Virus record (IMG/VR): IMGVR_UViG_3300020404_000180
Span: 1-64,000 of that record
Length of the DNA stretch: 64,000 bases
Strand: one strand, 5' to 3'
Source of the DNA: a virus
Made by a program: the position numbers and the translations under genes. Shown here one piece after another: positions 1 through 64,000 of this stretch; positions within the stretch are counted from its first letter, which is position 1, and each line of letters opens with the position of its first letter. The notes beneath the pieces were generated by a model, which made no database searches, was not told the DNA's origin, and saw only the letters and a program-made list of their open reading frames with translations.

Positions 1-74
1 TTGAGTTTGTCTAAGGCATCTGCCTGTCCACCATCCCAAAGTAAGTCAACGATTTCTCGTTCTTGTGTAGCCAT
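1..74 (-). CDS. 5' part of small gene downstream of the portal (position of gp67-like prohead core gene); truncated by window edge
   Basis: ATG at 74 reads MATQEREIVDLLWDGGQADALDKL... open to position 1; preceded by AATAAATA late box at 96-103. Confidence 0.65.
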   Translation of the reverse strand, partial: MATQEREIVDLLWDGGQADALDKL

Positions 75-94
75 AATCTATTGTTATCTAAAGT

Positions 95-1708
95 TTATTT
101 ATTAGCGTTTCCGTTTTGAGGTTGCGGAGGATTCTTCGCTTGTTTAATTTGAGATTGTTTCAATTCCTTGTCCATCTGCAAATTATCGCTTTCTGCATCC
201 AGTTTTTCACCTTCTAATGCGGTAACGTCTAGTGGGTTAAGTGCTCTTCCGTTATCAATATCATCTTTCATCTGTGCATCCAACTCTTCAATCTGTGTCT
301 CGGTTTGTCCAAGAATCTCAGAGCGGATATACTGAGTAGAGAAATACTTTCCAACGTAAGGATCCATAGCAGCAATGACATTTAATTTCTCTGTCATCAT
401 CTCTAGGTTTTTTAATTCCGTAAAATGATTATCGTAGAGATAGTCATACTGAATATGCTCTCGCATATCATCCCAATCTTCTGGAGTTATAACACTCTTC
501 AGAATCAATTGGGTTTTTAGTGCGTCATGGAATAAGTCGCTAAACTTTTTGCGGAGTTTACCGACAAACTTAGTGAATTTTAATTCGTCTCTTGTTATCT
601 CTGCAGACCTTCCTAGGTCAAATGATGTGCCACTTTCTAATCTACCAGCAGGAACATTTAACGCTTTGTAAAGTTTTGTTTGGAAATATTGCACGTCTGT
701 TAGCTCTCCAAGGTTCTGACCACCTGGCAACGTAGTAATTTCAGTACCTCTGCCACCTTCTCTTCTTGGTAACCAGAAGTCTTCCATCATAGACATGTAT
801 TTTCTGTCGTCTCTTATCTCACCTGTGCTAGCATCATATACTAACTTGTTACGATACCTACCCATAACCTCACGGAGATATGTTTCCGCTTTTTGTTTTG
901 GTAGATTACCAACGTCAATGTAGAATATTCTTCTTTCTGGTGCTCTTGATATTCTGTAGATAACAAGAGAGTCCTCAATCATACGTAACTGGTTGAGAAC
1001 TTTGATACCTTTATGTAAGTATGATAGTACGATGTTTCTATTCGTATCCATCAAACCAGATGTCACATATGATATTGCGTCTTTTGCAATTCTAATTCCG
1101 CTGTTAGCAGATGTGTTGTTTAGTCCTTTGGGATTATATAAGAAATACTCTTCGCCTTTACCAAAGTCATACTTCATAAACTCGTCAGCAGTCTTTGGTT
1201 TTGTTATCTGTCTTACCTTCTTAATTTTATGAGGATCAACATATCTCATTTCCTTGATTCCGTCTTGCGGATTGTCAAGGTCAATTACTTTATGATAGTA
1301 CATACGACCATCAATGTACCATCTGCGGAACATTTCATGTGCCTTACTATCAAATCCAAATAGATTTTTTATATAATCGAACTCGTCTCTAATAATTTTT
1401 TTGACGCTATCGCTGACGTCTAGATTATCTAAGTTGACCTGTACGGGACTATCGTTTTGGTCTGCGACTATTGCTTCGTGTATAATATCCTCAATGGCGG
1501 AATCCACTTCTGGATGCATCGCCATCTCACGATATTTTTTCACCATGTCATATTCGGTCTTGAAGTTACCGTCTAGGTCTAAGTATTGACCGTAGTAACC
1601 TCCAGCAATGTAACTTGTAGCTCCATCGTCAGAAGAAGGTTTGATGGGAGACGGAGCACGACTCTTCTCAACCTTCTTATTAAACGAGAAACCGAATAAC
1701 TCTGCCAT
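95..1708 (-). CDS. gp20: T4-like portal vertex protein
   Basis: Motifs RRWYIDGR, LRMIEDSLVIYRISRAPERRIFYIDVGNLPK, EDFWLPRREGGRGTEITTLPGGQNLGE; synteny after gp19. Confidence 0.98.
   Translation of the reverse strand: MAELFGFSFNKKVEKSRAPSPIKPSSDDGATSYIAGGYYGQYLDLDGNFKTEYDMVKKYREMAMHPEVDSAIEDIIHEAIVADQNDSPVQVNLDNLDVSDSVKKIIRDEFDYIKNLFGFDSKAHEMFRRWYIDGRMYYHKVIDLDNPQDGIKEMRYVDPHKIKKVRQITKPKTADEFMKYDFGKGEEYFLYNPKGLNNTSANSGIRIAKDAISYVTSGLMDTNRNIVLSYLHKGIKVLNQLRMIEDSLVIYRISRAPERRIFYIDVGNLPKQKAETYLREVMGRYRNKLVYDASTGEIRDDRKYMSMMEDFWLPRREGGRGTEITTLPGGQNLGELTDVQYFQTKLYKALNVPAGRLESGTSFDLGRSAEITRDELKFTKFVGKLRKKFSDLFHDALKTQLILKSVITPEDWDDMREHIQYDYLYDNHFTELKNLEMMTEKLNVIAAMDPYVGKYFSTQYIRSEILGQTETQIEELDAQMKDDIDNGRALNPLDVTALEGEKLDAESDNLQMDKELKQSQIKQAKNPPQPQNGNANK
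96..103 (-). promoter_or_regulatory. T4-type late promoter box AATAAATA overlapping the gp20 stop codon
   Basis: + strand tatttatt; resembles TATAAATA gp55 consensus; about 20 nt upstream of the next ATG. Confidence 0.55.
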
Positions 1709-1732
1709 AATATTTGTTGGTTTCTTTACCTA

Positions 1733-1740
1733 CTATTTAG
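1733..1740 (-). promoter_or_regulatory. Late promoter box (CTAAATA) upstream of gp20
   Basis: + strand ctatttag in the gp19-gp20 gap, about 25 nt upstream of the ATG. Confidence 0.6.
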
Positions 1741-1745
1741 TACCC

Positions 1746-2345
1746 TTACTGAACTGGATTACTACCACCAGTGCTTGTGTGGTACTGGTATGCAAACTCA
1801 ACATCAAACTCTTCAAATGAATCGTTATTGTCGTATGCTACAGAAACCTGTGATACTGATACGGGGAATGCATCTATTAACTTATAAGTTCTTATAATGT
1901 CTAGATTTTCCTTTCCTGCACCGAACTTATTTAACTGGTCAATAGTAACGTCTTGGAATACTCCAGTGTCATTATCATTGTCTAGTGTTGCAGTAGCAGT
2001 GTTTGTGTCAACACCGTTTGTTAGTTCAATCCATTTCTCATATGCTGCACGCATCTCAAATGCGTCATCCATATAGAATGTTGCTGTCCATGTTTCAAAT
2101 GTTCTGTCGCCAGGTACTTTGATTACACGTCCACGGAAAGGTAGCTCTACAGTTCCTACGTTTGTTGCTGGTAATGCTGCTGCCTTACACATAAATGCAA
2201 CTGAGTCGTTTGCTCCTCCTGTACCATCAATAGATGGTGGTGTTACTCCGCCAGGAAAAACGTGTTCTACTGAGAACAGGTTAGGGCGAACTCCGCCCTT
2301 AATTGCTTGTTGAAAGGTTAATAAACCTAATGCTTTGCGTGCCAT
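1746..2345 (-). CDS. gp19: T4-like tail tube protein
   Basis: RPNLFSV, CKAAALPA, VELPFRGRVIKVPGDRTFETWT, EEFDVEFAYQY. Confidence 0.97.
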   Translation of the reverse strand: MARKALGLLTFQQAIKGGVRPNLFSVEHVFPGGVTPPSIDGTGGANDSVAFMCKAAALPATNVGTVELPFRGRVIKVPGDRTFETWTATFYMDDAFEMRAAYEKWIELTNGVDTNTATATLDNDNDTGVFQDVTIDQLNKFGAGKENLDIIRTYKLIDAFPVSVSQVSVAYDNNDSFEEFDVEFAYQYHTSTGGSNPVQ

Positions 2346-2363
2346 TGTTTAGGTGCTCCGATG

Positions 2364-4361
2364 TTATCTGCGTGGGATGACTTCCTCGAACGATACGCCT
2401 GTGCGTGTCGCTACGAATGTCAATGTGATAAAGTTGATTGAGCGTGCAGGCTTGATATAGAAATCTGCCTTAAACTCATTCGCGTCGATGATTGCACCAG
2501 TGTTATTAGTGTCATCACATACAACTAAGAAATCTGTGATTCCTCTTTCAGCTTGAATGCCTCTAAGGAATGGTTCTACAACATTCTTAAAGTTGTTACG
2601 TGTGAACTCATCGTTAAGTTCAAAAAGTACTCCCTTCGCAGCGTTGCCGATTGTCTTCTCTATCACATTGAAAAGACGTCTAACATTGATGCGATCAAAT
2701 GCAGATGGTGAAGCGAGAGCTGTTTTGTCTCCGAATAGGACTATGCCCTGACCAGGTAAACTGGTTACTGGGTTGATCCTTCTTTGATACAGTGTATCTC
2801 TTTCGGATTTAGTTGGTGAGTATGCAAGTTTAACTGCACCTCTGATTGCACCACGGTTTAATCCTGCGGGAGAGAACCATGGAGTTCCGTTAGCGGTAAC
2901 GCTTGCACATAATCCTGCAACGTCTCCGTTAAGTGGAACGTAACGATACTTGTCTGCAAATCTGTCGTAGATATACTTCCAACCATTGTCAAACACACCG
3001 AATGATGTGGATGTCATTTGTTTGTAGAAGTCTACTACATTTTGTGTTTGTGTTGTGGAACTTGTAACTCCAACAACGTCTCCTCTAAATGGAGATATAA
3101 AACCAACGCAATCTTTTCTTTGTGCACAAATTGAAAGTACACTAGTTGCAATTGCCTGTGTATTGGTCTTACTTCCTGCGTCGCCAGGACCCATGAGTAG
3201 ATAATCAATATCTAATGTCTCTGTGTCGTTGAACTCCGCAAGTCCTGTGATGATTTCTCCAGAAGTTGCTGATAGACTTTCTGCACCCTTTACGAATGTG
3301 TAAGTCTTAGGACCGCTGAATAAATCAAATGTCTCTGTAGATGCACTACCACCGTTGTTTGTACCAGCAATGTTTCCACCACTTGCAGTCTGGTTAGCAC
3401 TTACATCATAGACATCAGTTTCATGAGAACCCCAGTAAACATACTGTGACCTGTCAAGAACAACTGTTGGGTAATAGTTTACCGCACCAGATGATGTCTT
3501 AGAGTTGTTTGCTTTTGAAACATATGTGTGCTTCTCTAATAATGTATTAGGAGTACCAGTGATAACGCCAGTTGCGTCATAGATTGCGATGTGCATTTCG
3601 TCGTTTGCACCACCACGTGCTTCAACGAAAGGAGAAGTGCCAGGTCTAGGGGCGATGGCAGACCACTTAAGTCCTGTGAATACTTCCTGCTGATCGTACC
3701 ACTCTACTTGAGCAGTTACGTTTAAGTCGGTAACACCGTTCTCTATCTGGTCTGTTGTTGTCCAAGTATCGGATGAGATAAGTGACACCTTGTTGTTTGT
3801 TGCGTCCCAATCATAGATGAAACCAGATTTAGCACCACCAGCGTTACCACTAGTTGTCTGTACCTGAGTTCCTACTGTTGTAGTTGATAGAGCACCGTCT
3901 AAGGTTAGAGTTACATCTGCACCTTTATCAATTACTGATACTCTAATAGAATTTCCATCTACGCCAGGATCCCTCGCTGCCCACTTAAATGGGTTTGCGT
4001 TTGCGTCTGCATATACTGCTTCGTAATCGTCTTTCGTTGGAATAGAAAGTGTATATGGACTTGTTACGTTGTCATCGGATGCAGTTAACTGTCCACTTGT
4101 TGATACACGTACAACATCTAGTACCCCACCATACTGTAGGAAACTCGCTGCTGTCCACCAACTAGTTGCATTAGCATCGGATGGTTCACCGAATATTTCG
4201 ATTAATTGAGATTCATTTGCTATACGAACAGGGGTAAGAACAGGTCCTTTACTAAATGCTCCTGCTATTGCCCCAACGTTTACTTCAACTGTCTCAATCG
4301 AACCAAGAGTCAGATCCCTTTCTTGAATCTCTACTCCTGGCGATAAGAGCGTGCTTGCCAT
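2364..4361 (-). CDS. gp18: Contractile tail sheath protein
   Basis: LLSPGVEIQERDLT, PWFSPAGLNRG, FDRINVRRLF, FELNDEFTR, IKPARSINFITLTFVATRTGVSFEE. Confidence 0.98.
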   Translation of the reverse strand: MASTLLSPGVEIQERDLTLGSIETVEVNVGAIAGAFSKGPVLTPVRIANESQLIEIFGEPSDANATSWWTAASFLQYGGVLDVVRVSTSGQLTASDDNVTSPYTLSIPTKDDYEAVYADANANPFKWAARDPGVDGNSIRVSVIDKGADVTLTLDGALSTTTVGTQVQTTSGNAGGAKSGFIYDWDATNNKVSLISSDTWTTTDQIENGVTDLNVTAQVEWYDQQEVFTGLKWSAIAPRPGTSPFVEARGGANDEMHIAIYDATGVITGTPNTLLEKHTYVSKANNSKTSSGAVNYYPTVVLDRSQYVYWGSHETDVYDVSANQTASGGNIAGTNNGGSASTETFDLFSGPKTYTFVKGAESLSATSGEIITGLAEFNDTETLDIDYLLMGPGDAGSKTNTQAIATSVLSICAQRKDCVGFISPFRGDVVGVTSSTTQTQNVVDFYKQMTSTSFGVFDNGWKYIYDRFADKYRYVPLNGDVAGLCASVTANGTPWFSPAGLNRGAIRGAVKLAYSPTKSERDTLYQRRINPVTSLPGQGIVLFGDKTALASPSAFDRINVRRLFNVIEKTIGNAAKGVLFELNDEFTRNNFKNVVEPFLRGIQAERGITDFLVVCDDTNNTGAIIDANEFKADFYIKPARSINFITLTFVATRTGVSFEEVIPRR

Positions 4362-4401
4362 GCGATTACTCCACTAAGATAAATCAATTTTTGTCTAATA
4401 T

Positions 4402-4408
4402 TATTTAG
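4402..4408 (-). promoter_or_regulatory. Late promoter box (CTAAATA) upstream of gp18
   Basis: + strand tatttag in the gp17-gp18 gap; GGAG ribosome site just before the gp18 ATG. Confidence 0.6.
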
Positions 4409-4421
4409 AAAAAGTTGTATT

Positions 4422-6104
4422 TTAGCGATAGTCCCACATATAACTACGGTCACCGTACTCGTCTAATCTCCACTTATCTTGATTCTCTTCGTTCATGTCT
4501 ATAGTCCAGATGTTACCAGAGTCATCTAACACCTGACTATCCTCTAAACCATCGTCTATAAAACCAAATGGTGCCATGTCTTGCTCAATCTGGTTCTTTT
4601 GCTCCTCATATATACGTCTTCTTATGTCTTGGTCAGTCATTTCTTTGAAATAATCCTGCTGCACCAACCATGCAAATATGACTAGACACATAACAAGGTC
4701 GTCATTATACCCCTCGTCTGCCTCAAAACTTTGCTTGTTTTGTATGAACGTAGTTAGTTCTGCTACTATGTTGTAATCCTTAACAAGTAACTTGTCATCT
4801 TCTATAAGTGTCTTGAGGTTAGAACATCCTTGTGCTTTGACAGTCTTGCTCATCTTGACACCCATCTGTGTTTTATTACCTGAGAATCCCTGTCCGACAA
4901 CTTGACCTGACCTTCCACGCATAGCACACATAAGAACATTCTCATATTCTATATCGTAGAATAACATCGATGCTACACCCTCTCCAATATCATTTACCTC
5001 TGTAAGAACATAAGCATTATTATAATTGGTAGCGACATTGTAAATTATATTTGGGAATAACATAGGTCGTATGTCATGGTCTCTGTATTTTGCTACTAGT
5101 TGCCAAGGTGCTTTGGTAATATCAATTACCACAAAGGCAGAGTAATCCTGTGAGAGACCACGAGAAACGTCCACACATATAATATAATCATGGTCACGTA
5201 TAGGATTTTCATATACGTCGAGAGAACCGTTGGTCGAAATCGGGTCATCGTAAGTTAGTGTTCGTAGTTTGCTTGCTGTTATTAATGTGTCAACAGACCC
5301 TAAGAACTCGCACTCAAACTCTTGAGTAAACTGTCTGACGGACGTGTTGGCAATAGTTGTTTCTTTCCATCTTGCATCTCGACCTGGCACTTTTGACCAG
5401 TGCACCTCTGTCCATGCATATCCATTCCTATCTTTCTGTGCATCAACCCACAACTTATAGAAGTGGTTCATACCATTAGGCGTAGATATAATTATAACTT
5501 TCGTAGAGGTACCAGATGTAATAGTAGGATATACAGAACTAAAGAACTGTTCTGCAATATGGTTAGGTATGAATGCAAACTCATCAAGGAATATGATGTT
5601 GAATGACATACCTCGAACTGCAGATGCGGAGGTAGATGCTGCAAGAATTTTAGAACCATTCTCTAATTCCATACTACCTTTATTATAGACCACAATACCT
5701 TGTTGAATCCAAAGTGGTAGCTGTTCGTATGCTAGTTGCAATCTTCCTAGTAGGTCTCTAGCAGTAGAAAGTTTGTTTGCTAAGATACCAATATTGACAT
5801 TATCGTTGAACAACGCATAATGCAAAAGGTAAGACACACACGTAGTGGACTTACCAGTCTGTCTAGGAAGTTTTGCTATATTAAATCTATGCTTATGAAA
5901 TTTCTCTATGAGTTCCTCTTGGAAATCCCACATTTTAAATGGCACAATACCTTCATCAAGAGATATAATCTTGATGTAGTTTTTGGCAAAGTACACGGGG
6001 TCTTCTTTGCACTTCAAATATTCCTGTACCTGTTCGGGTGTAAACTGTATTTCAGTTCCTACCTTCTTTAGGTTCGGGTTGCCTAAGTAAAAATCTTGAC
6101 TCAT
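4422..6104 (-). CDS. gp17: Terminase large subunit
   Basis: YLGNPNLKK, Walker A PRQTGKST, Walker B IIFLDEFAF, ISTPNG, nuclease CVDVSRG...DYS and NDDLVM. Confidence 0.98.
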   Translation of the reverse strand: MSQDFYLGNPNLKKVGTEIQFTPEQVQEYLKCKEDPVYFAKNYIKIISLDEGIVPFKMWDFQEELIEKFHKHRFNIAKLPRQTGKSTTCVSYLLHYALFNDNVNIGILANKLSTARDLLGRLQLAYEQLPLWIQQGIVVYNKGSMELENGSKILAASTSASAVRGMSFNIIFLDEFAFIPNHIAEQFFSSVYPTITSGTSTKVIIISTPNGMNHFYKLWVDAQKDRNGYAWTEVHWSKVPGRDARWKETTIANTSVRQFTQEFECEFLGSVDTLITASKLRTLTYDDPISTNGSLDVYENPIRDHDYIICVDVSRGLSQDYSAFVVIDITKAPWQLVAKYRDHDIRPMLFPNIIYNVATNYNNAYVLTEVNDIGEGVASMLFYDIEYENVLMCAMRGRSGQVVGQGFSGNKTQMGVKMSKTVKAQGCSNLKTLIEDDKLLVKDYNIVAELTTFIQNKQSFEADEGYNDDLVMCLVIFAWLVQQDYFKEMTDQDIRRRIYEEQKNQIEQDMAPFGFIDDGLEDSQVLDDSGNIWTIDMNEENQDKWRLDEYGDRSYMWDYR

Positions 6105-6265
6105 GAATTAGTTTTCAAATACTGCAATGCAGATTCTTTCGTATCAAACCAATGCATATGATGATGCAGTTGCAGTGAAAACTTGTGGGTTATAGCGTCG
6201 TAACCTATACTCCCTTCAAAATCCATCCAATCAGGATCTAGTAGATCCTCGCTTACCATTGACAT
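6101..6265 (-). CDS. Small hypothetical protein, 54 aa (below ORF-track cutoff)
   Basis: MSMVSEDLLDPDWMDFEGSIGYDAITHKFSLQLHHHMHWFDTKESALQYLKTNS; GAGGAGG ribosome site upstream; TGA overlaps the gp17 ATG (ATGA). Confidence 0.7.
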   Translation of the reverse strand: MSMVSEDLLDPDWMDFEGSIGYDAITHKFSLQLHHHMHWFDTKESALQYLKTNS

Positions 6266-6386
6266 CGGAAACCTCCTCTGCTTTTAACTCATATTCTAGC
6301 ATAGAGCGTAGAATAGTTGCACGAGTTGTCTCATTAAATGCTTCCAGAACACGGAGTTCTGCTTGCAATTCTTCAACTCTAGTCAT
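6231..6386 (-). CDS. Small hypothetical protein, 51 aa (below ORF-track cutoff)
   Basis: MTRVEELQAELRVLEAFNETTRATILRSMLEYELKAEEVSDVNGKRGSTRS; AGGAG ribosome site upstream; fills the gap after the 411-aa gene. Confidence 0.7.
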   Translation of the reverse strand: MTRVEELQAELRVLEAFNETTRATILRSMLEYELKAEEVSDVNGKRGSTRS

Positions 6387-6402
6387 ATTTAGTCTCCTAA
6401 CG

Positions 6403-7638
6403 TTAGCACTTCCATTTACGAAGTGACTTGTTTATACGACTGTCAGGGTCTCTGGCAGTCTTAGCAGAAGTTAATCTCTTCTTCATTCCTTTCATTCTAG
6501 CACAGAAACTTGCTCTTCGCCCTGCTGCCTTACCACCTTTTTTTACTTTGCCTGTGACTGGTGCTTTTAAATCACTGCCAGGATTCTGTCTCTCGTATGA
6601 CTTACGACCTTTCTCGTTTAGTCCACCAGAAGGACTCTTACCTGATTTCTTTTGCCAATCTTCACTAACTTGGTCTTGTGGGAATGTAGGTACGTCAGTA
6701 GAATGTCCAACAGTTTCTTTTTTGTTCTTTGGTTTTTCTCCTTTCTTTTTCTTACTAATTGCAATCGCTGCCTGTTGTGCTGCGTTCGCTGCCTCACCTA
6801 ATCTTCTATCTTGATTCTTATTCTTATGTTTCCATGCTGTAGCATATGCGATTGACTTCTCATCTTTTGTCAATGCTCCGTCTTTTGCGTATGATTTCTT
6901 GATGTGTTTAATCATCCTTTCATACTTCTTACCGCTTGGTGCTTCTTCTTTTACTGCTGCTGCACGTAATCTCTTTGCTTGACTCTTATGCATTGCAACT
7001 GCCTTATCTAATTCAGCAGGAATTTTGTTTGCTTCTTTACCAGCGTCTTTCTTAAATTCTTTTGAGTTCTTTAATCTTTGTGATTGACTAGCATGCATCT
7101 TTACTGCAGCGTCTAGTTCTTTTGGTATCTTATTTACAGCAGCACCATAGTGTTGCTCACTCATACTCTCACCATTAGATGCATCTTCACCTGTTTGTCC
7201 TGTTGGATTATCACTTGGGGTGTCATCATATGAACCATATGTGATACAAGGTTTCTTACCACATCCACAATTTTTATTCTTATTGATTCCTTCTTTCTGA
7301 AGCATACCATCCTTACCAATGGTCATACCGCTTGGTAATGGTTTGCATTTCTGTTCATCAAAACAATAGTATTTGCCTTCACCACAGTTCTTCTTTGCTT
7401 CCAAGATAAATCTTTCTCTTGCTTCCTTCACCATTAACACAGGGTCTGACGTAGGATCTGACTCGTGGAAGTTTATAACTCTTGAGCCAGGATAAACTTT
7501 ATCCACAATCTTTTGTGCTTGTGGTCTTTGTAGTTTTCCTAATTGATCACGGAATACAGTTATGTTGAACTGTCTACCCCTCCATACAAGAGAGATAACG
7601 TAGTATCTACCGTACATTGTGGGTATGCGTGTTGCCAT
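6403..7638 (-). CDS. Lys-rich modular protein with C-terminal DUF6321-like domain; candidate internal head polyprotein
   Basis: C-terminus GGLNEKGRKSY...DLKAPV...RRASFCARMKGM...DPDSRINKSLRKWKC; internal repeat NKIPxELDxAVxMH; segments separated by hydrophobic-x-E sites. Confidence 0.75.
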   Translation of the reverse strand: MATRIPTMYGRYYVISLVWRGRQFNITVFRDQLGKLQRPQAQKIVDKVYPGSRVINFHESDPTSDPVLMVKEARERFILEAKKNCGEGKYYCFDEQKCKPLPSGMTIGKDGMLQKEGINKNKNCGCGKKPCITYGSYDDTPSDNPTGQTGEDASNGESMSEQHYGAAVNKIPKELDAAVKMHASQSQRLKNSKEFKKDAGKEANKIPAELDKAVAMHKSQAKRLRAAAVKEEAPSGKKYERMIKHIKKSYAKDGALTKDEKSIAYATAWKHKNKNQDRRLGEAANAAQQAAIAISKKKKGEKPKNKKETVGHSTDVPTFPQDQVSEDWQKKSGKSPSGGLNEKGRKSYERQNPGSDLKAPVTGKVKKGGKAAGRRASFCARMKGMKKRLTSAKTARDPDSRINKSLRKWKC

Positions 7639-7896
7639 TTACCTAGTGTATGCTATTTTTGTTACCTTAACTGATGAACCACCAGCTGATGCTTCAAGTG
7701 TATCTGTTGCATCTTTCTCGAATACTTCTACTGTGCCATTAACAACGGTAGTGCTACCAAGCGTATTACCACCATCATCTTTTCTTGTGATTACTGCTAC
7801 AGCACTATGTCCGTTATATAAACGAACTAGAGTTGCATTACCCACATTACTTGCAGAAGATAGATCCGCTTCAGCTGCTAAAACTTTAATTACCAT
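7639..7896 (-). CDS. Small hypothetical beta-rich protein (85 aa)
   Basis: Abuts the next ATG; preceded by GATAAATA box; codon style matches neighbours. Confidence 0.75.
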   Translation of the reverse strand: MVIKVLAAEADLSSASNVGNATLVRLYNGHSAVAVITRKDDGGNTLGSTTVVNGTVEVFEKDATDTLEASAGGSSVKVTKIAYTR

Positions 7897-7919
7897 GATT
7901 GGATACTGTCTTTACTAAG

Positions 7920-8351
7920 TTATTTATCAGTCTTCTTACTTGCTTGTTTAAGCATTTTCTGAAGGTCTGCGGTGCTTCCAACAAATAAAGCATTGTTGGT
8001 TACAACTTTCTTAGCACTTTCTTCTTTGACATTCTTTTTGTCTTTCTGTAGTGCCATAAGTTTGTCAGCGACATCACCTACATGCTTGATAAGTTGTCCT
8101 GCAACTTCGTATGCACGTGGATGGTCAGATGACATTGCAAGGTCAAGTGCACCATTGACTGCCTCTTGTCCTTTGTCAATCAAAGAATATAAGTTGCCTC
8201 TAGCATACTCGTAGTCTTTGTCTACATCTTCCGTTGCAGTAGATTTAGCAACTTCTTTTCTAGGTGTTGCTTTTGTTGCCACATCCTCAACGATGTCAAA
8301 TGCATCATCGAGTCCAGATGTATCTTTGTTGATGGGATTAGGGTTACTCAT
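7920..8351 (-). CDS. gp16: Terminase small subunit
   Basis: DYEYARGNLYSLIDKGQEA, HPRAYEVAGQLIK, NNALFVGSTADLQKML; start placed at ATG 8351 overlapping the gp15 stop rather than 8387. Confidence 0.93.
   Translation of the reverse strand: MSNPNPINKDTSGLDDAFDIVEDVATKATPRKEVAKSTATEDVDKDYEYARGNLYSLIDKGQEAVNGALDLAMSSDHPRAYEVAGQLIKHVGDVADKLMALQKDKKNVKEESAKKVVTNNALFVGSTADLQKMLKQASKKTDK
7921..7928 (-). promoter_or_regulatory. Late promoter box GATAAATA overlapping the gp16 stop
   Basis: + strand tatttatc; about 25 nt upstream of the 85-aa gene. Confidence 0.55.
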
Positions 8352-9345
8352 AATACGATGTTGTCTCACTGAATCCGAAGTCATCACCAGAAGTTAGTAA
8401 TGCATCATCTGCTGCGTTTAATACATCAACAGGTGTAGAAGCATTTGCACTTGCTGCCTTCGTGCCATTTTGTGCACGACGGACTGATAGTTTGTTTGGT
8501 GATGTCTTGCTCTTAACATACATGACCTCATTACCAATCTCAATGAATGACTGAGTTGGTATGTTAGTGAAGTCTACAACTTCAATAGTAAGGTTACGTG
8601 TATTGATAGCACTTGCTAGTTCTGTAGTGCCATCTTTGTCTTTGTCTGTAAGTGCTTTTGGTACAACCTGATAAGAAACCTGTCTTGTAGAAGTAAGATC
8701 CACCTCTGTATGGTAATCGACTTTTGCTTTCTTGATAGGTGCTTGAGTTCCTACAGGTCCGTAGATGTATGACTTGCAAGTAAACTGCATAGTTATCAAG
8801 GTTATCTTCTTGTCATCAAAGGAACCTTCGTAATCATCACTGTATGAAACACTGTTTAATATTATTGGTATGTCTCTAAACTCCTCCATACTATCGACAA
8901 GTTTTATACTCATCTGATATGAAGGTTGAAATAATGGTAGTATCTGTTCTGTTATCTCTAATGCTTCGTCGTTTGTTTTAGATATTATGTTTAATTCAAA
9001 ATCAATATTATATGGTACAGGTGTAAACTGTTTCTTGACTGCGTTGTTAGTATCTGCTTTTAATGTTAGTGTAGTTGGTGCAAGTTTTCTAGTAGCATCA
9101 TAAGAAATACCCGACATCTCGAAAGATAATCGGGGAACTGTGATAGCAACCTTCTGGTTGAGATCCGCTTGTTGTTCTAATCTTGCTAAAAATTTCTGTC
9201 TAGGACCGTATGCCAACGGTACCTTCATTGTGCTGTATACTGTACCGTCTGATTTCTCTTTTCGGCATTCTATATTATTGAAGAGTGTTCCAAATCCTAT
9301 GACGCACTTTCTAATAATCTTGTTATAAGTGTAAGTTCCTAACAT
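8344..9345 (-). CDS. gp15: Tail sheath stabiliser / tail completion protein with C-terminal extra domain
   Basis: FGTLFNNI, KVPLAYGPRQKFLARL, PRLSFEM, PVPYNIDFEL, EQILPLFQP; ends DDFGFSE. Confidence 0.95.
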   Translation of the reverse strand: MLGTYTYNKIIRKCVIGFGTLFNNIECRKEKSDGTVYSTMKVPLAYGPRQKFLARLEQQADLNQKVAITVPRLSFEMSGISYDATRKLAPTTLTLKADTNNAVKKQFTPVPYNIDFELNIISKTNDEALEITEQILPLFQPSYQMSIKLVDSMEEFRDIPIILNSVSYSDDYEGSFDDKKITLITMQFTCKSYIYGPVGTQAPIKKAKVDYHTEVDLTSTRQVSYQVVPKALTDKDKDGTTELASAINTRNLTIEVVDFTNIPTQSFIEIGNEVMYVKSKTSPNKLSVRRAQNGTKAASANASTPVDVLNAADDALLTSGDDFGFSETTSYYE

Positions 9346-9346
9346 G

Positions 9347-10678
9347 TTAAGTCACCAATCCAAATGGGTTGCTTTCGCTGAAGTCAATAATATCGTCACC
9401 TAATGATTCAAAGGTTACGCTCTCTGAATATTTAGGGTCAGCAGTTGCCATTTCATTTTTGTTATCCAATACTATGGTTGCTCCTGACGTTGCTCCCATA
9501 ATCAATTCACCGACAACGAATGAACCTGTAGGAGATTTGAGTTTGACAAATCCCTCTTGAGCGTTCCACTCAACTAACTGTGCAGTGTGTCCAGTAGTTC
9601 CACCAGTAACCTGTTCTGGAACTTGGAATGCACCAGTTAATCCTGCTGGTGCAGGAGTAAATGCAATTGTTGCACTTGTATATCCACTACCAGCGTTAGT
9701 AATATCTATAAGTTTTACACTCTTATACCCACTACCACCTGATAAAATGTTAATTGCAGTCAATACTCCATTAGTAAATGTAGGCACTAATGTTGCTGCT
9801 ATACCACCCGCATCAGGTGCAGTTACATTGAGCACTGCCCTGTCCTCATCATAGTTCTCACCACCGTCTACTATGTTGACGGAACGTATCTGTCCATCTT
9901 TAACAACGCTTCTTATGACTGCAGACTTAGTAGGAGAACCACCACTGACAGTTATGTTTGCCATGAATGCTTCTGCTGCTGCATCTTGTCCATCACCTGT
10001 GATAGTAATAAGAGGAGTCTCGTTGTAACTACTACCATTATCAGTAATAAAGATGTTAGTTAACTCACCACCAGTCAACACTGAGGTTCCAGTTGCTGTT
10101 GTACCAGCAGTTGTAAGATAGAAATGTTTGACAGTATAACCGTAATCTACTATCTCCTCGTCATTATCAAATACATCACCTTGCTCGTCACTGTATTCAA
10201 ATAGTTCTGCCTTGAGTTTATATACGTAACCTTTACCTAACTGATAGAATGGTTCTTCATGCTCTACAAATTTTATCTCAAAGTAATTACTTGTTAATGG
10301 TAAGAATATTAGGTCTCCTTCTTGTGGTCTTTCTGGTGCCTGATAATCTTTATCAACTAAAAGGAACTGTGATATAAGGTCAGTAAATCTCTGTTGAGAA
10401 ACTATCATAGTTATCTCATCAGTTTGTGCTACACCAAACTTTGTAAGTAAATCTCCACCACCTTGGAAACCATCAAAGTTTTCCATGTATGCTTCGATTA
10501 GATATGAGTCATTAAACTCACCTATAACTTCCTCATTAAACACACCATCTTTTTCCATTATCTCTCTAGGACAATAGAGTATATCCATACCAAACATTTT
10601 GATATATTCTTCTACTAGGTTCTGTTGTAGAAACTGTTCGTTCCTAGTACCGTGTGTGAAATAAGTGGTTCTTGGCAT
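9347..10678 (-). CDS. gp14: Neck protein with internal beta-repeat insertion
   Basis: IEAYMENFDGF, LLTKFG, RPQEGDLIFLP, FEIKFVEHEEPFYQLG, ELFEYSDE; ends IDFSESNPFG. Confidence 0.95.
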   Translation of the reverse strand: MPRTTYFTHGTRNEQFLQQNLVEEYIKMFGMDILYCPREIMEKDGVFNEEVIGEFNDSYLIEAYMENFDGFQGGGDLLTKFGVAQTDEITMIVSQQRFTDLISQFLLVDKDYQAPERPQEGDLIFLPLTSNYFEIKFVEHEEPFYQLGKGYVYKLKAELFEYSDEQGDVFDNDEEIVDYGYTVKHFYLTTAGTTATGTSVLTGGELTNIFITDNGSSYNETPLITITGDGQDAAAEAFMANITVSGGSPTKSAVIRSVVKDGQIRSVNIVDGGENYDEDRAVLNVTAPDAGGIAATLVPTFTNGVLTAINILSGGSGYKSVKLIDITNAGSGYTSATIAFTPAPAGLTGAFQVPEQVTGGTTGHTAQLVEWNAQEGFVKLKSPTGSFVVGELIMGATSGATIVLDNKNEMATADPKYSESVTFESLGDDIIDFSESNPFGLVT

Positions 10679-11493
10679 TATCCGATCATGTCTAGTGGTG
10701 GTGTCTCATACTGTGTAAGCATTTCGGTTTCTAATTTCTCGACTGCTTCTTTGCCTTCATTATAAATGAACTCTCCGTTCATAGTAATTCCACCTGGCAA
10801 CTGTGCTCCTTGGAACTTAATTAAGTTTGCACCCCATTGTCTTTTTATCAATGCGGTTACATATCTCTTTAACCAAATGTCATTGTATACATCGGTAAAT
10901 GAGTTAGGGTCTATTGCACGATAACATTCTAGAACTAGGAAGTCATCTTCGTTTACATCAGTTTTAAAATCTAAGTCAAGATATAATCTGTCACCACGCA
11001 TCTGATACCTAATTTGTTTTTGTCCTTCCAAGAGATAGTAGATGTCTTCTAATCTCCTGTTGACCATTTCATAAGTAAGAATTTCTGTTTGAGTTAAATC
11101 CCAAAGGTCGTTAAGACGCCACTGATAACGTACGTCAAATAAGTTTGTGACATTCTTAGATACGAAATCAAATACCTTAATCACAGTTGTGACGTATGGT
11201 GGCATTTTGATAAAATTATTTTGTTCTTTAAATGTGATAGTTTGGTTAGATGATGTTCCGTTTGCAACAGTAGTATCAGTATCTGTTGTCATATCATCTA
11301 GCATCAACTGAGTATACTTAACTTTTAGATGGGTTCTAATGTATCCATCCATATGTCTTTCATTATAAAATTGAACAGCATCATCTACCAGATCACTTAT
11401 CTGATCATCTTCAATGTTTATTTCTAGGACAGGTGCACCGTTTTGACGTAATGCGTAATCTATAAGTCCCTGTCTGCTTGATGGAATTGCCAT
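10678..11493 (-). CDS. gp13: Neck protein
   Basis: LIDYALRQNGAPVLEINI, WLKRYVTALIKRQWGANLIKF, LPGGITMNG. Confidence 0.96.
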   Translation of the reverse strand: MAIPSSRQGLIDYALRQNGAPVLEINIEDDQISDLVDDAVQFYNERHMDGYIRTHLKVKYTQLMLDDMTTDTDTTVANGTSSNQTITFKEQNNFIKMPPYVTTVIKVFDFVSKNVTNLFDVRYQWRLNDLWDLTQTEILTYEMVNRRLEDIYYLLEGQKQIRYQMRGDRLYLDLDFKTDVNEDDFLVLECYRAIDPNSFTDVYNDIWLKRYVTALIKRQWGANLIKFQGAQLPGGITMNGEFIYNEGKEAVEKLETEMLTQYETPPLDMIG

Positions 11494-11494
11494 G

Positions 11495-14400
11495 TTAGGT
11501 AGGGTTGATGTTAAATCTTATTCTTACATAATATGTAGTGTTAGCACTTAGGTTAACAGCACCAGGCAAAGTATAAGATAATAGGTTTGTTGAGTTACCA
11601 AGAGATTGGTGAACAATAGTTGCAAAGGTATTGGTAGGTGAGAACTGCCAATCACTAGATGAGTGAGTGTATCCAGTCTTCATTGCAATAGCATTTACAT
11701 TGATGGTTGGATTAAATGCTGGTGTAATTGTTTGTATGTCTGGTTGGTCAACTAGAGGTGTAGTAAAGTTGACTGCAGATGAGAATGCACTTTCCAATCC
11801 AGCGTTATCTCTAAACTTGACCTGTACAGAATATGCAGTATCAAAATCTAGTGTGCCACTAGGGACTGTTAGTGATGTTAAGTTACCAGTATCACCATTA
11901 GTAAATGTGTCTGCAGTATTGAATACTGTGACGTTATCACTAACTCTTCTTATTCTCCAGAAACTAGAGAAGTGTACAGAACCAGAATACTCAACAACAT
12001 ATGCTGCTGTGTTTATAACTGGTTGTCTGGAGAATGTTTTGCTTGTATCACTGTCTATAACTGGTGTTATAGATGCTGGTGCAGATACAAACTCTGACTC
12101 ATTAACTGTCAGTGTTGCTGCATTAGATGTAACTGTTGTAGCATTTGGATTTGTTAGAACACATCTGAATTGCTCAGATGGAGTTGTTGGATAAACTGTA
12201 GCAGGAGTTGTATATGATGCTGAGTTTGCACCATTGATATTACTCCAGTTAGCACCACTGTCAACAGACTTCTGCCATTGGTATGTAATTACATCACTTG
12301 TTATAGATGCAACAATAGTAAAGGTTGCTTGGTTACCTTCAATAACTCCTTGGTTCTGTGGTTGTGTACCTATTGTAATCACACGTAAGATTGACAATAA
12401 AGCAAACGTTGATGTCACACTTGAGGATGCACCTACTAGAGATACCTCACAAACATATCTGTCAGCATTATCTGCAGCAAATGTAAGTGTTGGTGTTGTA
12501 TAAGAACTACTATTTGCACCCGTAACATCGACGTAATTGTTACCACCATCGTCTGATCTCTTCCACTGGTATGTTGGAGTTCCGCTACTACCAGTAGCAC
12601 TAACAGAGAATGCTGCAGTACCACCTTCGTTAGCAGTTGCGTTTGCGGGTTGAGATGTTATTGATAATGTCCTTTGTACATTGAGAGTTGCAGCATTTGT
12701 TGTTGCGTTTGATGCAGCACCAGTCGCTGCAATAATACAACGATATTGGTCAAGATGATCGTCTGCGTAAGTTGTAGCAGCAGTGGTATATGATGCAGAA
12801 GTTGCACCACCAAGTGTGCTCCATACAACATCACCAACTGTGATTGCGTTACCCATATATTGATGTGCTTGGCAAGCATAGTAAAGCGTGGAAGGTGCAC
12901 TTGCATCTACTGTAATACTTACACGACGTTGTGTAGCGGTAGCAAAACCAGTATCATATGCAGTGTAACTTACATCAACTCCGTCTAGTGTGTAGGTTAC
13001 GCCTGTTTCATATCGGTCACTACCAGCGTATGCTGTTTCTACAGCACTGAAATATATTGCGTGTGTTGTAACTGATGCATCGTCTTGATTGAATACGTAA
13101 GTTGCACCTTTTACAAACTGCAAGTTAGGTGCTTGTGTTACTGTGTCGTAAACACCACCAATAATATAATATCCTTTTCCAGATCCTTGATTGTAGTAAG
13201 GATGACTTGCTGTCTTAGCAGCGACAGTTACAGTATAAGTTGTTGGTGTAGTAACATCATGGGCGTTATCTGACTTTTCCCATTGATAAGTTACACTAGG
13301 TTCGTGCTGTGATTGTCCTTCAGCACCACCACCTCCACCAGTCGGTGTGTCAAATTGCTCAACATCAAATGATGACGATGCAGCGTTACCACCTACAGGT
13401 GCCATTGTCACACCACCGAGTGTAGTAAACGTAGCAGTATTACCTTCAGTAACTGTAGAACCTGTTGGTTGAGTAGATACAATTACCGTTACTGTTTCTA
13501 CTTGTAATGTAGCAGCATTACTAGGTATAGTTGTTGCACCATTAGCAGCGAGCAAACAACGATATTGGTATTCATCGTATGCTTGAGTTAGTGTAGGCGT
13601 TGTATAAGTTGCACTTGTACCACCAGTTCCTTCTGATACATTAGACCATGACGCACCAGCAGTAAGAGATACTTGCCATTGGAATGTAATATCTCCTGCA
13701 TCATTATCAGATGTATTTGCAGCAACACCAAATGAAACTGTACCACCCACAGCACCTGTAACGTTTGATGGTTGTGAGGTTATACTAATTGTACGTTGTA
13801 CTAAGTTACGTGCAGAGGAAGTTATCACCTCTGGTGCACCAGCAACATTTAATTTACATCTGTAGAAGTCACCATAGTCATTATCGTATGATGTACTTCC
13901 TGTAGTGTATGTTGTGCTTGTTGCTCCTCCAATATCTGCAAAGGTTACGCCATCACCATTTTGTGATATCTGCCATTGGTATGACAGGGTTGCTGCGTCT
14001 TTTGTAGAACCAGCACAAGTAAATGCAGCAGCTGCTGGTGCCACGGGTTGTTGATTTGTTGGTTGTGTGTCAACTGTAATAACACGTGTTACTGTTAATG
14101 TAGCAGCAGTAGTTGTGCCAGGTGCAATAGCAGTTGCAGAGGTTACCTGACAACGATATTGATAATTGTTTAGTGAGTATTCATCATCTACACTTAATGT
14201 GTTTGTGGTAGCACCACTATAGAATCCACCATTAGTTACGTTAGACCAACCTACACCACCGTTGCTTGAGAACTCCCATTGGTATAGTAGGGTAGAACCA
14301 TCTGAACTAGTTGCAGATACAGGACCGAAGACAGCGTTGATGTTTGCTCCTGCCTCAACAGATGTAGAATTTGGGTTTCCAGTAATTGTAATTAGAACAC

Positions 14401-17400
14401 CAGTTCCTGTTGTAGTAAAACTATATGCTCTAGCATTTTGAGTTACGTTCTCAGTTACTGTAAAATTAAATGTTGTGTCAAGATAATCAGATGTTACTGT
14501 GCCTGATAGTTGACCAGTTGCAGTATTGAATGTCAATCCTGATGCACCAATAGCATCTCCACTTAATGTGTATTGTTCAAACGTAGGTTCGTTAGCAAAT
14601 GTTGTACCAGCAAGACCGAGTTCTACAGTTATGTTTGCTCCATCTGCATATGGACTACCGTTAAGTGCACCTGTGCTAGTTGTCCATGTTACGTTTGTAT
14701 CGACATAAGGGAAAAATGCACCACGTTTTTTAGTCAGTGTACCACCAGTGCCATTGTAATCAAAGTCTACACCTGAGTCTACTGGATAGTATACGACATT
14801 TGTATATTGACCTGTGCCCTGTGCTTCTTGTGTATCGGTCTGGGATCTTAAAGTTGTCGATGTAGATACAACACCATCTATACTTTCATGTGTTTTTGAC
14901 TCAGGATCTATGAGTGCAAGATAGTTATTAGACCCACCACCTGTAGTTCCAGCAGTAGCATTACTTGTGTTCTGTACAGTAATTGTATTATTGATTGCAC
15001 TCTCTGCCTGTATTGTCAACCAACCAGACTGTGATAAACCAGATACATCTATACCGCCAACCACTACACCACCACTACCGCCAGGTGCAGTTTGTACAGT
15101 TATAGATCCTATCATTCCAGAGTGAACACCACACTGATAGTAATATGTTCCTGCAGTATTAGGTGTCCATGATACTGTTGAGTTACCTGTGGATCCTTGT
15201 CCTGATGCAGAAGGAGTGCTTACGTTAGCACCATTGCTAGACACTCTGATATAAAACGGGTGTATACCAGATACGTTTGATAAATTAAAGTTTATTGTAT
15301 CACCGACATAAACAGTCACGCCTACATCATTACCACTAACAGCACCATTTCTATCAGTTCCGTTAAGAGTGTAGTATCCTGATGATGGTGCAGTTGTTGT
15401 TATATTAAATGTTGTTGGTGTAGAACCTCCTGCACCAGCAGTAGATCCTGTTGTTCTTAACTGACATTTCTTACCTACATTTCCTAGGAAATGAGAAGCA
15501 TCAGCAGGGTTAAATTTTACAATTAAGAAATTAGAACCAGCAGCAGTCTCATATGGATTGTCTATTAGTTTTCTATCTTCAATACTATTTGTTGGGTAGA
15601 ATGTGCTACCACCTTTTCTGATATCTCCTACATCGTTTGGAGTTCTACAGAAAGTTTTAAATGTGCCTGTAAGATTATTTGTTGTTAACGTGTAACCATT
15701 TGCACCACACCATGCAAGAGCAACACCAGCAACTAAAGGTGCAGCGAAGGATGTACCACCTATAGTTGTATAGTTTGATGCACTAGTTGTAGGAGTGTTA
15801 GCAGTCCAATCGTATGCAGGAACTAGGATCCTTGCACCTGGTGCAGTAGTTGTTGTACCAGCACCATAGTTTGAGAAGTCCGCCCATCTATCGTTATATT
15901 CTGTAGCACCGACTGATACCTTGTTCTGGTTTGCGTCAACTGTGTTGATACCACCATTAGTATTATCTGCATAACCAGCAGTTCTTGTACCAGAAATACA
16001 TTTACCTTGTATAGGACCTGCGAAAGCATCACTACTGTTCTTAAATCCATTACCAGCAGAGCGAACAATAATGATATTATATGTGCTTGCAATCGTTCCT
16101 TCGATGTCGTCTAGTATCTCTTCGTCAGTTCCTGAGTCACTACCAGCATCATTTAGTTCAATGTATGGATAGTTTGCATTAGGAATCGTAGGTCCGAATG
16201 ATGCATTGATGACAGCAGGCCGAGTGTTTCCTTTGTAATTTCCGTTTCCACTGTCGTTATGGTCTATAACTGCCTGATATGCTGCCAGTATATTAGTATA
16301 AGATGCACTTAAGTTACTATCAAATGCCTTTAATGCATATATCTTTGCTCTTCTAGCAATACCCGCCCCTCTACCAGCCGCGAGAATTGCACAGTGTGTT
16401 CCATGTCCATTGTCATCTTCGTTGTTAGAACCATGTGCACCAGCATAGTGACCGAGTTGATAAACCCTATAGTTCTGTTGTTCTGTAGTACCGTTTAGGT
16501 CAGAGACATATGAAGGATCATATAACTCAGAGTGAAGAGCAGCGTTGTTACCAGTCGGCCTAGAAGCACCACGAACACCAGTATCAATCACATATAAGTC
16601 TGCTGCGTTACCATCTTGGTTGTAACTAAATTGTCTGTTAAGGTATTGTCTGTCTTGTTTTGTAATTCTGTCTAGATGCCAGTAGTCATGTACGTTTATG
16701 GTACCAAATCTATTTGCATGTAGATTGTCATAGCGTCCCATACCACTGTGATTGATGCAATAGTAGTAGAGGATAGATGGTGTGCTAGAGCTGATTGTTA
16801 TTGCTACGGAAGCTCCTGCTTGTCCTGCAGTTCCTGTAACTACAACACCATTGCTATACGTAGTTCCACCAGTAGTCCAAGGTCCGTCAGGAGTCTCAGA
16901 GAACCTCATACCATGAGTAGCATTAGAAGAGTCACTCTGGTCAAAGGTGTATGTTGCACCCTGTAAGAAACCTGTCTGGTTTGCAAATTGTGAATATACT
17001 CCGTTCTGTGTCTGTGAAAAAAGATATAGATTGTTTCCGTTAATGTTCTGAACTTTTACATATATTGTACCTGATCCAGCACCTGTAAGTTGTCTAGTGT
17101 TGCCAACTGTGTTAGTCTCTCCAGTTTCATTCAACACTGCTGTACCACTAGTCTCAGCTGTCAACTGTGACTCGTAGACAGGGTTAAGTTGAAATGCATT
17201 AGCATCCCATGTCGCCTTCTTAACTACGTTCAATGCACGTAGTTGGTCTATTATTACACTGGTATATCTCTCAGGACAATCAAATGTTATGATTGAGAAA
17301 GTTCTAAATGATTCTACAAAGGTAAGGTAACCATACAATTTCAAGATTGCTGCAGCAGCAGAATCCAAACTATAGTTATCGCTGACCCTTACTACTACCC

Positions 17401-17407
17401 TCTTCAT
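11495..17407 (-). CDS. Giant subtilisin-like (S8) serine protease with propeptide-like N-terminus, three cupredoxin-like inserts, about 7 Ig-like repeats and FN3-like C-terminus
   Basis: Catalytic D (YVIDTG, 16583-85), H (NGHGTHCA, 16403-05), oxyanion N (SAGN), S (GGTSFAAPLVAG, 15749-51); repeats of ITxQP...TYQWQxS...YRC. Confidence 0.9.
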   Translation of the reverse strand: MKRVVVRVSDNYSLDSAAAAILKLYGYLTFVESFRTFSIITFDCPERYTSVIIDQLRALNVVKKATWDANAFQLNPVYESQLTAETSGTAVLNETGETNTVGNTRQLTGAGSGTIYVKVQNINGNNLYLFSQTQNGVYSQFANQTGFLQGATYTFDQSDSSNATHGMRFSETPDGPWTTGGTTYSNGVVVTGTAGQAGASVAITISSSTPSILYYYCINHSGMGRYDNLHANRFGTINVHDYWHLDRITKQDRQYLNRQFSYNQDGNAADLYVIDTGVRGASRPTGNNAALHSELYDPSYVSDLNGTTEQQNYRVYQLGHYAGAHGSNNEDDNGHGTHCAILAAGRGAGIARRAKIYALKAFDSNLSASYTNILAAYQAVIDHNDSGNGNYKGNTRPAVINASFGPTIPNANYPYIELNDAGSDSGTDEEILDDIEGTIASTYNIIIVRSAGNGFKNSSDAFAGPIQGKCISGTRTAGYADNTNGGINTVDANQNKVSVGATEYNDRWADFSNYGAGTTTTAPGARILVPAYDWTANTPTTSASNYTTIGGTSFAAPLVAGVALAWCGANGYTLTTNNLTGTFKTFCRTPNDVGDIRKGGSTFYPTNSIEDRKLIDNPYETAAGSNFLIVKFNPADASHFLGNVGKKCQLRTTGSTAGAGGSTPTTFNITTTAPSSGYYTLNGTDRNGAVSGNDVGVTVYVGDTINFNLSNVSGIHPFYIRVSSNGANVSTPSASGQGSTGNSTVSWTPNTAGTYYYQCGVHSGMIGSITVQTAPGGSGGVVVGGIDVSGLSQSGWLTIQAESAINNTITVQNTSNATAGTTGGGSNNYLALIDPESKTHESIDGVVSTSTTLRSQTDTQEAQGTGQYTNVVYYPVDSGVDFDYNGTGGTLTKKRGAFFPYVDTNVTWTTSTGALNGSPYADGANITVELGLAGTTFANEPTFEQYTLSGDAIGASGLTFNTATGQLSGTVTSDYLDTTFNFTVTENVTQNARAYSFTTTGTGVLITITGNPNSTSVEAGANINAVFGPVSATSSDGSTLLYQWEFSSNGGVGWSNVTNGGFYSGATTNTLSVDDEYSLNNYQYRCQVTSATAIAPGTTTAATLTVTRVITVDTQPTNQQPVAPAAAAFTCAGSTKDAATLSYQWQISQNGDGVTFADIGGATSTTYTTGSTSYDNDYGDFYRCKLNVAGAPEVITSSARNLVQRTISITSQPSNVTGAVGGTVSFGVAANTSDNDAGDITFQWQVSLTAGASWSNVSEGTGGTSATYTTPTLTQAYDEYQYRCLLAANGATTIPSNAATLQVETVTVIVSTQPTGSTVTEGNTATFTTLGGVTMAPVGGNAASSSFDVEQFDTPTGGGGGAEGQSQHEPSVTYQWEKSDNAHDVTTPTTYTVTVAAKTASHPYYNQGSGKGYYIIGGVYDTVTQAPNLQFVKGATYVFNQDDASVTTHAIYFSAVETAYAGSDRYETGVTYTLDGVDVSYTAYDTGFATATQRRVSITVDASAPSTLYYACQAHQYMGNAITVGDVVWSTLGGATSASYTTAATTYADDHLDQYRCIIAATGAASNATTNAATLNVQRTLSITSQPANATANEGGTAAFSVSATGSSGTPTYQWKRSDDGGNNYVDVTGANSSSYTTPTLTFAADNADRYVCEVSLVGASSSVTSTFALLSILRVITIGTQPQNQGVIEGNQATFTIVASITSDVITYQWQKSVDSGANWSNINGANSASYTTPATVYPTTPSEQFRCVLTNPNATTVTSNAATLTVNESEFVSAPASITPVIDSDTSKTFSRQPVINTAAYVVEYSGSVHFSSFWRIRRVSDNVTVFNTADTFTNGDTGNLTSLTVPSGTLDFDTAYSVQVKFRDNAGLESAFSSAVNFTTPLVDQPDIQTITPAFNPTINVNAIAMKTGYTHSSSDWQFSPTNTFATIVHQSLGNSTNLLSYTLPGAVNLSANTTYYVRIRFNINPT
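12838..13243 (-). repeat. Dispersed repeat copy A (cupredoxin-like domain); partner at 61165-61580
   Basis: Shared blocks such as tctagtgtgtaggttacg, gcaccttttacaaa and tgcttggcaagcatagta(a/g)agcgtg. Confidence 0.85.
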
Positions 17408-17435
17408 TCTGCTGGTACAATAAGTCCTTCAGATA

Positions 17436-17443
17436 TATTTATG
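17436..17443 (-). promoter_or_regulatory. Late promoter box CATAAATA upstream of the S8 protease gene, overlapping the upstream stop
   Basis: + strand tatttatg, about 30 nt before ATG 17407. Confidence 0.65.
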
Positions 17444-17786
17444 CACTACTGTCGTTCGCCTTTGCTAATAGTTTCTTAACCTCTTCTTCATTAGGAGGTG
17501 TAAACATCCTTTCAACTGGTTTGCAGAATTTTATATCATGCTTCTCATCAAACTCAAACTTGGTTCTGAGATGTGTTTTATCTCTCTCTACTATTAAATG
17601 ATAATACTTTCCATAGACATTCTCAGAGAATCCTATAGAGATAATCTCTCTACCATTATAGGATTCTCCTACTTTGTATGGACAAGTTTCCATTGTGCCA
17701 TCGAATAGTACGTGAAATTTCCTAGAGTTTACGTGCTCTAGTTTTCTCGCATCACTCGACGGGAACGACTTCCTTAGTGGACTCAT
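17439..17786 (-). CDS. Hypothetical cyanophage-type protein (start uncertain; ATG 17693 is an alternative)
   Basis: Open frame filling the gap; FDGTMETCPY...IISIGFSENVYGKYYH...HLRTKFEFD. Confidence 0.65.
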   Translation of the reverse strand: MSPLRKSFPSSDARKLEHVNSRKFHVLFDGTMETCPYKVGESYNGREIISIGFSENVYGKYYHLIVERDKTHLRTKFEFDEKHDIKFCKPVERMFTPPNEEEVKKLLAKANDSSA

Positions 17787-17940
17787 CTTCTTTTAATGTC
17801 ATTTGTAGTGCTTCGACTGCACCTTCTAGTCTTAGAACTTGCTCTTTACGAGTTGCAAGTTGCTTTTCAAGTTCAACGATTGTTGCTTTTTGCTCTTTCA
17901 GTTGATTGGTGAAATCTTTCACCATTGTTTCAGCGTCCAT
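17752..17940 (-). CDS. Small coiled-coil hypothetical protein
   Basis: Heptad pattern QLKEQKATIVELEKQLATRKEQVLRLEGAVEAL; upstream CTAAATA. Confidence 0.75.
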   Translation of the reverse strand: MDAETMVKDFTNQLKEQKATIVELEKQLATRKEQVLRLEGAVEALQMTLKEDESTKEVVPVE

Positions 17941-17961
17941 GCTTTAAAATGATAAGTGTAC

Positions 17962-17968
17962 TATTTAG
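17962..17968 (-). promoter_or_regulatory. Late promoter box CTAAATA overlapping the oxygenase stop codon
   Basis: + strand tatttag, about 20 nt upstream of ATG 17940. Confidence 0.55.
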
Positions 17969-18675
17969 GATAAGAATGCATTGAATGTCAGGCGGTTTGT
18001 CTCCCAACCTTCTTGTTTAAAGAAAGGCGAATGCCATAACCTACCTTCATAAATCAATAGACTATTGAACTCATGTGGTTCGGTATGATACCTTTCCCAA
18101 TGCTTTGTTTTATACTTAGAGGGGTCGAAGTTGACCATGGCATTTGTTTTACTGACAATTCTATCGACTCTATAGTTTTTATCAGAGGATATAAACTCCT
18201 CATCATACTCAGCATGTCTCCAGAATGCAGTGCCATTTTCAGCATCCTCCATCTCTTCGTCATAATTTAATGATAACACTGCAGCGTAGTGAGTGTCATC
18301 TGTATGTGGTGTAAGACTACACATTCTACAGTTCTCATGCACCTGATACATTTGGAATGTAAAGTGAGAGTCCTGTGGATTCTTCATACATTGTTTACTA
18401 CACTCAAAGTAGTTAGATAATAAAAATCTAAACTGAGGTAGTAATTGGTTTGCCACATGACCTAGTTTGGACACGTAGCCAGGCAAATTAGAAAACTCAC
18501 CGTTTACAGTAGACACATAGTCTGCCGATTGAGCATATGCTCTAACCTCCTCTGGGTTAACAAAGAAATTTTTTACTTTGATAACTCTGTTTTTCGCTTT
18601 GCCTATATGCAGTTGTTCGACCTCCCAATCTTTCGGATGGAGAGATTCTAATATTTGAGGATTAATAAGTTTCAT
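17965..18675 (-). CDS. 2OG-Fe(II) oxygenase superfamily protein (DUF6445-like)
   Basis: HxD (LTPHTDD), AAVLSLN, GTAFWRH, FNSLLIYEGRLWHS (distal His), RLTFNAF (2OG-binding Arg); probable start ATG 18675 (MKLINP), track gives 18717. Confidence 0.85.
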   Translation of the reverse strand: MKLINPQILESLHPKDWEVEQLHIGKAKNRVIKVKNFFVNPEEVRAYAQSADYVSTVNGEFSNLPGYVSKLGHVANQLLPQFRFLLSNYFECSKQCMKNPQDSHFTFQMYQVHENCRMCSLTPHTDDTHYAAVLSLNYDEEMEDAENGTAFWRHAEYDEEFISSDKNYRVDRIVSKTNAMVNFDPSKYKTKHWERYHTEPHEFNSLLIYEGRLWHSPFFKQEGWETNRLTFNAFLS

Positions 18676-20443
18676 ACTGTGATGCGTCTCGGTTTGTACC
18701 GAAGTAGTTATTGACAAGTGTATCTTTTCTGAGGACTAGAACATGAATTCCATTCCACCAGTGGTTAGGATTTTCTATGATACCGCTGAGTATCTTTCTT
18801 TCAAAAAATACTTCTAATTGGTTCTCACTAACAAAGTCCATAGTTGCTTCTACAACACCATCAAAGTTAGCGTCGTCTACTACTAAAATAAACTGATCAT
18901 CTAAAAAGGGTAATAGATGATTGAGGGAGCTTAACTGTTCCATCATATCATGACTTGCATCATAAAACAATATGTTCGGTTTGCTACCTTCAAAGTCCTC
19001 ATCTGTCAACTCTTCAATAGATGACTTGAGGAATACAGCATTTCCATTTTCATACTTCTCCCAGTTGCTTACTAGTGTGTCGTATGGATTGCATGGTGTC
19101 CATTGTATGTGGTCAGTCAAAGGTTTGACATTTGCTTCTGAGAAGTCATCAACACCAAAACATTTGACATTGTTATTCATGGTAGCAGCAAAGAATGTAC
19201 TACCAACATGGGTGCCTACCTCTAGGTATACAGCATCCTCATAAGAGCATAGACTATTTAAGAAATGTCTAATGCGGTCTGACGATAAACCTTGAGGTGT
19301 AAAACCGTCAGGATTAAAGTTAGACTGTTTTGTCATACCATCATCTATTGCCTTGATTGTTCTTCTAACAAACTCATCCATCTCTGTATTTCTTTCCTGT
19401 TTCTTAAGATGTGTGTCTACTACAATCTCACAGTAATTACAGTCCCAACAGTCAAACTTACAGTTCTTTATTTTGTTTCTCCAAACATCTATTGGTCTAT
19501 CTTTTATCGCTAGGTCATCTAGGTATTTGTTAAACTCAGGATACATCACCTCTATCTTCTCATTACCCCATGCAGATATTATATCCATGGACTCTTTGAG
19601 TTTCATCGCATTTTCTCTACCATGCATTTTAAATACATCAATACCAAGGTCTAAAAACTCATTCCAATCAGACTTCCATGGTGGTAGATTTGCTGCTTTT
19701 AATGCATGTGCATTGTCTTCGATATCCCATTTTGCACAAGAGTTTGTACTAATGGGATCCATAAAATATTGAGGTGAGTCCTCGTTCCTAGTGCTGTTAA
19801 AATGATAGTGTTCATCCATCATAGGACATCCACCCCAACAACCTTCGTTTGTTAGAATTGATATCTCTACTGGTTTACCAATGGATGCACAAAAATCTTT
19901 TGCTTTCTTTACTCTTATTAGTGCGTCACGGTCTCTCATCAAATCTCTATCTAGATTGATGTAATGAAAACCTACCTCAGCAAGAGCAACTATCTCATTT
20001 GCTCTACTGACATTTCTAAGTATTGTATTCTTTATTTTTAGTTCTGGAAATTCTCTATGCAAAATACCAGTAGATACCCAACTAGTATGTGGTATCGTTA
20101 CTGTCTTGACTCCTGCTTCATATAACTGACGAAAGTTTCTTACAAATAAATCTAAATTTTCTAAGTCTGGTCTAACGTATATGTTGTTAAAAGTTGCTGA
20201 TAATGGTATTCCTGTTTCTTGAAAAATATGGTAAGCATTATAAAAAAGTTGAACTGGGTCACCTTTAAAAACATCACCCATTGCATCTTGTGCAAATGGT
20301 GGCATCCTGCATGTGAAATACAGATCAACTATGTATTCTTTATGTTGCTTCAACCAAGGAATGAAGACATCCTCAGCGTACCGTGAATCAATCTTTGGAT
20401 TTATTGGGAGACTGAAGACGGACTTTCTTTTTGGGGATGTCAT
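18662..20443 (-). CDS. Peptidase-U32-family (Fe-S) domain fused to class I SAM-dependent methyltransferase (Methyltransf_24-like)
   Basis: INLDRDLMRD, ILTNEGCWGGCPMMDEHY...NSC, GIDVFKMHGRE, CKFDCWDCNYC; C-terminal YLEVGTHVGSTF, GVDDFS, LFYDASH, LVVDD. Confidence 0.82.
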   Translation of the reverse strand: MTSPKRKSVFSLPINPKIDSRYAEDVFIPWLKQHKEYIVDLYFTCRMPPFAQDAMGDVFKGDPVQLFYNAYHIFQETGIPLSATFNNIYVRPDLENLDLFVRNFRQLYEAGVKTVTIPHTSWVSTGILHREFPELKIKNTILRNVSRANEIVALAEVGFHYINLDRDLMRDRDALIRVKKAKDFCASIGKPVEISILTNEGCWGGCPMMDEHYHFNSTRNEDSPQYFMDPISTNSCAKWDIEDNAHALKAANLPPWKSDWNEFLDLGIDVFKMHGRENAMKLKESMDIISAWGNEKIEVMYPEFNKYLDDLAIKDRPIDVWRNKIKNCKFDCWDCNYCEIVVDTHLKKQERNTEMDEFVRRTIKAIDDGMTKQSNFNPDGFTPQGLSSDRIRHFLNSLCSYEDAVYLEVGTHVGSTFFAATMNNNVKCFGVDDFSEANVKPLTDHIQWTPCNPYDTLVSNWEKYENGNAVFLKSSIEELTDEDFEGSKPNILFYDASHDMMEQLSSLNHLLPFLDDQFILVVDDANFDGVVEATMDFVSENQLEVFFERKILSGIIENPNHWWNGIHVLVLRKDTLVNNYFGTNRDASQYETY

Positions 20444-21215
20444 GTTTTAGTTCAGTAATTAGAGGTGTCTTTGGAACCTCTGGTGGTTCTGCAGAACCTA
20501 TTTGTGGAGGAGGTGTATCCTCTGGTAATGATGTAATTTCAGAACCATTTATCTGCGGTGGTTTAAACTCACCACCGTTTATGATATGACCTATGGTTCC
20601 ACCCATTTGTTTTTGCATGGACGCAACTCCTGCTGCAATTATAGAGGAGTGAGATACAGCACCAGACAATACTTGTATCTGGTCTTCAGTAGGTAGATTC
20701 ATAATAGAATCCATGTTACCCGTACCAACATGTCCAAAAGAAATCATGTCGCATGCTGCCTGTTTTGCCATACGACTAATCCAATATTTCTTATCTTCTT
20801 CCTCATTGGTATTAAGATAATACTCTATTCCTTTTGATTTGTCTACCATCTCATCTAACTGCGATGTGAAGTTCTCAATCTCACGTTTGCAGATGACTAC
20901 CTTTTGCTCCCATATACTTCTATCATAGAGAGCTTTGTTAATCTCAATCTCTATTGCTTCCTTGTCTAAAGGATCTTGAGCAAGTTTTAATTGTCGATTT
21001 AATTTTTTTAAATCTATAGCATTCTTGTCAAGACGATACTGCAACTCCACTCTAGTGTTATCTCTAGACTGTAGTTCTAGTAGTGCCTGTTGAATTTTTT
21101 TAAATGGTGTAATCTGTGTACCAACCACAAAGTTTTGGTTCTGGTACTTAGTCTGTCCACCTTCTAGTTTATATGAATGTTCTATCCAAGTCTTTTCAGA
21201 ATCCGAAAGTTCCAT
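20388..21215 (-). CDS. Hypothetical coiled-coil protein
   Basis: Overlaps both neighbours; FVVGTQITPFKKIQQALLEL, YWISRMAKQAACDMISFGHVGTGNMDSI; Pro-rich tail. Confidence 0.85.
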   Translation of the reverse strand: MELSDSEKTWIEHSYKLEGGQTKYQNQNFVVGTQITPFKKIQQALLELQSRDNTRVELQYRLDKNAIDLKKLNRQLKLAQDPLDKEAIEIEINKALYDRSIWEQKVVICKREIENFTSQLDEMVDKSKGIEYYLNTNEEEDKKYWISRMAKQAACDMISFGHVGTGNMDSIMNLPTEDQIQVLSGAVSHSSIIAAGVASMQKQMGGTIGHIINGGEFKPPQINGSEITSLPEDTPPPQIGSAEPPEVPKTPLITELKHDIPKKKVRLQSPNKSKD

Positions 21216-22140
21216 AAGCTAGTTCTCCATCAAGTCGCTGTTCATTTTCATCGATGCGACCCAACTTCTGTCCCTGCTTAATTGGCATACCCACATTCAA
21301 GTAATCTTCATACAGAATGTTCATATCCCACATATTGTCACAGTTCCTAAACTGGGAACGTATCGCATGATATTTGCCTAATAAAGAGGCATAATCTATA
21401 AGGTATTTATCATGATTTTTGAGGACTCTTTTTACGAGTTCTCCCTTTGGCATTCCTCTTGTGACTGCCAATATATCTATAAACGGTGTTTTAGCGTTCT
21501 CATCATTTTTAAATTTCCTTGCTTCCTCAAGTTGATACACCCAACTCTCAGACTCTATGTCACAACAATTTTTAAAGTTCTTGAAACGTAGTTCAAACTC
21601 ATGTTCTATAACCAAGATTGCTTGAAGTTTCATATACTCCAAAGCATAATTGATATACTTTTGTGGAGTCTTTTTCTTTTTCTTGACATGGGTAAACTCA
21701 CCCTTGTCATTCATCTCTTTCACATAGTCTTTGTAGTGTGTTCTAATCTCACCTTGAAATTTTACACCTACAGAATAAACTTTCTCATCTAATTCAATGT
21801 ATCTCTTGAAACAAGATTTGACTGTCTCAAAGACAAGTTTGTTCATCTTGACAGTAGATACGTTATGGAAATTATATAAGACCTTGTATGTTGTAGAGTG
21901 TGGTCTGAGGTCAGCGGTTCTCAATACATCCTCATGTATTAGCATGTGGATAAAACCTTCTTTGACTAACTCCTTATCTTTTATAAACTTTCTAGTTTCT
22001 AATTCTAGTGGATGTTGTGGTGAATATTTCGGACGTAAAAATTCCTCATCCTCAATCATGTGGGATGGTATGTGTTTCTTCCACGCTGTATCTTCCTTTA
22101 CAGGTTTCAGAGTTCCTTTAGATATAAATTTATTCTCCAT
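21196..22140 (-). CDS. Hypothetical protein; C-terminal part resembles tail-fibre assembly/chaperone-associated domains
   Basis: ESWVYQLEEA...AKTPFIDILAVTRG...ELVKRV...LLG pattern recalled from proteins adjacent to tail fibre genes. Confidence 0.7.
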   Translation of the reverse strand: MENKFISKGTLKPVKEDTAWKKHIPSHMIEDEEFLRPKYSPQHPLELETRKFIKDKELVKEGFIHMLIHEDVLRTADLRPHSTTYKVLYNFHNVSTVKMNKLVFETVKSCFKRYIELDEKVYSVGVKFQGEIRTHYKDYVKEMNDKGEFTHVKKKKKTPQKYINYALEYMKLQAILVIEHEFELRFKNFKNCCDIESESWVYQLEEARKFKNDENAKTPFIDILAVTRGMPKGELVKRVLKNHDKYLIDYASLLGKYHAIRSQFRNCDNMWDMNILYEDYLNVGMPIKQGQKLGRIDENEQRLDGELAYGTFGF

Positions 22141-22282
22141 CTACTTTCTTCTTTAATTCATCAAATTCTTTTCTCAAATCCTCATGTTGTTTTTTGAGAA
22201 TTAAGAATGCTTTGTGACTTGCATAGTCTGGTTGATTGAAGTACATCAACGCATCACTACCTGTTTTAACTGATCCTGCCAT
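22130..22282 (-). CDS. Small hypothetical protein, 50 aa
   Basis: ATG 22282 overlaps the upstream TAA (TAATG); MAGSVKTG...C-terminal coiled coil. Confidence 0.65.
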   Translation of the reverse strand: MAGSVKTGSDALMYFNQPDYASHKAFLILKKQHEDLRKEFDELKKKVDGE

Positions 22283-23661
22283 TACTGATACCTCGTTCCT
22301 GTTACTGAGAATGCTCCAGTGACACATGCACCAGAAGACTGACCTTGATGACCTTTAGGTTCTGCTTTAAAACCTAGTACAATATCTCCGTCAGTAGCAT
22401 GGAATCTCTTCCATGTTCTATTGTTTTGGTATCCACCACCACCTCCTGCGTAGTTACCCATACAGTAACCCCAGTCTTGACCCATACACATGTTCTCTTC
22501 ACCAGAAGATATATCTAACTGGTTAAATGCACCACCGATAGAAGTAGATGTAAGATCATTAAACTTCAACCAAGGAAGTGTTACGTTGTTTCCATTACCA
22601 TGGTAGCAGAATCCCCATTTGGTTGACAAGTCTTTCTTCCAACCATCTCCACCCCAACCAGATAAACTGTAGGATGATACAGACTCATTACTGAACTGTA
22701 CGTATCTTGCGTTACCAGTATCACCATATAAGTGACATCTAGTCTCACCCTCGGATCCAGTAGCATTACCATTACCAAAACCATTACCTAGTCTAGTAGA
22801 CATTTCAGTAACAAAGTTCAATCTCTGTATGCTGCCAGGACCTCCACCCGCTGTGTAACCTCTTTGTGTCACCTGACCAGAAGCACAACCAGGATCATCT
22901 GTACTATCCCAACTGTCTATAGATGCACCAATACTATCAGGTGTAGAGTTATATGCATCACCATGACCATAGGTTCCGTTAGGACCGAAGGATCTATTGG
23001 TTCCAGTGTGTAGGTTTACACTACTGACTGCCTGACCAGAACCACCGTAGGAGTTCTGTGTACCATAGACATAACCATTGAAGTCACCGAAGTTTCCATC
23101 AACATATGATGCTGCTCTATCTAACTGGTCTCCACGACAAATAGTAACGTCTGTTGCGTGATATATTTGATTAACTGTTCTCCATGGATTAGATCCTCTG
23201 TATCCACCAATCAGAAATCCATGTGTAAAAATACTGCGATATAAAAATGATGAACCAACTGTTATGTTATACAAGTTTCCTTGATAGTCATACCATTGTC
23301 CTGTGCCACTGTAAGGTAGATAGTTTGCAGAAGAGACTGACGGGTTCTGTGCGTTAACACCACCTGTGTCTGTGTTGTAAGGACCGAAGTTGTTATTACC
23401 GTAACTTCCTTGAAATGCTGCCTGACCAGATTCTGCTGCAACTGCAGTTCCCCAAAATGCATTCTTACCATCAGACATCAATATACCACCCGCAGTCACA
23501 GGACTTTGTGATGGTAGTGTCTCAAATAAAACACCGTTCTGTAGTAAGTTACCAGTAAAATTTATATTTCCAGTAACGTCAATATTCTTTGGAATATCAA
23601 CTGTACTACCCGAAGAAGTTAGTGTGTTTACCTGTGAGGTAGCTGCATTTATCTGTGACAT
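22282..23661 (-). CDS. Probable virion protein: short fibre-like N-terminus plus kelch/beta-propeller-like Gly/aromatic repeats
   Basis: About six spaced units: GFLIGGY, GYVYGT, RGYTAGG, CHLYGD, GFCYHGNG, WGYCMGNY. Confidence 0.7.
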   Translation of the reverse strand: MSQINAATSQVNTLTSSGSTVDIPKNIDVTGNINFTGNLLQNGVLFETLPSQSPVTAGGILMSDGKNAFWGTAVAAESGQAAFQGSYGNNNFGPYNTDTGGVNAQNPSVSSANYLPYSGTGQWYDYQGNLYNITVGSSFLYRSIFTHGFLIGGYRGSNPWRTVNQIYHATDVTICRGDQLDRAASYVDGNFGDFNGYVYGTQNSYGGSGQAVSSVNLHTGTNRSFGPNGTYGHGDAYNSTPDSIGASIDSWDSTDDPGCASGQVTQRGYTAGGGPGSIQRLNFVTEMSTRLGNGFGNGNATGSEGETRCHLYGDTGNARYVQFSNESVSSYSLSGWGGDGWKKDLSTKWGFCYHGNGNNVTLPWLKFNDLTSTSIGGAFNQLDISSGEENMCMGQDWGYCMGNYAGGGGGYQNNRTWKRFHATDGDIVLGFKAEPKGHQGQSSGACVTGAFSVTGTRYQ

Positions 23662-23664
23662 AGT

Positions 23665-24009
23665 TTAATCGGGATACTTGTCTTTAATTTCTTTTATTGC
23701 CTTATACCAAGAACCATCTTTGCCAGGCATTAGTCCAGCATCGATGTCTTTCCAAATCATACTAAGTTGTTGCTCCATAGTAGGATACGTGTGAAATCTA
23801 TTTTCCTCTGGTGTAGGTTCAGCATAAACCTTTGCTATTATTTTTCCTGTTGTAGGTTCATACTCAAATTCAGAGGGTTGTTTTTCTGAGATGTCTTCAT
23901 CAGGTATATCCTTCCAAAAGAAATCCTCATGCACATCAAAGCAATCGTCTTCAGTTGCTACAAACTGGCAAACGTTACTATTATTTTTGTTGATTAATGC
24001 GTAACTCAT
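23665..24009 (-). CDS. Probable tail-fibre assembly chaperone-like protein
   Basis: C-terminal R...YPTMEQQLSMIWKD...WYKAIKEIKDKYP motif; acidic; follows a Gly-rich fibre gene. Confidence 0.6.
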   Translation of the reverse strand: MSYALINKNNSNVCQFVATEDDCFDVHEDFFWKDIPDEDISEKQPSEFEYEPTTGKIIAKVYAEPTPEENRFHTYPTMEQQLSMIWKDIDAGLMPGKDGSWYKAIKEIKDKYPD

Positions 24010-24015
24010 GATTTT

Positions 24016-24771
24016 TTAAGTGTAGTTGAATACGATAACAGCACCAGCACCACCATTACCATTGTTGTGTGCATAACTGTTCTGTGAGTAATGTCCATAA
24101 GCACCACCAGAACCCCATTGTCCATGAGTGTTCTCAGCGTTAGTACTGCTGTTATGGTGGTTTGATCCTGCTTTATGCCAGAATGACATTCCACCAGCAC
24201 CTTCTCTTGATGAACCGTGTGACATTTCTCCACCACCGCCAGGTATGTTTATATCACCACCAGAGGCGTTTCCACCATGTCCACCCTCGTATGGGTTGTC
24301 GGTGTAACCACCGTCACCACCAGTAGCAGTCACATAAGAACCAAAGGATGATGTACCTCCTCCAGAACCTCTACCACCGTTACGAGCATATCCTCCTCCA
24401 CCACCATAGGTGTAGTTTACAGAACTAACGTTTGATACATCAATGTATCTGATTGCAGTAGCACCGCCACCACCACCAGCACCACGATAGGTGTTGTCGT
24501 TAACTCTTGCTCCTCCACCACCACCTGTACAATATACTAGGACGTGGTTGCAACCAGCTGGTTTACTCCATACTCCAGATCCACCAGAAGTTGACTTACT
24601 ATTCCAAGTACCGTTTTGGGATGTGTAAGTATTGATGCTCAATAAAGCACCGCTTACAGTAAAGTTCTGATATGAACTACCGTTCCAAATCTTAAATGAA
24701 CCGCTAGATACGTCAATAACATTTGCACCAGCCGTACTTTGGATTTGGTCTACTCTTAAAATTCCTGCCAT
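24016..24771 (-). CDS. Glycine-rich-domain tail-associated protein (adhesin-like)
   Basis: MAGILRVDQIQ N-terminus; WSKPAGC...VYCTGGGGG...GGTSSFGSYVTATGG...GAGAVIVFNY. Confidence 0.8.
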   Translation of the reverse strand: MAGILRVDQIQSTAGANVIDVSSGSFKIWNGSSYQNFTVSGALLSINTYTSQNGTWNSKSTSGGSGVWSKPAGCNHVLVYCTGGGGGARVNDNTYRGAGGGGGATAIRYIDVSNVSSVNYTYGGGGGYARNGGRGSGGGTSSFGSYVTATGGDGGYTDNPYEGGHGGNASGGDINIPGGGGEMSHGSSREGAGGMSFWHKAGSNHHNSSTNAENTHGQWGSGGAYGHYSQNSYAHNNGNGGAGAVIVFNYT

Positions 24772-24781
24772 GATTAGTTAA

Positions 24782-27700
24782 TTAGACTATGCTCCAGTAT
24801 CCACCACTGTTTATGGTTACAGTTACACCGTTATTTATAGTAACAGGACCTGAACTTAAACAGTTGTCCCCACTATTTACAGAAATGTTTTCTGCGACGG
24901 AGTTTCTATTTCGTTTGAATACTCCATAACGGTCAATCCACTGCTTGTCACCATCAGCACGAAGAACAACATTACGCTGTCCGCTAGATAAACCTTCAGA
25001 AGATGTATTAATATTTATTCCGTTAGATCCTCTAACCTCTAATCTGTAAGATGACTGTGTTTGGTCACTACCAGAATACAATGTCCAGTAACCACCATCA
25101 CCATTGATAGAACCCTGTCCAGTATCATTGTTAGAACGGAAGTAGAAGTCGTCACCTGTTCTTAAGTAAGTATGAGAGTTGTTAGAGAAGTAGAATCTTT
25201 CCTGACCACCAGCATCACTAATCCATTGGTTAACACTACCACCTAAGTATGGAAGATTAAGTGCACTGTAACCATCAAGTAAGTCTGCGTTAAGGTTAGG
25301 ACATACAGTTGTAGAACTAACAGCGATTGGTGCAGTACCTTGTGCAACTGTTGACCTTATAGTATTTGTTGAACGAATGTCGCCTTTAACATCAAGTTTG
25401 TAAGATGGTGTACCGCTACCAAAGTTACCAACACCCACGTTACCACTTCTTGAGATTCTCATTGACTCGAAGAAGTCTCCAGAACCATCGGTTCCTTGTG
25501 TGAAGAATGTCAAACCTAGGTAATCACTATCAGTGTTCTCTGCAATACCTGATATCATCGCACGTCTGCGACCTCCAGTTCTCCATACGATAGAACCTAG
25601 AGTATGACCCACAGTAAATGCTGTGTCAACTTGAATCAACATTGATTCTCCACCAGTTACTGTCTGTGATGCTGAACCATCACCGTCACCAGTGTTACCA
25701 CCCTCATCTACGTGGAAACGTGCTAGAGGATTAGTCTCGCCAATTCCTAAGCGACCACCACGGAAAGTAATATTATTATATGATAAGTATGTGCCATTCC
25801 AACCAAAGGCGTTGCTATCGTTACCAAAACGGATGTAACCTTGATTGCTGTCTTGTCTACCCTTAATTGATAACTGGTTAGTGGTTGCCTTACCTATGTT
25901 AATACCATTACCATCAGCTAACTGTAAGATAGATGTACCAGTGTTAGAGAATATACCTTGGTCGGCATATAAATCGTTGACTGTTAAATGACCTGATGAA
26001 TCTCTACGAGCAAGAGTGTTTGATGATGCAGATGTTGACTGTGTATAACCATCAACATAGTGAGCGTCTAACTGTGATGATGCTCCATCGTTTCCTGCAT
26101 GCCAGATTGTGTTACCATTTGCTGTTAAATCTCCAGCGTTAAATCTTAATGTACCATTACCGTTAGAACCATTACCACCAGAGACGATCATTTGAACGTC
26201 ATAGTCTGGTGCTTGACCAGATGATCTAAAGTCTAATGTTGGTGTAGTAGATACTGCTGCCTTACCAATCTGTAATTTAGCACCAGATGCATTGTCACGT
26301 AATCCAATGATAGTAGAGGAACCACTTGATATTGGGTTAGATGATGTTACTGTCCATTTTGTGCCAGGATTAGGTCCGAAGACTCTAATGTTTGCGTTAG
26401 TGTTATTACCAACAAATGATATTGTTCCAGTAACAAGTGAATATATTTCACCAGTTGTATGTGTTTTTTCTTGAACACCATTAGAACTATCAACCACGAT
26501 AGAACCAATGTTATTTGTTGCACCATCATTTGAGTAGATAGTGTAGGTTCCACCATTATTGATGTTACCACCAACACCACTATTACAATGGAAGTCTGGA
26601 ATGTATAGTGTAAATTTATTACCTGTGTCATTAACAAAGAAGTTCTCAAAGACCATCTTGTCTTGACCAAGAACTTCTGGTAAGAACATATCACCAATCT
26701 TGTGATCAAGTCCTGCACGTGTGTCACCAATGTTATAACCAGAACCATACCATAGTCCTTGCTTACCGTCTAACTTGTCAGCGTCTAATCCACTGCCAAC
26801 ACCGTCATTTCCTTCTGACCAAATCTTGAACCAGTTAGAGTAGACTGCATTGATTCCATTATTACCTCTGATGTATAGGTTGTTATTATCTGTAAATCCT
26901 AATTGAGTTGATGCAGTTCCAGTAGACTGTCTTCTGTATGTGAGAATACCATGTGTTGTACCACCATCATTAAGACCAGTTGCAGCGTTATTTCTAAGTG
27001 CTGCAGCAACACCATTTGCTGCCTGAGCAGGAGATGGGTTTGATGTGAGTGATGCAGTCTCGTTAAATATTCTGTTTGCAGTATCAGCAGTACCAGATAT
27101 AGAGATGTTGTATGTTATGTTTGCAAGTCTTGCAGGATCTAATGTACCGAAGATAATGTTGTTTGCAGTCTGATAGAATGAACCATCGTTACCATCTAAT
27201 TTGTCAGCGTTAAGTTCAGATCCTGCACCTTGGTCAATAGAAACCTGACCATTGTTATCAACAAGGAATCCACCTTGATCTTGGTTTGCAACCGCTTGGT
27301 TAGCAACGTCCTTTCTAAATCTGAATACACCGTAGTTACCATATACTGAGGAACTCGCAGTTAGAGAGTCACCTTTTCTTATGTCAACTTCAATGTTACC
27401 AAATGCTCTGTTAATAGTTCCCTTAGTAGCATTCAATACTGCACTGTTACCACCACCAAGTTCACTTGGTATTACAACTGAGAAGTCTCCAGTGTATCCT
27501 GTACCAGAGTCAGTAACCTGTGCACTAATAATAGCACCACTTGATACAACGTATGTTGCTCGTGCAACATCATCACTTGTAACAGAGACGTTACCGCCTT
27601 CCATTGGTAAGTTCTGATAAGTTCCATCTGTATATCCAGAACCACCATTTGCAATAGTGATTGTGTCAACGTAAGAACTATCAGTAATAGAACCACCAAT

Positions 27701-30700
27701 TAGTATGGCGTCAGATGTTGTAGGTCTAATTGATTGTAATGCATACTCCCATGAAGAATCACCACGTAAGAAACTAAATGAGTTTGCAGTTCCTTTACTT
27801 GCTAATCTTTCTGGGTCAATAGTACCAGCAACAATATTTGATGCATCAATGTTAGTTGATGTTAACTGTGTCCAGTTTGCAGCGTTAGATGCTGATGTAT
27901 TGATTGTTCTAGTAAGGTCAACAATTCTCTTCCTTGCAAAGTTACCAGACGTGGTAGCAGCAGTAGGAGAAGTAATAGAATATTGATTTGAGTTTAATAA
28001 TGTTATAGCGTAGAAACCATCAGGTGCAGTTCCTGTTGTGAAATCAAAGAACTGTAGAGAACCGTTAGATAAACCATGTGAACTCTCAGTGAATGTAATC
28101 GTTGTGCTTCCACTCTGTGAGTAAGTTCCAGTTGCTAAGTTCGCTAGTGCTTGGTCAACAATAAAGTCAGATGCTTCAAACTTGATATTGTTAGCAATGT
28201 TGATTGCAACTCTACCTTCTATCTGTGCAGCAATAACTGCATTATTAGATGAACCACTAGGTGATGTTAATACCTGTACTGTTGGTTGTGAGTAGTAACC
28301 TTTACCAAGGTTTGTAATCTCAACTCTAGTTACAACACCACTGGTTACTTTTGCTGTAGCAGCAGCTTGAACTCCATTACTTGTGTCGTCAGGTGCAGAT
28401 ATTGTAAGGTTAAAGTCTCCAGAATATCCAGAACCACCACTACTGATAACGTAGTTAAATACAGCACCATCATTGTATGATTGTACAGTACCACGTGCAG
28501 TTGTAGAACTACCAACAACGATATCACCATTACTAAATTGGAATGCACTGTTAGGTGCAAATGCTAAGAACTGACTCTCTAAGTCATTCTCTAAGATGTA
28601 AGAGATAGCAACACCAGCGGTTACAAATTGATGAGTACCAGAACCTTGACTTGATAATGTTATCGCAGCACCAGAGTTAGCATTTGATGTTGTTGCAGCA
28701 AGTTTGATTGTGTTATCATCAATCTTGATAACGTAGTAAACGTTATTTGTTGCAAGACCACCGATTGAGGATGAACCCTCTGTGTATGTCAACTGGTCTC
28801 CAGTTGATGTACCGTGTCCAGTAATTGTAATTGTGTCCGCACCAGTATTGACTGATGAAGATGCTACAGAGAATGTAGTAGCAGATGTTTGTATTGCAAT
28901 ATCACCAGCGTTTGCGTCTTCAATCGCAAGTCTTTCTGCCTGTGATGCAACAGATGTAATATTAAATGGACGTAAGGCAGGAATCTGGTCAATGTTAATC
29001 TTACCGTTTGATGTCAACTGAACCAGTGCAGATGGAACTGCGTTTGTTGAGAATGGTTGGTTGAGGTAAGGTCCTAAGTTGTTAGAGATATAATCTTTAA
29101 CAGATGCCTGTGTAGGTAGTAAGGAGTCAGATGCGAATGTACCACCAAGTGTATCAGCAGCAGAGAATCCTGTAATTGTAATGTCACCACCAACAATCTT
29201 GATAGATGTAAGTTCTGAGATTGCAACTGTACCAACGAAACTAATAGCACCAGTTCTGTTGAAGATAGTAACAAAATTACCAACCTTGAAGTCACCAAAT
29301 TCGTTCGTACCAGATGTATAAACCTGACCGAATTGTTCTTCTGCTGCTTCAAATGCACTTCCTAATCCAACACCACCGTTCTGAGGTAATGCAGCATATG
29401 TGTTACCAGAACCAGCGTATTCCCAAGTGTGTGATGATGAGTTACATACAGATGGTCTATGGAATTTAATACCTAAACTTACTAGATTTGATAGTGCTAA
29501 ACTTCCAGCAACAAATCCAGAATCGTTAGATGACTGATACCTATTACCATTACTGATATTGGTAAAGTCCATTGACCTGTTGGTCTTAATCTTAGCAACA
29601 ATCTGTGTGCCAGGTGAACCAGAAACCAATTCTGTTTCTAGAATTATATGCTCTACAGCAAGGTCAGATGACCTATGACCATCAATCTTGATGATGTAAT
29701 CTTCAATAGGTATGTTTGTTAATGATGTACCAGATACTTGGATAACTTGTCTACCTGTTGGTGTACCATTTCCATCGACGTCTTCTGTAATAGAATCAAT
29801 AACACCGACGTCAAATGTGTATGCTTCTGCTCTAAATCCTGTAGCACGTAGTGAGAAAGTACCAAAGTTAGATGCAGAGTTTGTAACAGATGCATAACCA
29901 CCAGACTGTACTAAGATACCATCTTGACAGAAGATAGCAAACACAGAAACCAACTGTGTGTAACCATCATTACTGATGTTGTACGCAGTACCACCAAAAC
30001 ATATAATGGTGAATGCGTTTGCAACCATTGACTTACCTTGTGGGTCAAACTGTGCAACAGTAGCACCCTGTGAGTTTTGTTTTAAACCAGCTCTAGGTAC
30101 GTTTGGTGTAGCAACCTTAGCACCATCAATCTCACAACCAGAACCACCAAGGAATGATATAAGTGAAGAGTTCTGAATGTATGGAGATGCTTCAATGATT
30201 GGAAGGTCTAAGTGTACATTTCCTAATGGGAACGAATATGATGATTGATCCTGTTCAGTAATTACTGGGTCAGGATTTGTAATTGCACCACTGTATGCTG
30301 TAGCACTTGATAATACGTTATCTAATATACCCCAGTTTGTAGTCAATGCAGATACAACATTAGCACACTCAGGTGCAGATGAATCTACAGTAATAGAACC
30401 ATTGGATGTAATTGGTATTTGTGAGAACTGACCAGTCTCTAAATTATTTCTTATTGCGTCTATTGATAGTTCTTTTGCTGCAGCGAACATTGCACGACTA
30501 TACTGTACCTCGTTGTCTAGGTATTGTATTGCACCACTAGAGATATAGAGGTTTGCTGCCTCAACAATTGCTGAGTTTCCACCGTAACGTAAGTCGAACT
30601 GGAACGCACGACAAATCTTCATTACGTCATCAATACACTGTTGGTCGCCAGGTGCAGCAGTTCGTGTAACAGATGATACACTACCAGCAGTAGAACCGCT

Positions 30701-33700
30701 TCCTAACGCTGTTGTAACGGTGTTGAAGAAGGTTGTAATTGATGATACGACATTTGCACAAGAAGGTGCTGTTGCAACCGTTCTAGTAGCATGTGACATA
30801 TTGTCGTTAGCAATAGCAGTATCAAGGATTGTGAAGAATCCATCTACTAAATTTTGCTCTACAGTTGTTCCTTTATTGTTGTTGTCAGTTACCTGTGTAA
30901 ATCCGTGATTACCCTCTATGGTAATTGTCTCACTAGCAGCTGCTTGTTTAGCAATTGCTTTTGCTATTGCAAATACTGCACGTGATTCTGTTTCTTCTCC
31001 ATCAAGGTGTGTAGAGTTTGTATACAACTGTGCTGCATCATATACTTGCTCATTTCCACCATGTGCTAAGTTGTAAACTACAGTACGTACAAAATCACTA
31101 ACGTCATCTATACAGTTTTGATTTCCACCAGGCACATTGTGTGATGGGTTATCTATGTTGTAACGTTGAACTGACTCAAATGCAATCAAGTCTAAGTTCT
31201 TAAGAATTAGAGTTGCAGCATAACCAGATACAGTTTGTGCAGGAGTATCTAATGTAAGAGTATGATAGTATTGTAATTTTGTTGAGTTACCATAACGATG
31301 TATTGGTAGATTTCTTGATGCTAAGATACATGCATCTTTTGCATTGTTGAATACTTCTACATAACGGTCTCTTGTTAGTGAGAAACCAGGATCAATATAG
31401 AATTTTGCTTGGTCATAGACTCTATCGTTTCCACCCCACTTTAAGTTGTGTGCAAGTGCTTTCTGTATGAAGTCTCTAACATCATCGTAGCATGCTGTAC
31501 TACCTGTAGGAATAGTGTAACCACTATTAGCAGCAAGCATTTTATTGACTGCATAATCTGCAATCATATCTGCGTTACCAAATAGTAACTCTGCAGCATC
31601 AGCATACTTGTTATCTACTGGTATGCTGTTTGGAGTTCTAAATGGTTTCTGTAAATCTGTAAATGTACCAACAGTTCCTGTCTGACCATTAGCAGTATTG
31701 TTTGCTAGGTCTACAACAAATTTTCTGTCGTCAATAATGTCCTTAAGACCATGAGTACCATTGACCACTGCGTTACCAGAGTTAGCAATAGTAATTTCTG
31801 TGATTGCTTTCTTAACTGAGTTAGCACCAGCACTTACAAAATAATGTGTTGAAGTGTCAGATGATACACCAACGTTAACTTCAAATGTATTAGTTTGTTT
31901 GTTTGATATCTTTAACCACTTGTCAAATGCAGGGTCACTACCTCTAGGATATGGATGTTTAGTTGCACGAGAGTCGGTGTCACATTCAAATACAAACGCA
32001 CCAGCATCAAACTTAACTAAGTCTCCGTTTTGGAAACCATGGTTTGCTATGGTTACTTCAAATACACCAGTGCCAGGTGTGTATGTTGCACCAGTAGGTG
32101 TATGCTGACTAAAGTTTGGATATAAGTTATGTCCTCTCTGTACAATAATTGTACAATCATCGCCTGATACAGACCATGATGTCATCTTCTTCGCAATAGT
32201 ATCTGCTGCTACTCCGAAATTTGTTCCACCAATAGTAAGTGCATTAGTACGAGTAGCGGATGATTCATAATAATATTTGACATATGCTACTGCCTCCTGT
32301 GCAATAAATTCTTGGTTTATCTTGATTGCCTCAGCACCATCTAAGAATCTATCACTCTGATTAATAGCAGTAAATCCATAAGGAGAGTTCCTCAAGGATG
32401 CTAGTACATAGTTAGAAGATGATACAACTGTTTGGTCACCAGTTGGGTTGATAGAAGCACCAACCTGTGATATGTTTCCACGAATAACAAATTGTAGTGA
32501 GAAACCATCAGCACGTTCAATACGATGTGTGATGTATTTTCTACCATTGAGGTCTTCAAGGTTGTCTAAGATACTAACGCCAGAACCAGAACCAGTTGTT
32601 ACATCGCTAGCAGTATCAATATTTGCTTGCTTTAGAACAAAGGTTACAGTCAAGTTAGAACTGTTGTACCTAGCAACACCTAAACCTAAATCAGTGTTTG
32701 ATGGTAATGTAGGAGTTCCAGAACCTTGAGTGAATCCATCAATATTATATGTCTTACTAAATCTCTCAAAACCAGCAGGGAAGTTGAATGTAATACCCGC
32801 TTCAGTTAGAGATGCCCAGTTAGCAAATAATGTTCCTGTTTTTGTATTGTCAACACTTGATACAGTAACTGTAATCTCTCCACCAGAGATTGTAAAGTTA
32901 GTATTTGTTGATGTACCGAAATCTATTGCAGAGTTTTGGAAACCATATACTTGAACTTCTTGTCCAACCTCATAGTCATGGAAATCAGAACTTGTACTAG
33001 AACTTGCAAGTGTAAAGATAGGACCGTTATAAGTTGCTACAGTGTTCAGTGATGTGTCAATCGTTGTGATTGATAAGACTCTTTCCTGTATGTCAAATCT
33101 TTGGAAACCCTTACCAGCACTTGTTATATCAATTGTAATAGGATCATCAGCACCAGATGCATTCTTCTGTGTTGCGTTAGCAGCAGATGCTGCTAATCTG
33201 ATATAATCATCGTTTTCTTTATATACAAAATATGCAGTGCCATCAACAAGACCACCTATCGCACCCATTTTTCCAGCACGATATATGATGCCTTCTCCAG
33301 TTGATAGTAAATGATTATCAATAAAGATATTATTTGCTTCTGGCATTATATTACCAGACTCAAATACATGGAAACTATCGTCAGGAGATACATTTGTGAT
33401 GTCTTTTCTACCCTGAGTTACGCTAAGGTTTATAGCGTTAGCATGAGTGTCATATAATTCAATAGTATCTGCATCAATAACTCTGACATAGTAGACAGTG
33501 GTGTCAATTAAACCTGGCAGAGGATTGAGGTTTTCGTCTTTACTATAGTATACTGCTGCACCTGTTTTATATCTGTGTGCAGTAAGTGTAATTCTGTCTA
33601 GAGCAACATCAATAAAGTTTGTACTACCTTTAAATGTGACGAATTCTCTCTCAGCATCAACAGTGTGCTGATAGATTTGGTTAGATATAACTTCTAATTC

Positions 33701-35161
33701 TGGTCTTAATGACTCAGCATCTACAACGTCAAATCTATCTGATACACCAGCGTTATTGAGATCAGTTATGATATTTGCAGCAACTGAATCATAGAATATT
33801 TTCTCAGCGTCTTGGAATACGTCGTTAACACCTGACGTAATTAGTATCGTTACATTACCAGTTGAGTATGGAGATGCGACAGGACCTGTAAAGTTAACTG
33901 TCTGAATTGTACCAAGTGTACCTGATGATCCACCTTGTACAAAGTAGCCTGTCTGTAAAGATGTGTTATTACCTGTGTGATTGTTAAAGGTAACCTTAAA
34001 TATGTTTTGGCCACGAAACTTTTCGCCAGCAACTGCAGGGATCTGGCGTACTTCTGGTTCATAGTAAAGTCTTTGTTTGTCATCAAACACAAACGCAAAC
34101 TTCCATGTATGAATAACTGTACTCTGTGGGTCAGAGGAATTTTGTAGTGCATCTCTGAATACAACACCATTGATGTATGTTTCATTAGACGCCTTGATCA
34201 TATGCCTATCGGCATTCTGTGGTCTTAGAATAACACGACGAAGGTTGTCACCAATCAGTGAACAGTTTCTAGGAAGTGAGATTGGGTTATCTTCAAAGTA
34301 TTCACCACCAGATACAATAATAGAAACGTATTCATCAGATGGGTCTGGAACTGCTTTCTGCAATCCGTAAGCAATCTGTGCTGCTTTCTTGATAGTTTTT
34401 ACAGGTCTTGCTGCAGAACGACCATCGTTTGTATCTAAACCAATGGTTGATGATACGTATACACGACCACCAGTGTCATTAGTAGCAACTTTATATACAA
34501 AGTCAGTGGTAGCAATCCTTCTTGACTGGTCAGTCAGAGGAGGAGTATCAGCACTTGGGAAGAATGTAGTTCCAAATGTAGGACTTGTGACGTCTGTATC
34601 TTCAAAGTTAACTAAGTTTGGTGCTCTTAGATTCAATGAAGGGTTAACAATTGTACTGATATCAAGGTTTGTAACCTGTGCAGTATCAGAAATGATAGAA
34701 CGAGTCGTTCTAATTTGTCCCTCAACATCGAGTTCAAACTCAGGATTATTAGTATTGATACCAACACGAACGTTTTCCTGTGCGTTTTTGTTTATGAATA
34801 ATGCGTCTTTCTCTAATGCACCTGTACCAACAGATACCTCAATAACCTCATCACCTTGAATACTTAATGAACGAACTCTCTTATATGCTAGAGTCGCACC
34901 CGCTGTAATTATACTATTTGCTGAACCTACAAAACTTAAATTATCGTCATCTACCTTAGTTACTGTAAACTCTCCATCTACTTCACCACCACTAGTAAAG
35001 TCAATGTATAATTTATCTGATCCTATTATGCCATGTGCAACCGAAACAATATTACCCACCCCACCAGACGTTCTGCTGTACGTGGCGTTTACCCAGTTTC
35101 CTGTCGCTTTAGACCCAGATGCTTCTATCCTCTGCTGGTCTACATTAAACTTTAAACTCAT
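24782..35161 (-). CDS. Giant (3459 aa) tail-fibre/virion structural protein: interrupted pectin-lyase-like beta-helix, phycobiliprotein-like helical domains, LxADxLDG fibre repeats
   Basis: VYVSS..G.D.NDG..PVKTIKKA, GDNLRRV; LNADKLDG, LDADKLDG, LDAHYVDG, LNADLLDG; C-terminal SSGPVTINNGVTVTINSGGYWSIV. Confidence 0.85.
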   Translation of the reverse strand: MSLKFNVDQQRIEASGSKATGNWVNATYSRTSGGVGNIVSVAHGIIGSDKLYIDFTSGGEVDGEFTVTKVDDDNLSFVGSANSIITAGATLAYKRVRSLSIQGDEVIEVSVGTGALEKDALFINKNAQENVRVGINTNNPEFELDVEGQIRTTRSIISDTAQVTNLDISTIVNPSLNLRAPNLVNFEDTDVTSPTFGTTFFPSADTPPLTDQSRRIATTDFVYKVATNDTGGRVYVSSTIGLDTNDGRSAARPVKTIKKAAQIAYGLQKAVPDPSDEYVSIIVSGGEYFEDNPISLPRNCSLIGDNLRRVILRPQNADRHMIKASNETYINGVVFRDALQNSSDPQSTVIHTWKFAFVFDDKQRLYYEPEVRQIPAVAGEKFRGQNIFKVTFNNHTGNNTSLQTGYFVQGGSSGTLGTIQTVNFTGPVASPYSTGNVTILITSGVNDVFQDAEKIFYDSVAANIITDLNNAGVSDRFDVVDAESLRPELEVISNQIYQHTVDAEREFVTFKGSTNFIDVALDRITLTAHRYKTGAAVYYSKDENLNPLPGLIDTTVYYVRVIDADTIELYDTHANAINLSVTQGRKDITNVSPDDSFHVFESGNIMPEANNIFIDNHLLSTGEGIIYRAGKMGAIGGLVDGTAYFVYKENDDYIRLAASAANATQKNASGADDPITIDITSAGKGFQRFDIQERVLSITTIDTSLNTVATYNGPIFTLASSSTSSDFHDYEVGQEVQVYGFQNSAIDFGTSTNTNFTISGGEITVTVSSVDNTKTGTLFANWASLTEAGITFNFPAGFERFSKTYNIDGFTQGSGTPTLPSNTDLGLGVARYNSSNLTVTFVLKQANIDTASDVTTGSGSGVSILDNLEDLNGRKYITHRIERADGFSLQFVIRGNISQVGASINPTGDQTVVSSSNYVLASLRNSPYGFTAINQSDRFLDGAEAIKINQEFIAQEAVAYVKYYYESSATRTNALTIGGTNFGVAADTIAKKMTSWSVSGDDCTIIVQRGHNLYPNFSQHTPTGATYTPGTGVFEVTIANHGFQNGDLVKFDAGAFVFECDTDSRATKHPYPRGSDPAFDKWLKISNKQTNTFEVNVGVSSDTSTHYFVSAGANSVKKAITEITIANSGNAVVNGTHGLKDIIDDRKFVVDLANNTANGQTGTVGTFTDLQKPFRTPNSIPVDNKYADAAELLFGNADMIADYAVNKMLAANSGYTIPTGSTACYDDVRDFIQKALAHNLKWGGNDRVYDQAKFYIDPGFSLTRDRYVEVFNNAKDACILASRNLPIHRYGNSTKLQYYHTLTLDTPAQTVSGYAATLILKNLDLIAFESVQRYNIDNPSHNVPGGNQNCIDDVSDFVRTVVYNLAHGGNEQVYDAAQLYTNSTHLDGEETESRAVFAIAKAIAKQAAASETITIEGNHGFTQVTDNNNKGTTVEQNLVDGFFTILDTAIANDNMSHATRTVATAPSCANVVSSITTFFNTVTTALGSGSTAGSVSSVTRTAAPGDQQCIDDVMKICRAFQFDLRYGGNSAIVEAANLYISSGAIQYLDNEVQYSRAMFAAAKELSIDAIRNNLETGQFSQIPITSNGSITVDSSAPECANVVSALTTNWGILDNVLSSATAYSGAITNPDPVITEQDQSSYSFPLGNVHLDLPIIEASPYIQNSSLISFLGGSGCEIDGAKVATPNVPRAGLKQNSQGATVAQFDPQGKSMVANAFTIICFGGTAYNISNDGYTQLVSVFAIFCQDGILVQSGGYASVTNSASNFGTFSLRATGFRAEAYTFDVGVIDSITEDVDGNGTPTGRQVIQVSGTSLTNIPIEDYIIKIDGHRSSDLAVEHIILETELVSGSPGTQIVAKIKTNRSMDFTNISNGNRYQSSNDSGFVAGSLALSNLVSLGIKFHRPSVCNSSSHTWEYAGSGNTYAALPQNGGVGLGSAFEAAEEQFGQVYTSGTNEFGDFKVGNFVTIFNRTGAISFVGTVAISELTSIKIVGGDITITGFSAADTLGGTFASDSLLPTQASVKDYISNNLGPYLNQPFSTNAVPSALVQLTSNGKINIDQIPALRPFNITSVASQAERLAIEDANAGDIAIQTSATTFSVASSSVNTGADTITITGHGTSTGDQLTYTEGSSSIGGLATNNVYYVIKIDDNTIKLAATTSNANSGAAITLSSQGSGTHQFVTAGVAISYILENDLESQFLAFAPNSAFQFSNGDIVVGSSTTARGTVQSYNDGAVFNYVISSGGSGYSGDFNLTISAPDDTSNGVQAAATAKVTSGVVTRVEITNLGKGYYSQPTVQVLTSPSGSSNNAVIAAQIEGRVAINIANNIKFEASDFIVDQALANLATGTYSQSGSTTITFTESSHGLSNGSLQFFDFTTGTAPDGFYAITLLNSNQYSITSPTAATTSGNFARKRIVDLTRTINTSASNAANWTQLTSTNIDASNIVAGTIDPERLASKGTANSFSFLRGDSSWEYALQSIRPTTSDAILIGGSITDSSYVDTITIANGGSGYTDGTYQNLPMEGGNVSVTSDDVARATYVVSSGAIISAQVTDSGTGYTGDFSVVIPSELGGGNSAVLNATKGTINRAFGNIEVDIRKGDSLTASSSVYGNYGVFRFRKDVANQAVANQDQGGFLVDNNGQVSIDQGAGSELNADKLDGNDGSFYQTANNIIFGTLDPARLANITYNISISGTADTANRIFNETASLTSNPSPAQAANGVAAALRNNAATGLNDGGTTHGILTYRRQSTGTASTQLGFTDNNNLYIRGNNGINAVYSNWFKIWSEGNDGVGSGLDADKLDGKQGLWYGSGYNIGDTRAGLDHKIGDMFLPEVLGQDKMVFENFFVNDTGNKFTLYIPDFHCNSGVGGNINNGGTYTIYSNDGATNNIGSIVVDSSNGVQEKTHTTGEIYSLVTGTISFVGNNTNANIRVFGPNPGTKWTVTSSNPISSGSSTIIGLRDNASGAKLQIGKAAVSTTPTLDFRSSGQAPDYDVQMIVSGGNGSNGNGTLRFNAGDLTANGNTIWHAGNDGASSQLDAHYVDGYTQSTSASSNTLARRDSSGHLTVNDLYADQGIFSNTGTSILQLADGNGINIGKATTNQLSIKGRQDSNQGYIRFGNDSNAFGWNGTYLSYNNITFRGGRLGIGETNPLARFHVDEGGNTGDGDGSASQTVTGGESMLIQVDTAFTVGHTLGSIVWRTGGRRRAMISGIAENTDSDYLGLTFFTQGTDGSGDFFESMRISRSGNVGVGNFGSGTPSYKLDVKGDIRSTNTIRSTVAQGTAPIAVSSTTVCPNLNADLLDGYSALNLPYLGGSVNQWISDAGGQERFYFSNNSHTYLRTGDDFYFRSNNDTGQGSINGDGGYWTLYSGSDQTQSSYRLEVRGSNGININTSSEGLSSGQRNVVLRADGDKQWIDRYGVFKRNRNSVAENISVNSGDNCLSSGPVTINNGVTVTINSGGYWSIV

Positions 35162-35176
35162 CTCGTTCCTATAAGG

Positions 35177-35710
35177 TTATGATACGACTGTTATATCTAG
35201 AATACCAACCCACTTAACAGTTGAGCTGGAAGTCACACTGGAGACTTGGAACGTAAAGAAAGGCACTCCACCAATCTGAATTGCTGCAGGAACTACATTC
35301 CATGTTTCTTGACCTGGCGGATTGTTTCTGACTACTACTTCGTTAGAAACTACTGCAGTAGGGACACCGCCTGATGTCGTGGTTATAATAATATCAAATT
35401 TTGCTGCGTACACATAGGTGTTATTTGTAGTCTCCTGACCAAATACAGTTGCAGTAGCAAATGAAACAGAGTCATTTACTAATGGTGGTGTGTTTGTAGC
35501 GATAGGAGTGTTGCCATCTAAAGACAATTGCTGTGTGTTGTTAGCAGCATCAGTTTGTCTTTTAAGAATAAAGATATCTTTGTTAGCGTCGGTGAAGTGG
35601 TCACTCACCATGTGCATTGCAGAGATATTTTTCAGAGCTTTAGAAGTGTTCAATACTTCAGTTGCAGCAACTGCGTATCCTCCTATAGATGAAAAGTTCT
35701 TTATTGGCAT
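35177..35710 (-). CDS. Probable small virion structural protein (177 aa)
   Basis: Beta-rich, Thr/Val-rich; directly behind a perfect TATAAATA box. Confidence 0.75.
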   Translation of the reverse strand: MPIKNFSSIGGYAVAATEVLNTSKALKNISAMHMVSDHFTDANKDIFILKRQTDAANNTQQLSLDGNTPIATNTPPLVNDSVSFATATVFGQETTNNTYVYAAKFDIIITTTSGGVPTAVVSNEVVVRNNPPGQETWNVVPAAIQIGGVPFFTFQVSSVTSSSTVKWVGILDITVVS

Positions 35711-35731
35711 GATTTTATAATACCTATGGGT

Positions 35732-35739
35732 TATTTATA
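35732..35739 (-). promoter_or_regulatory. Perfect T4 late promoter TATAAATA overlapping the stop codon of the 2426-aa gene
   Basis: + strand tatttata, about 20 nt upstream of ATG 35710. Confidence 0.8.
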
Positions 35740-38700
35740 CCTTGACCTTTGTAGTTGTGAATCTACCAGTAAAGGATGTGGACGAGGTTGCTGCACTAGA
35801 TTTTGTAAGCGTGATATTAACGTTAGTACCAGCAACAGCAATTGATGCATCAACTAGGTCGTTATCAGATGTTACTGAGTTTGTTACGGTGGCATGTGCA
35901 GTAGTTCCTGCTGCAGCACATATAGATGTAATCTCCAACATATGAACTTTACCATCGTTACTTTCTATAGTTACTAATGTCTTCGCACCTTTGAATGTTG
36001 TCTTATTAAATTGTGTGATAGCAGTGTTAGCAGTAAATGATGTTAACTGTCCACCCTCTACTCTACAGTCATCAAGTTCAACAAAATCAGCAGTAGAATC
36101 AAAGACTGTTAGGTAACTTTCTGTACCACCGTTCCATCCTCTGTTGATTTTCCATGCTGCCTGTGCACCGTTAGCATCCAAACTAACGAAAGGTTTGGAA
36201 TCTAATTGAGTTACATAATCTTGCTGAATAACATCAAGTCTTGCAAATGGACTCTTAGTGCTTGAGAGTGCTGTAACTGGGAAAGTGACATCATTTGCAG
36301 GAGTAGCACCACCAAGTAAGTCACCACCAATTGTAATGATTTCTCCAGTTTCATAGTTACTACCGCCAGTTGCGATGTTTATTTGGTCTATGTTTCCACT
36401 TCCATTAGTGGTGACATTGAATGTTGCTCCTGTACCTTCAAACTGACCAGTTGATACCACACCGTTATATGTTTGTGATACACCATAAGCACCAGTGCTT
36501 GATGTCTCAGTTCCAATCGTTGCTATTGTACCTTGTGTAGGAACTCCTCTTAGTCTTAGTCCGTTAGCAACTTCAAAGTCTTTCTTAGACCTAAAGGATG
36601 CTATGTTAGCACCTTGGAATGTAACTGAGAATGGGTTACCAGCAGCGGTTCCGTTAAAGATTGCTGTGCCAGGTACGTCAAATTGTTTTGCATTCTTAAG
36701 AGTAAACTTATCTTTATCAAGTGATAAGCAATTAACACCTTGAGCAAAGAACTCAAATGTATCTTCGTCAGCGTTTGGTGAAGACTCAGTTAATATGTAA
36801 GTATCTTGGTCAACGTCACGAACACCACCTAGAGATACAAAGTCATTTCCATTGTATCCTTCAAACTGTTGTTGTGTGCTGTTGAATCTAATTGCACCCG
36901 CAAGTCTATCTACGGTGCTTGGTCTTTGGTTAGTTGTACCAGATGGAATTATAAATGCACCTGTACTGTTAACCCAAACACTCTTTCCTCCTGCTGGTTT
37001 CAATACAAGACCTTGACCTTGGGTGTCAGTAACAGTAACAGTGTTTCCAGAACCACCACCGATTGCTCCTGAGTCAAGTGTTATTGTATCACCAATGTAG
37101 TAGTTAGAACCTCTAGCAGATGCTGTTGGAACTACAGATGTAATTGCACCTCCAGAAACTACAACTGTAAATGTTGCTCCAGTACCCTTTCCGTTTGATG
37201 TAGATGTTACGCTACTGTAACTACCGTTTGTATATCCAGACCCAGTTCCTGTAACTGTACATGTAACAACCTCACCAAATGATGATGTTCCACCTGTATC
37301 AGAGTTATTGATTGTGCTTCTTTGAATCTTTAATGCACCATCAACTTCTAAGTTACCCTTAATATCAGTATCACCAGTTAAACTGTTTATACTAAACTGC
37401 TCTGTGGTTCCATCAGTTACTGAGAATAATATATCTGTACCACCTTTTAGAACAAGATTACCAGTTCCTTTTGGTGTAAAAGTAATATCAATGTTTTGGT
37501 CAGCACCTACAGCACTAATTTCAGTAGCATTGTTTATTGATAAGGCAGATTGTACAGTACCTATAACTGTTGTTTCTGTAGCAGGGTCAACCTTAAAGTA
37601 AGGATTTGTTGCACCTAGTAATGAATCTACAGTTAAAGGTGTAGCAGTATCAATAACTGCACCTAATCTAATTTTTTGTACACCCGCTACAGAGAAACTA
37701 AATTCGTTAGCAGCAGACCTGTAGAAACCAGTTGTATCTTCTGATGCTAGAACAAGAGTTGGTGCAGCAGCTGTACCACTCTGTAATTTTACCTTAGCAT
37801 TGTCAACAAAGTTAGTTGCACCATTTGCAGTCAAGTCACCGTTAAGAGTTGTCAATCCTCCTACAGTTAATGTTGTACTGAAACTTGCTCCTGCCTGTCC
37901 AGTCAAGTCTCCTCGTAATGTTGCAGTACCAGTTGTTAATGTATCATTGGATAATGTACTTGTTGTTGATGCTCCAGAACCACAAGTTAGAATACCAGTT
38001 TCTGAGAATCCATATTCTGCAGATTTTAAAGAACCATCTGCAGCAATCGTTGTAACCTCAGAAGTATCAATGGTATTTGCTTTTAATGCAAAGTTACTAC
38101 CATTATCACCTAAACCATTGAAGTTTGTGGTATCAAATACTATGTCTTGTCCTTGGAAGAATGCAGAACCACCAGATGATAATACTGCAGAGAATATATA
38201 ACCTACCTTAGTAACAGTAAACTGGAATCCAGAACCTCCACCAGAACCTACGTCAGCATCATCAACAGTAAGAACGTCACCTACAGTATATCCACTACCT
38301 GATGATACAATGTCAGTTACTGAACTAATACTTGTATCGTTAGCACTTACAGTAAATGTAAATCCAGTTGTGTTTCCTATTAATGATGAGTTTCCAACTT
38401 TAACTACGTCTCCTGCCTTCCAACCAGTTCCTTGTCCACCAGTTGAGAATGCAACAGCAGTAACTGCACCACCGCCACCAACAGTAACATCTATTTGTCC
38501 ACCAACACCATATACACCAGCAGCACCAGTTGTAATTGTGATGTAGGAACTCTCAGACATAGACTGTCCGTGACTTGTACATGTATAGTAAACAGTGCCT
38601 GTGCTTGTAGGTGCGTTTTGTAGAACAACAAAGTCTACAAATGCTCCTGCAGTACCTGGCGTTCCATATTCTCTGATAGCATAGTTTGCAGTATCTGCTA

Positions 38701-41700
38701 ATGTAATAGCATCAAATGATATTGGGTGATTTGTATTACTACTATCAGACATATCCATACGATATGTGTTACCCCTTACAAAGGTCAAAGCTGGTGCTTC
38801 TTGTGGACCTGATCCTGTGTCTATGAAATATCTGTATGTCTCAACGGGTGCTTGTACTAAACTTCCACTACCACCAGATGTAAAGTTGACTGTCTCACCC
38901 TGTTGGAAAGGTCCGTTTGCTAATGATGAGATAACATAGTATGCAAACTGTCCTGCACTATCGACATAAGATACAGTTGCAGTAGCACCTGATGTTGCAC
39001 CAGTTGCTGTGTCGCCAACTGCAGCAGTTCCAGTTATTCCTCCAGTAGAATCAAATTCTAATAGTCCACGGTTTTGTACCGTTACTGGATATGTTGCTGC
39101 AGGAGAATTTGGGTATATGTCTATTTGTTGATATGTTCCTTCTGTACCACCTGTACCAGCAGTAGTGATTGTTCCAGATAATCCAGCAACTGTTAGAGTT
39201 GCAGTAGCACCCGTTCCTGTTCCGCCATTTAAAGTTACGTTCTGATAAGTTCCAACTGCATATCCAGAACCACCAGATAAAATATTACCACCAAAAGGTA
39301 GGACAGTAATACTTGCCTGTGCTCCAGAACCAGAACCACCATTGATTTGGACTGTTGGTGCGGTTGAATATCCTTCACCACCAGATGTCAATGTAATCTC
39401 TGATACCTGACCTAATTCTGTGTCTAGAGTTGCACTAGCAACTGCAGCGTTAGTATTTGCTCCAACAAAACTTACTTGAGGTGTCTGTGAATATCCATAT
39501 CCTGCACCAGTTAATGTAACACTTGCAACAGCATAAGTCATGTTTGCAACTGTCGCAGCTGCTCCAGAACCATTAGGGTCGTTAGTGTTTGCAGTGATTA
39601 CTAGTGATGGTGTGGTAGAAAATACCGCAGTACCAGTTGTTTGTATTGACCTTACTTCACTACCAAGGTTTACAGTAATTGATGCGTCTGTAATTCCAGC
39701 ACCTGTCTCACTGATTGTAAGAGTTGGTGCAGCACCAGTTACATATCCAGAACCTCTGTTTGTAATAGTGATTGCACTAATGTAACCACTTGTCACTGTT
39801 GCTGTTGCGGTGGCAGTTATACCAACAAGGTTGTGTATTTCATTTGGAGTTGCAGCAGCAGTTAATGATATTGGAGAACCACCAGATGTTGCTGATAACT
39901 GTAAAGTATTATTTGTTGTATCTCTGTTTACAATATAATAAGTGTTACCATTAACAAGACCATTTAAGTCTGAGTTACCATTATTATCGTAAGTACATGC
40001 ATCGCCATTTACAAAATCAGATTGAGTAAATGTGATTGTGTTTGCTGCTGTAGATATAGCAGAGTTAGCATCAAATGCTTTTGCTGGAGGTGCACTTAGA
40101 GTTAAGTTTGGTGAACTGTATCCAGAACCACCACTTACTATAATAAGAGATGCAACTCTTGCACCTGTACCTAAACTAACAATGAAACTTACGTTACCTG
40201 TGACAGGAGTTATGTTAGTTGTGACGTCAGGTGTTTGGATGTATAAACCATTACCTTCATTAGTAACATTAACTACACCAATAGAACCATTAGCTGCTAA
40301 TGTAGCAGTCGCTGTTGCAACTTGGTCTGGGTTTGATAGTAAAGGAGCGTTGTATTGCCCTGCATCGTATGCTGTACCCTCATTAACAATAGTAAGTCCA
40401 GTTGTAAGGTTTAATGCCTTTTTGTTTATCGCAAAGTTTTTGTTGGAGAAAATACCATAAGAGGAGAAACCCGCTTGTGTATACGAACCAACTGTAAATG
40501 CACAAGATGAGTTACCTGTACCTAGAATAGATGCTAGTCTATTAGATGCAAAGTATATGTTCTCAGGTGCAACTACCTGACCATTAAGAGTAATATCCTC
40601 ATCACCAGCTGGGTCAAGGATTATCTTACCAGAAGTAGATGTTAAACTGTTACCAGCAAGACGTAAGTTACCTGTCTCAACGTATGCAGGATATATGTTT
40701 GTAGTACCTGTCTCATCACTTAATGTAATGTTTGCAGCTGACTGAGCTGATGATGTTGCTTGGAATTGAACATTACCAGTTTCTTGGTCTACTGTAAATG
40801 CATCACCTACACGGAAGTCACCGTCTTGGTCTGTAGATGAATATAGAACTTTACCACTATTAAGTTCTTCTACCTCATTTGCTTGTACTGCTAGAGATGG
40901 GTCATTGGTAAAGTCAGGACCTGCTCCAACATAACCAAAGTTATGTGCAGTTAAAATTAGTTTTGTACCAGCACCGTCTGCCTGTACACCTTTATTACCG
41001 TATACACATGCAGATGCAACTGAACGCATCTCTGCACCAAATGCAGAATAATCTGCAGTGGTTACAACAGTAGCAGAGTCACCACCACTAGAACGGATGT
41101 CACTGGTTCCACCAGAACTATCTGTAAAAATTGTAGTAGCATCATTACCACCACCATGTAATAGTAATACAGTAAAGAGGTCTGATGTGAACTCACTAGT
41201 TGTAGGAGTAAAGTTACCAGAGTATGAACCTTGTGCTTTCTTGATTCTTACTTCATCAATATGACCGTTGAATGCTTCAGCAGGAGATGTTGTGTCATAG
41301 TTAGAACCAATGACAACAGGTTTTGTGTCACCGTAATTATTTGTGTCAGTGTAACTAGAACCTAACTCTGTACCATCTAAGAATAATCTTGTAACACCAT
41401 TACTTCTAGAAACAGCAACGTGATACCATGTATTAACAGATAATGTTCCACCATTGATTTGAGATGTATTTCCTACAGCATATCTTAGTGCTGTACCATC
41501 CATGTATACAGTTGGTGCTGTATCGGTAGCAGAAGCGTTTCTAAGGTCGAAGATACGCTGTGTACCTGTCACACTAGCAGGACGTATAAATGCCTCTAAA
41601 GTCCAGTTTGCAGTACCAAATCCAAAGTCTGCATTAGTAGGAACTTGTAAGTTATCCTGAGTACCGTCAAAGATGATAGATGAACCACTAAACTTGCTCT

Positions 41701-43015
41701 GTCCAGTATCAATCTGTGTGTCACCAAATCTACTTAATGTCTTTGCTGGTTTAGTTGTGGATACAAACTCTCCAGTGCCCTTACCTGTAATATAAACGTA
41801 TGTACCATCGTTAGATGCTACAACACCACGACCAACTGCTTTCTTGTAAGTTACGTTGCCCGCTGCAATAGTTCCTGATGAACTATCAGTATATGTAAAT
41901 GTATTATTGTCTACCTTTGTAATCTGATAGAAGTTATCTGTAGCACCACCACTGATATGGTCTGCATAGATGTAATCGTTAGATACTAAACCATGTGCAG
42001 TACGAGTCAGTGTAACTGTTGTTCCTGCTCTTGCATACGTTCCTGACTGGAAACCATCTTCTAACTGATATGTAACTTCATTAGTGGAGAATGTTCCACT
42101 AGTTCCACCTAGTTTTAATCTTGTTTGTCCTGTGCCATATTTACCTGTAGCACCTTGAACTGCCTGTACACCAATAGAAGCAAAGTAGTTGAAGCAGTTT
42201 AACCACTCAACTCTTATACCATTGGTCATGTATAATCCGACACTACCAGGTGTAATAAATGTACACTCGTTGAATAGTACGGATGCGTTTAATGAATTAG
42301 AGTCTACATTGGCACCATCTAGTTTTGCACCTCTACCAGCATCACCCTGCGAGAATCCATAAGGGTCACTACTAGAAACTACACTACCTTTTGTCGAGAC
42401 TGTAACTCTTTCTACATATGGACTTGTAGTAGAGTCCATTGATGAACCAATAACAAAACCGTATCCAGTGTCAGCACCACTAGCATACAAGAAATCCTTT
42501 AATGTAAAATCGGAGACATGGCAATCTCCATTTAATACTATCGCATTATTACTCTGCGTAGCATTGGTTGGTTTTATAATTGTCGAACGTAAATTAGTAC
42601 CACGAACGGTTACACCGTCAGGTATTGTAATTGGAAATACTTCTTGATATTCGCCAGGTGCAATGACTACAGTATCACCAGAACTACACTTAGTAAGTGC
42701 CTTTGTAATCGTTAGAAATGGTGTATCTGGATGTTTACCATTATTACCACCATTACCTAGCAAGTCATTATCTGAACCTACCGTTGCAACATAAAATGTC
42801 TTACCCTGACCATTTGTAATGTCAGCATTAAGCATCGCAGTGGTGATTTCACCAACTGCGGGTTCAGCGTTAGCGACTTCAACAATATTTGAACCGTCTC
42901 TAACATATATTTTTTTGTCTGCGGTATTTACCGCAACTTCTCCATCAAGGAGTGTCGAAGTCGTCGGAGCTGCTGACGCTGTGCTCGACCTCTTCAGTTT
43001 GATTCTCGTTGCCAT
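35735..43015 (-). CDS. Giant (2426 aa) virion structural protein: Mtd_N-like N-terminus, beta-helix, LamG/ConA-like lectin domain, GxGY beta-repeats, cupredoxin-like domain
   Basis: IKLKRSS...GEVAVNTADKKIY; FYVA..G.D...PFLTITKAL; LamG WTLEAFIRP...WYHVAVSR...GHIDEVRI (about 41110-41740); GAIRFNS..QFEGY..LGGVRDVDQDTYI. Confidence 0.85.
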   Translation of the reverse strand: MATRIKLKRSSTASAAPTTSTLLDGEVAVNTADKKIYVRDGSNIVEVANAEPAVGEITTAMLNADITNGQGKTFYVATVGSDNDLLGNGGNNGKHPDTPFLTITKALTKCSSGDTVVIAPGEYQEVFPITIPDGVTVRGTNLRSTIIKPTNATQSNNAIVLNGDCHVSDFTLKDFLYASGADTGYGFVIGSSMDSTTSPYVERVTVSTKGSVVSSSDPYGFSQGDAGRGAKLDGANVDSNSLNASVLFNECTFITPGSVGLYMTNGIRVEWLNCFNYFASIGVQAVQGATGKYGTGQTRLKLGGTSGTFSTNEVTYQLEDGFQSGTYARAGTTVTLTRTAHGLVSNDYIYADHISGGATDNFYQITKVDNNTFTYTDSSSGTIAAGNVTYKKAVGRGVVASNDGTYVYITGKGTGEFVSTTKPAKTLSRFGDTQIDTGQSKFSGSSIIFDGTQDNLQVPTNADFGFGTANWTLEAFIRPASVTGTQRIFDLRNASATDTAPTVYMDGTALRYAVGNTSQINGGTLSVNTWYHVAVSRSNGVTRLFLDGTELGSSYTDTNNYGDTKPVVIGSNYDTTSPAEAFNGHIDEVRIKKAQGSYSGNFTPTTSEFTSDLFTVLLLHGGGNDATTIFTDSSGGTSDIRSSGGDSATVVTTADYSAFGAEMRSVASACVYGNKGVQADGAGTKLILTAHNFGYVGAGPDFTNDPSLAVQANEVEELNSGKVLYSSTDQDGDFRVGDAFTVDQETGNVQFQATSSAQSAANITLSDETGTTNIYPAYVETGNLRLAGNSLTSTSGKIILDPAGDEDITLNGQVVAPENIYFASNRLASILGTGNSSCAFTVGSYTQAGFSSYGIFSNKNFAINKKALNLTTGLTIVNEGTAYDAGQYNAPLLSNPDQVATATATLAANGSIGVVNVTNEGNGLYIQTPDVTTNITPVTGNVSFIVSLGTGARVASLIIVSGGSGYSSPNLTLSAPPAKAFDANSAISTAANTITFTQSDFVNGDACTYDNNGNSDLNGLVNGNTYYIVNRDTTNNTLQLSATSGGSPISLTAAATPNEIHNLVGITATATATVTSGYISAITITNRGSGYVTGAAPTLTISETGAGITDASITVNLGSEVRSIQTTGTAVFSTTPSLVITANTNDPNGSGAAATVANMTYAVASVTLTGAGYGYSQTPQVSFVGANTNAAVASATLDTELGQVSEITLTSGGEGYSTAPTVQINGGSGSGAQASITVLPFGGNILSGGSGYAVGTYQNVTLNGGTGTGATATLTVAGLSGTITTAGTGGTEGTYQQIDIYPNSPAATYPVTVQNRGLLEFDSTGGITGTAAVGDTATGATSGATATVSYVDSAGQFAYYVISSLANGPFQQGETVNFTSGGSGSLVQAPVETYRYFIDTGSGPQEAPALTFVRGNTYRMDMSDSSNTNHPISFDAITLADTANYAIREYGTPGTAGAFVDFVVLQNAPTSTGTVYYTCTSHGQSMSESSYITITTGAAGVYGVGGQIDVTVGGGGAVTAVAFSTGGQGTGWKAGDVVKVGNSSLIGNTTGFTFTVSANDTSISSVTDIVSSGSGYTVGDVLTVDDADVGSGGGSGFQFTVTKVGYIFSAVLSSGGSAFFQGQDIVFDTTNFNGLGDNGSNFALKANTIDTSEVTTIAADGSLKSAEYGFSETGILTCGSGASTTSTLSNDTLTTGTATLRGDLTGQAGASFSTTLTVGGLTTLNGDLTANGATNFVDNAKVKLQSGTAAAPTLVLASEDTTGFYRSAANEFSFSVAGVQKIRLGAVIDTATPLTVDSLLGATNPYFKVDPATETTVIGTVQSALSINNATEISAVGADQNIDITFTPKGTGNLVLKGGTDILFSVTDGTTEQFSINSLTGDTDIKGNLEVDGALKIQRSTINNSDTGGTSSFGEVVTCTVTGTGSGYTNGSYSSVTSTSNGKGTGATFTVVVSGGAITSVVPTASARGSNYYIGDTITLDSGAIGGGSGNTVTVTDTQGQGLVLKPAGGKSVWVNSTGAFIIPSGTTNQRPSTVDRLAGAIRFNSTQQQFEGYNGNDFVSLGGVRDVDQDTYILTESSPNADEDTFEFFAQGVNCLSLDKDKFTLKNAKQFDVPGTAIFNGTAAGNPFSVTFQGANIASFRSKKDFEVANGLRLRGVPTQGTIATIGTETSSTGAYGVSQTYNGVVSTGQFEGTGATFNVTTNGSGNIDQINIATGGSNYETGEIITIGGDLLGGATPANDVTFPVTALSSTKSPFARLDVIQQDYVTQLDSKPFVSLDANGAQAAWKINRGWNGGTESYLTVFDSTADFVELDDCRVEGGQLTSFTANTAITQFNKTTFKGAKTLVTIESNDGKVHMLEITSICAAAGTTAHATVTNSVTSDNDLVDASIAVAGTNVNITLTKSSAATSSTSFTGRFTTTKVKV

Positions 43016-43160
43016 CTAAAGCAGTCTCATTAGGATTTTGTTCGGTTATAGTATTTAACTGTGCTTGCAAATCAGCGATTTGAGCTTCCAGCATCACATT
43101 TGTTAAAGTCAGGTCAGAGATTTTTTTCTGTAATGTGTTAATAACAATTTGTACGTTCAT
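42945..43160 (-). CDS. Small acidic coiled-coil protein
   Basis: LQKKISDLTLTNVMLEAQIADLQAQL; fills the gap; overlaps the downstream gene by 71 nt. Confidence 0.7.
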   Translation of the reverse strand: MNVQIVINTLQKKISDLTLTNVMLEAQIADLQAQLNTITEQNPNETALDGNENQTEEVEHSVSSSDDFDTP

Positions 43161-43173
43161 GTTTAATTAAGGA

Positions 43174-44850
43174 TCAAAATGTTCCACCATCGAGGGTATT
43201 ACTCCATACAGGTACGCCAGCCGCTGTGACTGTTAATACTTGGAATGAAGTTGTAGCATCATCGCCTGTGCCAGGTGATGCCATGTTAGCAGCAGAGGTT
43301 ACTTGTAATGCACCAGCGTTGTTTCCGTATACAATACCGTTTTGTACAAATTGACTTGCACCTGTACCACCGAATTGTACTTCTAAGTCAGTATCTAACT
43401 CAAGGTCACCTAGTACAACTGTACCACGGTTACCATTTACTCCGAAAACTGTTCCTGTATCGGTTGCATCTTCAATGAATGTCCATGCACCGTTACCATC
43501 TGCACCTCCAGTTCTATCATAACCGAAGAATCCAAATTTAGCAGCAGCACCAGTGTAGTAGTGAACTTTAACACCACGGTCAAGTGCGTCGTTGCTTGAT
43601 CTTGTTACGGTTAATTGAGTACCAGATGCAATGATTGCATTAGTTGCTTGTGATAATGTAAGTGTCTTAGTACCAGTGTTGATACTTGAAATTGTTGTGC
43701 CACCAGCGATTCCAGATGCAGCAGTGATTGCGTCTCCTGCAGCAATTCCTGTAACCTTGTCAACAACGATTGTAGTTGAACCACTAGAAGTAGAACCATC
43801 AGATGATAATACTGTTGTTGGGTCTCCTAATTCGATTGTTGGGTCGTTAACAGACATTGATGCACTGTTAACAGTTGTGGTTGTACCATCAATTTGTAGA
43901 TCACCTTTAATAATAACTAGACCTTCTGCGTCTCCCCCAGCTGGAAATGGGTCAATAATCATCTCTGTACCAGAGGTAGTAGAGATTACATTACCGTCCA
44001 GTTTCAAACTGTCGATTGTGAATTGTCCTGTTTGAGCAATATCAGCATTGATATTGGTCGTTCCGTTGAATGTGACGCCATTAGAAAATACAGTGGTAGA
44101 GTTAACAGTCAGACTGTCGCCACCCGCATCACCAACTGTAGCATCTCCTTCAACGAGAAGAGACCCAACAGAAGCTTTGCCAGCGATACCCGCTCCACCA
44201 ACGACTTGTAATGCCCCAGATGTGCTATTTGTTGAAGCAGTAGTATCGGAAATTTTAATGGAAACTCCATTATCGTACTCCCAATCTGCTCCATCTACTC
44301 TTACTTTGTCTAGAGTAGTTTCATCATAACGAATGCCACCGTCTTTATTAGTACCGAAGTACAAACGCATGTCATCTTGGATACGTAAATCAGGAGAACC
44401 AGCTGCTCTCTTGATGTCCAATGCTGCATCACCGTCTGTAAAGACTAGTTCTACATCACCAGTTGTACCAAACTCAAGTTCTTGCCCGTCTTCTATGACG
44501 AGTTTTCCAGTGCCATTGGCACGGAAGATCAAGTCTGCGTCAGTGGTCGAGGTTGTTATGACATTTGCATTAAGAGTAATGTCGTCAACGTTCCACTGAT
44601 CTATTTTTGAATTACTGTCAACTATGACAGATGAGTCAGCTGTAAGTGTCCCATGAACATGGTCTAGCATGTCCATAAAATATCTACCACCTACAACCTG
44701 TGCAGCACCGTTATTGTCCCCTATGAACAAACGGTCACCACTATTTGCTTGCGTTCCGTTCGCACCAGTCGTAATGGCTAATTCACCAAAGGTAATTGTG
44801 CCTGGTGCAACAGAACCCGTACTCCTTTTAATTAGGATATTTGATGCCAT
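43174..44850 (-). CDS. Tail-fibre-like structural protein with Mtd_N-like N-terminus
   Basis: ILIKRSTG...FGELA...RLFIG; GDLQIDGTTTTVNS...DPTIELG; C-terminal LDGGTF. Confidence 0.8.
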   Translation of the reverse strand: MASNILIKRSTGSVAPGTITFGELAITTGANGTQANSGDRLFIGDNNGAAQVVGGRYFMDMLDHVHGTLTADSSVIVDSNSKIDQWNVDDITLNANVITTSTTDADLIFRANGTGKLVIEDGQELEFGTTGDVELVFTDGDAALDIKRAAGSPDLRIQDDMRLYFGTNKDGGIRYDETTLDKVRVDGADWEYDNGVSIKISDTTASTNSTSGALQVVGGAGIAGKASVGSLLVEGDATVGDAGGDSLTVNSTTVFSNGVTFNGTTNINADIAQTGQFTIDSLKLDGNVISTTSGTEMIIDPFPAGGDAEGLVIIKGDLQIDGTTTTVNSASMSVNDPTIELGDPTTVLSSDGSTSSGSTTIVVDKVTGIAAGDAITAASGIAGGTTISSINTGTKTLTLSQATNAIIASGTQLTVTRSSNDALDRGVKVHYYTGAAAKFGFFGYDRTGGADGNGAWTFIEDATDTGTVFGVNGNRGTVVLGDLELDTDLEVQFGGTGASQFVQNGIVYGNNAGALQVTSAANMASPGTGDDATTSFQVLTVTAAGVPVWSNTLDGGTF

Positions 44851-45071
44851 TAGAAGCTACCTCCATTAATTGTTACGTTGCTCAAAACGTTTGTTGCTAC
44901 AAATTTTGTATTAGTCCCGTCATATACAAGAATAGATCCATTCGCTAATCCACCTTGCGATGTATCCGTCAAATCTACGTCTGACAGACCTCCTAGTGAA
45001 CCACCACCGCCACCAGCAGCGACACGTGTAACTTTTGGAACCGATTGATCCCCGAATCTTAACCTTGCCAT
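44850..45071 (-). CDS. Small fibre-associated structural protein
   Basis: LGGLSDVD...GSILVYD...INGGSF; start/stop overlaps on both sides. Confidence 0.75.
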   Translation of the reverse strand: MARLRFGDQSVPKVTRVAAGGGGGSLGGLSDVDLTDTSQGGLANGSILVYDGTNTKFVATNVLSNVTINGGSF

Positions 45072-45409
45072 TAGAGTGTTACTCCTTCAAGTACGCTTAC
45101 AGAACCTTCTAATACTCTGGTTTTTTGACCAGTAGTAGAAGTAATAACGACATCATATACATATCTCCCTGCCTTCATTGCAGTCGTAACAGAGTTACCA
45201 AGAGATAATTGGATTTGTCCAGAAGTAGCTGGTGACAATATTGCACCTGTTACTGTTGTGGACGTACTACTTGTGTAGTGTTTTTTTATCTTACATGCAA
45301 CTGTGTAACCAGACAGGTCAAACAACGTACCGTTATCATTCTCGATTGTGAAATCGGTAACAAAATCAGCACCCTGATAAATTATTAAATTTGATATAGC
45401 AGATGCCAT
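45071..45409 (-). CDS. BppU-like / adaptor structural protein (112 aa)
   Basis: NLIIYQGADF...DLSGYT...GQIQLSL...AGRYVYDVVI...RVLEG. Confidence 0.8.
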   Translation of the reverse strand: MASAISNLIIYQGADFVTDFTIENDNGTLFDLSGYTVACKIKKHYTSSTSTTVTGAILSPATSGQIQLSLGNSVTTAMKAGRYVYDVVITSTTGQKTRVLEGSVSVLEGVTL

Positions 45410-45430
45410 AAGACAATAGTATTCCTATAT

Positions 45431-45453
45431 TATTTAGCTTAGGATTATTTATG
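45431..45453 (-). promoter_or_regulatory. Tandem late promoter boxes CATAAATA (45446-53) and CTAAATA (45431-37)
   Basis: + strand tatttatg and tatttag upstream of ATG 45409. Confidence 0.6.
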
Positions 45454-45657
45454 GTCTTTGGACACTAACCCCCTTACTATTTCTTTAAGTTCATCAAGTT
45501 CTGCTTTCACTTCTTCTAACTCTCTATCCTTCTTCTTTGCAGCAGCACGTGCTTTCTTATACGCCTCATACCCAGTAGAGTCCGTATTCACTATCGCATT
45601 AGACTTTGGGTCTCTACCTAGAGTAGTATGACCCTCTACAGGAATTAACTCCGTCAT
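45445..45657 (-). CDS. Small hypothetical protein with coiled-coil C-terminus
   Basis: PVEGH..LGRDPKSNAIVNTD..YEAY; ATGA overlap with the upstream gene. Confidence 0.8.
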   Translation of the reverse strand: MTELIPVEGHTTLGRDPKSNAIVNTDSTGYEAYKKARAAAKKKDRELEEVKAELDELKEIVRGLVSKDHK

Positions 45658-48600
45658 GCTAGAGCAATTCCTCTAAAGTCTCTAACTCTAGGTATGTATG
45701 GTTGGTCATAACCGAGTAGACTGATTTTAATTTGGAATCCATCAAACTCATCTGTATCCTCTACGGTATACTCATAATCTGTAAATGTTTCCAAATCATT
45801 CTGTGGAATTAATCTTCCGATGTCTGGTACACCTGTACTATTAAAGTATCTAAATTCTAGTTCATCTAGGTTTCCAGCAAAACCAACAGGAACCAACTTA
45901 AACATCACGACAATCTTAGACTGTTCAAAGGTATTTGCAGCAAGCATAACCTTAAGTCCAGTAGCACTCTTCTCTAGTTGTGCAACCTTAGTGATGTAGT
46001 TACCCGCACACTCTCCACCGATACCAGCAGTAGGTTCGATGTTGTTGTATTGGTTAGCATGTGTAATGATTGAACATCTAGTCAAATCAATTACAGGTGA
46101 TAAGTGTGATACCTCAGATGAGAGGTTCAACTCCATAGTAAATGACTTGGTGCTGTTCATTCTGTTGATTTCATTCAATTCATTGGCAATCACCTTAGTA
46201 TTAGTGAAGTAGTTCTCTTCTCCAATAGTGATGTCCTCATATATTGTATCTTTAATGAATGATGTCTCTGCAGTCGTTCCAGCAGGGAAAGGTCCGCAAG
46301 AGGTTCCAGATGTTCCTAGTGCTCTAGCAACCATGCTAGTTCTAGGTTCTAGTTGACTCTGTATCTGTGGTGTAAGAGCATCCCATGGAACGTTCTGTGA
46401 TACAACCACGTTTGTACCACCACCAGTAATACCAGATGTGGCAGTCTTATTTGTAATCTTAAGATTATAACTATGAGGACTGTTGAGTGATATAAGTCCA
46501 CCAGTTGTAGAATTATGAGTCGTATTGATTAATGTAAGAGGTATGCCATCAAAGTTATAGCATTCTACTACTGCGTTGTTTGCATGTGCAAATCCAGTAC
46601 CAGAACCTGATGTACCATTGTGGTTTCTACCAGATGAGTTGATTGTGATAACGTTACCACTAATACCTTCGTATGCAATTATCTCATCGCCACTACCGTC
46701 TTCTTGTGTACCACGTATTCTGATGAATCCTAAGTTAGATGAACTAACAGCAGAACCACCGATTGTTGTATGGAACTGAGAAGCATCTGTGACAGTCAAT
46801 GATGTAGATGTAGTATCAAATCCACCACCCATGTTTATTGTGGTGTCTGCTACCTCAGAGATAACTCCTGACATCTTGACATAGTTTAGTCCAGACTGCA
46901 TACCATGATTACTATGGAATACTCTAATTTCATCACTACCTGAAGTTGTCCTTAGTGTATTAGGTGCAAGGTTCAGGAATCCACCATTTTGCTCACCAAG
47001 TTGTGCGTTCTCTAGCATAAGTCTACTAGGTGCTGCTGTCGTTGGTAGTGTAAAGTCTGCTCTGTAAATCTTGAACATCAAGTCTTCATACTGTGATGGT
47101 GTCCAAGTAGATGCGTTCTGTGACTTGAATAGTACACCGATGTATGGTTGCTCAGAAATTTTCTCTCCCTGATGTGCTGCATCAATAGCATCCTTACCTA
47201 GTAATGATATGAATACCTTATACTGATTAGAGTCTGATGTTAATATCATCGCATGCTCTGTTCTGTATGGTATGAATACAGGTGCTTTAAATGTGAACGT
47301 TGTGGGTTTGGACGCATCTGATGATGTGAATACGTCTGCTGCCTGTTTAACTACCTTAGAGAAAGGTAGAATTGTTTGTGTAGGTGTACCGTTTTCTACA
47401 GTTCTGATGTCTAGTGCTACAGGAATCTCTTCATCCTTAGTAAAGAAGAATAGGTCAATCTTAGTTAAGAATACACCACCTTCTAGAGAAGAATCTTCGA
47501 TAAGGAAGGTTTGTGCTAATGGGTCACAGTATCTTGTTTCATTTACTGATGTAGATGATACATTGACTAATGTTCTTGCATCAAACTGGTCTTCCGATGT
47601 AACTCTTGCATTTCTTACAGAGATGATTGTCTCTTGAGTTGTCTGTAAAAGACCTGATGATACAAATTCTGCTTCACCATTACTATCTGATACACCAACA
47701 GTTCTGTTATTGGTTTCTGAATCAGTTAGTCTGAATAGTTTTGTACCTGTCTTAAATTTAAGATTACCAGCAGTGTTAGGTGCATCTATAAAGAATGAAC
47801 CTCTAAGATTACCTTGCTTGTCAGTAATCATATCTTTGTTAGATACTTTTGCTACTGCACCACTAGTTTCTCCTACTAAGTAGTCGTTTAATTTGGGAGA
47901 ACCATAGTAACTACCTTTAACTTGGTCTGCAAGTGACTTAGTATCAATGTTGATAAACCCTAGGTTAGATGTATAGTCATTTGTAGCACTAATATCTGTA
48001 CCATCAAGAGGGTTGATTTGCATGTTCTCATTAGGTGCTGCAACTCTTGCTTTGAATCTAAACTTACCGTTGCTCTTCTTGACATGTACAGTCTCACCAA
48101 TCTGGAAAGGTATACTGTTTGTTTGTGCATCACTAGATGGGTCTTTAATCAATCCCATTATCTTAGGAGTGATAAGTTTCTTAGGTAATGCGATACCATC
48201 AAAGAAAGCAAAGAATTTTGTTCTTGGTTTTAGTTTCTGACAAGTAAACTCAATATTTCTAGAACGCATAAATTGGATATGCTCTACAGATACAACTCTA
48301 CTTCCTAGTGACTGCTGTTCAATAACAGGAGTAACTCTGTACCTTATACCTGTCCTTGTTTGCTTTGTAGTAGTTGTTGTAGTAGTGGTAATAGTTCTGT
48401 CACGTCTGTTTCTTCTCTTACCATGTCTTCTCCATGCACCAACTTGTCTTGTGGTGTTTGAACCAGTCCATGTTGTCTTCCATGAGTTCCACTGTATAGG
48501 TGAGAATCCATTTTGGTCTGCATTGTATTCTCTAACTGTAGTTAAGAAGTTACCTTCTACAACAGGACCTTGAAGAGGATTGAGTGATGTTGTATCAATC

Positions 48601-51600
48601 CAGTTATCTGACTCAGGATACAACTCAATGTCACCAACATAAGTGAAGACGTTAAATGGGTTAACGTTCTCTACTGCTGATGCATATGGTTGGTCAATAA
48701 GAACCTCTGATGTGTAAGGCAGTGTTATGATGTCATCTGTCTGTTGTACATTCTGTGACGCTGTACTATATGATAGAGGGACTTGTGTTGTGTAGTGTGC
48801 TGGTCTTAAATAACCTTCTTCAAAATCTGTAGATACTCTGTAATCAGGATGTAATGTATCTGCAGTAGCAAGACTTGCAAAGTTATCAACTATAAAACCA
48901 TTTTTGAATCTGCTAAGACCACTAGTGTCTCTAATCTCCATGCTTGCTGTCTCGCCTTCAAGCAATGATAGTTGTGTATAGTATTCTAATGTCTTAATTC
49001 TATCTTCTAGATATTGGATATCACGGAAGGTATATCTCTTGTAATTTGTCTCCTCAATACTGACATCTTGTTCTACATCAAAAACGTATGCATTATATGT
49101 CAAGGTAGCAAGTAGCATTGCATCCTCAATATCTTCTGGAGCTTGAGGTCTAGTAGATGGAGCACCCTTTACTATTTGTATAACGCTATCTCTACTCATA
49201 AAGATTTTATCAATACGAGGTAGGTAGTATTGTAGACTAAGAATAGTGCTATCACCAAGACCAGGCAATCCAGTTTCGTTTCCTGTAAATGCTCTGTTGT
49301 TAAAATCAAAATACTTAGTTCCACTAAGTGTAAATGGTGATGCTTGAGAACCAGAACCTGTCAATGACTCAGGAACTATTGGTCTATAGTCAATTACATC
49401 TCTAAGTTCTACGTTAGTGTAAGATGGTATAATTTTATACTCTGATGTAGGGTATGAGTCTACTGTATAAGGACTTGTACCATTAGTTGTAAGGAATCTA
49501 TCGAAGATAACAATTATCTTATGTGTAGGAGGAGCGAATCCTGCTTTTCTTACAATTCTAGAATAATCATAGAACTGGTCTCTCTGACCATCATCTAAAT
49601 CAAATGAACTTGTTATATCTGTAGAACCTTTTGTAATACCACCAGTAGAAATCTTTAATGTTGCATTAGGTGCAGTGATTGTCTCACCTTCTGTAAACTG
49701 GTCATCTTCTATGGGTACGAAATACACATAGTTACTTGTAGTAGAAACTATCCTTGCTCTAGAACCAGAACTGTCACCTGTGATGACGTCATCTATTGCT
49801 AGAGTTCCAAGTAAGTTTGTGTATTGGAAATTAGGAATGATTGGGTCATTGCTATCCTTAGACTCATAGATTGCCTTAATTTTAAATACATCACCAGTTC
49901 CTAGTGAGATAGAAGTGTCATCTACTCTAGTACCAAAACCACCAGCAACAGTAGTTAAACCATTTACAGCACTACCTGTAGTGTCATCTATTTTAAGAAC
50001 CTTCATGCGTTCTGTGGTCTTTGCTTTTGCTGACCTATCAGATGAGTAGACTGTACCAATAATTGTTATGGTGTCAGAACCACCTGTATTAGAAAGTCCT
50101 GTTAGTGCAATGGTCTGTGTATTTGCACTTGTACCACTTATACTAAAACCATTACCAGATGATAGTACATCTCCATCTCCAGAACCAGATGTAATGATAA
50201 CTTGGAAGTCATCGTTATCTGCACCGTTCTTCCATAGTAATCCAGCACCAGCATTTGCAGATGCTTCACCACTACCATTAACAGTTGTGTTTACACTGAT
50301 TCTAAAGAATCCTGCAGGATTCTGTGTGTTGTTATTATTTGTATTCTTAACAGCATTGAAACCAAGAGGAGTTATTAATCTCTTCTTGTTTGCTTCTTTG
50401 AGTTCTGGACGTGTTCTAATAACAGGACTTGTAAGTGCACCGTTAGCAATGTTGTTTGATGTTAGAGATGCAATTGTAAAACTAAAGTTATTAGTTACTG
50501 CAGTAATCGTTGCTTTGTGTACTAAGTCATTGTTTGAGAATTCTATGATGTCTCCTATTCTCAATTGAGACGCAAAGTTAGACAACGTAGATGTGATTGT
50601 TCCTGTAGCACTTGTACCAGTTCCTGATACACCACTAAGAATAGGACCTGAGCCAGGCAATGCTACCTTAACATCTAATACAGCATCTGCTGTACCACCA
50701 GTTCCAAATGCATATGATTTTACATCACCGAAACCATATTTTCTTACACCACCCGAAGCCACCGTAGCAAATGTACTACCGCTTGCATTGTTTGTTTTTA
50801 GAACCTCTCCTGCAACAAACTCTCCATTGGTTTCGTAGAGATATCCAGTAGTACCACTACCGCTTACAACAAAACCTACAGCACCAGATGTTGCACCGAA
50901 TAGTAAGTTACCCGCTGTCCATGTGACACTTCCTGTTGTAACAATTTTTACATAGAATTGTGTATCTATGATATTGGTACGATATAATGTAGTCTGATTA
51001 TTAAGTGCACCAGATTCGTAAGTAAAGTTGATTGCTCTTGTCACACCAATAACATTACCAGCAGCAACGCCAGGTGTAGATGTCAATGTATCTCTAAGTT
51101 CAACTGTCTCATACATCGTAGGTGCTTGATGCTGATTAGTTGTAAATATAAAGTTACCAAAGTCTGATGTTAGAGACTGATTTGATTGTGTATCAAATGT
51201 ACGTGGTTTGTCTACGTCTGTATAAGTTGTAGATAATCTTTCAGTTCTATATCCTTGAACGTAAGCACAACCAGATGATAGTTGTACAGACATGTTCTCC
51301 TCTGATGGAGCAACACCACTTGATGTTAATTCTGTAGATGCATAGACACCGTTATTGAATCCGTCGTCTAAGTTTTCTCTAGCATCAACTTTAAATTTCT
51401 TGACGTAGTAGTTACCAGATTCTTCTTTTGTTCTGGTTGCAAGTATATCATTAATAAAACTAAGGTCACTACGTTCAACCCTCTTCTCAATATTACCAAT
51501 GTTAGTTCTAAGAAGTTCTATAAAGTCAGCAGAGTTAGGTGCTGTTAATATCTTCTTGACTAATGTAAGATTAATCTTAAACCTGTCTGCACCTGGTGCA

Positions 51601-52334
51601 GAGAAGTTTGTACTACCGATTGCGTTATCATATAGAGTCGCATCTTCGTCAGCAGTTATAATTCTCTCTTCTACTTTTAGACCTACTTTGTAGGATGGGT
51701 TTGTACCATACTGGTCTAAAATAATTGTCTGTTCTGCAACGGTTACAAAGTATCCTCTAACAAAGTATACACCAGCACCGATGTTAGCAGTAGAACCTCT
51801 AGAGTTAGAGTTTGAGTTCAACAACTGAGCAAGAGGAGTTCCAGCAGCAATAGTTGTTGATGCATAGGTTATATCTTCTTCACAAGTAAATGTCTCTCCA
51901 TCTGTAAATGTGCTTGTGACATTATCAGATGCTTTCTCTAGGTAGTTGACATAGAATGTAATGTTATTTCTAGTAGAGGTAGTAGCACTAATAGAAAATA
52001 AAATACGTCCACGAACACCAGAGGTAGAACCTTTTATAATTTTACCACTAAGTGCATTTCTATAATTTTCTACGTCTAGGTTAAGGTAACTGTTTTGTAT
52101 TAGAACACATGGCACATCGTTGTTCAATGTAATACCGCCAGGCACCACCATAGAACCTTCTTTATAGACACCTTGACCAAACGTGTCTATTTGGTTCTGC
52201 AATAAACTTTGCAGCGTCGTAAGTTCTCTTGCCTGTACTGGATAGCCAGGTTTGAACAATACTTTTAAAAACCCCTTATCAGAATCAAAGTCGTCGTAAT
52301 AAGGAGCTATGTTTAGGTTGGTATTCTGTGCCAT
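45654..52334 (-). CDS. DUF4815 / VrlC-like large virion structural protein
   Basis: NLNIAPYYDDFD...VLFKPGYPVQARELTTLQS, APGADRFKI, LEYYTQLSLLE, RFKNGFIVDNF, NVNPFNV, DPLAQTF, LFKSQNASTW. Confidence 0.9.
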   Translation of the reverse strand: MAQNTNLNIAPYYDDFDSDKGFLKVLFKPGYPVQARELTTLQSLLQNQIDTFGQGVYKEGSMVVPGGITLNNDVPCVLIQNSYLNLDVENYRNALSGKIIKGSTSGVRGRILFSISATTSTRNNITFYVNYLEKASDNVTSTFTDGETFTCEEDITYASTTIAAGTPLAQLLNSNSNSRGSTANIGAGVYFVRGYFVTVAEQTIILDQYGTNPSYKVGLKVEERIITADEDATLYDNAIGSTNFSAPGADRFKINLTLVKKILTAPNSADFIELLRTNIGNIEKRVERSDLSFINDILATRTKEESGNYYVKKFKVDARENLDDGFNNGVYASTELTSSGVAPSEENMSVQLSSGCAYVQGYRTERLSTTYTDVDKPRTFDTQSNQSLTSDFGNFIFTTNQHQAPTMYETVELRDTLTSTPGVAAGNVIGVTRAINFTYESGALNNQTTLYRTNIIDTQFYVKIVTTGSVTWTAGNLLFGATSGAVGFVVSGSGTTGYLYETNGEFVAGEVLKTNNASGSTFATVASGGVRKYGFGDVKSYAFGTGGTADAVLDVKVALPGSGPILSGVSGTGTSATGTITSTLSNFASQLRIGDIIEFSNNDLVHKATITAVTNNFSFTIASLTSNNIANGALTSPVIRTRPELKEANKKRLITPLGFNAVKNTNNNNTQNPAGFFRISVNTTVNGSGEASANAGAGLLWKNGADNDDFQVIITSGSGDGDVLSSGNGFSISGTSANTQTIALTGLSNTGGSDTITIIGTVYSSDRSAKAKTTERMKVLKIDDTTGSAVNGLTTVAGGFGTRVDDTSISLGTGDVFKIKAIYESKDSNDPIIPNFQYTNLLGTLAIDDVITGDSSGSRARIVSTTSNYVYFVPIEDDQFTEGETITAPNATLKISTGGITKGSTDITSSFDLDDGQRDQFYDYSRIVRKAGFAPPTHKIIVIFDRFLTTNGTSPYTVDSYPTSEYKIIPSYTNVELRDVIDYRPIVPESLTGSGSQASPFTLSGTKYFDFNNRAFTGNETGLPGLGDSTILSLQYYLPRIDKIFMSRDSVIQIVKGAPSTRPQAPEDIEDAMLLATLTYNAYVFDVEQDVSIEETNYKRYTFRDIQYLEDRIKTLEYYTQLSLLEGETASMEIRDTSGLSRFKNGFIVDNFASLATADTLHPDYRVSTDFEEGYLRPAHYTTQVPLSYSTASQNVQQTDDIITLPYTSEVLIDQPYASAVENVNPFNVFTYVGDIELYPESDNWIDTTSLNPLQGPVVEGNFLTTVREYNADQNGFSPIQWNSWKTTWTGSNTTRQVGAWRRHGKRRNRRDRTITTTTTTTTKQTRTGIRYRVTPVIEQQSLGSRVVSVEHIQFMRSRNIEFTCQKLKPRTKFFAFFDGIALPKKLITPKIMGLIKDPSSDAQTNSIPFQIGETVHVKKSNGKFRFKARVAAPNENMQINPLDGTDISATNDYTSNLGFINIDTKSLADQVKGSYYGSPKLNDYLVGETSGAVAKVSNKDMITDKQGNLRGSFFIDAPNTAGNLKFKTGTKLFRLTDSETNNRTVGVSDSNGEAEFVSSGLLQTTQETIISVRNARVTSEDQFDARTLVNVSSTSVNETRYCDPLAQTFLIEDSSLEGGVFLTKIDLFFFTKDEEIPVALDIRTVENGTPTQTILPFSKVVKQAADVFTSSDASKPTTFTFKAPVFIPYRTEHAMILTSDSNQYKVFISLLGKDAIDAAHQGEKISEQPYIGVLFKSQNASTWTPSQYEDLMFKIYRADFTLPTTAAPSRLMLENAQLGEQNGGFLNLAPNTLRTTSGSDEIRVFHSNHGMQSGLNYVKMSGVISEVADTTINMGGGFDTTSTSLTVTDASQFHTTIGGSAVSSSNLGFIRIRGTQEDGSGDEIIAYEGISGNVITINSSGRNHNGTSGSGTGFAHANNAVVECYNFDGIPLTLINTTHNSTTGGLISLNSPHSYNLKITNKTATSGITGGGTNVVVSQNVPWDALTPQIQSQLEPRTSMVARALGTSGTSCGPFPAGTTAETSFIKDTIYEDITIGEENYFTNTKVIANELNEINRMNSTKSFTMELNLSSEVSHLSPVIDLTRCSIITHANQYNNIEPTAGIGGECAGNYITKVAQLEKSATGLKVMLAANTFEQSKIVVMFKLVPVGFAGNLDELEFRYFNSTGVPDIGRLIPQNDLETFTDYEYTVEDTDEFDGFQIKISLLGYDQPYIPRVRDFRGIALA

Positions 52335-53849
52335 TTAGAATTCAATTACTACTTTGAGCTCTTCGTTTTGGTCTGCCGAACGAGTGATCGGAATACGATT
52401 ATCTATGTATAGGATTTCACCTGAGTTTAACTCTACTTCTTCATTGGCATAACCAGTGACAAATGATAAACCTAACTCATACACAGATACACCTATAGTT
52501 ATCTGTGATAAAGGAACGGATGATGTTCCAAATGTTGAATCTGGAGTTGCGGTATAAGCATTGGTTCCTGATGTAATCTGATTACTTCCAGAGAATGCTA
52601 TAACGTTTCCATTTACTGTACCATCAACTGAGTCTTGATAATACTTCAATACTTTTGTTGTTGAATCGTATGATACTACAAATCCCTTTGCATTTGTAGA
52701 TGATTGTGTGATTGTTTCGCCAGGTGCAAAGTTACCGCTAGGTGTACCAGTACCAGACTGAGGGAAGATCATTGCTTTTACAGCAGACCTTGTATTCTGA
52801 CTACACACTGTTGTTGTGTTGTAGTCGGTTGGGTTCAATACTAATCCAACACGTCTATATGTTAAATCATTAGGGAAGTCAACAAATGCACTAGTAGTTT
52901 CTAACTTACTAGCAAACATAAGTCTGTATGCACCAAGTTCTCTTACTGCATCATCTCCATGTCCGTTATTAGGAGGGAGAACAACGTCAAGAACAGCACC
53001 AGTACCATTACCGATATTAGATATCAAACTAACATCAATACTTCCGAATGTATATCCAGAACCTGCCTGAGTGATAGTCACTGTAGACACAGAACCAGAT
53101 ACAACAGTTAATGTACACAACGCTTGTGTACCACCATTGATTTCATAGTCACCACGAACAGGGACGTTCGTATATGTACCATTATTATAACCCGCTCCAG
53201 CGTTCTCAACAACCACAGTGTCAACAGAACCAGAGTTGGCAGCAGATTTTACAAGTGAGTTTGATAACACAGGGATGAACTCTGAGGTAACAAACTTTAG
53301 AATGTTGTCTGCGTCAATAGTATAGAGATACTTCCATCTGTATGAGTATACGCCAGGACTATCTGAGGTCTCAATAATTGTTGTTGATGTTCCTGTTGGT
53401 TCTACCAAAGAGGGGCGTCCTCTTGGGAAGTCAGGACTCTGACCGTTGTAAAGACACTTGTAAACATTGAAACTACTATTCATTACATAGAAGTTTGAGT
53501 CATACAATCTTGATGCTCCATTTGCAGTTGTCTTTGTGGGTGCATAATCAGGTTTGTACATAGAATATGTACGCCCTACACCACCTGTGGTTTTTGTAGG
53601 ATCAATCCAGTCAACTCTAGGAACTACGAGAGCGGTATCAGATATATCAACACGCTTAAACGCAACAGAATCACCATAAGTGGTTCTAGCATATTCAAAA
53701 CTATCAATTGGTTCGCCTGTGGGTGGCACATCTGTACTACCCCAAGTTTTTGCTCTACCTACAAACATATAGACCTTATTGGTTGCAGTAAGAGTGTCCC
53801 TAAAACTTTCCGCAGCGTATATTCTAAATTTGTCAGTAACTAATGCCAT
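52335..53849 (-). CDS. gp8: Baseplate wedge subunit
   Basis: VTDKFRIYAAESF, YMFVGR, VVPRVDW, FYVMNSSFNVYKCLYN, YRWKYLYTI, SGEILYIDNR..ITRS.DQ.EELKVVIEF. Confidence 0.93.
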   Translation of the reverse strand: MALVTDKFRIYAAESFRDTLTATNKVYMFVGRAKTWGSTDVPPTGEPIDSFEYARTTYGDSVAFKRVDISDTALVVPRVDWIDPTKTTGGVGRTYSMYKPDYAPTKTTANGASRLYDSNFYVMNSSFNVYKCLYNGQSPDFPRGRPSLVEPTGTSTTIIETSDSPGVYSYRWKYLYTIDADNILKFVTSEFIPVLSNSLVKSAANSGSVDTVVVENAGAGYNNGTYTNVPVRGDYEINGGTQALCTLTVVSGSVSTVTITQAGSGYTFGSIDVSLISNIGNGTGAVLDVVLPPNNGHGDDAVRELGAYRLMFASKLETTSAFVDFPNDLTYRRVGLVLNPTDYNTTTVCSQNTRSAVKAMIFPQSGTGTPSGNFAPGETITQSSTNAKGFVVSYDSTTKVLKYYQDSVDGTVNGNVIAFSGSNQITSGTNAYTATPDSTFGTSSVPLSQITIGVSVYELGLSFVTGYANEEVELNSGEILYIDNRIPITRSADQNEELKVVIEF

Positions 53850-53868
53850 GCGACTAAGCTTTTTTTGT

Positions 53869-53876
53869 TATTTATA
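53869..53876 (-). promoter_or_regulatory. Perfect T4 late promoter TATAAATA overlapping the gp7 stop codon
   Basis: + strand tatttata, about 20 nt upstream of the gp8 ATG. Confidence 0.8.
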
Positions 53877-56800
53877 ATGATCTTAGACGAACTTCTGGTA
53901 GCAGAGAGCAGTTTCCGCTTGCTGTCCGCGAGAATGGAAATTCGACTGTGAACGATGTTGCTGTTGTAACAGTAACTTTGTAAGAACCATCAAATCCAGT
54001 TCCTGATGTGCAATCCAAATAGAATTCCTGACCAGTACTTAAATTATGATTAGAACTTGTAGTCACGGTGCATAAAGTTCCTGATGAACTATATGTACCA
54101 GTAATGACTGGGTGTGCAGCAGCAGTGGTACCTAAGTAACCTCTACCACCAGTAGCAACAGTTAGTGTTTCTGCTACTGTATCCTTAGAACCATACAAGA
54201 TTCTTTCGGCACTCCACACACTATTTACACTGTCATAAAATGGTATCAAAATTTCACCTTCATCAGGGAATCCATTTTTCTGTGATGAATCAAACCAAAC
54301 ATTCTTTAGATTTATTGTTGTGCCAGATTGTGATAGTGTAGACGTTAGGTATGTAGCAGATAAGTTTTTAGAATTAGATATAAGTCTATTTCTTTGTTTT
54401 CTTTCCACTGCAATTGGGTGTGTTGGAAGCACAGTTGGAGCACTTGTATAATTTGCACCACCTTGTAAGTTTACTACACCTGTAACTCTACCACTACCTA
54501 TTTCTATTGTTGTTTCTGCAAATGCTCCTTCTCCACCACCACCTTGGAATAGTAGGATAGGTGGTACCTCATAGTTAGAACCAGCATTGATGATGTCTAC
54601 CTGTGTTACTGCACCGTTGACTATAGTAGCAACAAACTCTGCAGTTGATGGTCTTAGACCTGTATACTCATAACTGTCAATAGTGGTAGAACTAGAAACC
54701 TTAGCGATTGAACGGTCAGAACCCTCAGAGTCAATCTGGAATCTATCTCCTATATCTAATGAGTTAAATGTGTTGCTGACTAGAACGTCCTCAGCAGAAC
54801 CTGTAAATATGAATATTTCACAAGTTGATCCTGCACGTGGTGGTTCACTAAACTCTATAATAGAACCTGTTAGAGTAAATGCTACACCTGGCTCTTGATA
54901 GATTCCGTTTAAGAATATGAGTAGGTTGTTTTGTGCTTCTACTTCTACGTTGTCACTTTCTAGTGAGAATGGTTCAGTATCCTCTTTCATAGTAAATGTC
55001 TTCTTCTGACTATCAAAGAATGGTGCAATCTCATCTAGTAATGTCAACTTACCAAGATAGAATCCGTAGAAGTCCATGCCTGGCAGAGGTGCTTCTGTAA
55101 ATGTTATTGTGCTTCCTGTATATGTGTATGCTTCTGTAGTACCCTTGACTTGGAATGTGCTATTCAAGAATATCAAGAAGTTATCACTAGCGGGTAGTAC
55201 TTGTGTACTACCGCCTACCTGTGCAGTAAATATTTTATCAGTGCCATCAAAGGTTACTGTGTCTACTTCTACTTGGAAGAATGGTTGTGTTGCAGATGTC
55301 CTTGTAATACCATTAAGATTACCAGAACCCCCTGCTGTAGTTCCAACTGCCTGTGTTACTATCGCCCAGAGAGTTGTTATTGTCGATGCTGTGTCAATAC
55401 AACATGCTTCAGAGTATGATGTGCTTCCAGAGTCATTACTGATTGTATTGTCTTTGACCTGTGTACCTACAGTGTATGAGTTTGTAGTAACTGTAAGGTT
55501 ACGCATAACCTGACGACAAATATCTCTAGCAGCATTGAATACTTCTACAGATTGATCTTCTTCTCCTGTTAGGTGTGCTGTAGCAACATAGAAGTTAGCA
55601 GCATCATAAGTTGCATCGTTACCGCCAAACTCTATATTGTCAGCAACTGCATCTACGAGTAATTTAGTATCACGAATACACTTGACCTGATAAGAACTAG
55701 AGAATCCAGCATTGTTTGCCATCATTCTACCATATGCAGTTGTAGCAATAAATTCTTGGTTTGTTCTTAGTAGTGATGCACCATCTGCGTTCTTGCTGTA
55801 ACCATATACACCGTATGATACAACTGCTCTTGTGACAGCAGTAGAAGTGGCACTAACAAATGTATGAGTTGATGTATCAGATGATACACCGACGTTAACA
55901 GTGAATGTATCATTTGTTACTGCGTCAATTGTATGCCATGCACCCTCTGATGGGTCACCTACTCTAGGATATGTGTGCTGTGTTTGATTGTTGTCTAGAC
56001 CACATGTAAATGTAAGACTGTTTGTAGCAAAGTATATTCTGTCACCCTTAATCATGCCATGACCAGAAACAGTCACGACCATCTCACCTGTAGTTGGTGT
56101 GTAAGCAATATCTGTAGGTTGGAACTGGTATGTTGATAATCCTACCCATGTATGTGAGTCAGTGTTTGTAGCAGTTGTACCGTTCAATGCATTGACTGTA
56201 ATCGTAGTCGTACCAACCGCTTCCACAGGTATATCTTTCATCTTACCCTGTGTACCTATTGGGTCAGTAGCACGTGGATATGATGCAGTACCACCACCAT
56301 TGTAACCACAACTAAACTGTAATGATTCGTTTGCAATTCTAACTGTGGATACTGCAAACTTGACACTATTTGACACTGCAGATACAAATGTATGTGCATC
56401 AGTATTTGTAGAAGGAATACTGTCTAATACTTGTACAGTAAATGTATTTTCTGTGCAATCAAATACTTGTAACCATCTATCAGATGCGTAGTCTGTAGAA
56501 CGAGGATATGCTTCGTCACCACCACCATTGTAACCACAGTTAAATGTAATCGCACCATCTGCAAACTTAACTTGGTCACCATTGACAAGTCCATGACTAT
56601 TGATAGTTACCACCATCAAACCAGTTGTACCACTGTAGGTTGCACCGCCTGGCGTATGTGTTGTTGGTGCAGATAAACCATGACCAGATCCTATAGTCAA
56701 TACCATCTCACCAGATGCAGGAGCATAAGTTCCTGTTGATGGAAGGAAGTTCTTAACTAACTGTTCTCCAACACGAGGATCCGATATTCCTAATACATCG

Positions 56801-59800
56801 TTATCTGTATATCCATTACCAGCAGTATTAAGTGCAACTCCTGTTACCTTACCACCAGTGACTGTAATGTCAGCAGTAGCACCAACGCCTCCACCTAGAT
56901 TATTTTTCAGTGGCACGTTTGTGTATACACCATCGCTATATGTGTTGCCAGATGTAATTGCACCGAATGTTTTTATCTCATCTCCAATTTGATCTAACTG
57001 GAAACTAGATGTGTAACTTGCACGGTCATAATACATGCAAAGAATCTTAGTCTCAGCAAGAGGAGGTGTAAGGAATGTTATGGCGTCGTTTGCAAATGTA
57101 TATGTTGCAGGGTTTGTTACTAGACCATTTGTCATTACGAGTAGTTGCTTCTTATCAGCAGCATGACCAATCTTAGTTCCAATATCAATATTGTTTGTTC
57201 TCAACTTAAATGTATCGTTGATACCATCAATGAATAATCTTAGTGAGTGTCCTACACCAGTTCCTAATGATGATAGATTAATTGCACTACCACCTTCAGT
57301 AGTAGCAAGTTGTATTGTATTTGCATCTACAAATTTAACATAGTATGCAGAACCATTTGTTAGACCACCAACAGGTGTACCAGTTCTATTGTTAGGATAG
57401 TTACCAGTATTGACTGTAGGTAGAGTAGATGGATTGTCTATACCTTCTGTGATGATTCCAGACAATGTAGTAATTGCACTCTTAACGTCTGAACATCCAC
57501 CTGAGTCTACTGTAATACTCAAGTCAGTAACAGGAGCAATGTTTGTGTAAGTTCCTTCTGGTAGACTATTGGTAACTGCTAGGTTACATAAGTCTCTTGC
57601 TTTGTTAAATGCAAATATAGTCTCTGTCTCTTCACCAGCAATATGTGTAATGTATCCAACTGGGTTTGTCCTTGTGACAGTTGACAAACTGTCTGTACTA
57701 ATTGCAGTAGTAATGATATTGAACAAAGTATCCATTGCAGCGTCAACTGTGGCACATATCGCTGCATCAAATGTTACACCAGTATTTGTTACTTGAGTAA
57801 ATCCATGACTACCTTGGATATTGATAGCAGTATTAACTATGACATCAGCTGCTAACTCTTTTGCCTTATCAAATGCCCAGATTGCCTGTGTCTCTTCGCC
57901 ATCTAAGTGTACAGTATTGACATAGAGATTTGCAGCATCCCATACCTCACTGTTTGCACCGTATGTCAAGTTATATGCAATTGCCTCTATACAATCTACA
58001 ATATCATCTATACAGTTCTGAGGTCCGCCAGGCACACCAGCAAATCCACTTGGAATACCGACTGTTGCATCTTCTAACATTAGATGCACTGCCTCAGCAG
58101 CAATCAAGTTCTTATTATTCTTAAGTAAGTTACCAGCATCAATATATGCATTGCCTTGACTTATTACTCCACCAATGTATGAGTTAGTTGCTGCAACAGT
58201 AAAGTAGTTACCACCATACTTGAGGTCATTAGTCCATGCAGCAATTACTAATCTTGTGTCTCTAGCACATGTTGCATTGTTATAGTTGAGTGATGGATAC
58301 TGTGCATTCAAAGCACCAATAGTCTCTTCTACAATATGGTCGATGTTGTTGATAATCAAATCTCTAGCATCTTGGAATCTATCACCACCAGCGTTGTAGA
58401 TTACACGTTGGTTATTAAGGAATCCATGACCAGTAAGTGTAATTTGGTCACTACTTGTGTTGACGATGCTGCTAGAAGATGCATCGAAGTTAATTGTTCT
58501 GTCACTGATGTCATCAATCTTATAAACGATACAAGATAAGATTTTCTGTATGTCTAGTAGTTGTCTACCAAAAATCGAGACCTCAGTTGGTACAAGTGCA
58601 CTGTAGTCGGGTTTGGCAAGTGCAAAATTGTTAATAGTAGCAAGCTTACCAGTATTCTTAGCAGACGGTTTAGGTGTAACGTAGGTTGTTCCATTGAAGG
58701 TGCTTCCAATACTATTTGTTGTCGGTACCCACCAGTCAGTAGAATTACCAGAGTTCAAGTCTAGATTTGCTTTAGACCTGTAATCCTTTTTAACTGTCTG
58801 TGTAATGACCTGTGTTCCAACAACCTTGAATCCAGCAGGATGTGCTGCAAACTTAAGTGGATTCTTCCAGTTGTTGATATTAACTGATGATGATATGTCA
58901 TATGAGAACTCTTGGAACCTATCGCTATCATATACACGCTGTTCATTAAGATCCAAGAATCCAGTTGTCCTTTCCCAACCAGATGCACTGATACTAATAG
59001 GTGATACGTCAAATACTGCATCTGCACGACTAAATGCATGTATCTGACCAAATGCTGCAGTCTCTTCTCCAAATACAGGTTCGCCAACCTTAAACTCGCC
59101 TTCTACTATCTCTACACTAACAACACGACCAGATGCGTCCCAATTCTTCACAAAACCGTATGCAGTGAATGAACTTGTTGATGCACCTTGATAAATCCTC
59201 TCTCCAACCGAGAAAGTTGCTGGTTTCATAAATGCATTGATGGTATCACCTAAATCTGTTGTTTCTAGTAAGAAATAAGTTTGACCTGTTGATATATCGC
59301 CTGTTGGTGCACTTGTAAACGTAATAGTGGTTTCTGTGTTTGCATTTGCAAGAGATGTCGCTAATCTAATCTGATTATCTGCTAATCCGTTTGCAGTGGT
59401 TGCTGCAACCGCATAATAGGTTGTATTTGGTAATAATGGTTCTGGGAACTGTCCTGATTGCTGAACTAGAGTTACTTTTGTGCCAGAAGGTATTTTTGCA
59501 TTATAAGGGAAGTTGATAGTGCTACTTGACTGTAATCCAACCCAAGTATGTGTAACTTTAGCAGATACAGTTGGTGCAGACGTAAATCCTCTACCAGCGT
59601 TCTCTACAAGCACTGATTGGATGACTTCGTTCTCAATAATTGGTTTTAATGAGAATAATGACCCTTGACCACCTGTAAGAACGATTGTTGGGTTAGCAAC
59701 GAAGTTTTGACCACCATTTACAACATCTAGGTAGTCAATGACCTGAGTTCTGATTAATTGTAGATTATAGGTTGTGTTTAGTGATGGTTTTAGTGTTCTA

Positions 59801-62800
59801 TCGTGAGAATAGTTGTAAGTGATGTTATCACCACTGATTTTAAGTATCTTACCTAAGTCAGATGACTTAAGAAGTATAGATGCACCAGATCCTGTCTTTT
59901 GCTCGATGTTAACAACTGGAGGTGACTGATATTGCTGACCACCTGTCTCTATGGTAACTGCGGTAACACTTTGGTTCTGAATAGTCGCATTTAAGACTGC
60001 ATTGATACCATTACCACCACTAACCGATACAGTAGGTGCAGATAAGAAACCAGAACCACCATTTGTCACTGTGACTGTATCAATTGCTGCATCAATGACT
60101 GTAGCGATGCTTGCAGGGTCATCAAAGGACAATGTATCGACTTGTATAGTAAAATCTTCTGTACTATCACCGCCAGGCAACTTAGTACCATCAAATGTCA
60201 AGATTGATGATGTATCGTATGCAGATCCACCAGCAGTTACGGTTACTGTACTGATTCTACCATTACCGTCAGTGACAATAGTAAATTCAGCACCAGATGC
60301 ACCATTTGGGTTTACTGATGTTTGAGTAACGCCTGTAGTTGTGGTATCTGCAGTAAATGTACCATTACCAGCGGGTTGAGTCTTAAGAGACGCAGTTGCG
60401 ACTGACCCATAGTAAGGATCATCAAATATAATGTCAGGAGCACTCCTGTAATTAGAACCAGCTTGAGTAATTGTAACACTTGCAAGTTTTCCACCACCAC
60501 TGACCGCTGAAGAGACAGTTGCTTGTGTACCACTGATTGCTTGTACAGAACCTTGTGAGTCAGAACTGTAAACAGTATTAGTCTCAGCAGTTCCTGTGCT
60601 AAACATGATGTATCCTTTGTTACCAGCACCTACTCTCTCATTTTTAAGTGGTTTGATTCTCAATACAGAGTTAACTGGGTTCCATGATATTACTTGACCC
60701 CTAGCAGTTGTATTTGCCTGTGTCTGTTGTGATATGACTATCTCATTAGGTATGAATGACCCGAATACATTTTGTAGTGTTAAATCTACAAAGTCAGGAA
60801 GTGTAACTACTGCAGTAGGTAATGAAGCAGCATTGTATCCTGCACCATCGTTTGTGATAGAGACATTGGATAGAGAACCAGATATTGTAGCAGTCGCTGT
60901 TGCACCAGAACCAGAACGTGTAGAACCACTGAGTTTAGGTAGTGATGAGTAGTTTCTGCCAGGATCACCAATTGTGATTGTCTTGATTCCACCTGTAGCG
61001 TATATGCTGTTGGTATCATATGATACACCTGTACTATAACCTGTCTCAGGTTCTAGAGCAGTAATGTAGTCGAATGTAGTATCTGTCTTTGCTGAGACTA
61101 TGTTAGTTCCTATTACTGGGTCGTTGATTGTTGTGAAATACCTTGATGATAATAATGTGCCAGAACTTACAGATATTCTATTACCCATATAACCGTGTGC
61201 TTGGCAAGCATAGTAGAGCGTGCTAGGAGCGTCTTCTGCAACTGTGATACTAACACTACGTGTGGTTGCTGTTGCAAACCCTGTAGCATATGATGCATAG
61301 TCAGGCATGACTACACCATCTAGTGTGTAGGTTACGTTTGTCTCGTATCTCTCTACTCCACCGTACGCAGATTCGCTTTGAGAGAAGTAAATTGCGTGAG
61401 TAGTATTACTTGAGTCATTTTGCTCAAACTTATATGTCGCACCTTTTACAAATTTTAGTGCGGGTGCTTGTGTGACTTCGTTATATTCACCACCAACTAA
61501 GTAATAACCATTACCACTGCCTTGACCGAAGTATGCGTGTGCGGAAGTCTTCGCTGCTACAGTAGTAGTGTAAGTAACTACGTTTGCACCTTCTATCAAA
61601 TCAAAGTAGTAGAATATGCCTGGCAAACCAGTTATCTTAACAGTAATAGAATTCTGTTCGTTAGTTACCGTGTCTAATACTTCAGCAGTAATATTCTTGT
61701 AAGTGAATATGTCTGTGTTGAGCGGATCAAATGTAAATGCAAGTTTCTTACCATTGTTAGATGCGTCACTAGTGTCAAAGTTGTAAGAGTGTCCGTCAAT
61801 GAGTTGTAACTTTGGTTCCTTGTTGTATACAGTAGCGGAACCTACGTTTGCTGCTGCAGGAGTAGCAAAGTTACTCTTGATTGTAAATCTCCTTAATGAC
61901 TCAGTTCTAACAACCTGATAACCTGTATTATTATAAGACGTAGGTGAGACGCCTGAGACTAATACTATATCGCCTATACCTAGTTGATGTGCTAATGTAG
62001 TATGGAAAACTGCTTCTCGCTGTGTTTCTGTCAGTGTAATGGTAAAACCAGAACCAGCAGGACTGGTTGCATTACCTAAGTTGATGTTATCTGCAGATAT
62101 TGTATCTCCTACGTTATATCCAGTTCCGCTACTTGTGATTGTAACAGATGATACACTGTTACCTGTAACCACGATAGTTGCTCTAGCACCTAGACCAGAA
62201 CCATTAGTTGTAATTGGCACATTGCTGTAGGTTCCGTTTTCGTAGTTAGAACCACCTGTAATACTTGACCATCCGTCTTGATGTAGGTTACCGTCTGTGC
62301 GGAGTCTTACGTATGTCCATACAAGGTTGCCATCAGATACAGAACCAGATGTATGTGTGGGTGCATTAGCAACATCACTATCTGATGTTCCGCTTGATGC
62401 TGCCTTGTACACTCTATTGTCTACGTAAACAAGATCCTCTTGATTGTATGCTGTACTATTTGTCCACGCACCGATTAGTTTGATGCTCTGTAAATCGTAA
62501 TACTTGAAGTAATACTTGTTATTGTATATCTTAGTATTGATTGTTCGTGTGTTACTATTGTCCGCCACGGATACGGTAACTTGGTCACCAGGCAAGAGAT
62601 AGTGATTAGTTGATGTAGCAACTGTAGTAGTGTAGATGTCATTGAAACTTGATACTGCGTTTGTTATACCTGTAGCAAGCACGCCTTCTACAGTAGAGAC
62701 TACTCCGCTTACTCCGTCGCCATTAGTTCCTGTGTTATCGAAGAGAAGTCTATCATTTACCTTATACTCTTTACCACCACCTTCTACAAGATACTGGTCA

Positions 62801-64000
62801 ATACCAGATGAGGAATACTGGTTTGTTGCGGAAACAACTAGGGAGTCTGCAGTACCACCTCTAATGAACGGATAGTAACTATAGTAACCAATACCATCTT
62901 CGATGTATGTAAGTGTTTCTCCGCTCTCCATTACAATGAGAGTAGTAGTATCTTCTAGTGCAAGGAAGAAGTCAACCTTGTTGTCTAACTGTTTTCTCTT
63001 TGCAACGATATTGTCAACACCTACGTATGGTGCTCTGTATCTTATTGCGTCTTCTGTAAAGTTTTTCTGTAATCCGTTACCATCCCAGTTTGTAGAATCT
63101 GCCTCTGCGTAAAACTTAGGACCTATGAAGTAAGGGAACGCGGGTTCTCCAGCAGAACCTTTGATTGTTGTGAAGTAAGCGTATACACCATTTGGGTATT
63201 CTGGAGTTACACAGAATCTACCATTATATTCATCTAAATCACCTAAACCTTGTATATACTCATAATCCTCAATATAAGTCCCTAGAGGGTCACTGAGACC
63301 GCTTAGAAGAGAACTTCTGTTGGTCTTGACTCTATAACTACTGATTATCTGTTTATATGAATTATATGGTGATGCATTCTCTGGGTCAACGTAACCGTAA
63401 GGTCCGTAGATAGGGTGTCCATCATACGCCCAACCAATGATAGGTGAGTGTGCTGTAGGGTTGAGTTCCGTAAGTGCTGTGCTTATACTATCCTTAGTAA
63501 GGAATCTAAGTTTCTTAGGGTTATGTAAGTATCCGTATTCTCCGCCATATATCAAATAGTTCTCACCTTGGAATACACCACCACCCGCATTGTCTGTAGT
63601 TTTGCGGTTTACAAATGCGGGATCTCCTAATTCTTCCGCAGTTGCTGCTTCGTTAAATGTTAATTCTGTAAGTTTAGTTTGGAATACCGCACCTGAGCCA
63701 GGATAAACAATGCTTACTGTTGTAGCACCCGCTGTATATCCCGCACCTTTGTTAGTAACTACGACACCAGTAACGATATTGGAGCTCTGGTCTACTTGAG
63801 CAAACGCGGTAGCACCTACTCCATCACCAAGAATGACAACATCAGGTGCACCATAGTATCCACTTCCTCCAAATGTGACGATTATACTTTCTATCTTTCC
63901 GTTTAGTATTGATGGATACGCAACAGCACCACTACCAGTAATTAACTTGATAGTAGGTTCGTAAGTATATTGACTACCTGTGTCTGTAATAGTGACAGTG
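53872..64000 (-). CDS. gp7: Giant baseplate wedge initiator (partial, over 3370 aa) with YHYH, cupredoxin-like and phycobiliprotein-like domains
   Basis: gp7-type DRFQEFSYDISS...W...HPAGFKVVG (about 58815-58930); directly upstream of gp8; frame read manually has no stop from 63555 to the window edge, so the TTG start in the track is not the real start. Confidence 0.85.
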   Translation of the reverse strand, partial: TVTITDTGSQYTYEPTIKLITGSGAVAYPSILNGKIESIIVTFGGSGYYGAPDVVILGDGVGATAFAQVDQSSNIVTGVVVTNKGAGYTAGATTVSIVYPGSGAVFQTKLTELTFNEAATAEELGDPAFVNRKTTDNAGGGVFQGENYLIYGGEYGYLHNPKKLRFLTKDSISTALTELNPTAHSPIIGWAYDGHPIYGPYGYVDPENASPYNSYKQIISSYRVKTNRSSLLSGLSDPLGTYIEDYEYIQGLGDLDEYNGRFCVTPEYPNGVYAYFTTIKGSAGEPAFPYFIGPKFYAEADSTNWDGNGLQKNFTEDAIRYRAPYVGVDNIVAKRKQLDNKVDFFLALEDTTTLIVMESGETLTYIEDGIGYYSYYPFIRGGTADSLVVSATNQYSSSGIDQYLVEGGGKEYKVNDRLLFDNTGTNGDGVSGVVSTVEGVLATGITNAVSSFNDIYTTTVATSTNHYLLPGDQVTVSVADNSNTRTINTKIYNNKYYFKYYDLQSIKLIGAWTNSTAYNQEDLVYVDNRVYKAASSGTSDSDVANAPTHTSGSVSDGNLVWTYVRLRTDGNLHQDGWSSITGGSNYENGTYSNVPITTNGSGLGARATIVVTGNSVSSVTITSSGTGYNVGDTISADNINLGNATSPAGSGFTITLTETQREAVFHTTLAHQLGIGDIVLVSGVSPTSYNNTGYQVVRTESLRRFTIKSNFATPAAANVGSATVYNKEPKLQLIDGHSYNFDTSDASNNGKKLAFTFDPLNTDIFTYKNITAEVLDTVTNEQNSITVKITGLPGIFYYFDLIEGANVVTYTTTVAAKTSAHAYFGQGSGNGYYLVGGEYNEVTQAPALKFVKGATYKFEQNDSSNTTHAIYFSQSESAYGGVERYETNVTYTLDGVVMPDYASYATGFATATTRSVSITVAEDAPSTLYYACQAHGYMGNRISVSSGTLLSSRYFTTINDPVIGTNIVSAKTDTTFDYITALEPETGYSTGVSYDTNSIYATGGIKTITIGDPGRNYSSLPKLSGSTRSGSGATATATISGSLSNVSITNDGAGYNAASLPTAVVTLPDFVDLTLQNVFGSFIPNEIVISQQTQANTTARGQVISWNPVNSVLRIKPLKNERVGAGNKGYIMFSTGTAETNTVYSSDSQGSVQAISGTQATVSSAVSGGGKLASVTITQAGSNYRSAPDIIFDDPYYGSVATASLKTQPAGNGTFTADTTTTGVTQTSVNPNGASGAEFTIVTDGNGRISTVTVTAGGSAYDTSSILTFDGTKLPGGDSTEDFTIQVDTLSFDDPASIATVIDAAIDTVTVTNGGSGFLSAPTVSVSGGNGINAVLNATIQNQSVTAVTIETGGQQYQSPPVVNIEQKTGSGASILLKSSDLGKILKISGDNITYNYSHDRTLKPSLNTTYNLQLIRTQVIDYLDVVNGGQNFVANPTIVLTGGQGSLFSLKPIIENEVIQSVLVENAGRGFTSAPTVSAKVTHTWVGLQSSSTINFPYNAKIPSGTKVTLVQQSGQFPEPLLPNTTYYAVAATTANGLADNQIRLATSLANANTETTITFTSAPTGDISTGQTYFLLETTDLGDTINAFMKPATFSVGERIYQGASTSSFTAYGFVKNWDASGRVVSVEIVEGEFKVGEPVFGEETAAFGQIHAFSRADAVFDVSPISISASGWERTTGFLDLNEQRVYDSDRFQEFSYDISSSVNINNWKNPLKFAAHPAGFKVVGTQVITQTVKKDYRSKANLDLNSGNSTDWWVPTTNSIGSTFNGTTYVTPKPSAKNTGKLATINNFALAKPDYSALVPTEVSIFGRQLLDIQKILSCIVYKIDDISDRTINFDASSSSIVNTSSDQITLTGHGFLNNQRVIYNAGGDRFQDARDLIINNIDHIVEETIGALNAQYPSLNYNNATCARDTRLVIAAWTNDLKYGGNYFTVAATNSYIGGVISQGNAYIDAGNLLKNNKNLIAAEAVHLMLEDATVGIPSGFAGVPGGPQNCIDDIVDCIEAIAYNLTYGANSEVWDAANLYVNTVHLDGEETQAIWAFDKAKELAADVIVNTAINIQGSHGFTQVTNTGVTFDAAICATVDAAMDTLFNIITTAISTDSLSTVTRTNPVGYITHIAGEETETIFAFNKARDLCNLAVTNSLPEGTYTNIAPVTDLSITVDSGGCSDVKSAITTLSGIITEGIDNPSTLPTVNTGNYPNNRTGTPVGGLTNGSAYYVKFVDANTIQLATTEGGSAINLSSLGTGVGHSLRLFIDGINDTFKLRTNNIDIGTKIGHAADKKQLLVMTNGLVTNPATYTFANDAITFLTPPLAETKILCMYYDRASYTSSFQLDQIGDEIKTFGAITSGNTYSDGVYTNVPLKNNLGGGVGATADITVTGGKVTGVALNTAGNGYTDNDVLGISDPRVGEQLVKNFLPSTGTYAPASGEMVLTIGSGHGLSAPTTHTPGGATYSGTTGLMVVTINSHGLVNGDQVKFADGAITFNCGYNGGGDEAYPRSTDYASDRWLQVFDCTENTFTVQVLDSIPSTNTDAHTFVSAVSNSVKFAVSTVRIANESLQFSCGYNGGGTASYPRATDPIGTQGKMKDIPVEAVGTTTITVNALNGTTATNTDSHTWVGLSTYQFQPTDIAYTPTTGEMVVTVSGHGMIKGDRIYFATNSLTFTCGLDNNQTQHTYPRVGDPSEGAWHTIDAVTNDTFTVNVGVSSDTSTHTFVSATSTAVTRAVVSYGVYGYSKNADGASLLRTNQEFIATTAYGRMMANNAGFSSSYQVKCIRDTKLLVDAVADNIEFGGNDATYDAANFYVATAHLTGEEDQSVEVFNAARDICRQVMRNLTVTTNSYTVGTQVKDNTISNDSGSTSYSEACCIDTASTITTLWAIVTQAVGTTAGGSGNLNGITRTSATQPFFQVEVDTVTFDGTDKIFTAQVGGSTQVLPASDNFLIFLNSTFQVKGTTEAYTYTGSTITFTEAPLPGMDFYGFYLGKLTLLDEIAPFFDSQKKTFTMKEDTEPFSLESDNVEVEAQNNLLIFLNGIYQEPGVAFTLTGSIIEFSEPPRAGSTCEIFIFTGSAEDVLVSNTFNSLDIGDRFQIDSEGSDRSIAKVSSSTTIDSYEYTGLRPSTAEFVATIVNGAVTQVDIINAGSNYEVPPILLFQGGGGEGAFAETTIEIGSGRVTGVVNLQGGANYTSAPTVLPTHPIAVERKQRNRLISNSKNLSATYLTSTLSQSGTTINLKNVWFDSSQKNGFPDEGEILIPFYDSVNSVWSAERILYGSKDTVAETLTVATGGRGYLGTTAAAHPVITGTYSSSGTLCTVTTSSNHNLSTGQEFYLDCTSGTGFDGSYKVTVTTATSFTVEFPFSRTASGNCSLLPEVRLRSL
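61165..61580 (-). repeat. Dispersed repeat copy B (cupredoxin-like domain); partner at 12838-13243
   Basis: TVAAKT..H.Y..QGSG.GYY..GG.Y..VTQAP.L.FVKGATY.F.Q.D.S.TTHAIYFS...APSTLYYACQAH.YMGN in both proteins. Confidence 0.85.

Follow-up and report, generated by a model that had tools for sequence, protein, structure and literature searches.

Residues 937-1623 of a 3459-aa cyanophage fibre protein contain three domains homologous to cyanobacterial phycobiliproteins. Proteins of this family serve cyanobacteria, red algae and cryptophytes as antenna subunits. The evidence shows or strongly indicates that the domains, hereafter referred to as A, B and C, are recursively inserted rather than arranged in tandem: domain C lies in the G-H loop of domain B, and domain B, together with beta-strand modules, is placed in the B-E loop of domain A. 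Leaving the question of pigment aside, we consider the identity of the domains as phycobiliprotein homologues and their nested architecture to be very probable.

The protein is encoded in a window of 64,000 nucleotides, the whole stretch of viral DNA that was analysed. The source is a Prochlorococcus virus, a P-HM1/P-HM2-like cyanomyovirus. The protein belongs among the giant fibre/baseplate proteins of T4-like cyanophages (PHROG 5342, 4527, 18802 and 701), and relatives bear the same phycobiliprotein-like domains. Proteins of the group are annotated as 'tail fiber' (the P-HM2 ortholog PHM2_096 is a 'tail fiber protein'), 'YapH protein' or 'structural protein'. Neither a phycobiliprotein relationship nor nesting was mentioned in the annotations inspected, and a literature search revealed no description of either in cyanophage fibres.

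Domain map of the giant fibre protein

A sequence-only reading of the window had picked out a set of motifs and cysteine codons as traces of three nested phycobiliprotein-like domains. All of them were located in the giant fibre ORF. In the order of the protein sequence they are DRFLDGAEAIKINQEFIAQEAV (residues 937-958, nt 32288-32353), KYADAAELLFGNADMIADYAV (1185-1205), ACYDD (1223-1227), LKWGGN (1240-1245), LILKNLDLIAFESV (1318-1331), NVPGGNQNCIDD with the PGGN and the Cys of domain C (1342-1353), LAHGGN (1365-1370), a string beginning with SCANVV (1467-1486), QCIDD (1508-1512), LRYGGN (1524-1529) and a string beginning with ECANVV (1598-1613). The first helix had been put at about 32260 to 32353; the motif string spans 32288-32353 and the modelled helix 32264-32353. 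The pieces make up a repeated unit, with 340 domain matches in 84 ORFs from the window and related viral contigs. Because this repeated unit significantly matches phycobiliproteins (see below), the motif pattern is beyond chance.

The coordinates of the domains are collected in Table 1. The first piece of domain A is an orphan in the linear sequence and was modelled with a block pLDDT of 70-89 in model 2. The beta-strand modules belong to the insert that domain A has in its B-E loop. Their Pfam matches (aRib, End_beta_barrel) are weak and below cut-off, and residues 1014-1100 within them are missing from a natural homologue, L042.

Table 1. Features of the giant fibre ORF and its phycobiliprotein-like domains (A3, profile of 33 phage domains; AB, EFG and H, helix tokens)
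Feature	Position (nt)	Strand	Support or remark
Giant fibre ORF P0001, 3459 aa	24782..35161	-	phrog_5342 tail fiber, 2891.7 bits; ortholog of P-HM2 PHM2_096
Domain A, first piece: helices A/B, residues 937-966	32264..32353	-	A3 profile positions 2-31; AB token; helix 13-42 of model 2
Beta-strand modules, about residues 975-1170	31652..32239	-	DSSP strands 51-246 of model 2
Domain B, first piece: helices A/B, E, F, G, residues 1183-1306	31244..31615	-	A3 profile positions 1-125; helices 6-103 of model 1
Domain B, Cys82-like Cys1224	31490-31492	-	Asp1227 three residues on
Domain C, complete and contiguous, residues 1308-1463	30773..31240	-	A3 profile positions 3-161; in G-H loop of B
Domain C, PGGN	31121-31132	-	
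Domain C, Cys82-like Cys1350	31112-31114	-	Asp1353; second Cys absent
Domain B, closing piece: helix H, residues 1465-1503	30653..30769	-	A3 profile positions 127-161
Domain B, beta-Cys153-like Cys1468	30758-30760	-	in closing helix H
Domain A, second piece: helices E, F, G, H, residues 1505-1623	30293..30649	-	A3 profile positions 38-154; EFG and H tokens; helices 327-440 of model 1
Domain A, Cys82-like Cys1509	30635-30637	-	Asp1512; in second piece
Domain A, second Cys1599	30365-30367	-	in second piece

Similarity to phycobiliproteins in sequence and predicted fold

A profile of 79 non-redundant units searched against the PDB matched 141 sequences at E<=10, and the best 60 of these 141 consisted of phycobiliproteins and a single 'bacterial fluorescent protein beta'. 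The best match (E 1.2e-5) aligned profile positions 2-58 with chain residues 36/37-100. With a profile of 33 contiguous full domains the best E-value against the PDB was 4.6e-6. The best sequence matches of the unit profiles were beta chains. At E<=1, 36 of the 79 units matched the Pfam family PF00502, with 5.5e-7 as the best value, and only three matched the next family. Comparison by hhalign of the A3 profile with a profile of 25 phycobiliproteins from five cyanobacterial genomes (A7) gave a probability of 94.8% and an E-value of 5.2e-8 over 102 columns (query 2-106 on template 36-149), with the family-invariant Cys, Asp, PGGN, Gly and Tyr columns coinciding.

The homology had been expected to escape ordinary searches, and it did. 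The whole 3459-aa protein scored 16.2 bits against PF00502, compared to a gathering cut-off of 22.2 bits; its separate pieces did not reach the cut-off either (domain C, 15.5-16.7 bits; first piece of domain B, 12.5 bits, E 0.15; domain A piece, no match), and nothing was found by phmmer against the PDB. The recursive domain-in-domain architecture is the reason why routine annotation missed the homology.

Two models were obtained, both of them predictions from shallow alignments (46 and 17 rows). Model 1 (AlphaFold) had a pLDDT of 80.5 and a pTM of 0.72. VIA-align placed residues 1308-1451 of domain C (model 129..272) on residues 33..177 of beta chains, that is, up to the last residues of the chains, with a Z of 16.9 and an rmsd of 2.1 A over 135 residues. 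Model 2 repeated this result (Z 16.5, 135 residues aligned, rmsd 2.1-2.2 A across both models). The 50 entries listed as structural matches to domain C were all phycobiliproteins or one fluorescent protein beta. Foldseek gave no match at E<=0.001; its best E-value was 0.016, though every row was a phycobiliprotein. Sequence profile, profile-profile comparison and predicted fold all back the designation 'phycobiliprotein-like'.

The three domains resemble the beta-subunit type, with globin-like core helices A/B, E, F, G and H and without the N-terminal X-Y helical hairpin; in the predicted models this core was recovered by structural alignment for domain C only. Sequence and profile alignments begin at chain residue 34-37 and the structural one at residue 33, while structural alignments beginning at chain residue 8 gain only 2-3 aligned residues. 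The hairpin builds the alpha-beta monomer, and its absence argues against a canonical monomer interface.

Attachment-site residues and the pigment question

The Cys and Asp of the repeated unit align with Cys82 and Asp85 of phycobiliproteins. Each is conserved in 77 of the 79 units and in 33/33 full domains. A second Cys, kept in 30 of the 33 full domains, is found here in domains A and B. As had been proposed, the CANVV-type helix bearing it corresponds to the H helix. The further match of its Cys to that of GDCSAL in phycocyanin beta is co-linear, but this stretch contributes only 2.2 bits and is not significant alone. VPGGN of domain C falls on PGGN of real beta subunits in the hhalign alignment, in agreement with the earlier claim; in beta subunits this loop carries gamma-N-methyl-Asn72, a modification that could be supposed for the phage domain by analogy only. 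Relative to real beta subunits, seven residues are deleted between PGGN and the Cys. The PGGN counterpart is PTGS in domain B and PGDQ in domain A, and the Asn72 equivalent is Asn in only 33/79 units. Arg84, invariant in the 25 real phycobiliproteins, is not kept: Asp occupies this position in all three domains of the fibre and in 58 of the 79 units, with Arg in 14 and other residues in 7.

Two readings of these residues have about equal odds. According to one, which we hold to be possible though short of an even chance, the domains are homologous and nested but are pigment-free structural knobs, with Cys and Asp serving folding, helix capping, metal binding or disulfides in the nested array. 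In its favour are the replacement of Arg84, the missing X-Y hairpin, the lack of a second Cys in domain C, the poorly kept Asn72 position and the deletion, which puts the Cys right where helix E starts, where the N-x-C-I-D-D context could be a capping box (capping being our inference). It is also favoured by the absence of a CpeT match from 4 of 15 domain-carrying genomes, and we know of no report of coloured cyanophage particles. It does not readily explain why a Cys unneeded for the fold has been kept so widely at 20-45% identity, or why the second Cys was retained in most full domains. An intradomain disulfide is unlikely, since the two attachment sites of phycobiliproteins lie far apart in the structure.

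According to the other reading, equally tentative but the one we adopt for function, the Cys82-like site still binds bilin covalently, and in most cases the Cys153-like site does as well. Such binding is inferred, and the proposal that the fibre is therefore light-responsive depends on it. In the infected cell, bilin enzymes and lyases of the host or the phage would supply it. Genes for a bilin reductase and a CpeT-family lyase are present in P-HM2; a CpeT match is absent from the window's own record, which is only 49% complete.

The domain was found in P-HM1, P-HM2 and S-PM2, and was not found in P-SSM2 or P-SSP7 even at E<=1. According to Liu et al. (bioRxiv 10.1101/167650), P-HM1 and P-HM2 fail to adsorb in the dark, while P-SSM2 and P-SSP7 do adsorb. 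Among these four tested phages, which come from three lineages only, possession of the domain goes together with light-dependent adsorption, and this speaks against pigment-free knobs. The fullest form of the pigment hypothesis, that the domains are chromophorylated at both sites by host lyases or phage CpeT with bilins from the host or from phage PebS/PcyA/HO, and that the fibre is a photoreceptor allowing adsorption only in light, we consider unlikely on present evidence.

Nested arrangement of the domains

The A3 profile divides the region into segments matching positions 2-31, 1-125, 3-161, 127-161 and 38-154, which add up to three complementary full lengths. The homologue L042 is without exactly domain C, a clean 156-residue indel, and in it the closing helix H of domain B (pLDDT about 90 in model 1) directly follows helix G of B. 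A bracket grammar was obeyed without violation by 20 of 24 distinct architectures (69/80 ORFs), of which 12 were fully balanced; one violation each occurred in 4/24. One relative has the order (AB-EFG)x6 followed by Hx6. In a control with the 3459-aa protein's own string, 10 of 2000 shuffles parsed equally well. The indel, the complementary coordinates and the grammar together uphold the suggestion that C is nested in B. Placement of B and the beta-strand modules inside A, likewise suggested from the sequence, is supported by the grammar, the coordinates and a confident helix 937-966 in model 2. The packing of this helix against residues 1505-1623 is inferred and not seen, as is the packing of residues 1465-1503 onto 1183-1306.

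A simple alignment of residues 1180-1597 reveals three look-alike stretches in a row, and there is no contact map for the outer domains, which would suit ordinary tandem four-helix repeats with the CANVV-type helices as a separate bundle or linker and no domain-in-domain insertion. However, a plain tandem order was found in only 1/24 architectures, and AB, EFG and H elements are equal in number. In domain C the H-type helix 1433-1452 belongs to the phycobiliprotein core, being aligned to the chain end; the third unit lacks an A/B helix of its own, and the orphan A/B helix lies 540 residues upstream; L042 drops one whole AB-EFG-H set, so that G of B runs straight into the H helix that follows. 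We regard a tandem arrangement as highly improbable.

Distribution, origin and relation to known systems

Among 50,697 phage records searched, matching records were cyanophages in 320/320 cases. This confinement to cyanophages, the profile-profile match, the PDB matches of the profiles (E 1e-5 to 5e-6), a structural Z of 16.9 that spans the whole core and the coinciding invariant columns make it hardly tenable that the units are a generic helical bundle sharing a few motifs with phycobiliproteins by convergence or chance, even though single sequences of the window stay under the Pfam cut-off, Foldseek E-values exceed 0.001 and unrelated chains can give helical models a Z as high as about 13-14.

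Phycobiliprotein beta subunits (CpcB, CpeB, cryptophyte beta chains; PF00502) have the globin-like A/B-E-F-G-H core in common with the phage domains. Their Cys82 and Asp85 coincide with residues of the phage unit, their PGGN loop with that of domain C, and their second, beta-type Cys, located where helix H starts, has a co-linear counterpart, though on a stretch not significant alone. The phage domains differ in the missing hairpin, the deletion before the Cys and the predominance of Asp at position 84; no pigment has been demonstrated for them, and they lie within virion proteins thousands of residues long, nested to a depth of up to six, whereas beta subunits are free antenna proteins of 160-185 aa. 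The core-membrane linker ApcE likewise carries a phycobiliprotein domain in a large multidomain protein, with an interrupted B-E loop (PB-loop), which is also where domain A has its insert. In four cyanobacterial genomes, ORFs of 898-1148 aa matched PF00502 in two pieces, 2-55 and 66/67/68-152/155, and ApcE chains were among the structural matches (7vea_aM, Z 13.1, model 2). The ApcE insert, however, is a short loop of tens of residues and not whole domains, and ApcE, which attaches its bilin autocatalytically, serves in the antenna of the cell.

We infer that T4-like cyanophages may have captured a beta-type phycobiliprotein gene from a cyanobacterial host, and that the captured domain then multiplied as copies were inserted into loops, presumably because the core has its two ends near each other and the loop of one copy can take up another whole. 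Within the virion, trimeric fibre or baseplate proteins would bear these domains as compact knobs of helices.

This recursive nesting, which in relatives goes as far as six levels, is a striking case of protein evolution by insertion, and phycobiliprotein relatives with retained attachment residues are unexpected in virus particles. A photoreceptor fibre, if true, would explain the light-dependent adsorption of P-HM1, P-HM2 and S-PM2, as well as the cpeT and bilin-synthesis genes of cyanophages, even of those infecting phycobilisome-less Prochlorococcus. Sullivan et al. 2010 (PMC3037559) describe what phage pcyA and pebS do as 'a mystery' and regard the role of phage cpeT as 'unresolved'. Pigment binding has not been shown, but pigment carriage and light sensing by a virus particle are now testable, and two questions stated as open in the literature, the roles of phage pcyA, pebS and cpeT and the lack of adsorption in the dark, become bench experiments.

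The fibre gene and its virus

The window belongs to an 88 kb viral record, 49% complete according to CheckV, whose source is a T4-like cyanomyovirus. Its other products include the gp20 portal, gp18 sheath, gp17 terminase, gp15 and a gp8-like protein. The region 30300-32400 has 76-77% DNA identity to Prochlorococcus phages P-HM2, P-HM1 and MED4-213, where the gene at the matching place is annotated 'tail fiber protein' or 'YapH protein'. A sequence-only reading had proposed that this part of the giant fibre ORF encodes three nested phycobiliprotein-like domains, hereafter A, B and C, with C inserted in B and B in A. The translated ORF contains all the amino acid strings on which the proposal was based, and the Cys codons lie where they were placed. 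Only the extent of the first string needed correction: it spans nt 32353 to 32288, and the helix modelled there comprises residues 937-966. The coordinates of the relevant features are collected in the table.

Features of the window and matches of the full-domain profile A3 in the fibre protein
Feature	Position	Strand	Remarks
Giant fibre ORF	24782..35161	(-)	3459 aa; PHROG 5342 'tail fiber protein', 2891.7 bits
Second giant structural ORF	53872..63999	(-)	open at window end; just upstream of gp8-like gene
Insert of domain A, beta-strand modules	31652-32239	(-)	sub-threshold Pfam only
A3 profile 2-31 (domain A)	residues 937-966		full-domain profile scoring of fibre region
A3 profile 1-125 (domain B)	residues 1183-1306		full-domain profile scoring of fibre region
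A3 profile 3-161 (domain C)	residues 1311-1463		full-domain profile scoring of fibre region
A3 profile 127-161 (domain B)	residues 1465-1503		full-domain profile scoring of fibre region
A3 profile 38-154 (domain A)	residues 1505-1623		full-domain profile scoring of fibre region

A diverged repeated unit

An HMM of the domain unit, iterated over the window and 78 related IMG/VR loci, yielded 340 domain matches in 84 ORFs; four loci that are copies of the window (L079-L082) were left out of all counts. Thinning by shared 4-mers reduced the units from 235 to 79 (alignment A2) and the full domains from 67 to 33 (alignment A3). In the aligned stretches a long helix is followed by a loop closing in P-x-G-N, a helix starting with C-x-D-D, G-G-N, two helices and a separate 'CANVV'-type helix. 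BLAST of residues 901-1700 against themselves returned only the self match, the repeats having diverged too far. The domain junctions share a short (A/V)-T-R-T motif (residues 969-972, 1456-1460 and 1496-1499), which follows the orphan A/B helix, then helix H of C and lastly helix H of B, and may mark a connector common to them.

The same HMM revealed three further copies in the second giant ORF, in particular at 55288-55800 and 57420-58395. One domain pair there has the order AB-EF, whole domain, G-H, which implies insertion at another site, between helices F and G. The contiguous domain, at 55288-55800, carries C-I-R-D, thus retaining the equivalent of Arg84 (phycobiliprotein numbering), and matches PF00502 weakly (E 0.006 and 0.03). 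The HMM did not match three other giant ORFs of the window, 11495-17407, 35735-43015 and 45654-52334, all on the minus strand (1970, 2426 and 2226 aa). The 2426-aa ORF is the positional counterpart of P-HM2 PHM2_094, annotated as gp7 baseplate wedge subunit.

The unit is homologous to phycobiliproteins

A Pfam search with the whole fibre protein gave a single match, to PF00502 (Phycobilisome), at 16.2 bits (E 0.01; cut-off 22.2); separate pieces scored 15.5 and 12.5 bits, and a third piece had no match. By itself, such a sub-threshold match would be only a lead. At E<=1, PF00502 was matched by 36 of the 79 non-redundant units (best 5.5e-7) and any other family by no more than 3. The A2 profile matched 141 PDB sequences at E<=10 (best E 1.2e-5); the best 60 of these were phycobiliprotein chains, apart from one 'bacterial fluorescent protein beta'. 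In the top match, profile positions 2-58 cover chain residues 36/37 to about 100. The best E for the A3 profile, built from contiguous domains, was 4.6e-6. A phmmer search of PDB with residues 930-1640 gave no matches at E<=10.

For profile-profile comparison, an alignment (A7) was built from phycobiliproteins of five cyanobacterial genomes, 25 bona fide members in all; 4 of 29 loci were omitted because their ORFs had been taken in a wrong frame. The genomes were reached through a search for the psbA product; no locus was found with the P-HM2 bilin reductase as query. One contig (L119), labelled 'MAG: Bradyrhizobium ivorense', encodes a psbA product 90% identical to a phage or cyanobacterial one and is probably a binning contaminant. 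By hhalign, A3 and A7 align over 102 columns (positions 2-106 of the query with 36-149 of the template) at a probability of 94.8% and E 5.2e-8. In this alignment VPGGN in domain C falls on the family PGGN, the unit Cys on Cys82 and the unit Asp on Asp85, with 7 residues absent from the phage unit between PGGN and Cys. The correspondence of PGGN and Cys-x-x-Asp to phycobiliproteins, proposed in the sequence-only reading, is thus supported by the alignment.

Individual domains of the window score low with a local HMM of the 25 phycobiliproteins (C, 6.8 bits; B, 5.6-6.2 bits). It had been suggested that the inserts conceal the homology; splicing the insert out of A raised the profile score from 3.0 bits for the core alone to 10.3 bits, a change in the expected direction that is not significant alone. 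An A3 search for homologous proteins of near length returned 22 proteins without any recorded Pfam family, on contigs mostly under 2.1 kb, with a few of 7.5-214 kb. The absence of phycobiliproteins among these 22 is no evidence against the existence of a free-standing form.

Predicted fold

Residues 1180-1660 (model 1) were modelled with AlphaFold2 without templates from a 46-row alignment (pLDDT 80.5, pTM 0.72). Foldseek of this model against PDB gave nothing at E<=0.001 (best 0.016); all rows listed were phycobiliproteins, at E 0.016-0.17, target TM 0.49-0.74 and about 150 columns. VIA-align with Foldseek's top chains superimposed 135 residues at 2.1 A rmsd with Z 16.9, model positions 129..272 (protein 1308-1451) lying on chain residues 33..177. 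The 50 VIA-align matches listed comprise phycobiliprotein entries and this fluorescent protein, with no others. Helical models may reach a Z of about 13-14 by chance; the match of the predicted domain C is above that level, covers the whole core and agrees with the sequence evidence. Model 2 (residues 925-1655, 17 rows; pLDDT 75, pTM 0.61) reproduced the match at Z 16.5; VIA, which reports the best domain per chain, listed only domain C. Domain C, helix 1433-1452 included, is thus predicted to have the entire phycobiliprotein core and to lack the X-Y hairpin. Profile searches, profile-profile comparison and predicted fold therefore all support the proposed homology of the fibre domains to phycobiliproteins.

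Conserved residues

The Cys82 equivalent is Cys in 77 of the 79 units, the two exceptions (in L052 and L048) being misaligned H-type stretches. Asp85 is likewise Asp in 77/79, and Asn is found at the Asn72 position in 33/79. The Arg84 position is occupied by Asp in 58 units, Arg in 14 and other residues in 7. A second Cys at the start of helix H is present in 30 of the 33 full domains, and is missing from domain C of the fibre and two close orthologs. It is co-linear with the 'GDCSAL' Cys of phycocyanin beta, in a stretch that scores only 2.2 bits. The fibre has Cys1224, Cys1350 and Cys1509 at the first site and Cys1468 and Cys1599 at the second.

Nested arrangement of the domains inferred from linear sequence

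Separate profiles for helices A/B (AB), EFG and H were made from the unit and mapped on all ORFs. The fibre reads AB, AB-EFG, AB-EFG-H, H, EFG-H, with three of each element. As far as element order can tell, nested brackets can give this string and tandem repeats cannot; 10 of 2000 shuffles of it parsed as well. Among 24 distinct strings in 80 ORFs, 20 (69 ORFs) parsed as nested brackets with no violation, 12 being fully balanced; four had one violation each, and a plain tandem arrangement accounted for one. Strings of relatives include (AB-EFG)x5 Hx5 and (AB-EFG)x6 Hx6. Many of the ORFs are orthologs, so these counts are not independent.

The five A3 pieces in the fibre region add up to three complementary full lengths; a sixth, at 0.1 bits, was discarded as noise. 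In the 52% identical homologue L042, precisely the stretch of residues about 1307-1462 is absent, and helix G of B runs straight on to the 'CANVV'-type helix; a beta module at about 1014-1100 is missing as well. This difference amounts to a natural experiment that supports the innermost insertion, of C in B. Element order, complementary profile pieces and L042 thus support the suggested nesting at the level of linear sequence. That 937-966 packs onto 1505-1623, and 1465-1503 onto 1183-1306, has not been shown; the pLDDT of about 70-90 in helices 937-966 and 1465-1503 is compatible with such packing and proves nothing.

Domain A is interrupted in the B-E loop. ORFs of 898-1148 aa from four cyanobacterial genomes (e.g. 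G002:C88:9450-10067) have split matches to PF00502, 2-55 and 66/67/68-152/155. We infer that these are probably ApcE; their phycobiliprotein domain is interrupted at the B-E loop, as in domain A, which is a cellular precedent for insertion at this place. The insert of domain A gave aRib (15.2 bits) and endosialidase beta barrel (14.9 bits) below the Pfam cut-off; about 87 of its residues are missing in L042, and about 220 extra ones are present in the P-HM1-like loci L014 and L016. In the IMG/VR relatives L019-L041 the inner domain has its own insert of about 650 residues between the A/B and E helices (e.g. AB 346-368, EFG 1012-1080).

Distribution among cyanophages

A tblastn search of 50,697 phage records with domain C matched 320, named Synechococcus phage (253), Cyanophage (57) or Prochlorococcus phage (10), with no others. 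The A3 profile matched P-HM2 and P-HM1 7 times each, S-PM2 12 times and Syn9 and P-SSM4 3 times each; the genomes of P-SSM2 and podovirus P-SSP7 had no match even at E<=1. All 11 cyanomyoviruses sampled at even spacing from a gp20 search have the domain, and 7 of them have CpeT (PF06206), a putative bilin lyase. CpeT was also found in P-HM2, P-SSM4, S-PM2 and Syn9 and was not found in P-SSM2. Over 16 genomes, 11 have both domain and CpeT, four the domain only, one neither and none CpeT only; three of the four domain-only records contain CpeT candidates below threshold. A strict co-occurrence, in which the domain would be restricted to CpeT-bearing genomes, is therefore rejected. Neither psbA nor CpeT is present in the window's own record, which is 49% complete. 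The bilin reductase family does not follow the distribution of the domain: P-HM2, P-SSM2 and P-SSM4 have it, S-PM2 and Syn9 do not.

Light-dependent adsorption and possible pigment binding

No paper describing phycobiliprotein-like domains in phage structural proteins was found in the full-text literature that could be searched, which does not cover subscription journals. Sullivan et al. 2010 (PMC3037559) describe what pcyA and pebS do in phages as 'a mystery', and what cpeT does there as 'unresolved'. S-PM2 is said to be the light-dependent phage of Jia et al. 2010. According to Liu et al. (bioRxiv 10.1101/167650), P-HM1 and P-HM2 failed to adsorb in the dark; P-SSM2 adsorbed in the dark, less than in the light, and P-SSP7 and P-GSP1 adsorbed in the dark. 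When A3 matches are set against these adsorption data, the presence of the domain goes with light-dependent adsorption in the four phages scored, a small and phylogenetically confounded sample. That the fibre is light-gated seems unlikely at present; binding of pigment by its domains, for which there are no binding data, is possible, and we put it forward tentatively.

Follow-up and report, generated by a model that had tools for sequence, protein, structure and literature searches.

A giant baseplate protein of the gp7 type, encoded in a 64,000-nucleotide stretch of viral DNA (hereafter, the window; positions 1 to 64,000 of the IMG/VR record IMGVR_UViG_3300020404_000180), carries a 148-residue phycobiliprotein (PBP)-like unit three times, with the second unit lying inside the first. 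The unit is a truncated phycobiliprotein, a true relative of the light-harvesting pigment proteins of the host, and its identity as a PBP-type domain, taken together with the nesting, is regarded here as practically certain.

This finding touches upon two puzzles that have stood for 15 years or more. One is the presence of cpeT in most T4-like cyanophages, and of bilin synthesis genes in some of them, even when the hosts are free of phycobilisomes. The other is that some cyanophages adsorb only in the light, independently of host photosynthesis. The units keep the residues of the pigment site, track cpeT in the sampled genomes, and are absent from two phages that adsorb in the dark; they are one concrete candidate for both puzzles that can be tested at the bench. 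Whether a virus particle carries a pigment and senses light is now a testable question. A literature search turned up no account of phycobiliprotein-like domains in the virion proteins of phages.

Arrangement of the units

The units were mapped with a profile built from 267 homologues, in which profile positions 2–70, 2–148, and 71–148 correspond to residues 1877–1944, 1954–2100, and 2118–2187 of the protein, respectively (Table 1). A preliminary description of this DNA, made from the sequence alone, had proposed a nested pair of phycobiliprotein-like domains in this region; all the strings and cysteine positions that it quoted are found in the translation where it had placed them, and the nesting is borne out both by the profile and by relatives. 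Unit 1 is uninterrupted in 7 of the 14 rows of the alignment (relatives L011–L021); in these rows a single clean gap, about 175 columns wide, takes the place of the unit 2 seen in the window and in six relatives. Because seven relatives have an unbroken unit 1, unit 2 should be considered the inserted one, and, as judged from the alignment, the nesting is one PBP-like unit inserted in a loop of another. An AF2 model of the whole nested pair, obtained from the 14-row alignment, was poor (pLDDT 66.1, pTM 0.50) and was kept out of the fold searches. Unit 3 lies 550 residues downstream of the nested pair, and three more units lie in the neighbouring tail-fibre-like ORF; the preliminary description had missed both unit 3 and these three.

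Table 1. Coordinates of the PBP-like units, their cysteines, and the ORFs that contain them.
Feature	Position in the window	Strand	Basis or details
gp7-type giant baseplate wedge protein	53872..63999	(-)	ORF translation; PHROG phrog_2885
PBP-like unit 1, N-terminal half (helices B, E equivalents)	58144..58374	(-)	profile positions 2-70, 73.2 bits
Unit 1 C-A-R-D Cys	codon 58267-58269	(-)	residue 1911
PBP-like unit 2, complete, inserted in unit 1	57700..58143	(-)	profile positions 2-148, 125.2 bits
Unit 2 C-I-D-D Cys	codon 58012-58014	(-)	residue 1996
Unit 2 second Cys	codon 57754-57756	(-)	
PBP-like unit 1, C-terminal half (helices G, H equivalents)	57439..57675	(-)	profile positions 71-148, 49.1 bits
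Unit 1 second Cys	codon 57493-57495	(-)	
PBP-like unit 3, uninterrupted	55345..55788	(-)	residues 2738-2885; profile positions 1-148, 152.9 bits
Unit 3 C-I-R-D Cys	codon 55678-55680	(-)	
Unit 3 Cys-Cys	codons 55399-55404	(-)	
Three more PBP-like units (CIDD, CIDD, CYDD)	30311..31603	(-)	six-frame profile matches, 57-88 bits
Tail-fibre-like ORF, 3459 aa, holding these three units	24782-35161	(-)	PHROG phrog_5342 'tail fiber protein'

The tail-fibre-like ORF also gives weak matches to the phycobiliprotein family PF00502, at 31049–31219 and 31481–31618. Every one of the 121 homologues examined contains the C-x-[RDK]-D motif, in up to 25 copies per protein, and as many as 33 units stand in tandem or nested arrays within a single giant structural protein. 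Arrays of this kind are expected of a structural module. Conceivably, the virus took over a phycobiliprotein gene of its host, whose product no longer held a chromophore and was copied many times as a compact helical block or spacer in baseplate and fibre proteins; the roles of the conserved Cys, Asp, GGN, and Tyr would then lie in folding or in packing between domains. The names given in UniProt to structural look-alikes (only "tail protein", "structural protein", and "tail fiber") also agree with such a pigment-free scaffold, which is considered a tentative and by no means negligible possibility.

The gp7-type protein and its genomic setting

The 5′ end of the gp7-type ORF is cut by the window edge, leaving 3375 aa inside the window; the full-length protein, represented by the 100%-identical cluster P0002, has 4197 aa. 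It belongs to phrog_2885 ("baseplate wedge subunit") with an E value of 0, and its best tblastn matches are features of the phages P-HM1 and P-HM2 named "gp7: baseplate wedge initiator". The gene order is gp6/gp8-like, then gp7, with other baseplate genes adjoining, including baseplate wedge neighbours assigned to phrog_438 and phrog_32294. The likeness to gp7 of T4 consists in this membership, in the order of the baseplate genes, and in the gp7 naming in cultured relatives. T4 gp7 is about 1030 aa long. The window protein is about four times longer, part of the additional length being made up of YHYH, carbohydrate-binding-like, and PBP-like domains.

The preliminary description had also placed the nested pair just C-terminal of the gp7 core motif. 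This placement is borne out only in part. In the homologue P0007, the end of the Pfam Baseplate_wedge match (profile positions 234–278) falls at residues 2411–2451, about 190 residues before the first CARD. The full-length protein from the window (P0002) gives only a weak N-terminal match to Baseplate_wedge (PF23786; E 0.0037, below the cut-off).

The portal protein encoded in the window is 89–90% identical to the portals of P-HM1 and P-HM2, and the source virus is a cyanomyovirus related to these Prochlorococcus phages. Neither CpeT nor a bilin reductase was found in the source record, which is an 88-kb fragment with a completeness of 49%; this absence carries no weight either way.

Relationship to phycobiliproteins

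Searched singly, the sequences give weak scores. PF00502 reaches 13 bits on the whole window protein and 19.7 bits (E 9.1e-4) on a 325-aa piece, which is below the cut-off of 22.2, and it gives no match to units 2 and 3 when these are scanned individually. Single-sequence phmmer matches in the PDB have E values of 0.04–0.6, and the best Foldseek E value is 5e-3. Scores of this size might arise if a bundle of four or five helices, without any kinship to phycobiliproteins, bore a C-x-R-D ... GG pattern by accident. Such a chance resemblance is hardly credible, since every weak match is to a phycobiliprotein and the same cysteine is aligned each time: all phmmer matches are phycobiliproteins, and the PDB alignment sets the Cys of unit 2 on that of the C-I/L-R-D motif of β-subunits. 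The Foldseek PDB matches listed are likewise all phycobiliproteins (TMq 0.57–0.74).

Profiles raise the signal considerably, which also speaks against chance. A profile of 26 units matched 108 PDB entries at E ≤ 10, with the best E value of 1.1e-5; the best 60 of these 108 comprise nothing but phycobiliproteins and fluorescent proteins of phycobiliprotein origin, and in the best match the unit Cys falls on the Cys of K-C-x-R-D. In hhalign, the 603 distinct units aligned to CpcA with a probability of 94.2% (E 1.1e-7) and to CpcA and CpcB together with 94.5% over 96 columns, while CpcB alone gave 40%. A profile of the C-terminal half had no PDB match at E ≤ 10; therefore, the sequence homology signal sits in the N-terminal half. 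The PF00502 cut-off itself is passed by the homologue P0038 (52.2 bits, E 8.9e-14), and precomputed PF00502 assignments are present on 55 of 120 homologues among those listed. Homology to bona fide phycobiliproteins is thus found at the profile level.

The AF2 model of unit 3 (pLDDT 91.7, pTM 0.89) predicts a phycobiliprotein-type globin fold, with helices B, E, F, G, and H around the Cys84 pocket. Compared by VIA, this model matches residues 36–183 of phycoerythrin β with a Z score of 15.7 (rmsd 2.2 Å, 136 of 148 residues aligned), above all other globins, followed by allophycocyanin (Z 14.1) and the bilin domain of ApcE (Z 13.4); the remaining globins score about 10. The relation to globins, on which the preliminary description had made its proposal depend, is therefore supported by profile, model, and structure comparison alike.

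With the α- and β-subunits of phycobiliproteins (PF00502: CpcA/B, CpeA/B, ApcA/B, and cryptophyte β-chains), the units have in common the globin-type fold over helices B to H and the motifs Asn47, (F/Y)-P at 63–64, and Cys84-x-Arg86-Asp87 followed by 14 residues to GG. This spacing, which the preliminary description had compared with that of CpcA, is exact in unit 1 and the same in CpcA from cyanobacterial genomes (cpcBA loci found via a short degenerate motif). Phycobiliproteins are free subunits of 160–180 aa, whereas the units are nested or tandem domains in virion proteins of 2000–7000 aa; they also have a long G–H loop and lack the helices X, Y, and A that build the phycobiliprotein α–β monomer. 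Among 301 sampled cyanobacterial genomes, none contained a member of the unit family at E ≤ 1e-6.

A parallel to the arrangement in the virus is provided by the bilin-binding domain of ApcE, which is likewise a phycobiliprotein fold within a large multidomain protein (rmsd 1.9). One of its loops contains an insertion, and no separate lyase is needed to attach its bilin, which makes it a precedent for an embedded, interrupted, and self-loading domain. ApcE, however, is a cellular phycobilisome core linker with one such domain, while here the insert is a second whole domain and the protein that holds it belongs to the virion baseplate.

Residues of the chromophore site

Conservation was counted over the 603 distinct units, which are about 30% identical. 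The equivalent of Cys84 is kept in 97% and that of Asp87 in 99%, in line with the conserved Cys and Asp that the preliminary description would require of a chromophore site; Asn47 is kept in 93% and GGN in 84–87%. The position of Arg86 is Arg in 73% and Asp in 22%. Units 1 and 3 of the gp7-type protein have the Arg (CARD and CIRD), while unit 2 has Asp (CIDD). A disulfide bond as the general reason for the conserved Cys is ruled out, because the Cys84 equivalent is the sole cysteine in 295 of the 603 units. The functional part of the preliminary description, namely chromophore sites that bear on baseplate triggering, has indirect support from this conservation and from the co-occurrence with a bilin-lyase homologue (see below). 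Bilin binding by at least some units is considered about as likely as not.

Several features count against a canonical pocket, namely Asp at Arg86, a shortened loop, and the missing N-terminal helices. The B–E loop ahead of the Cys is 8–11 residues shorter than in CpcA and CpcB, and the stretch holding β-Asn72 is absent. The unit starts at about phycobiliprotein residue 36–39, without the N-terminal helices X and Y that mark phycobiliproteins and without helix A; therefore, a more open pocket is expected. Loss of these bilin-shielding parts and Asp in place of Arg86 would suit a scaffold that no longer holds a pigment. On the other hand, packing hardly explains why units that are only about 30% identical should, in 97% of cases, retain a lone Cys outside any disulfide, and the pigment-free explanation leaves unaccounted for the co-occurrence with, and proximity to, a homologue of a bilin lyase (see below).

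It may also be that the pocket has been kept for some other ligand (for instance a metal, a tetrapyrrole other than a bilin, or a ligand on the host surface), with the CpeT homologue acting as a chaperone or partner rather than a lyase. In that case the units would serve to bind receptors or to sense, and light would play no part. Among the 603 units, the 131 of the C-x-D-D class have the opposite charge where the propionate would be bound; 127 of these 131 keep a second Cys, and the class has linked columns of its own (51 and 64). Taken together, these traits suggest that the ligand or the chemistry has changed. Heme or B12/biliverdin is the cofactor of related globin folds, as in globin-coupled sensors and photocobilins (Z 10–11). 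These bilin/B12 photoreceptors and sensors share the globin-like fold (Z 10–11.4) and use it for sensing instead of harvesting, but they are cellular signalling proteins with lower scores than phycobiliproteins and no motif in common with the units. In sequence as well as in fold, the units stand nearest to the bilin-binding phycobiliproteins, and the residues kept are those that define the bilin site; as nothing points to a particular alternative, a different ligand appears distinctly improbable.

Many units, though only some 40% of the whole set, have a second Cys just before the last helix, where β-subunits have Cys153; this placement comes from a low-confidence global alignment (hhalign probability 2% against CpcB and 68% against CpcA, low values used as a hint).

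Co-occurrence with CpeT

What is new here is the co-occurrence of the units with the gene for the phage CpeT-type bilin lyase. Of 28 complete cyanomyovirus genomes, 23 have both the units and CpeT above the Pfam cut-off, one (ACG-2014f) has the units and a sub-threshold CpeT (11.1 bits), and four (P-SSM2, S-SM2, S-SSM7, and S-CAM9) have neither; CpeT without units was met in none of the 28. A complete 205-kb IMG/VR genome (G310) also has neither. It was one of three contigs (G308, G309, and G310) used from an IMG/VR portal scan, in which about 10 of 80 contigs were at least 50 kb long. In S-PM2 and Syn1, cpeT lies 1.3–1.5 kb upstream of the giant ORF bearing the units.

On a tree of portal proteins, the joint absence of units and CpeT takes no fewer than two coupled changes. 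Few events underlie the concordance, because the four double negatives fall in one clade. The region 22282–23661 of the window had been tried first for the tree and matched only 3 of 16 genomes.

Some further observations weigh against bilin binding. T-type lyases serve Cys153/155 and not Cys84 (PMC10452541). An S-type lyase was found in none of the 28 cyanomyovirus genomes; the S-type cpcV occurs in the 'cluster C' phages (PMC10665884). Bilin reductase genes occur in 6 of 24 genomes with units and in 2 of 4 without; their distribution follows the host genus, which rules them out as a marker of the units. The available part of one source terms the roles of phage cpeT, pebS, and pcyA "unresolved" and "a mystery" (PMC3037559), and in the available parts of three others the phage bilin genes are treated only as host-directed (PMC13198022, PMC10665884, and PMC12801897).

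A possible role in light-dependent adsorption

The explanation that best joins these observations starts from what is shown above, a truncated, virus-specific PBP domain, present as two nested copies and a third in the gp7-type protein and as three in the tail-fibre-like protein. The C-x-R-D units, at least, would carry a covalently attached bilin on the cysteine that corresponds to Cys84, and many units may bind a second bilin at the cysteine placed like β-Cys153/155. The bilin, drawn from the host or made by phage ho1, pebS, or pcyA, would be loaded inside the infected cell, where CpeT, the T-type lyase homologue of the phage, would act on the second site and host lyases or autocatalysis, as in ApcE, on the first. 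The released virion would thus carry pigment on its baseplate and fibres, and the likeliest use of this pigment would be light-dependent control of adsorption or of baseplate triggering. This final step is the weakest, and control by the pigment of either process appears doubtful. The whole chain, in which CpeT-loaded photoreceptors of phycobiliprotein origin on the baseplate and fibres gate adsorption or triggering by light, and in which this is the real job of phage cpeT, should likewise be considered rather unlikely.

Coloured cyanophage particles are not known to have been reported, and the literature search turned up none. If a pigment were found, this would be the first virion known to have a light-absorbing cofactor, and the "auxiliary metabolic" bilin genes would have to be re-read as genes of virion maturation. 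If no pigment were found, the units would still show clearly that an antenna protein of the host had been captured and then multiplied to build parts of the virion. If light gating were true, it would be the long-sought cause of the light-dependent adsorption of P-HM1, P-HM2, and S-PM2, and a case of a virus particle sensing light.

According to the available part of PMC6628666, P-HM1 and P-HM2 fail to adsorb without light, adsorption of S-PM2 depends on light but not on photosynthesis (citing Jia et al. 2010), and darkness does not prevent the adsorption of P-SSM2 and P-SSP7. Neither units nor CpeT were found in P-SSM2 and P-SSP7. The three phages with light-dependent adsorption have 5 (P-HM1), 5 (P-HM2), and 9 (S-PM2) units, each together with CpeT; the link to adsorption is drawn over only five phages from about four lineages.

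Nested phycobiliprotein-like units in a baseplate protein

Domains of a known protein kind, the phycobiliproteins, occur in the window in an unexpected place, a virion baseplate protein. No description of phycobiliprotein-like domains in phage virion proteins was found in the literature. The host protein of these units is a gp7-type giant protein whose ORF reaches the window edge; its full length is 4197 aa in a 100%-identical database cluster (P0002). It belongs to the PHROGs family phrog_2885 ("baseplate wedge subunit", E 0), and by tblastn the region matches features annotated as "gp7: baseplate wedge initiator" in the Prochlorococcus phages P-HM1 and P-HM2. The gene lies in a T4-like cyanophage structural block with portal, tube, sheath, large terminase and neck proteins, followed by several giant baseplate and fibre proteins and then gp7. 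The portal is 90% identical to that of P-HM1 and 89% to that of P-HM2 and clusters with both in the portal tree (support 100/100); the phage, known from an 88-kb, 49%-complete viral fragment, is a member of the P-HM1/P-HM2 group. Toward its N terminus, gp7 bears a YHYH domain (PF14240, E 2.4e-29; residues 152–280, window about 63160–63545, minus strand), and a weak match to CBM_5_12 covers residues 511–541.

A profile of 148 positions, built in two search rounds over 267 homologous proteins, gives 2159 domain matches among them. In gp7, the profile positions of unit 1 are split around a complete match, and unit 2 is therefore a whole domain inserted in unit 1. Such nesting had been proposed in the preliminary description, whose quoted strings were all found where it placed them, and it follows both from the profile matches and, independently, from a 14-row alignment of the nested region (A4). 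Seven relatives (L011–L021; flanks 70–77% identical) have an undivided unit 1; at the site of unit 2 in the window and six further relatives, they show one clean gap about 175 columns long. Over window positions 57415–58389, unit 2 is present in the window and in the related loci L001–L009 and missing in L011–L021. This distribution among close relatives suggests that a complete domain was recently gained or lost inside another. The 14-residue spacing between C-x-R-D and GG is identical in CpcA from cyanobacterial genomes. Unit 3, which is uninterrupted, was absent from the preliminary description.

Coordinates of the phycobiliprotein-like units and giant ORFs in the window
Feature	Window position	Strand	Residues or length	Remark
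gp7-type giant ORF	53872-63999	minus	3375 aa in window	reaches window edge
Unit 1, first part	58144-58374	minus	1877-1944	profile positions 2-70
C-A-R-D Cys (unit 1)	58267-58269	minus	1911	codon
Unit 2	57700-58143	minus	1954-2100	profile positions 2-148
C-I-D-D Cys (unit 2)	58012-58014	minus	1996	codon
Unit 1, second part	57439-57675	minus	2118-2187	profile positions 71-148
Unit 3	55345-55788	minus	2738-2885	profile positions 1-148
Three further units	30311-31603	minus		six-frame profile scan
ORF with the three further units	24782-35161	minus	3459 aa	
Giant ORF	11495-17407	minus	1970 aa	
Giant ORF	35735-43015	minus	2426 aa	
Giant ORF	45654-52334	minus	2226 aa	

The 3459-aa ORF near the gp7 gene is a PHROG "tail fiber protein". 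Its three units (CIDD, CIDD, CYDD) all belong to the C-x-D-D class, and the one nearest the N terminus (31217–31603) lacks the last helix. The unit profile finds no match in the remaining three giant ORFs, two of which have PHROGs of unknown function as their only best family.

Sequence and structural kinship with phycobiliproteins

Single sequences give weak evidence for a phycobiliprotein identity, unanimous as it is. The Pfam profile PF00502 (Phycobilisome protein; cut-off 22.2 bits) stays below its cut-off both with the whole gp7-type protein (13 bits, E 0.1) and with the 325-aa nested piece (19.7 bits, E 9.1e-4), and it does not match units 2 and 3 scanned singly. The eight phmmer matches in the PDB (E 0.044–0.58) are all phycobiliprotein beta chains, and their alignments set the C-I-D-D Cys on the C-I/L-R-D Cys. 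The cut-off is passed by a homologue of the same family (P0038, 52.2 bits), and 55 of the 120 listed homologues carry a precomputed PF00502 match.

In alignment A1, made of 26 units taken from the window and from IMG/VR loci, C37, D40, G55 and Y67 are invariant. Its profile gives 108 PDB matches at E<=10; every one of the 60 listed is a phycobiliprotein or a phycobiliprotein-derived fluorescent protein. Phycoerythrin alpha scores best (E 1.1e-5; profile 2–58 against residues 39–102), with the unit Cys on the K-C-x-R-D Cys. For the C-terminal half of the unit by itself, no match by sequence is detectable in the PDB. When 603 distinct units are compared by hhalign, the probability reaches 94.2% (E 1.1e-7) against 74 CpcA sequences and 94.5% (96 columns) against CpcA plus CpcB, but only 40% against CpcB alone.

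The AF2 model of unit 3 (pLDDT 91.7, pTM 0.89) superimposes on phycoerythrin beta residues 36–183 with Z 15.7 and an rmsd of 2.2 A over 136 of 148 residues. Allophycocyanin (Z 14.1) and the ApcE bilin domain (Z 13.4) come next, and the remaining globins stay at about 10 or below. Foldseek returns phycobiliproteins only (TMq 0.57–0.74), none reaching E 0.001. Since sequence profiles and fold agree, the unit is a truncated phycobiliprotein running from helix B to helix H. Helices X, Y and A of phycobiliproteins are missing from it, its loop before the Cys is shorter by 8–11 residues, and a long loop precedes its last helix.

Pigment-site residues and unit classes

Among 603 distinct full-length units, Cys37 (Cys84 of phycobiliproteins) is kept in 97%, Asp40 (Asp87) and Tyr67 in 99%, Asn10 (Asn47) in 93% and GGN 55–57 in 84–87%; position 39 (Arg86) is Arg in 73% and Asp in 22%. 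A second Cys before the last helix, present in about 40%, aligns on beta-Cys153 in a low-confidence global alignment. Cys37 is the only Cys in 295 of the 603 units. Two classes can be distinguished: C-x-R-D (432 units, second Cys in 100) and C-x-D-D (131 units, second Cys in 127), with columns 51 (D versus N) and 64 (G versus A) linked to class. In the C-x-D-D class, Arg is lost yet both cysteines are kept.

The preliminary description had proposed chromophore sites in the nested domains. Neither of the two outcomes that it named as refuting this idea was observed: Cys and Asp are conserved across homologues, and the fold is related to globins. Fold and residues support the proposal, in which the pigment itself is putative.

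Distribution of the units

The family is large, with 493 representative clusters matching at E<=1e-3, as many as 33 matched stretches in one protein in the cluster search and up to 25 C-x-R-D motifs in a single protein. The 323 records found among deposited phage genomes all come from Synechococcus or Prochlorococcus phages, none from phages of other hosts. In the samples searched, the unit is restricted to viruses: the profile matches phage genomes with E 1e-20 to 1e-58 and none of 301 sampled cyanobacterial genomes at E<=1e-6. Structural look-alikes in BFVD bear names no more specific than "tail protein", "structural protein", "tail fiber" or similar.

Co-occurrence with the phage bilin lyase CpeT

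The unit profile and Pfam CpeT (PF06206) were run on 28 complete cyanomyovirus genomes, 16 from Sullivan et al. 2010 and 12 taken from portal matches listed at even intervals, from which five rows were dropped as repeats of genomes already included. Units co-occur with CpeT in the genomes sampled: units and a CpeT scoring over the Pfam cut-off are present in 23, neither in four (P-SSM2, S-SM2, S-SSM7, S-CAM9), and CpeT without units in none. In the remaining genome, ACG-2014f, weak units accompany a sub-threshold CpeT-like ORF (11.1 bits, E 0.038). For P-SSM7 and S-ShM2, the CpeT cut-off is reached only when the E-value is relaxed and the scores of the two CpeT halves are added. Syn1 has a strong CpeT match (E 1.5e-35), although Table 3 of PMC3037559 gives it no CpeT-like cluster. 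The podovirus P-SSP7 and a complete 205-kb IMG/VR genome (G310) have neither; an IMG/VR fragment (G308) carries the two together on a single contig, and another genome, only 71% complete (G309), has units with no CpeT seen.

The four double negatives fall in one six-member clade of the portal tree (support 100/99), which also includes ACG-2014f and S-CAM7, nested beside P-SSM2 (97/90), so two or more coupled changes suffice for the joint pattern. The concordance is a handful of events, not 28 independent observations. ACG-2014f and S-CAM7 have unusual positions (units at about 183–198 kb, cpeT at about 154–157 kb; in most other genomes cpeT lies at 13–20 kb). In S-PM2 and Syn1, a unit-bearing giant ORF lies 1.3–1.5 kb downstream of cpeT on the same strand. 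In S-PM2 (L281, NC_006820.1 165928–177267), this distance is 1.45 kb, and RefSeq places 16 tRNA features within the unit-bearing 3779-aa "short tail fiber protein" CDS, apparently an oddity of coordinates or annotation.

Possible pigment binding and light-dependent adsorption

That at least the C-x-R-D units covalently bind bilin in the infected cell has about even odds. The second Cys would be the target of CpeT; the first would be loaded by host lyases or by autocatalysis, as in ApcE, which attaches its bilin autocatalytically. The main rival is that the units are a pigment-free structural module. Three results argue against a simple account of the link to CpeT. An S-type lyase, the class serving Cys84, was found in none of the 28 genomes. 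According to PMC10452541, T-type lyases serve the Cys153 position, a specificity that fits the second Cys but does not match the first, which is almost invariant. An S-type lyase (cpcV) in place of the T-type has been described for T4-like cyanophages of "cluster C" (PMC10665884). Bilin reductase genes track host genus whether or not units are present: they occur in 8 of 28 genomes, namely all seven Prochlorococcus isolates and S-SSM7, the only one of 21 Synechococcus isolates with ferredoxin-dependent bilin reductase genes. Among genomes with units 6 of 24 have one, among those lacking units 2 of 4.

In PMC3037559, what phage pebS/pcyA do is called "a mystery" and the function of cpeT "unresolved", and phage bilin genes are still taken as host-directed in a 2026 pebS paper and two recent genome papers (PMC13198022, PMC10665884, PMC12801897). 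The finding renders two old questions directly testable.

It is a speculative and rather unlikely extension of covalent bilin binding that adsorption or baseplate triggering would depend on light through the putative pigment. According to PMC6628666, darkness prevents adsorption of P-HM1 and P-HM2 but not of P-SSM2, P-SSP7 and P-GSP1 both adsorb and replicate without light, and the light-dependent adsorption of S-PM2 is independent of host photosynthesis (citing Jia et al. 2010). P-HM1, P-HM2 and S-PM2 carry 5, 5 and 9 units, respectively, plus CpeT; P-SSM2 and P-SSP7 have neither. This agreement, a lead and not a test, holds for all 5 of the phages compared, which come from about four lineages. 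The units–CpeT link, the portal tree and the adsorption comparison are new in this analysis.
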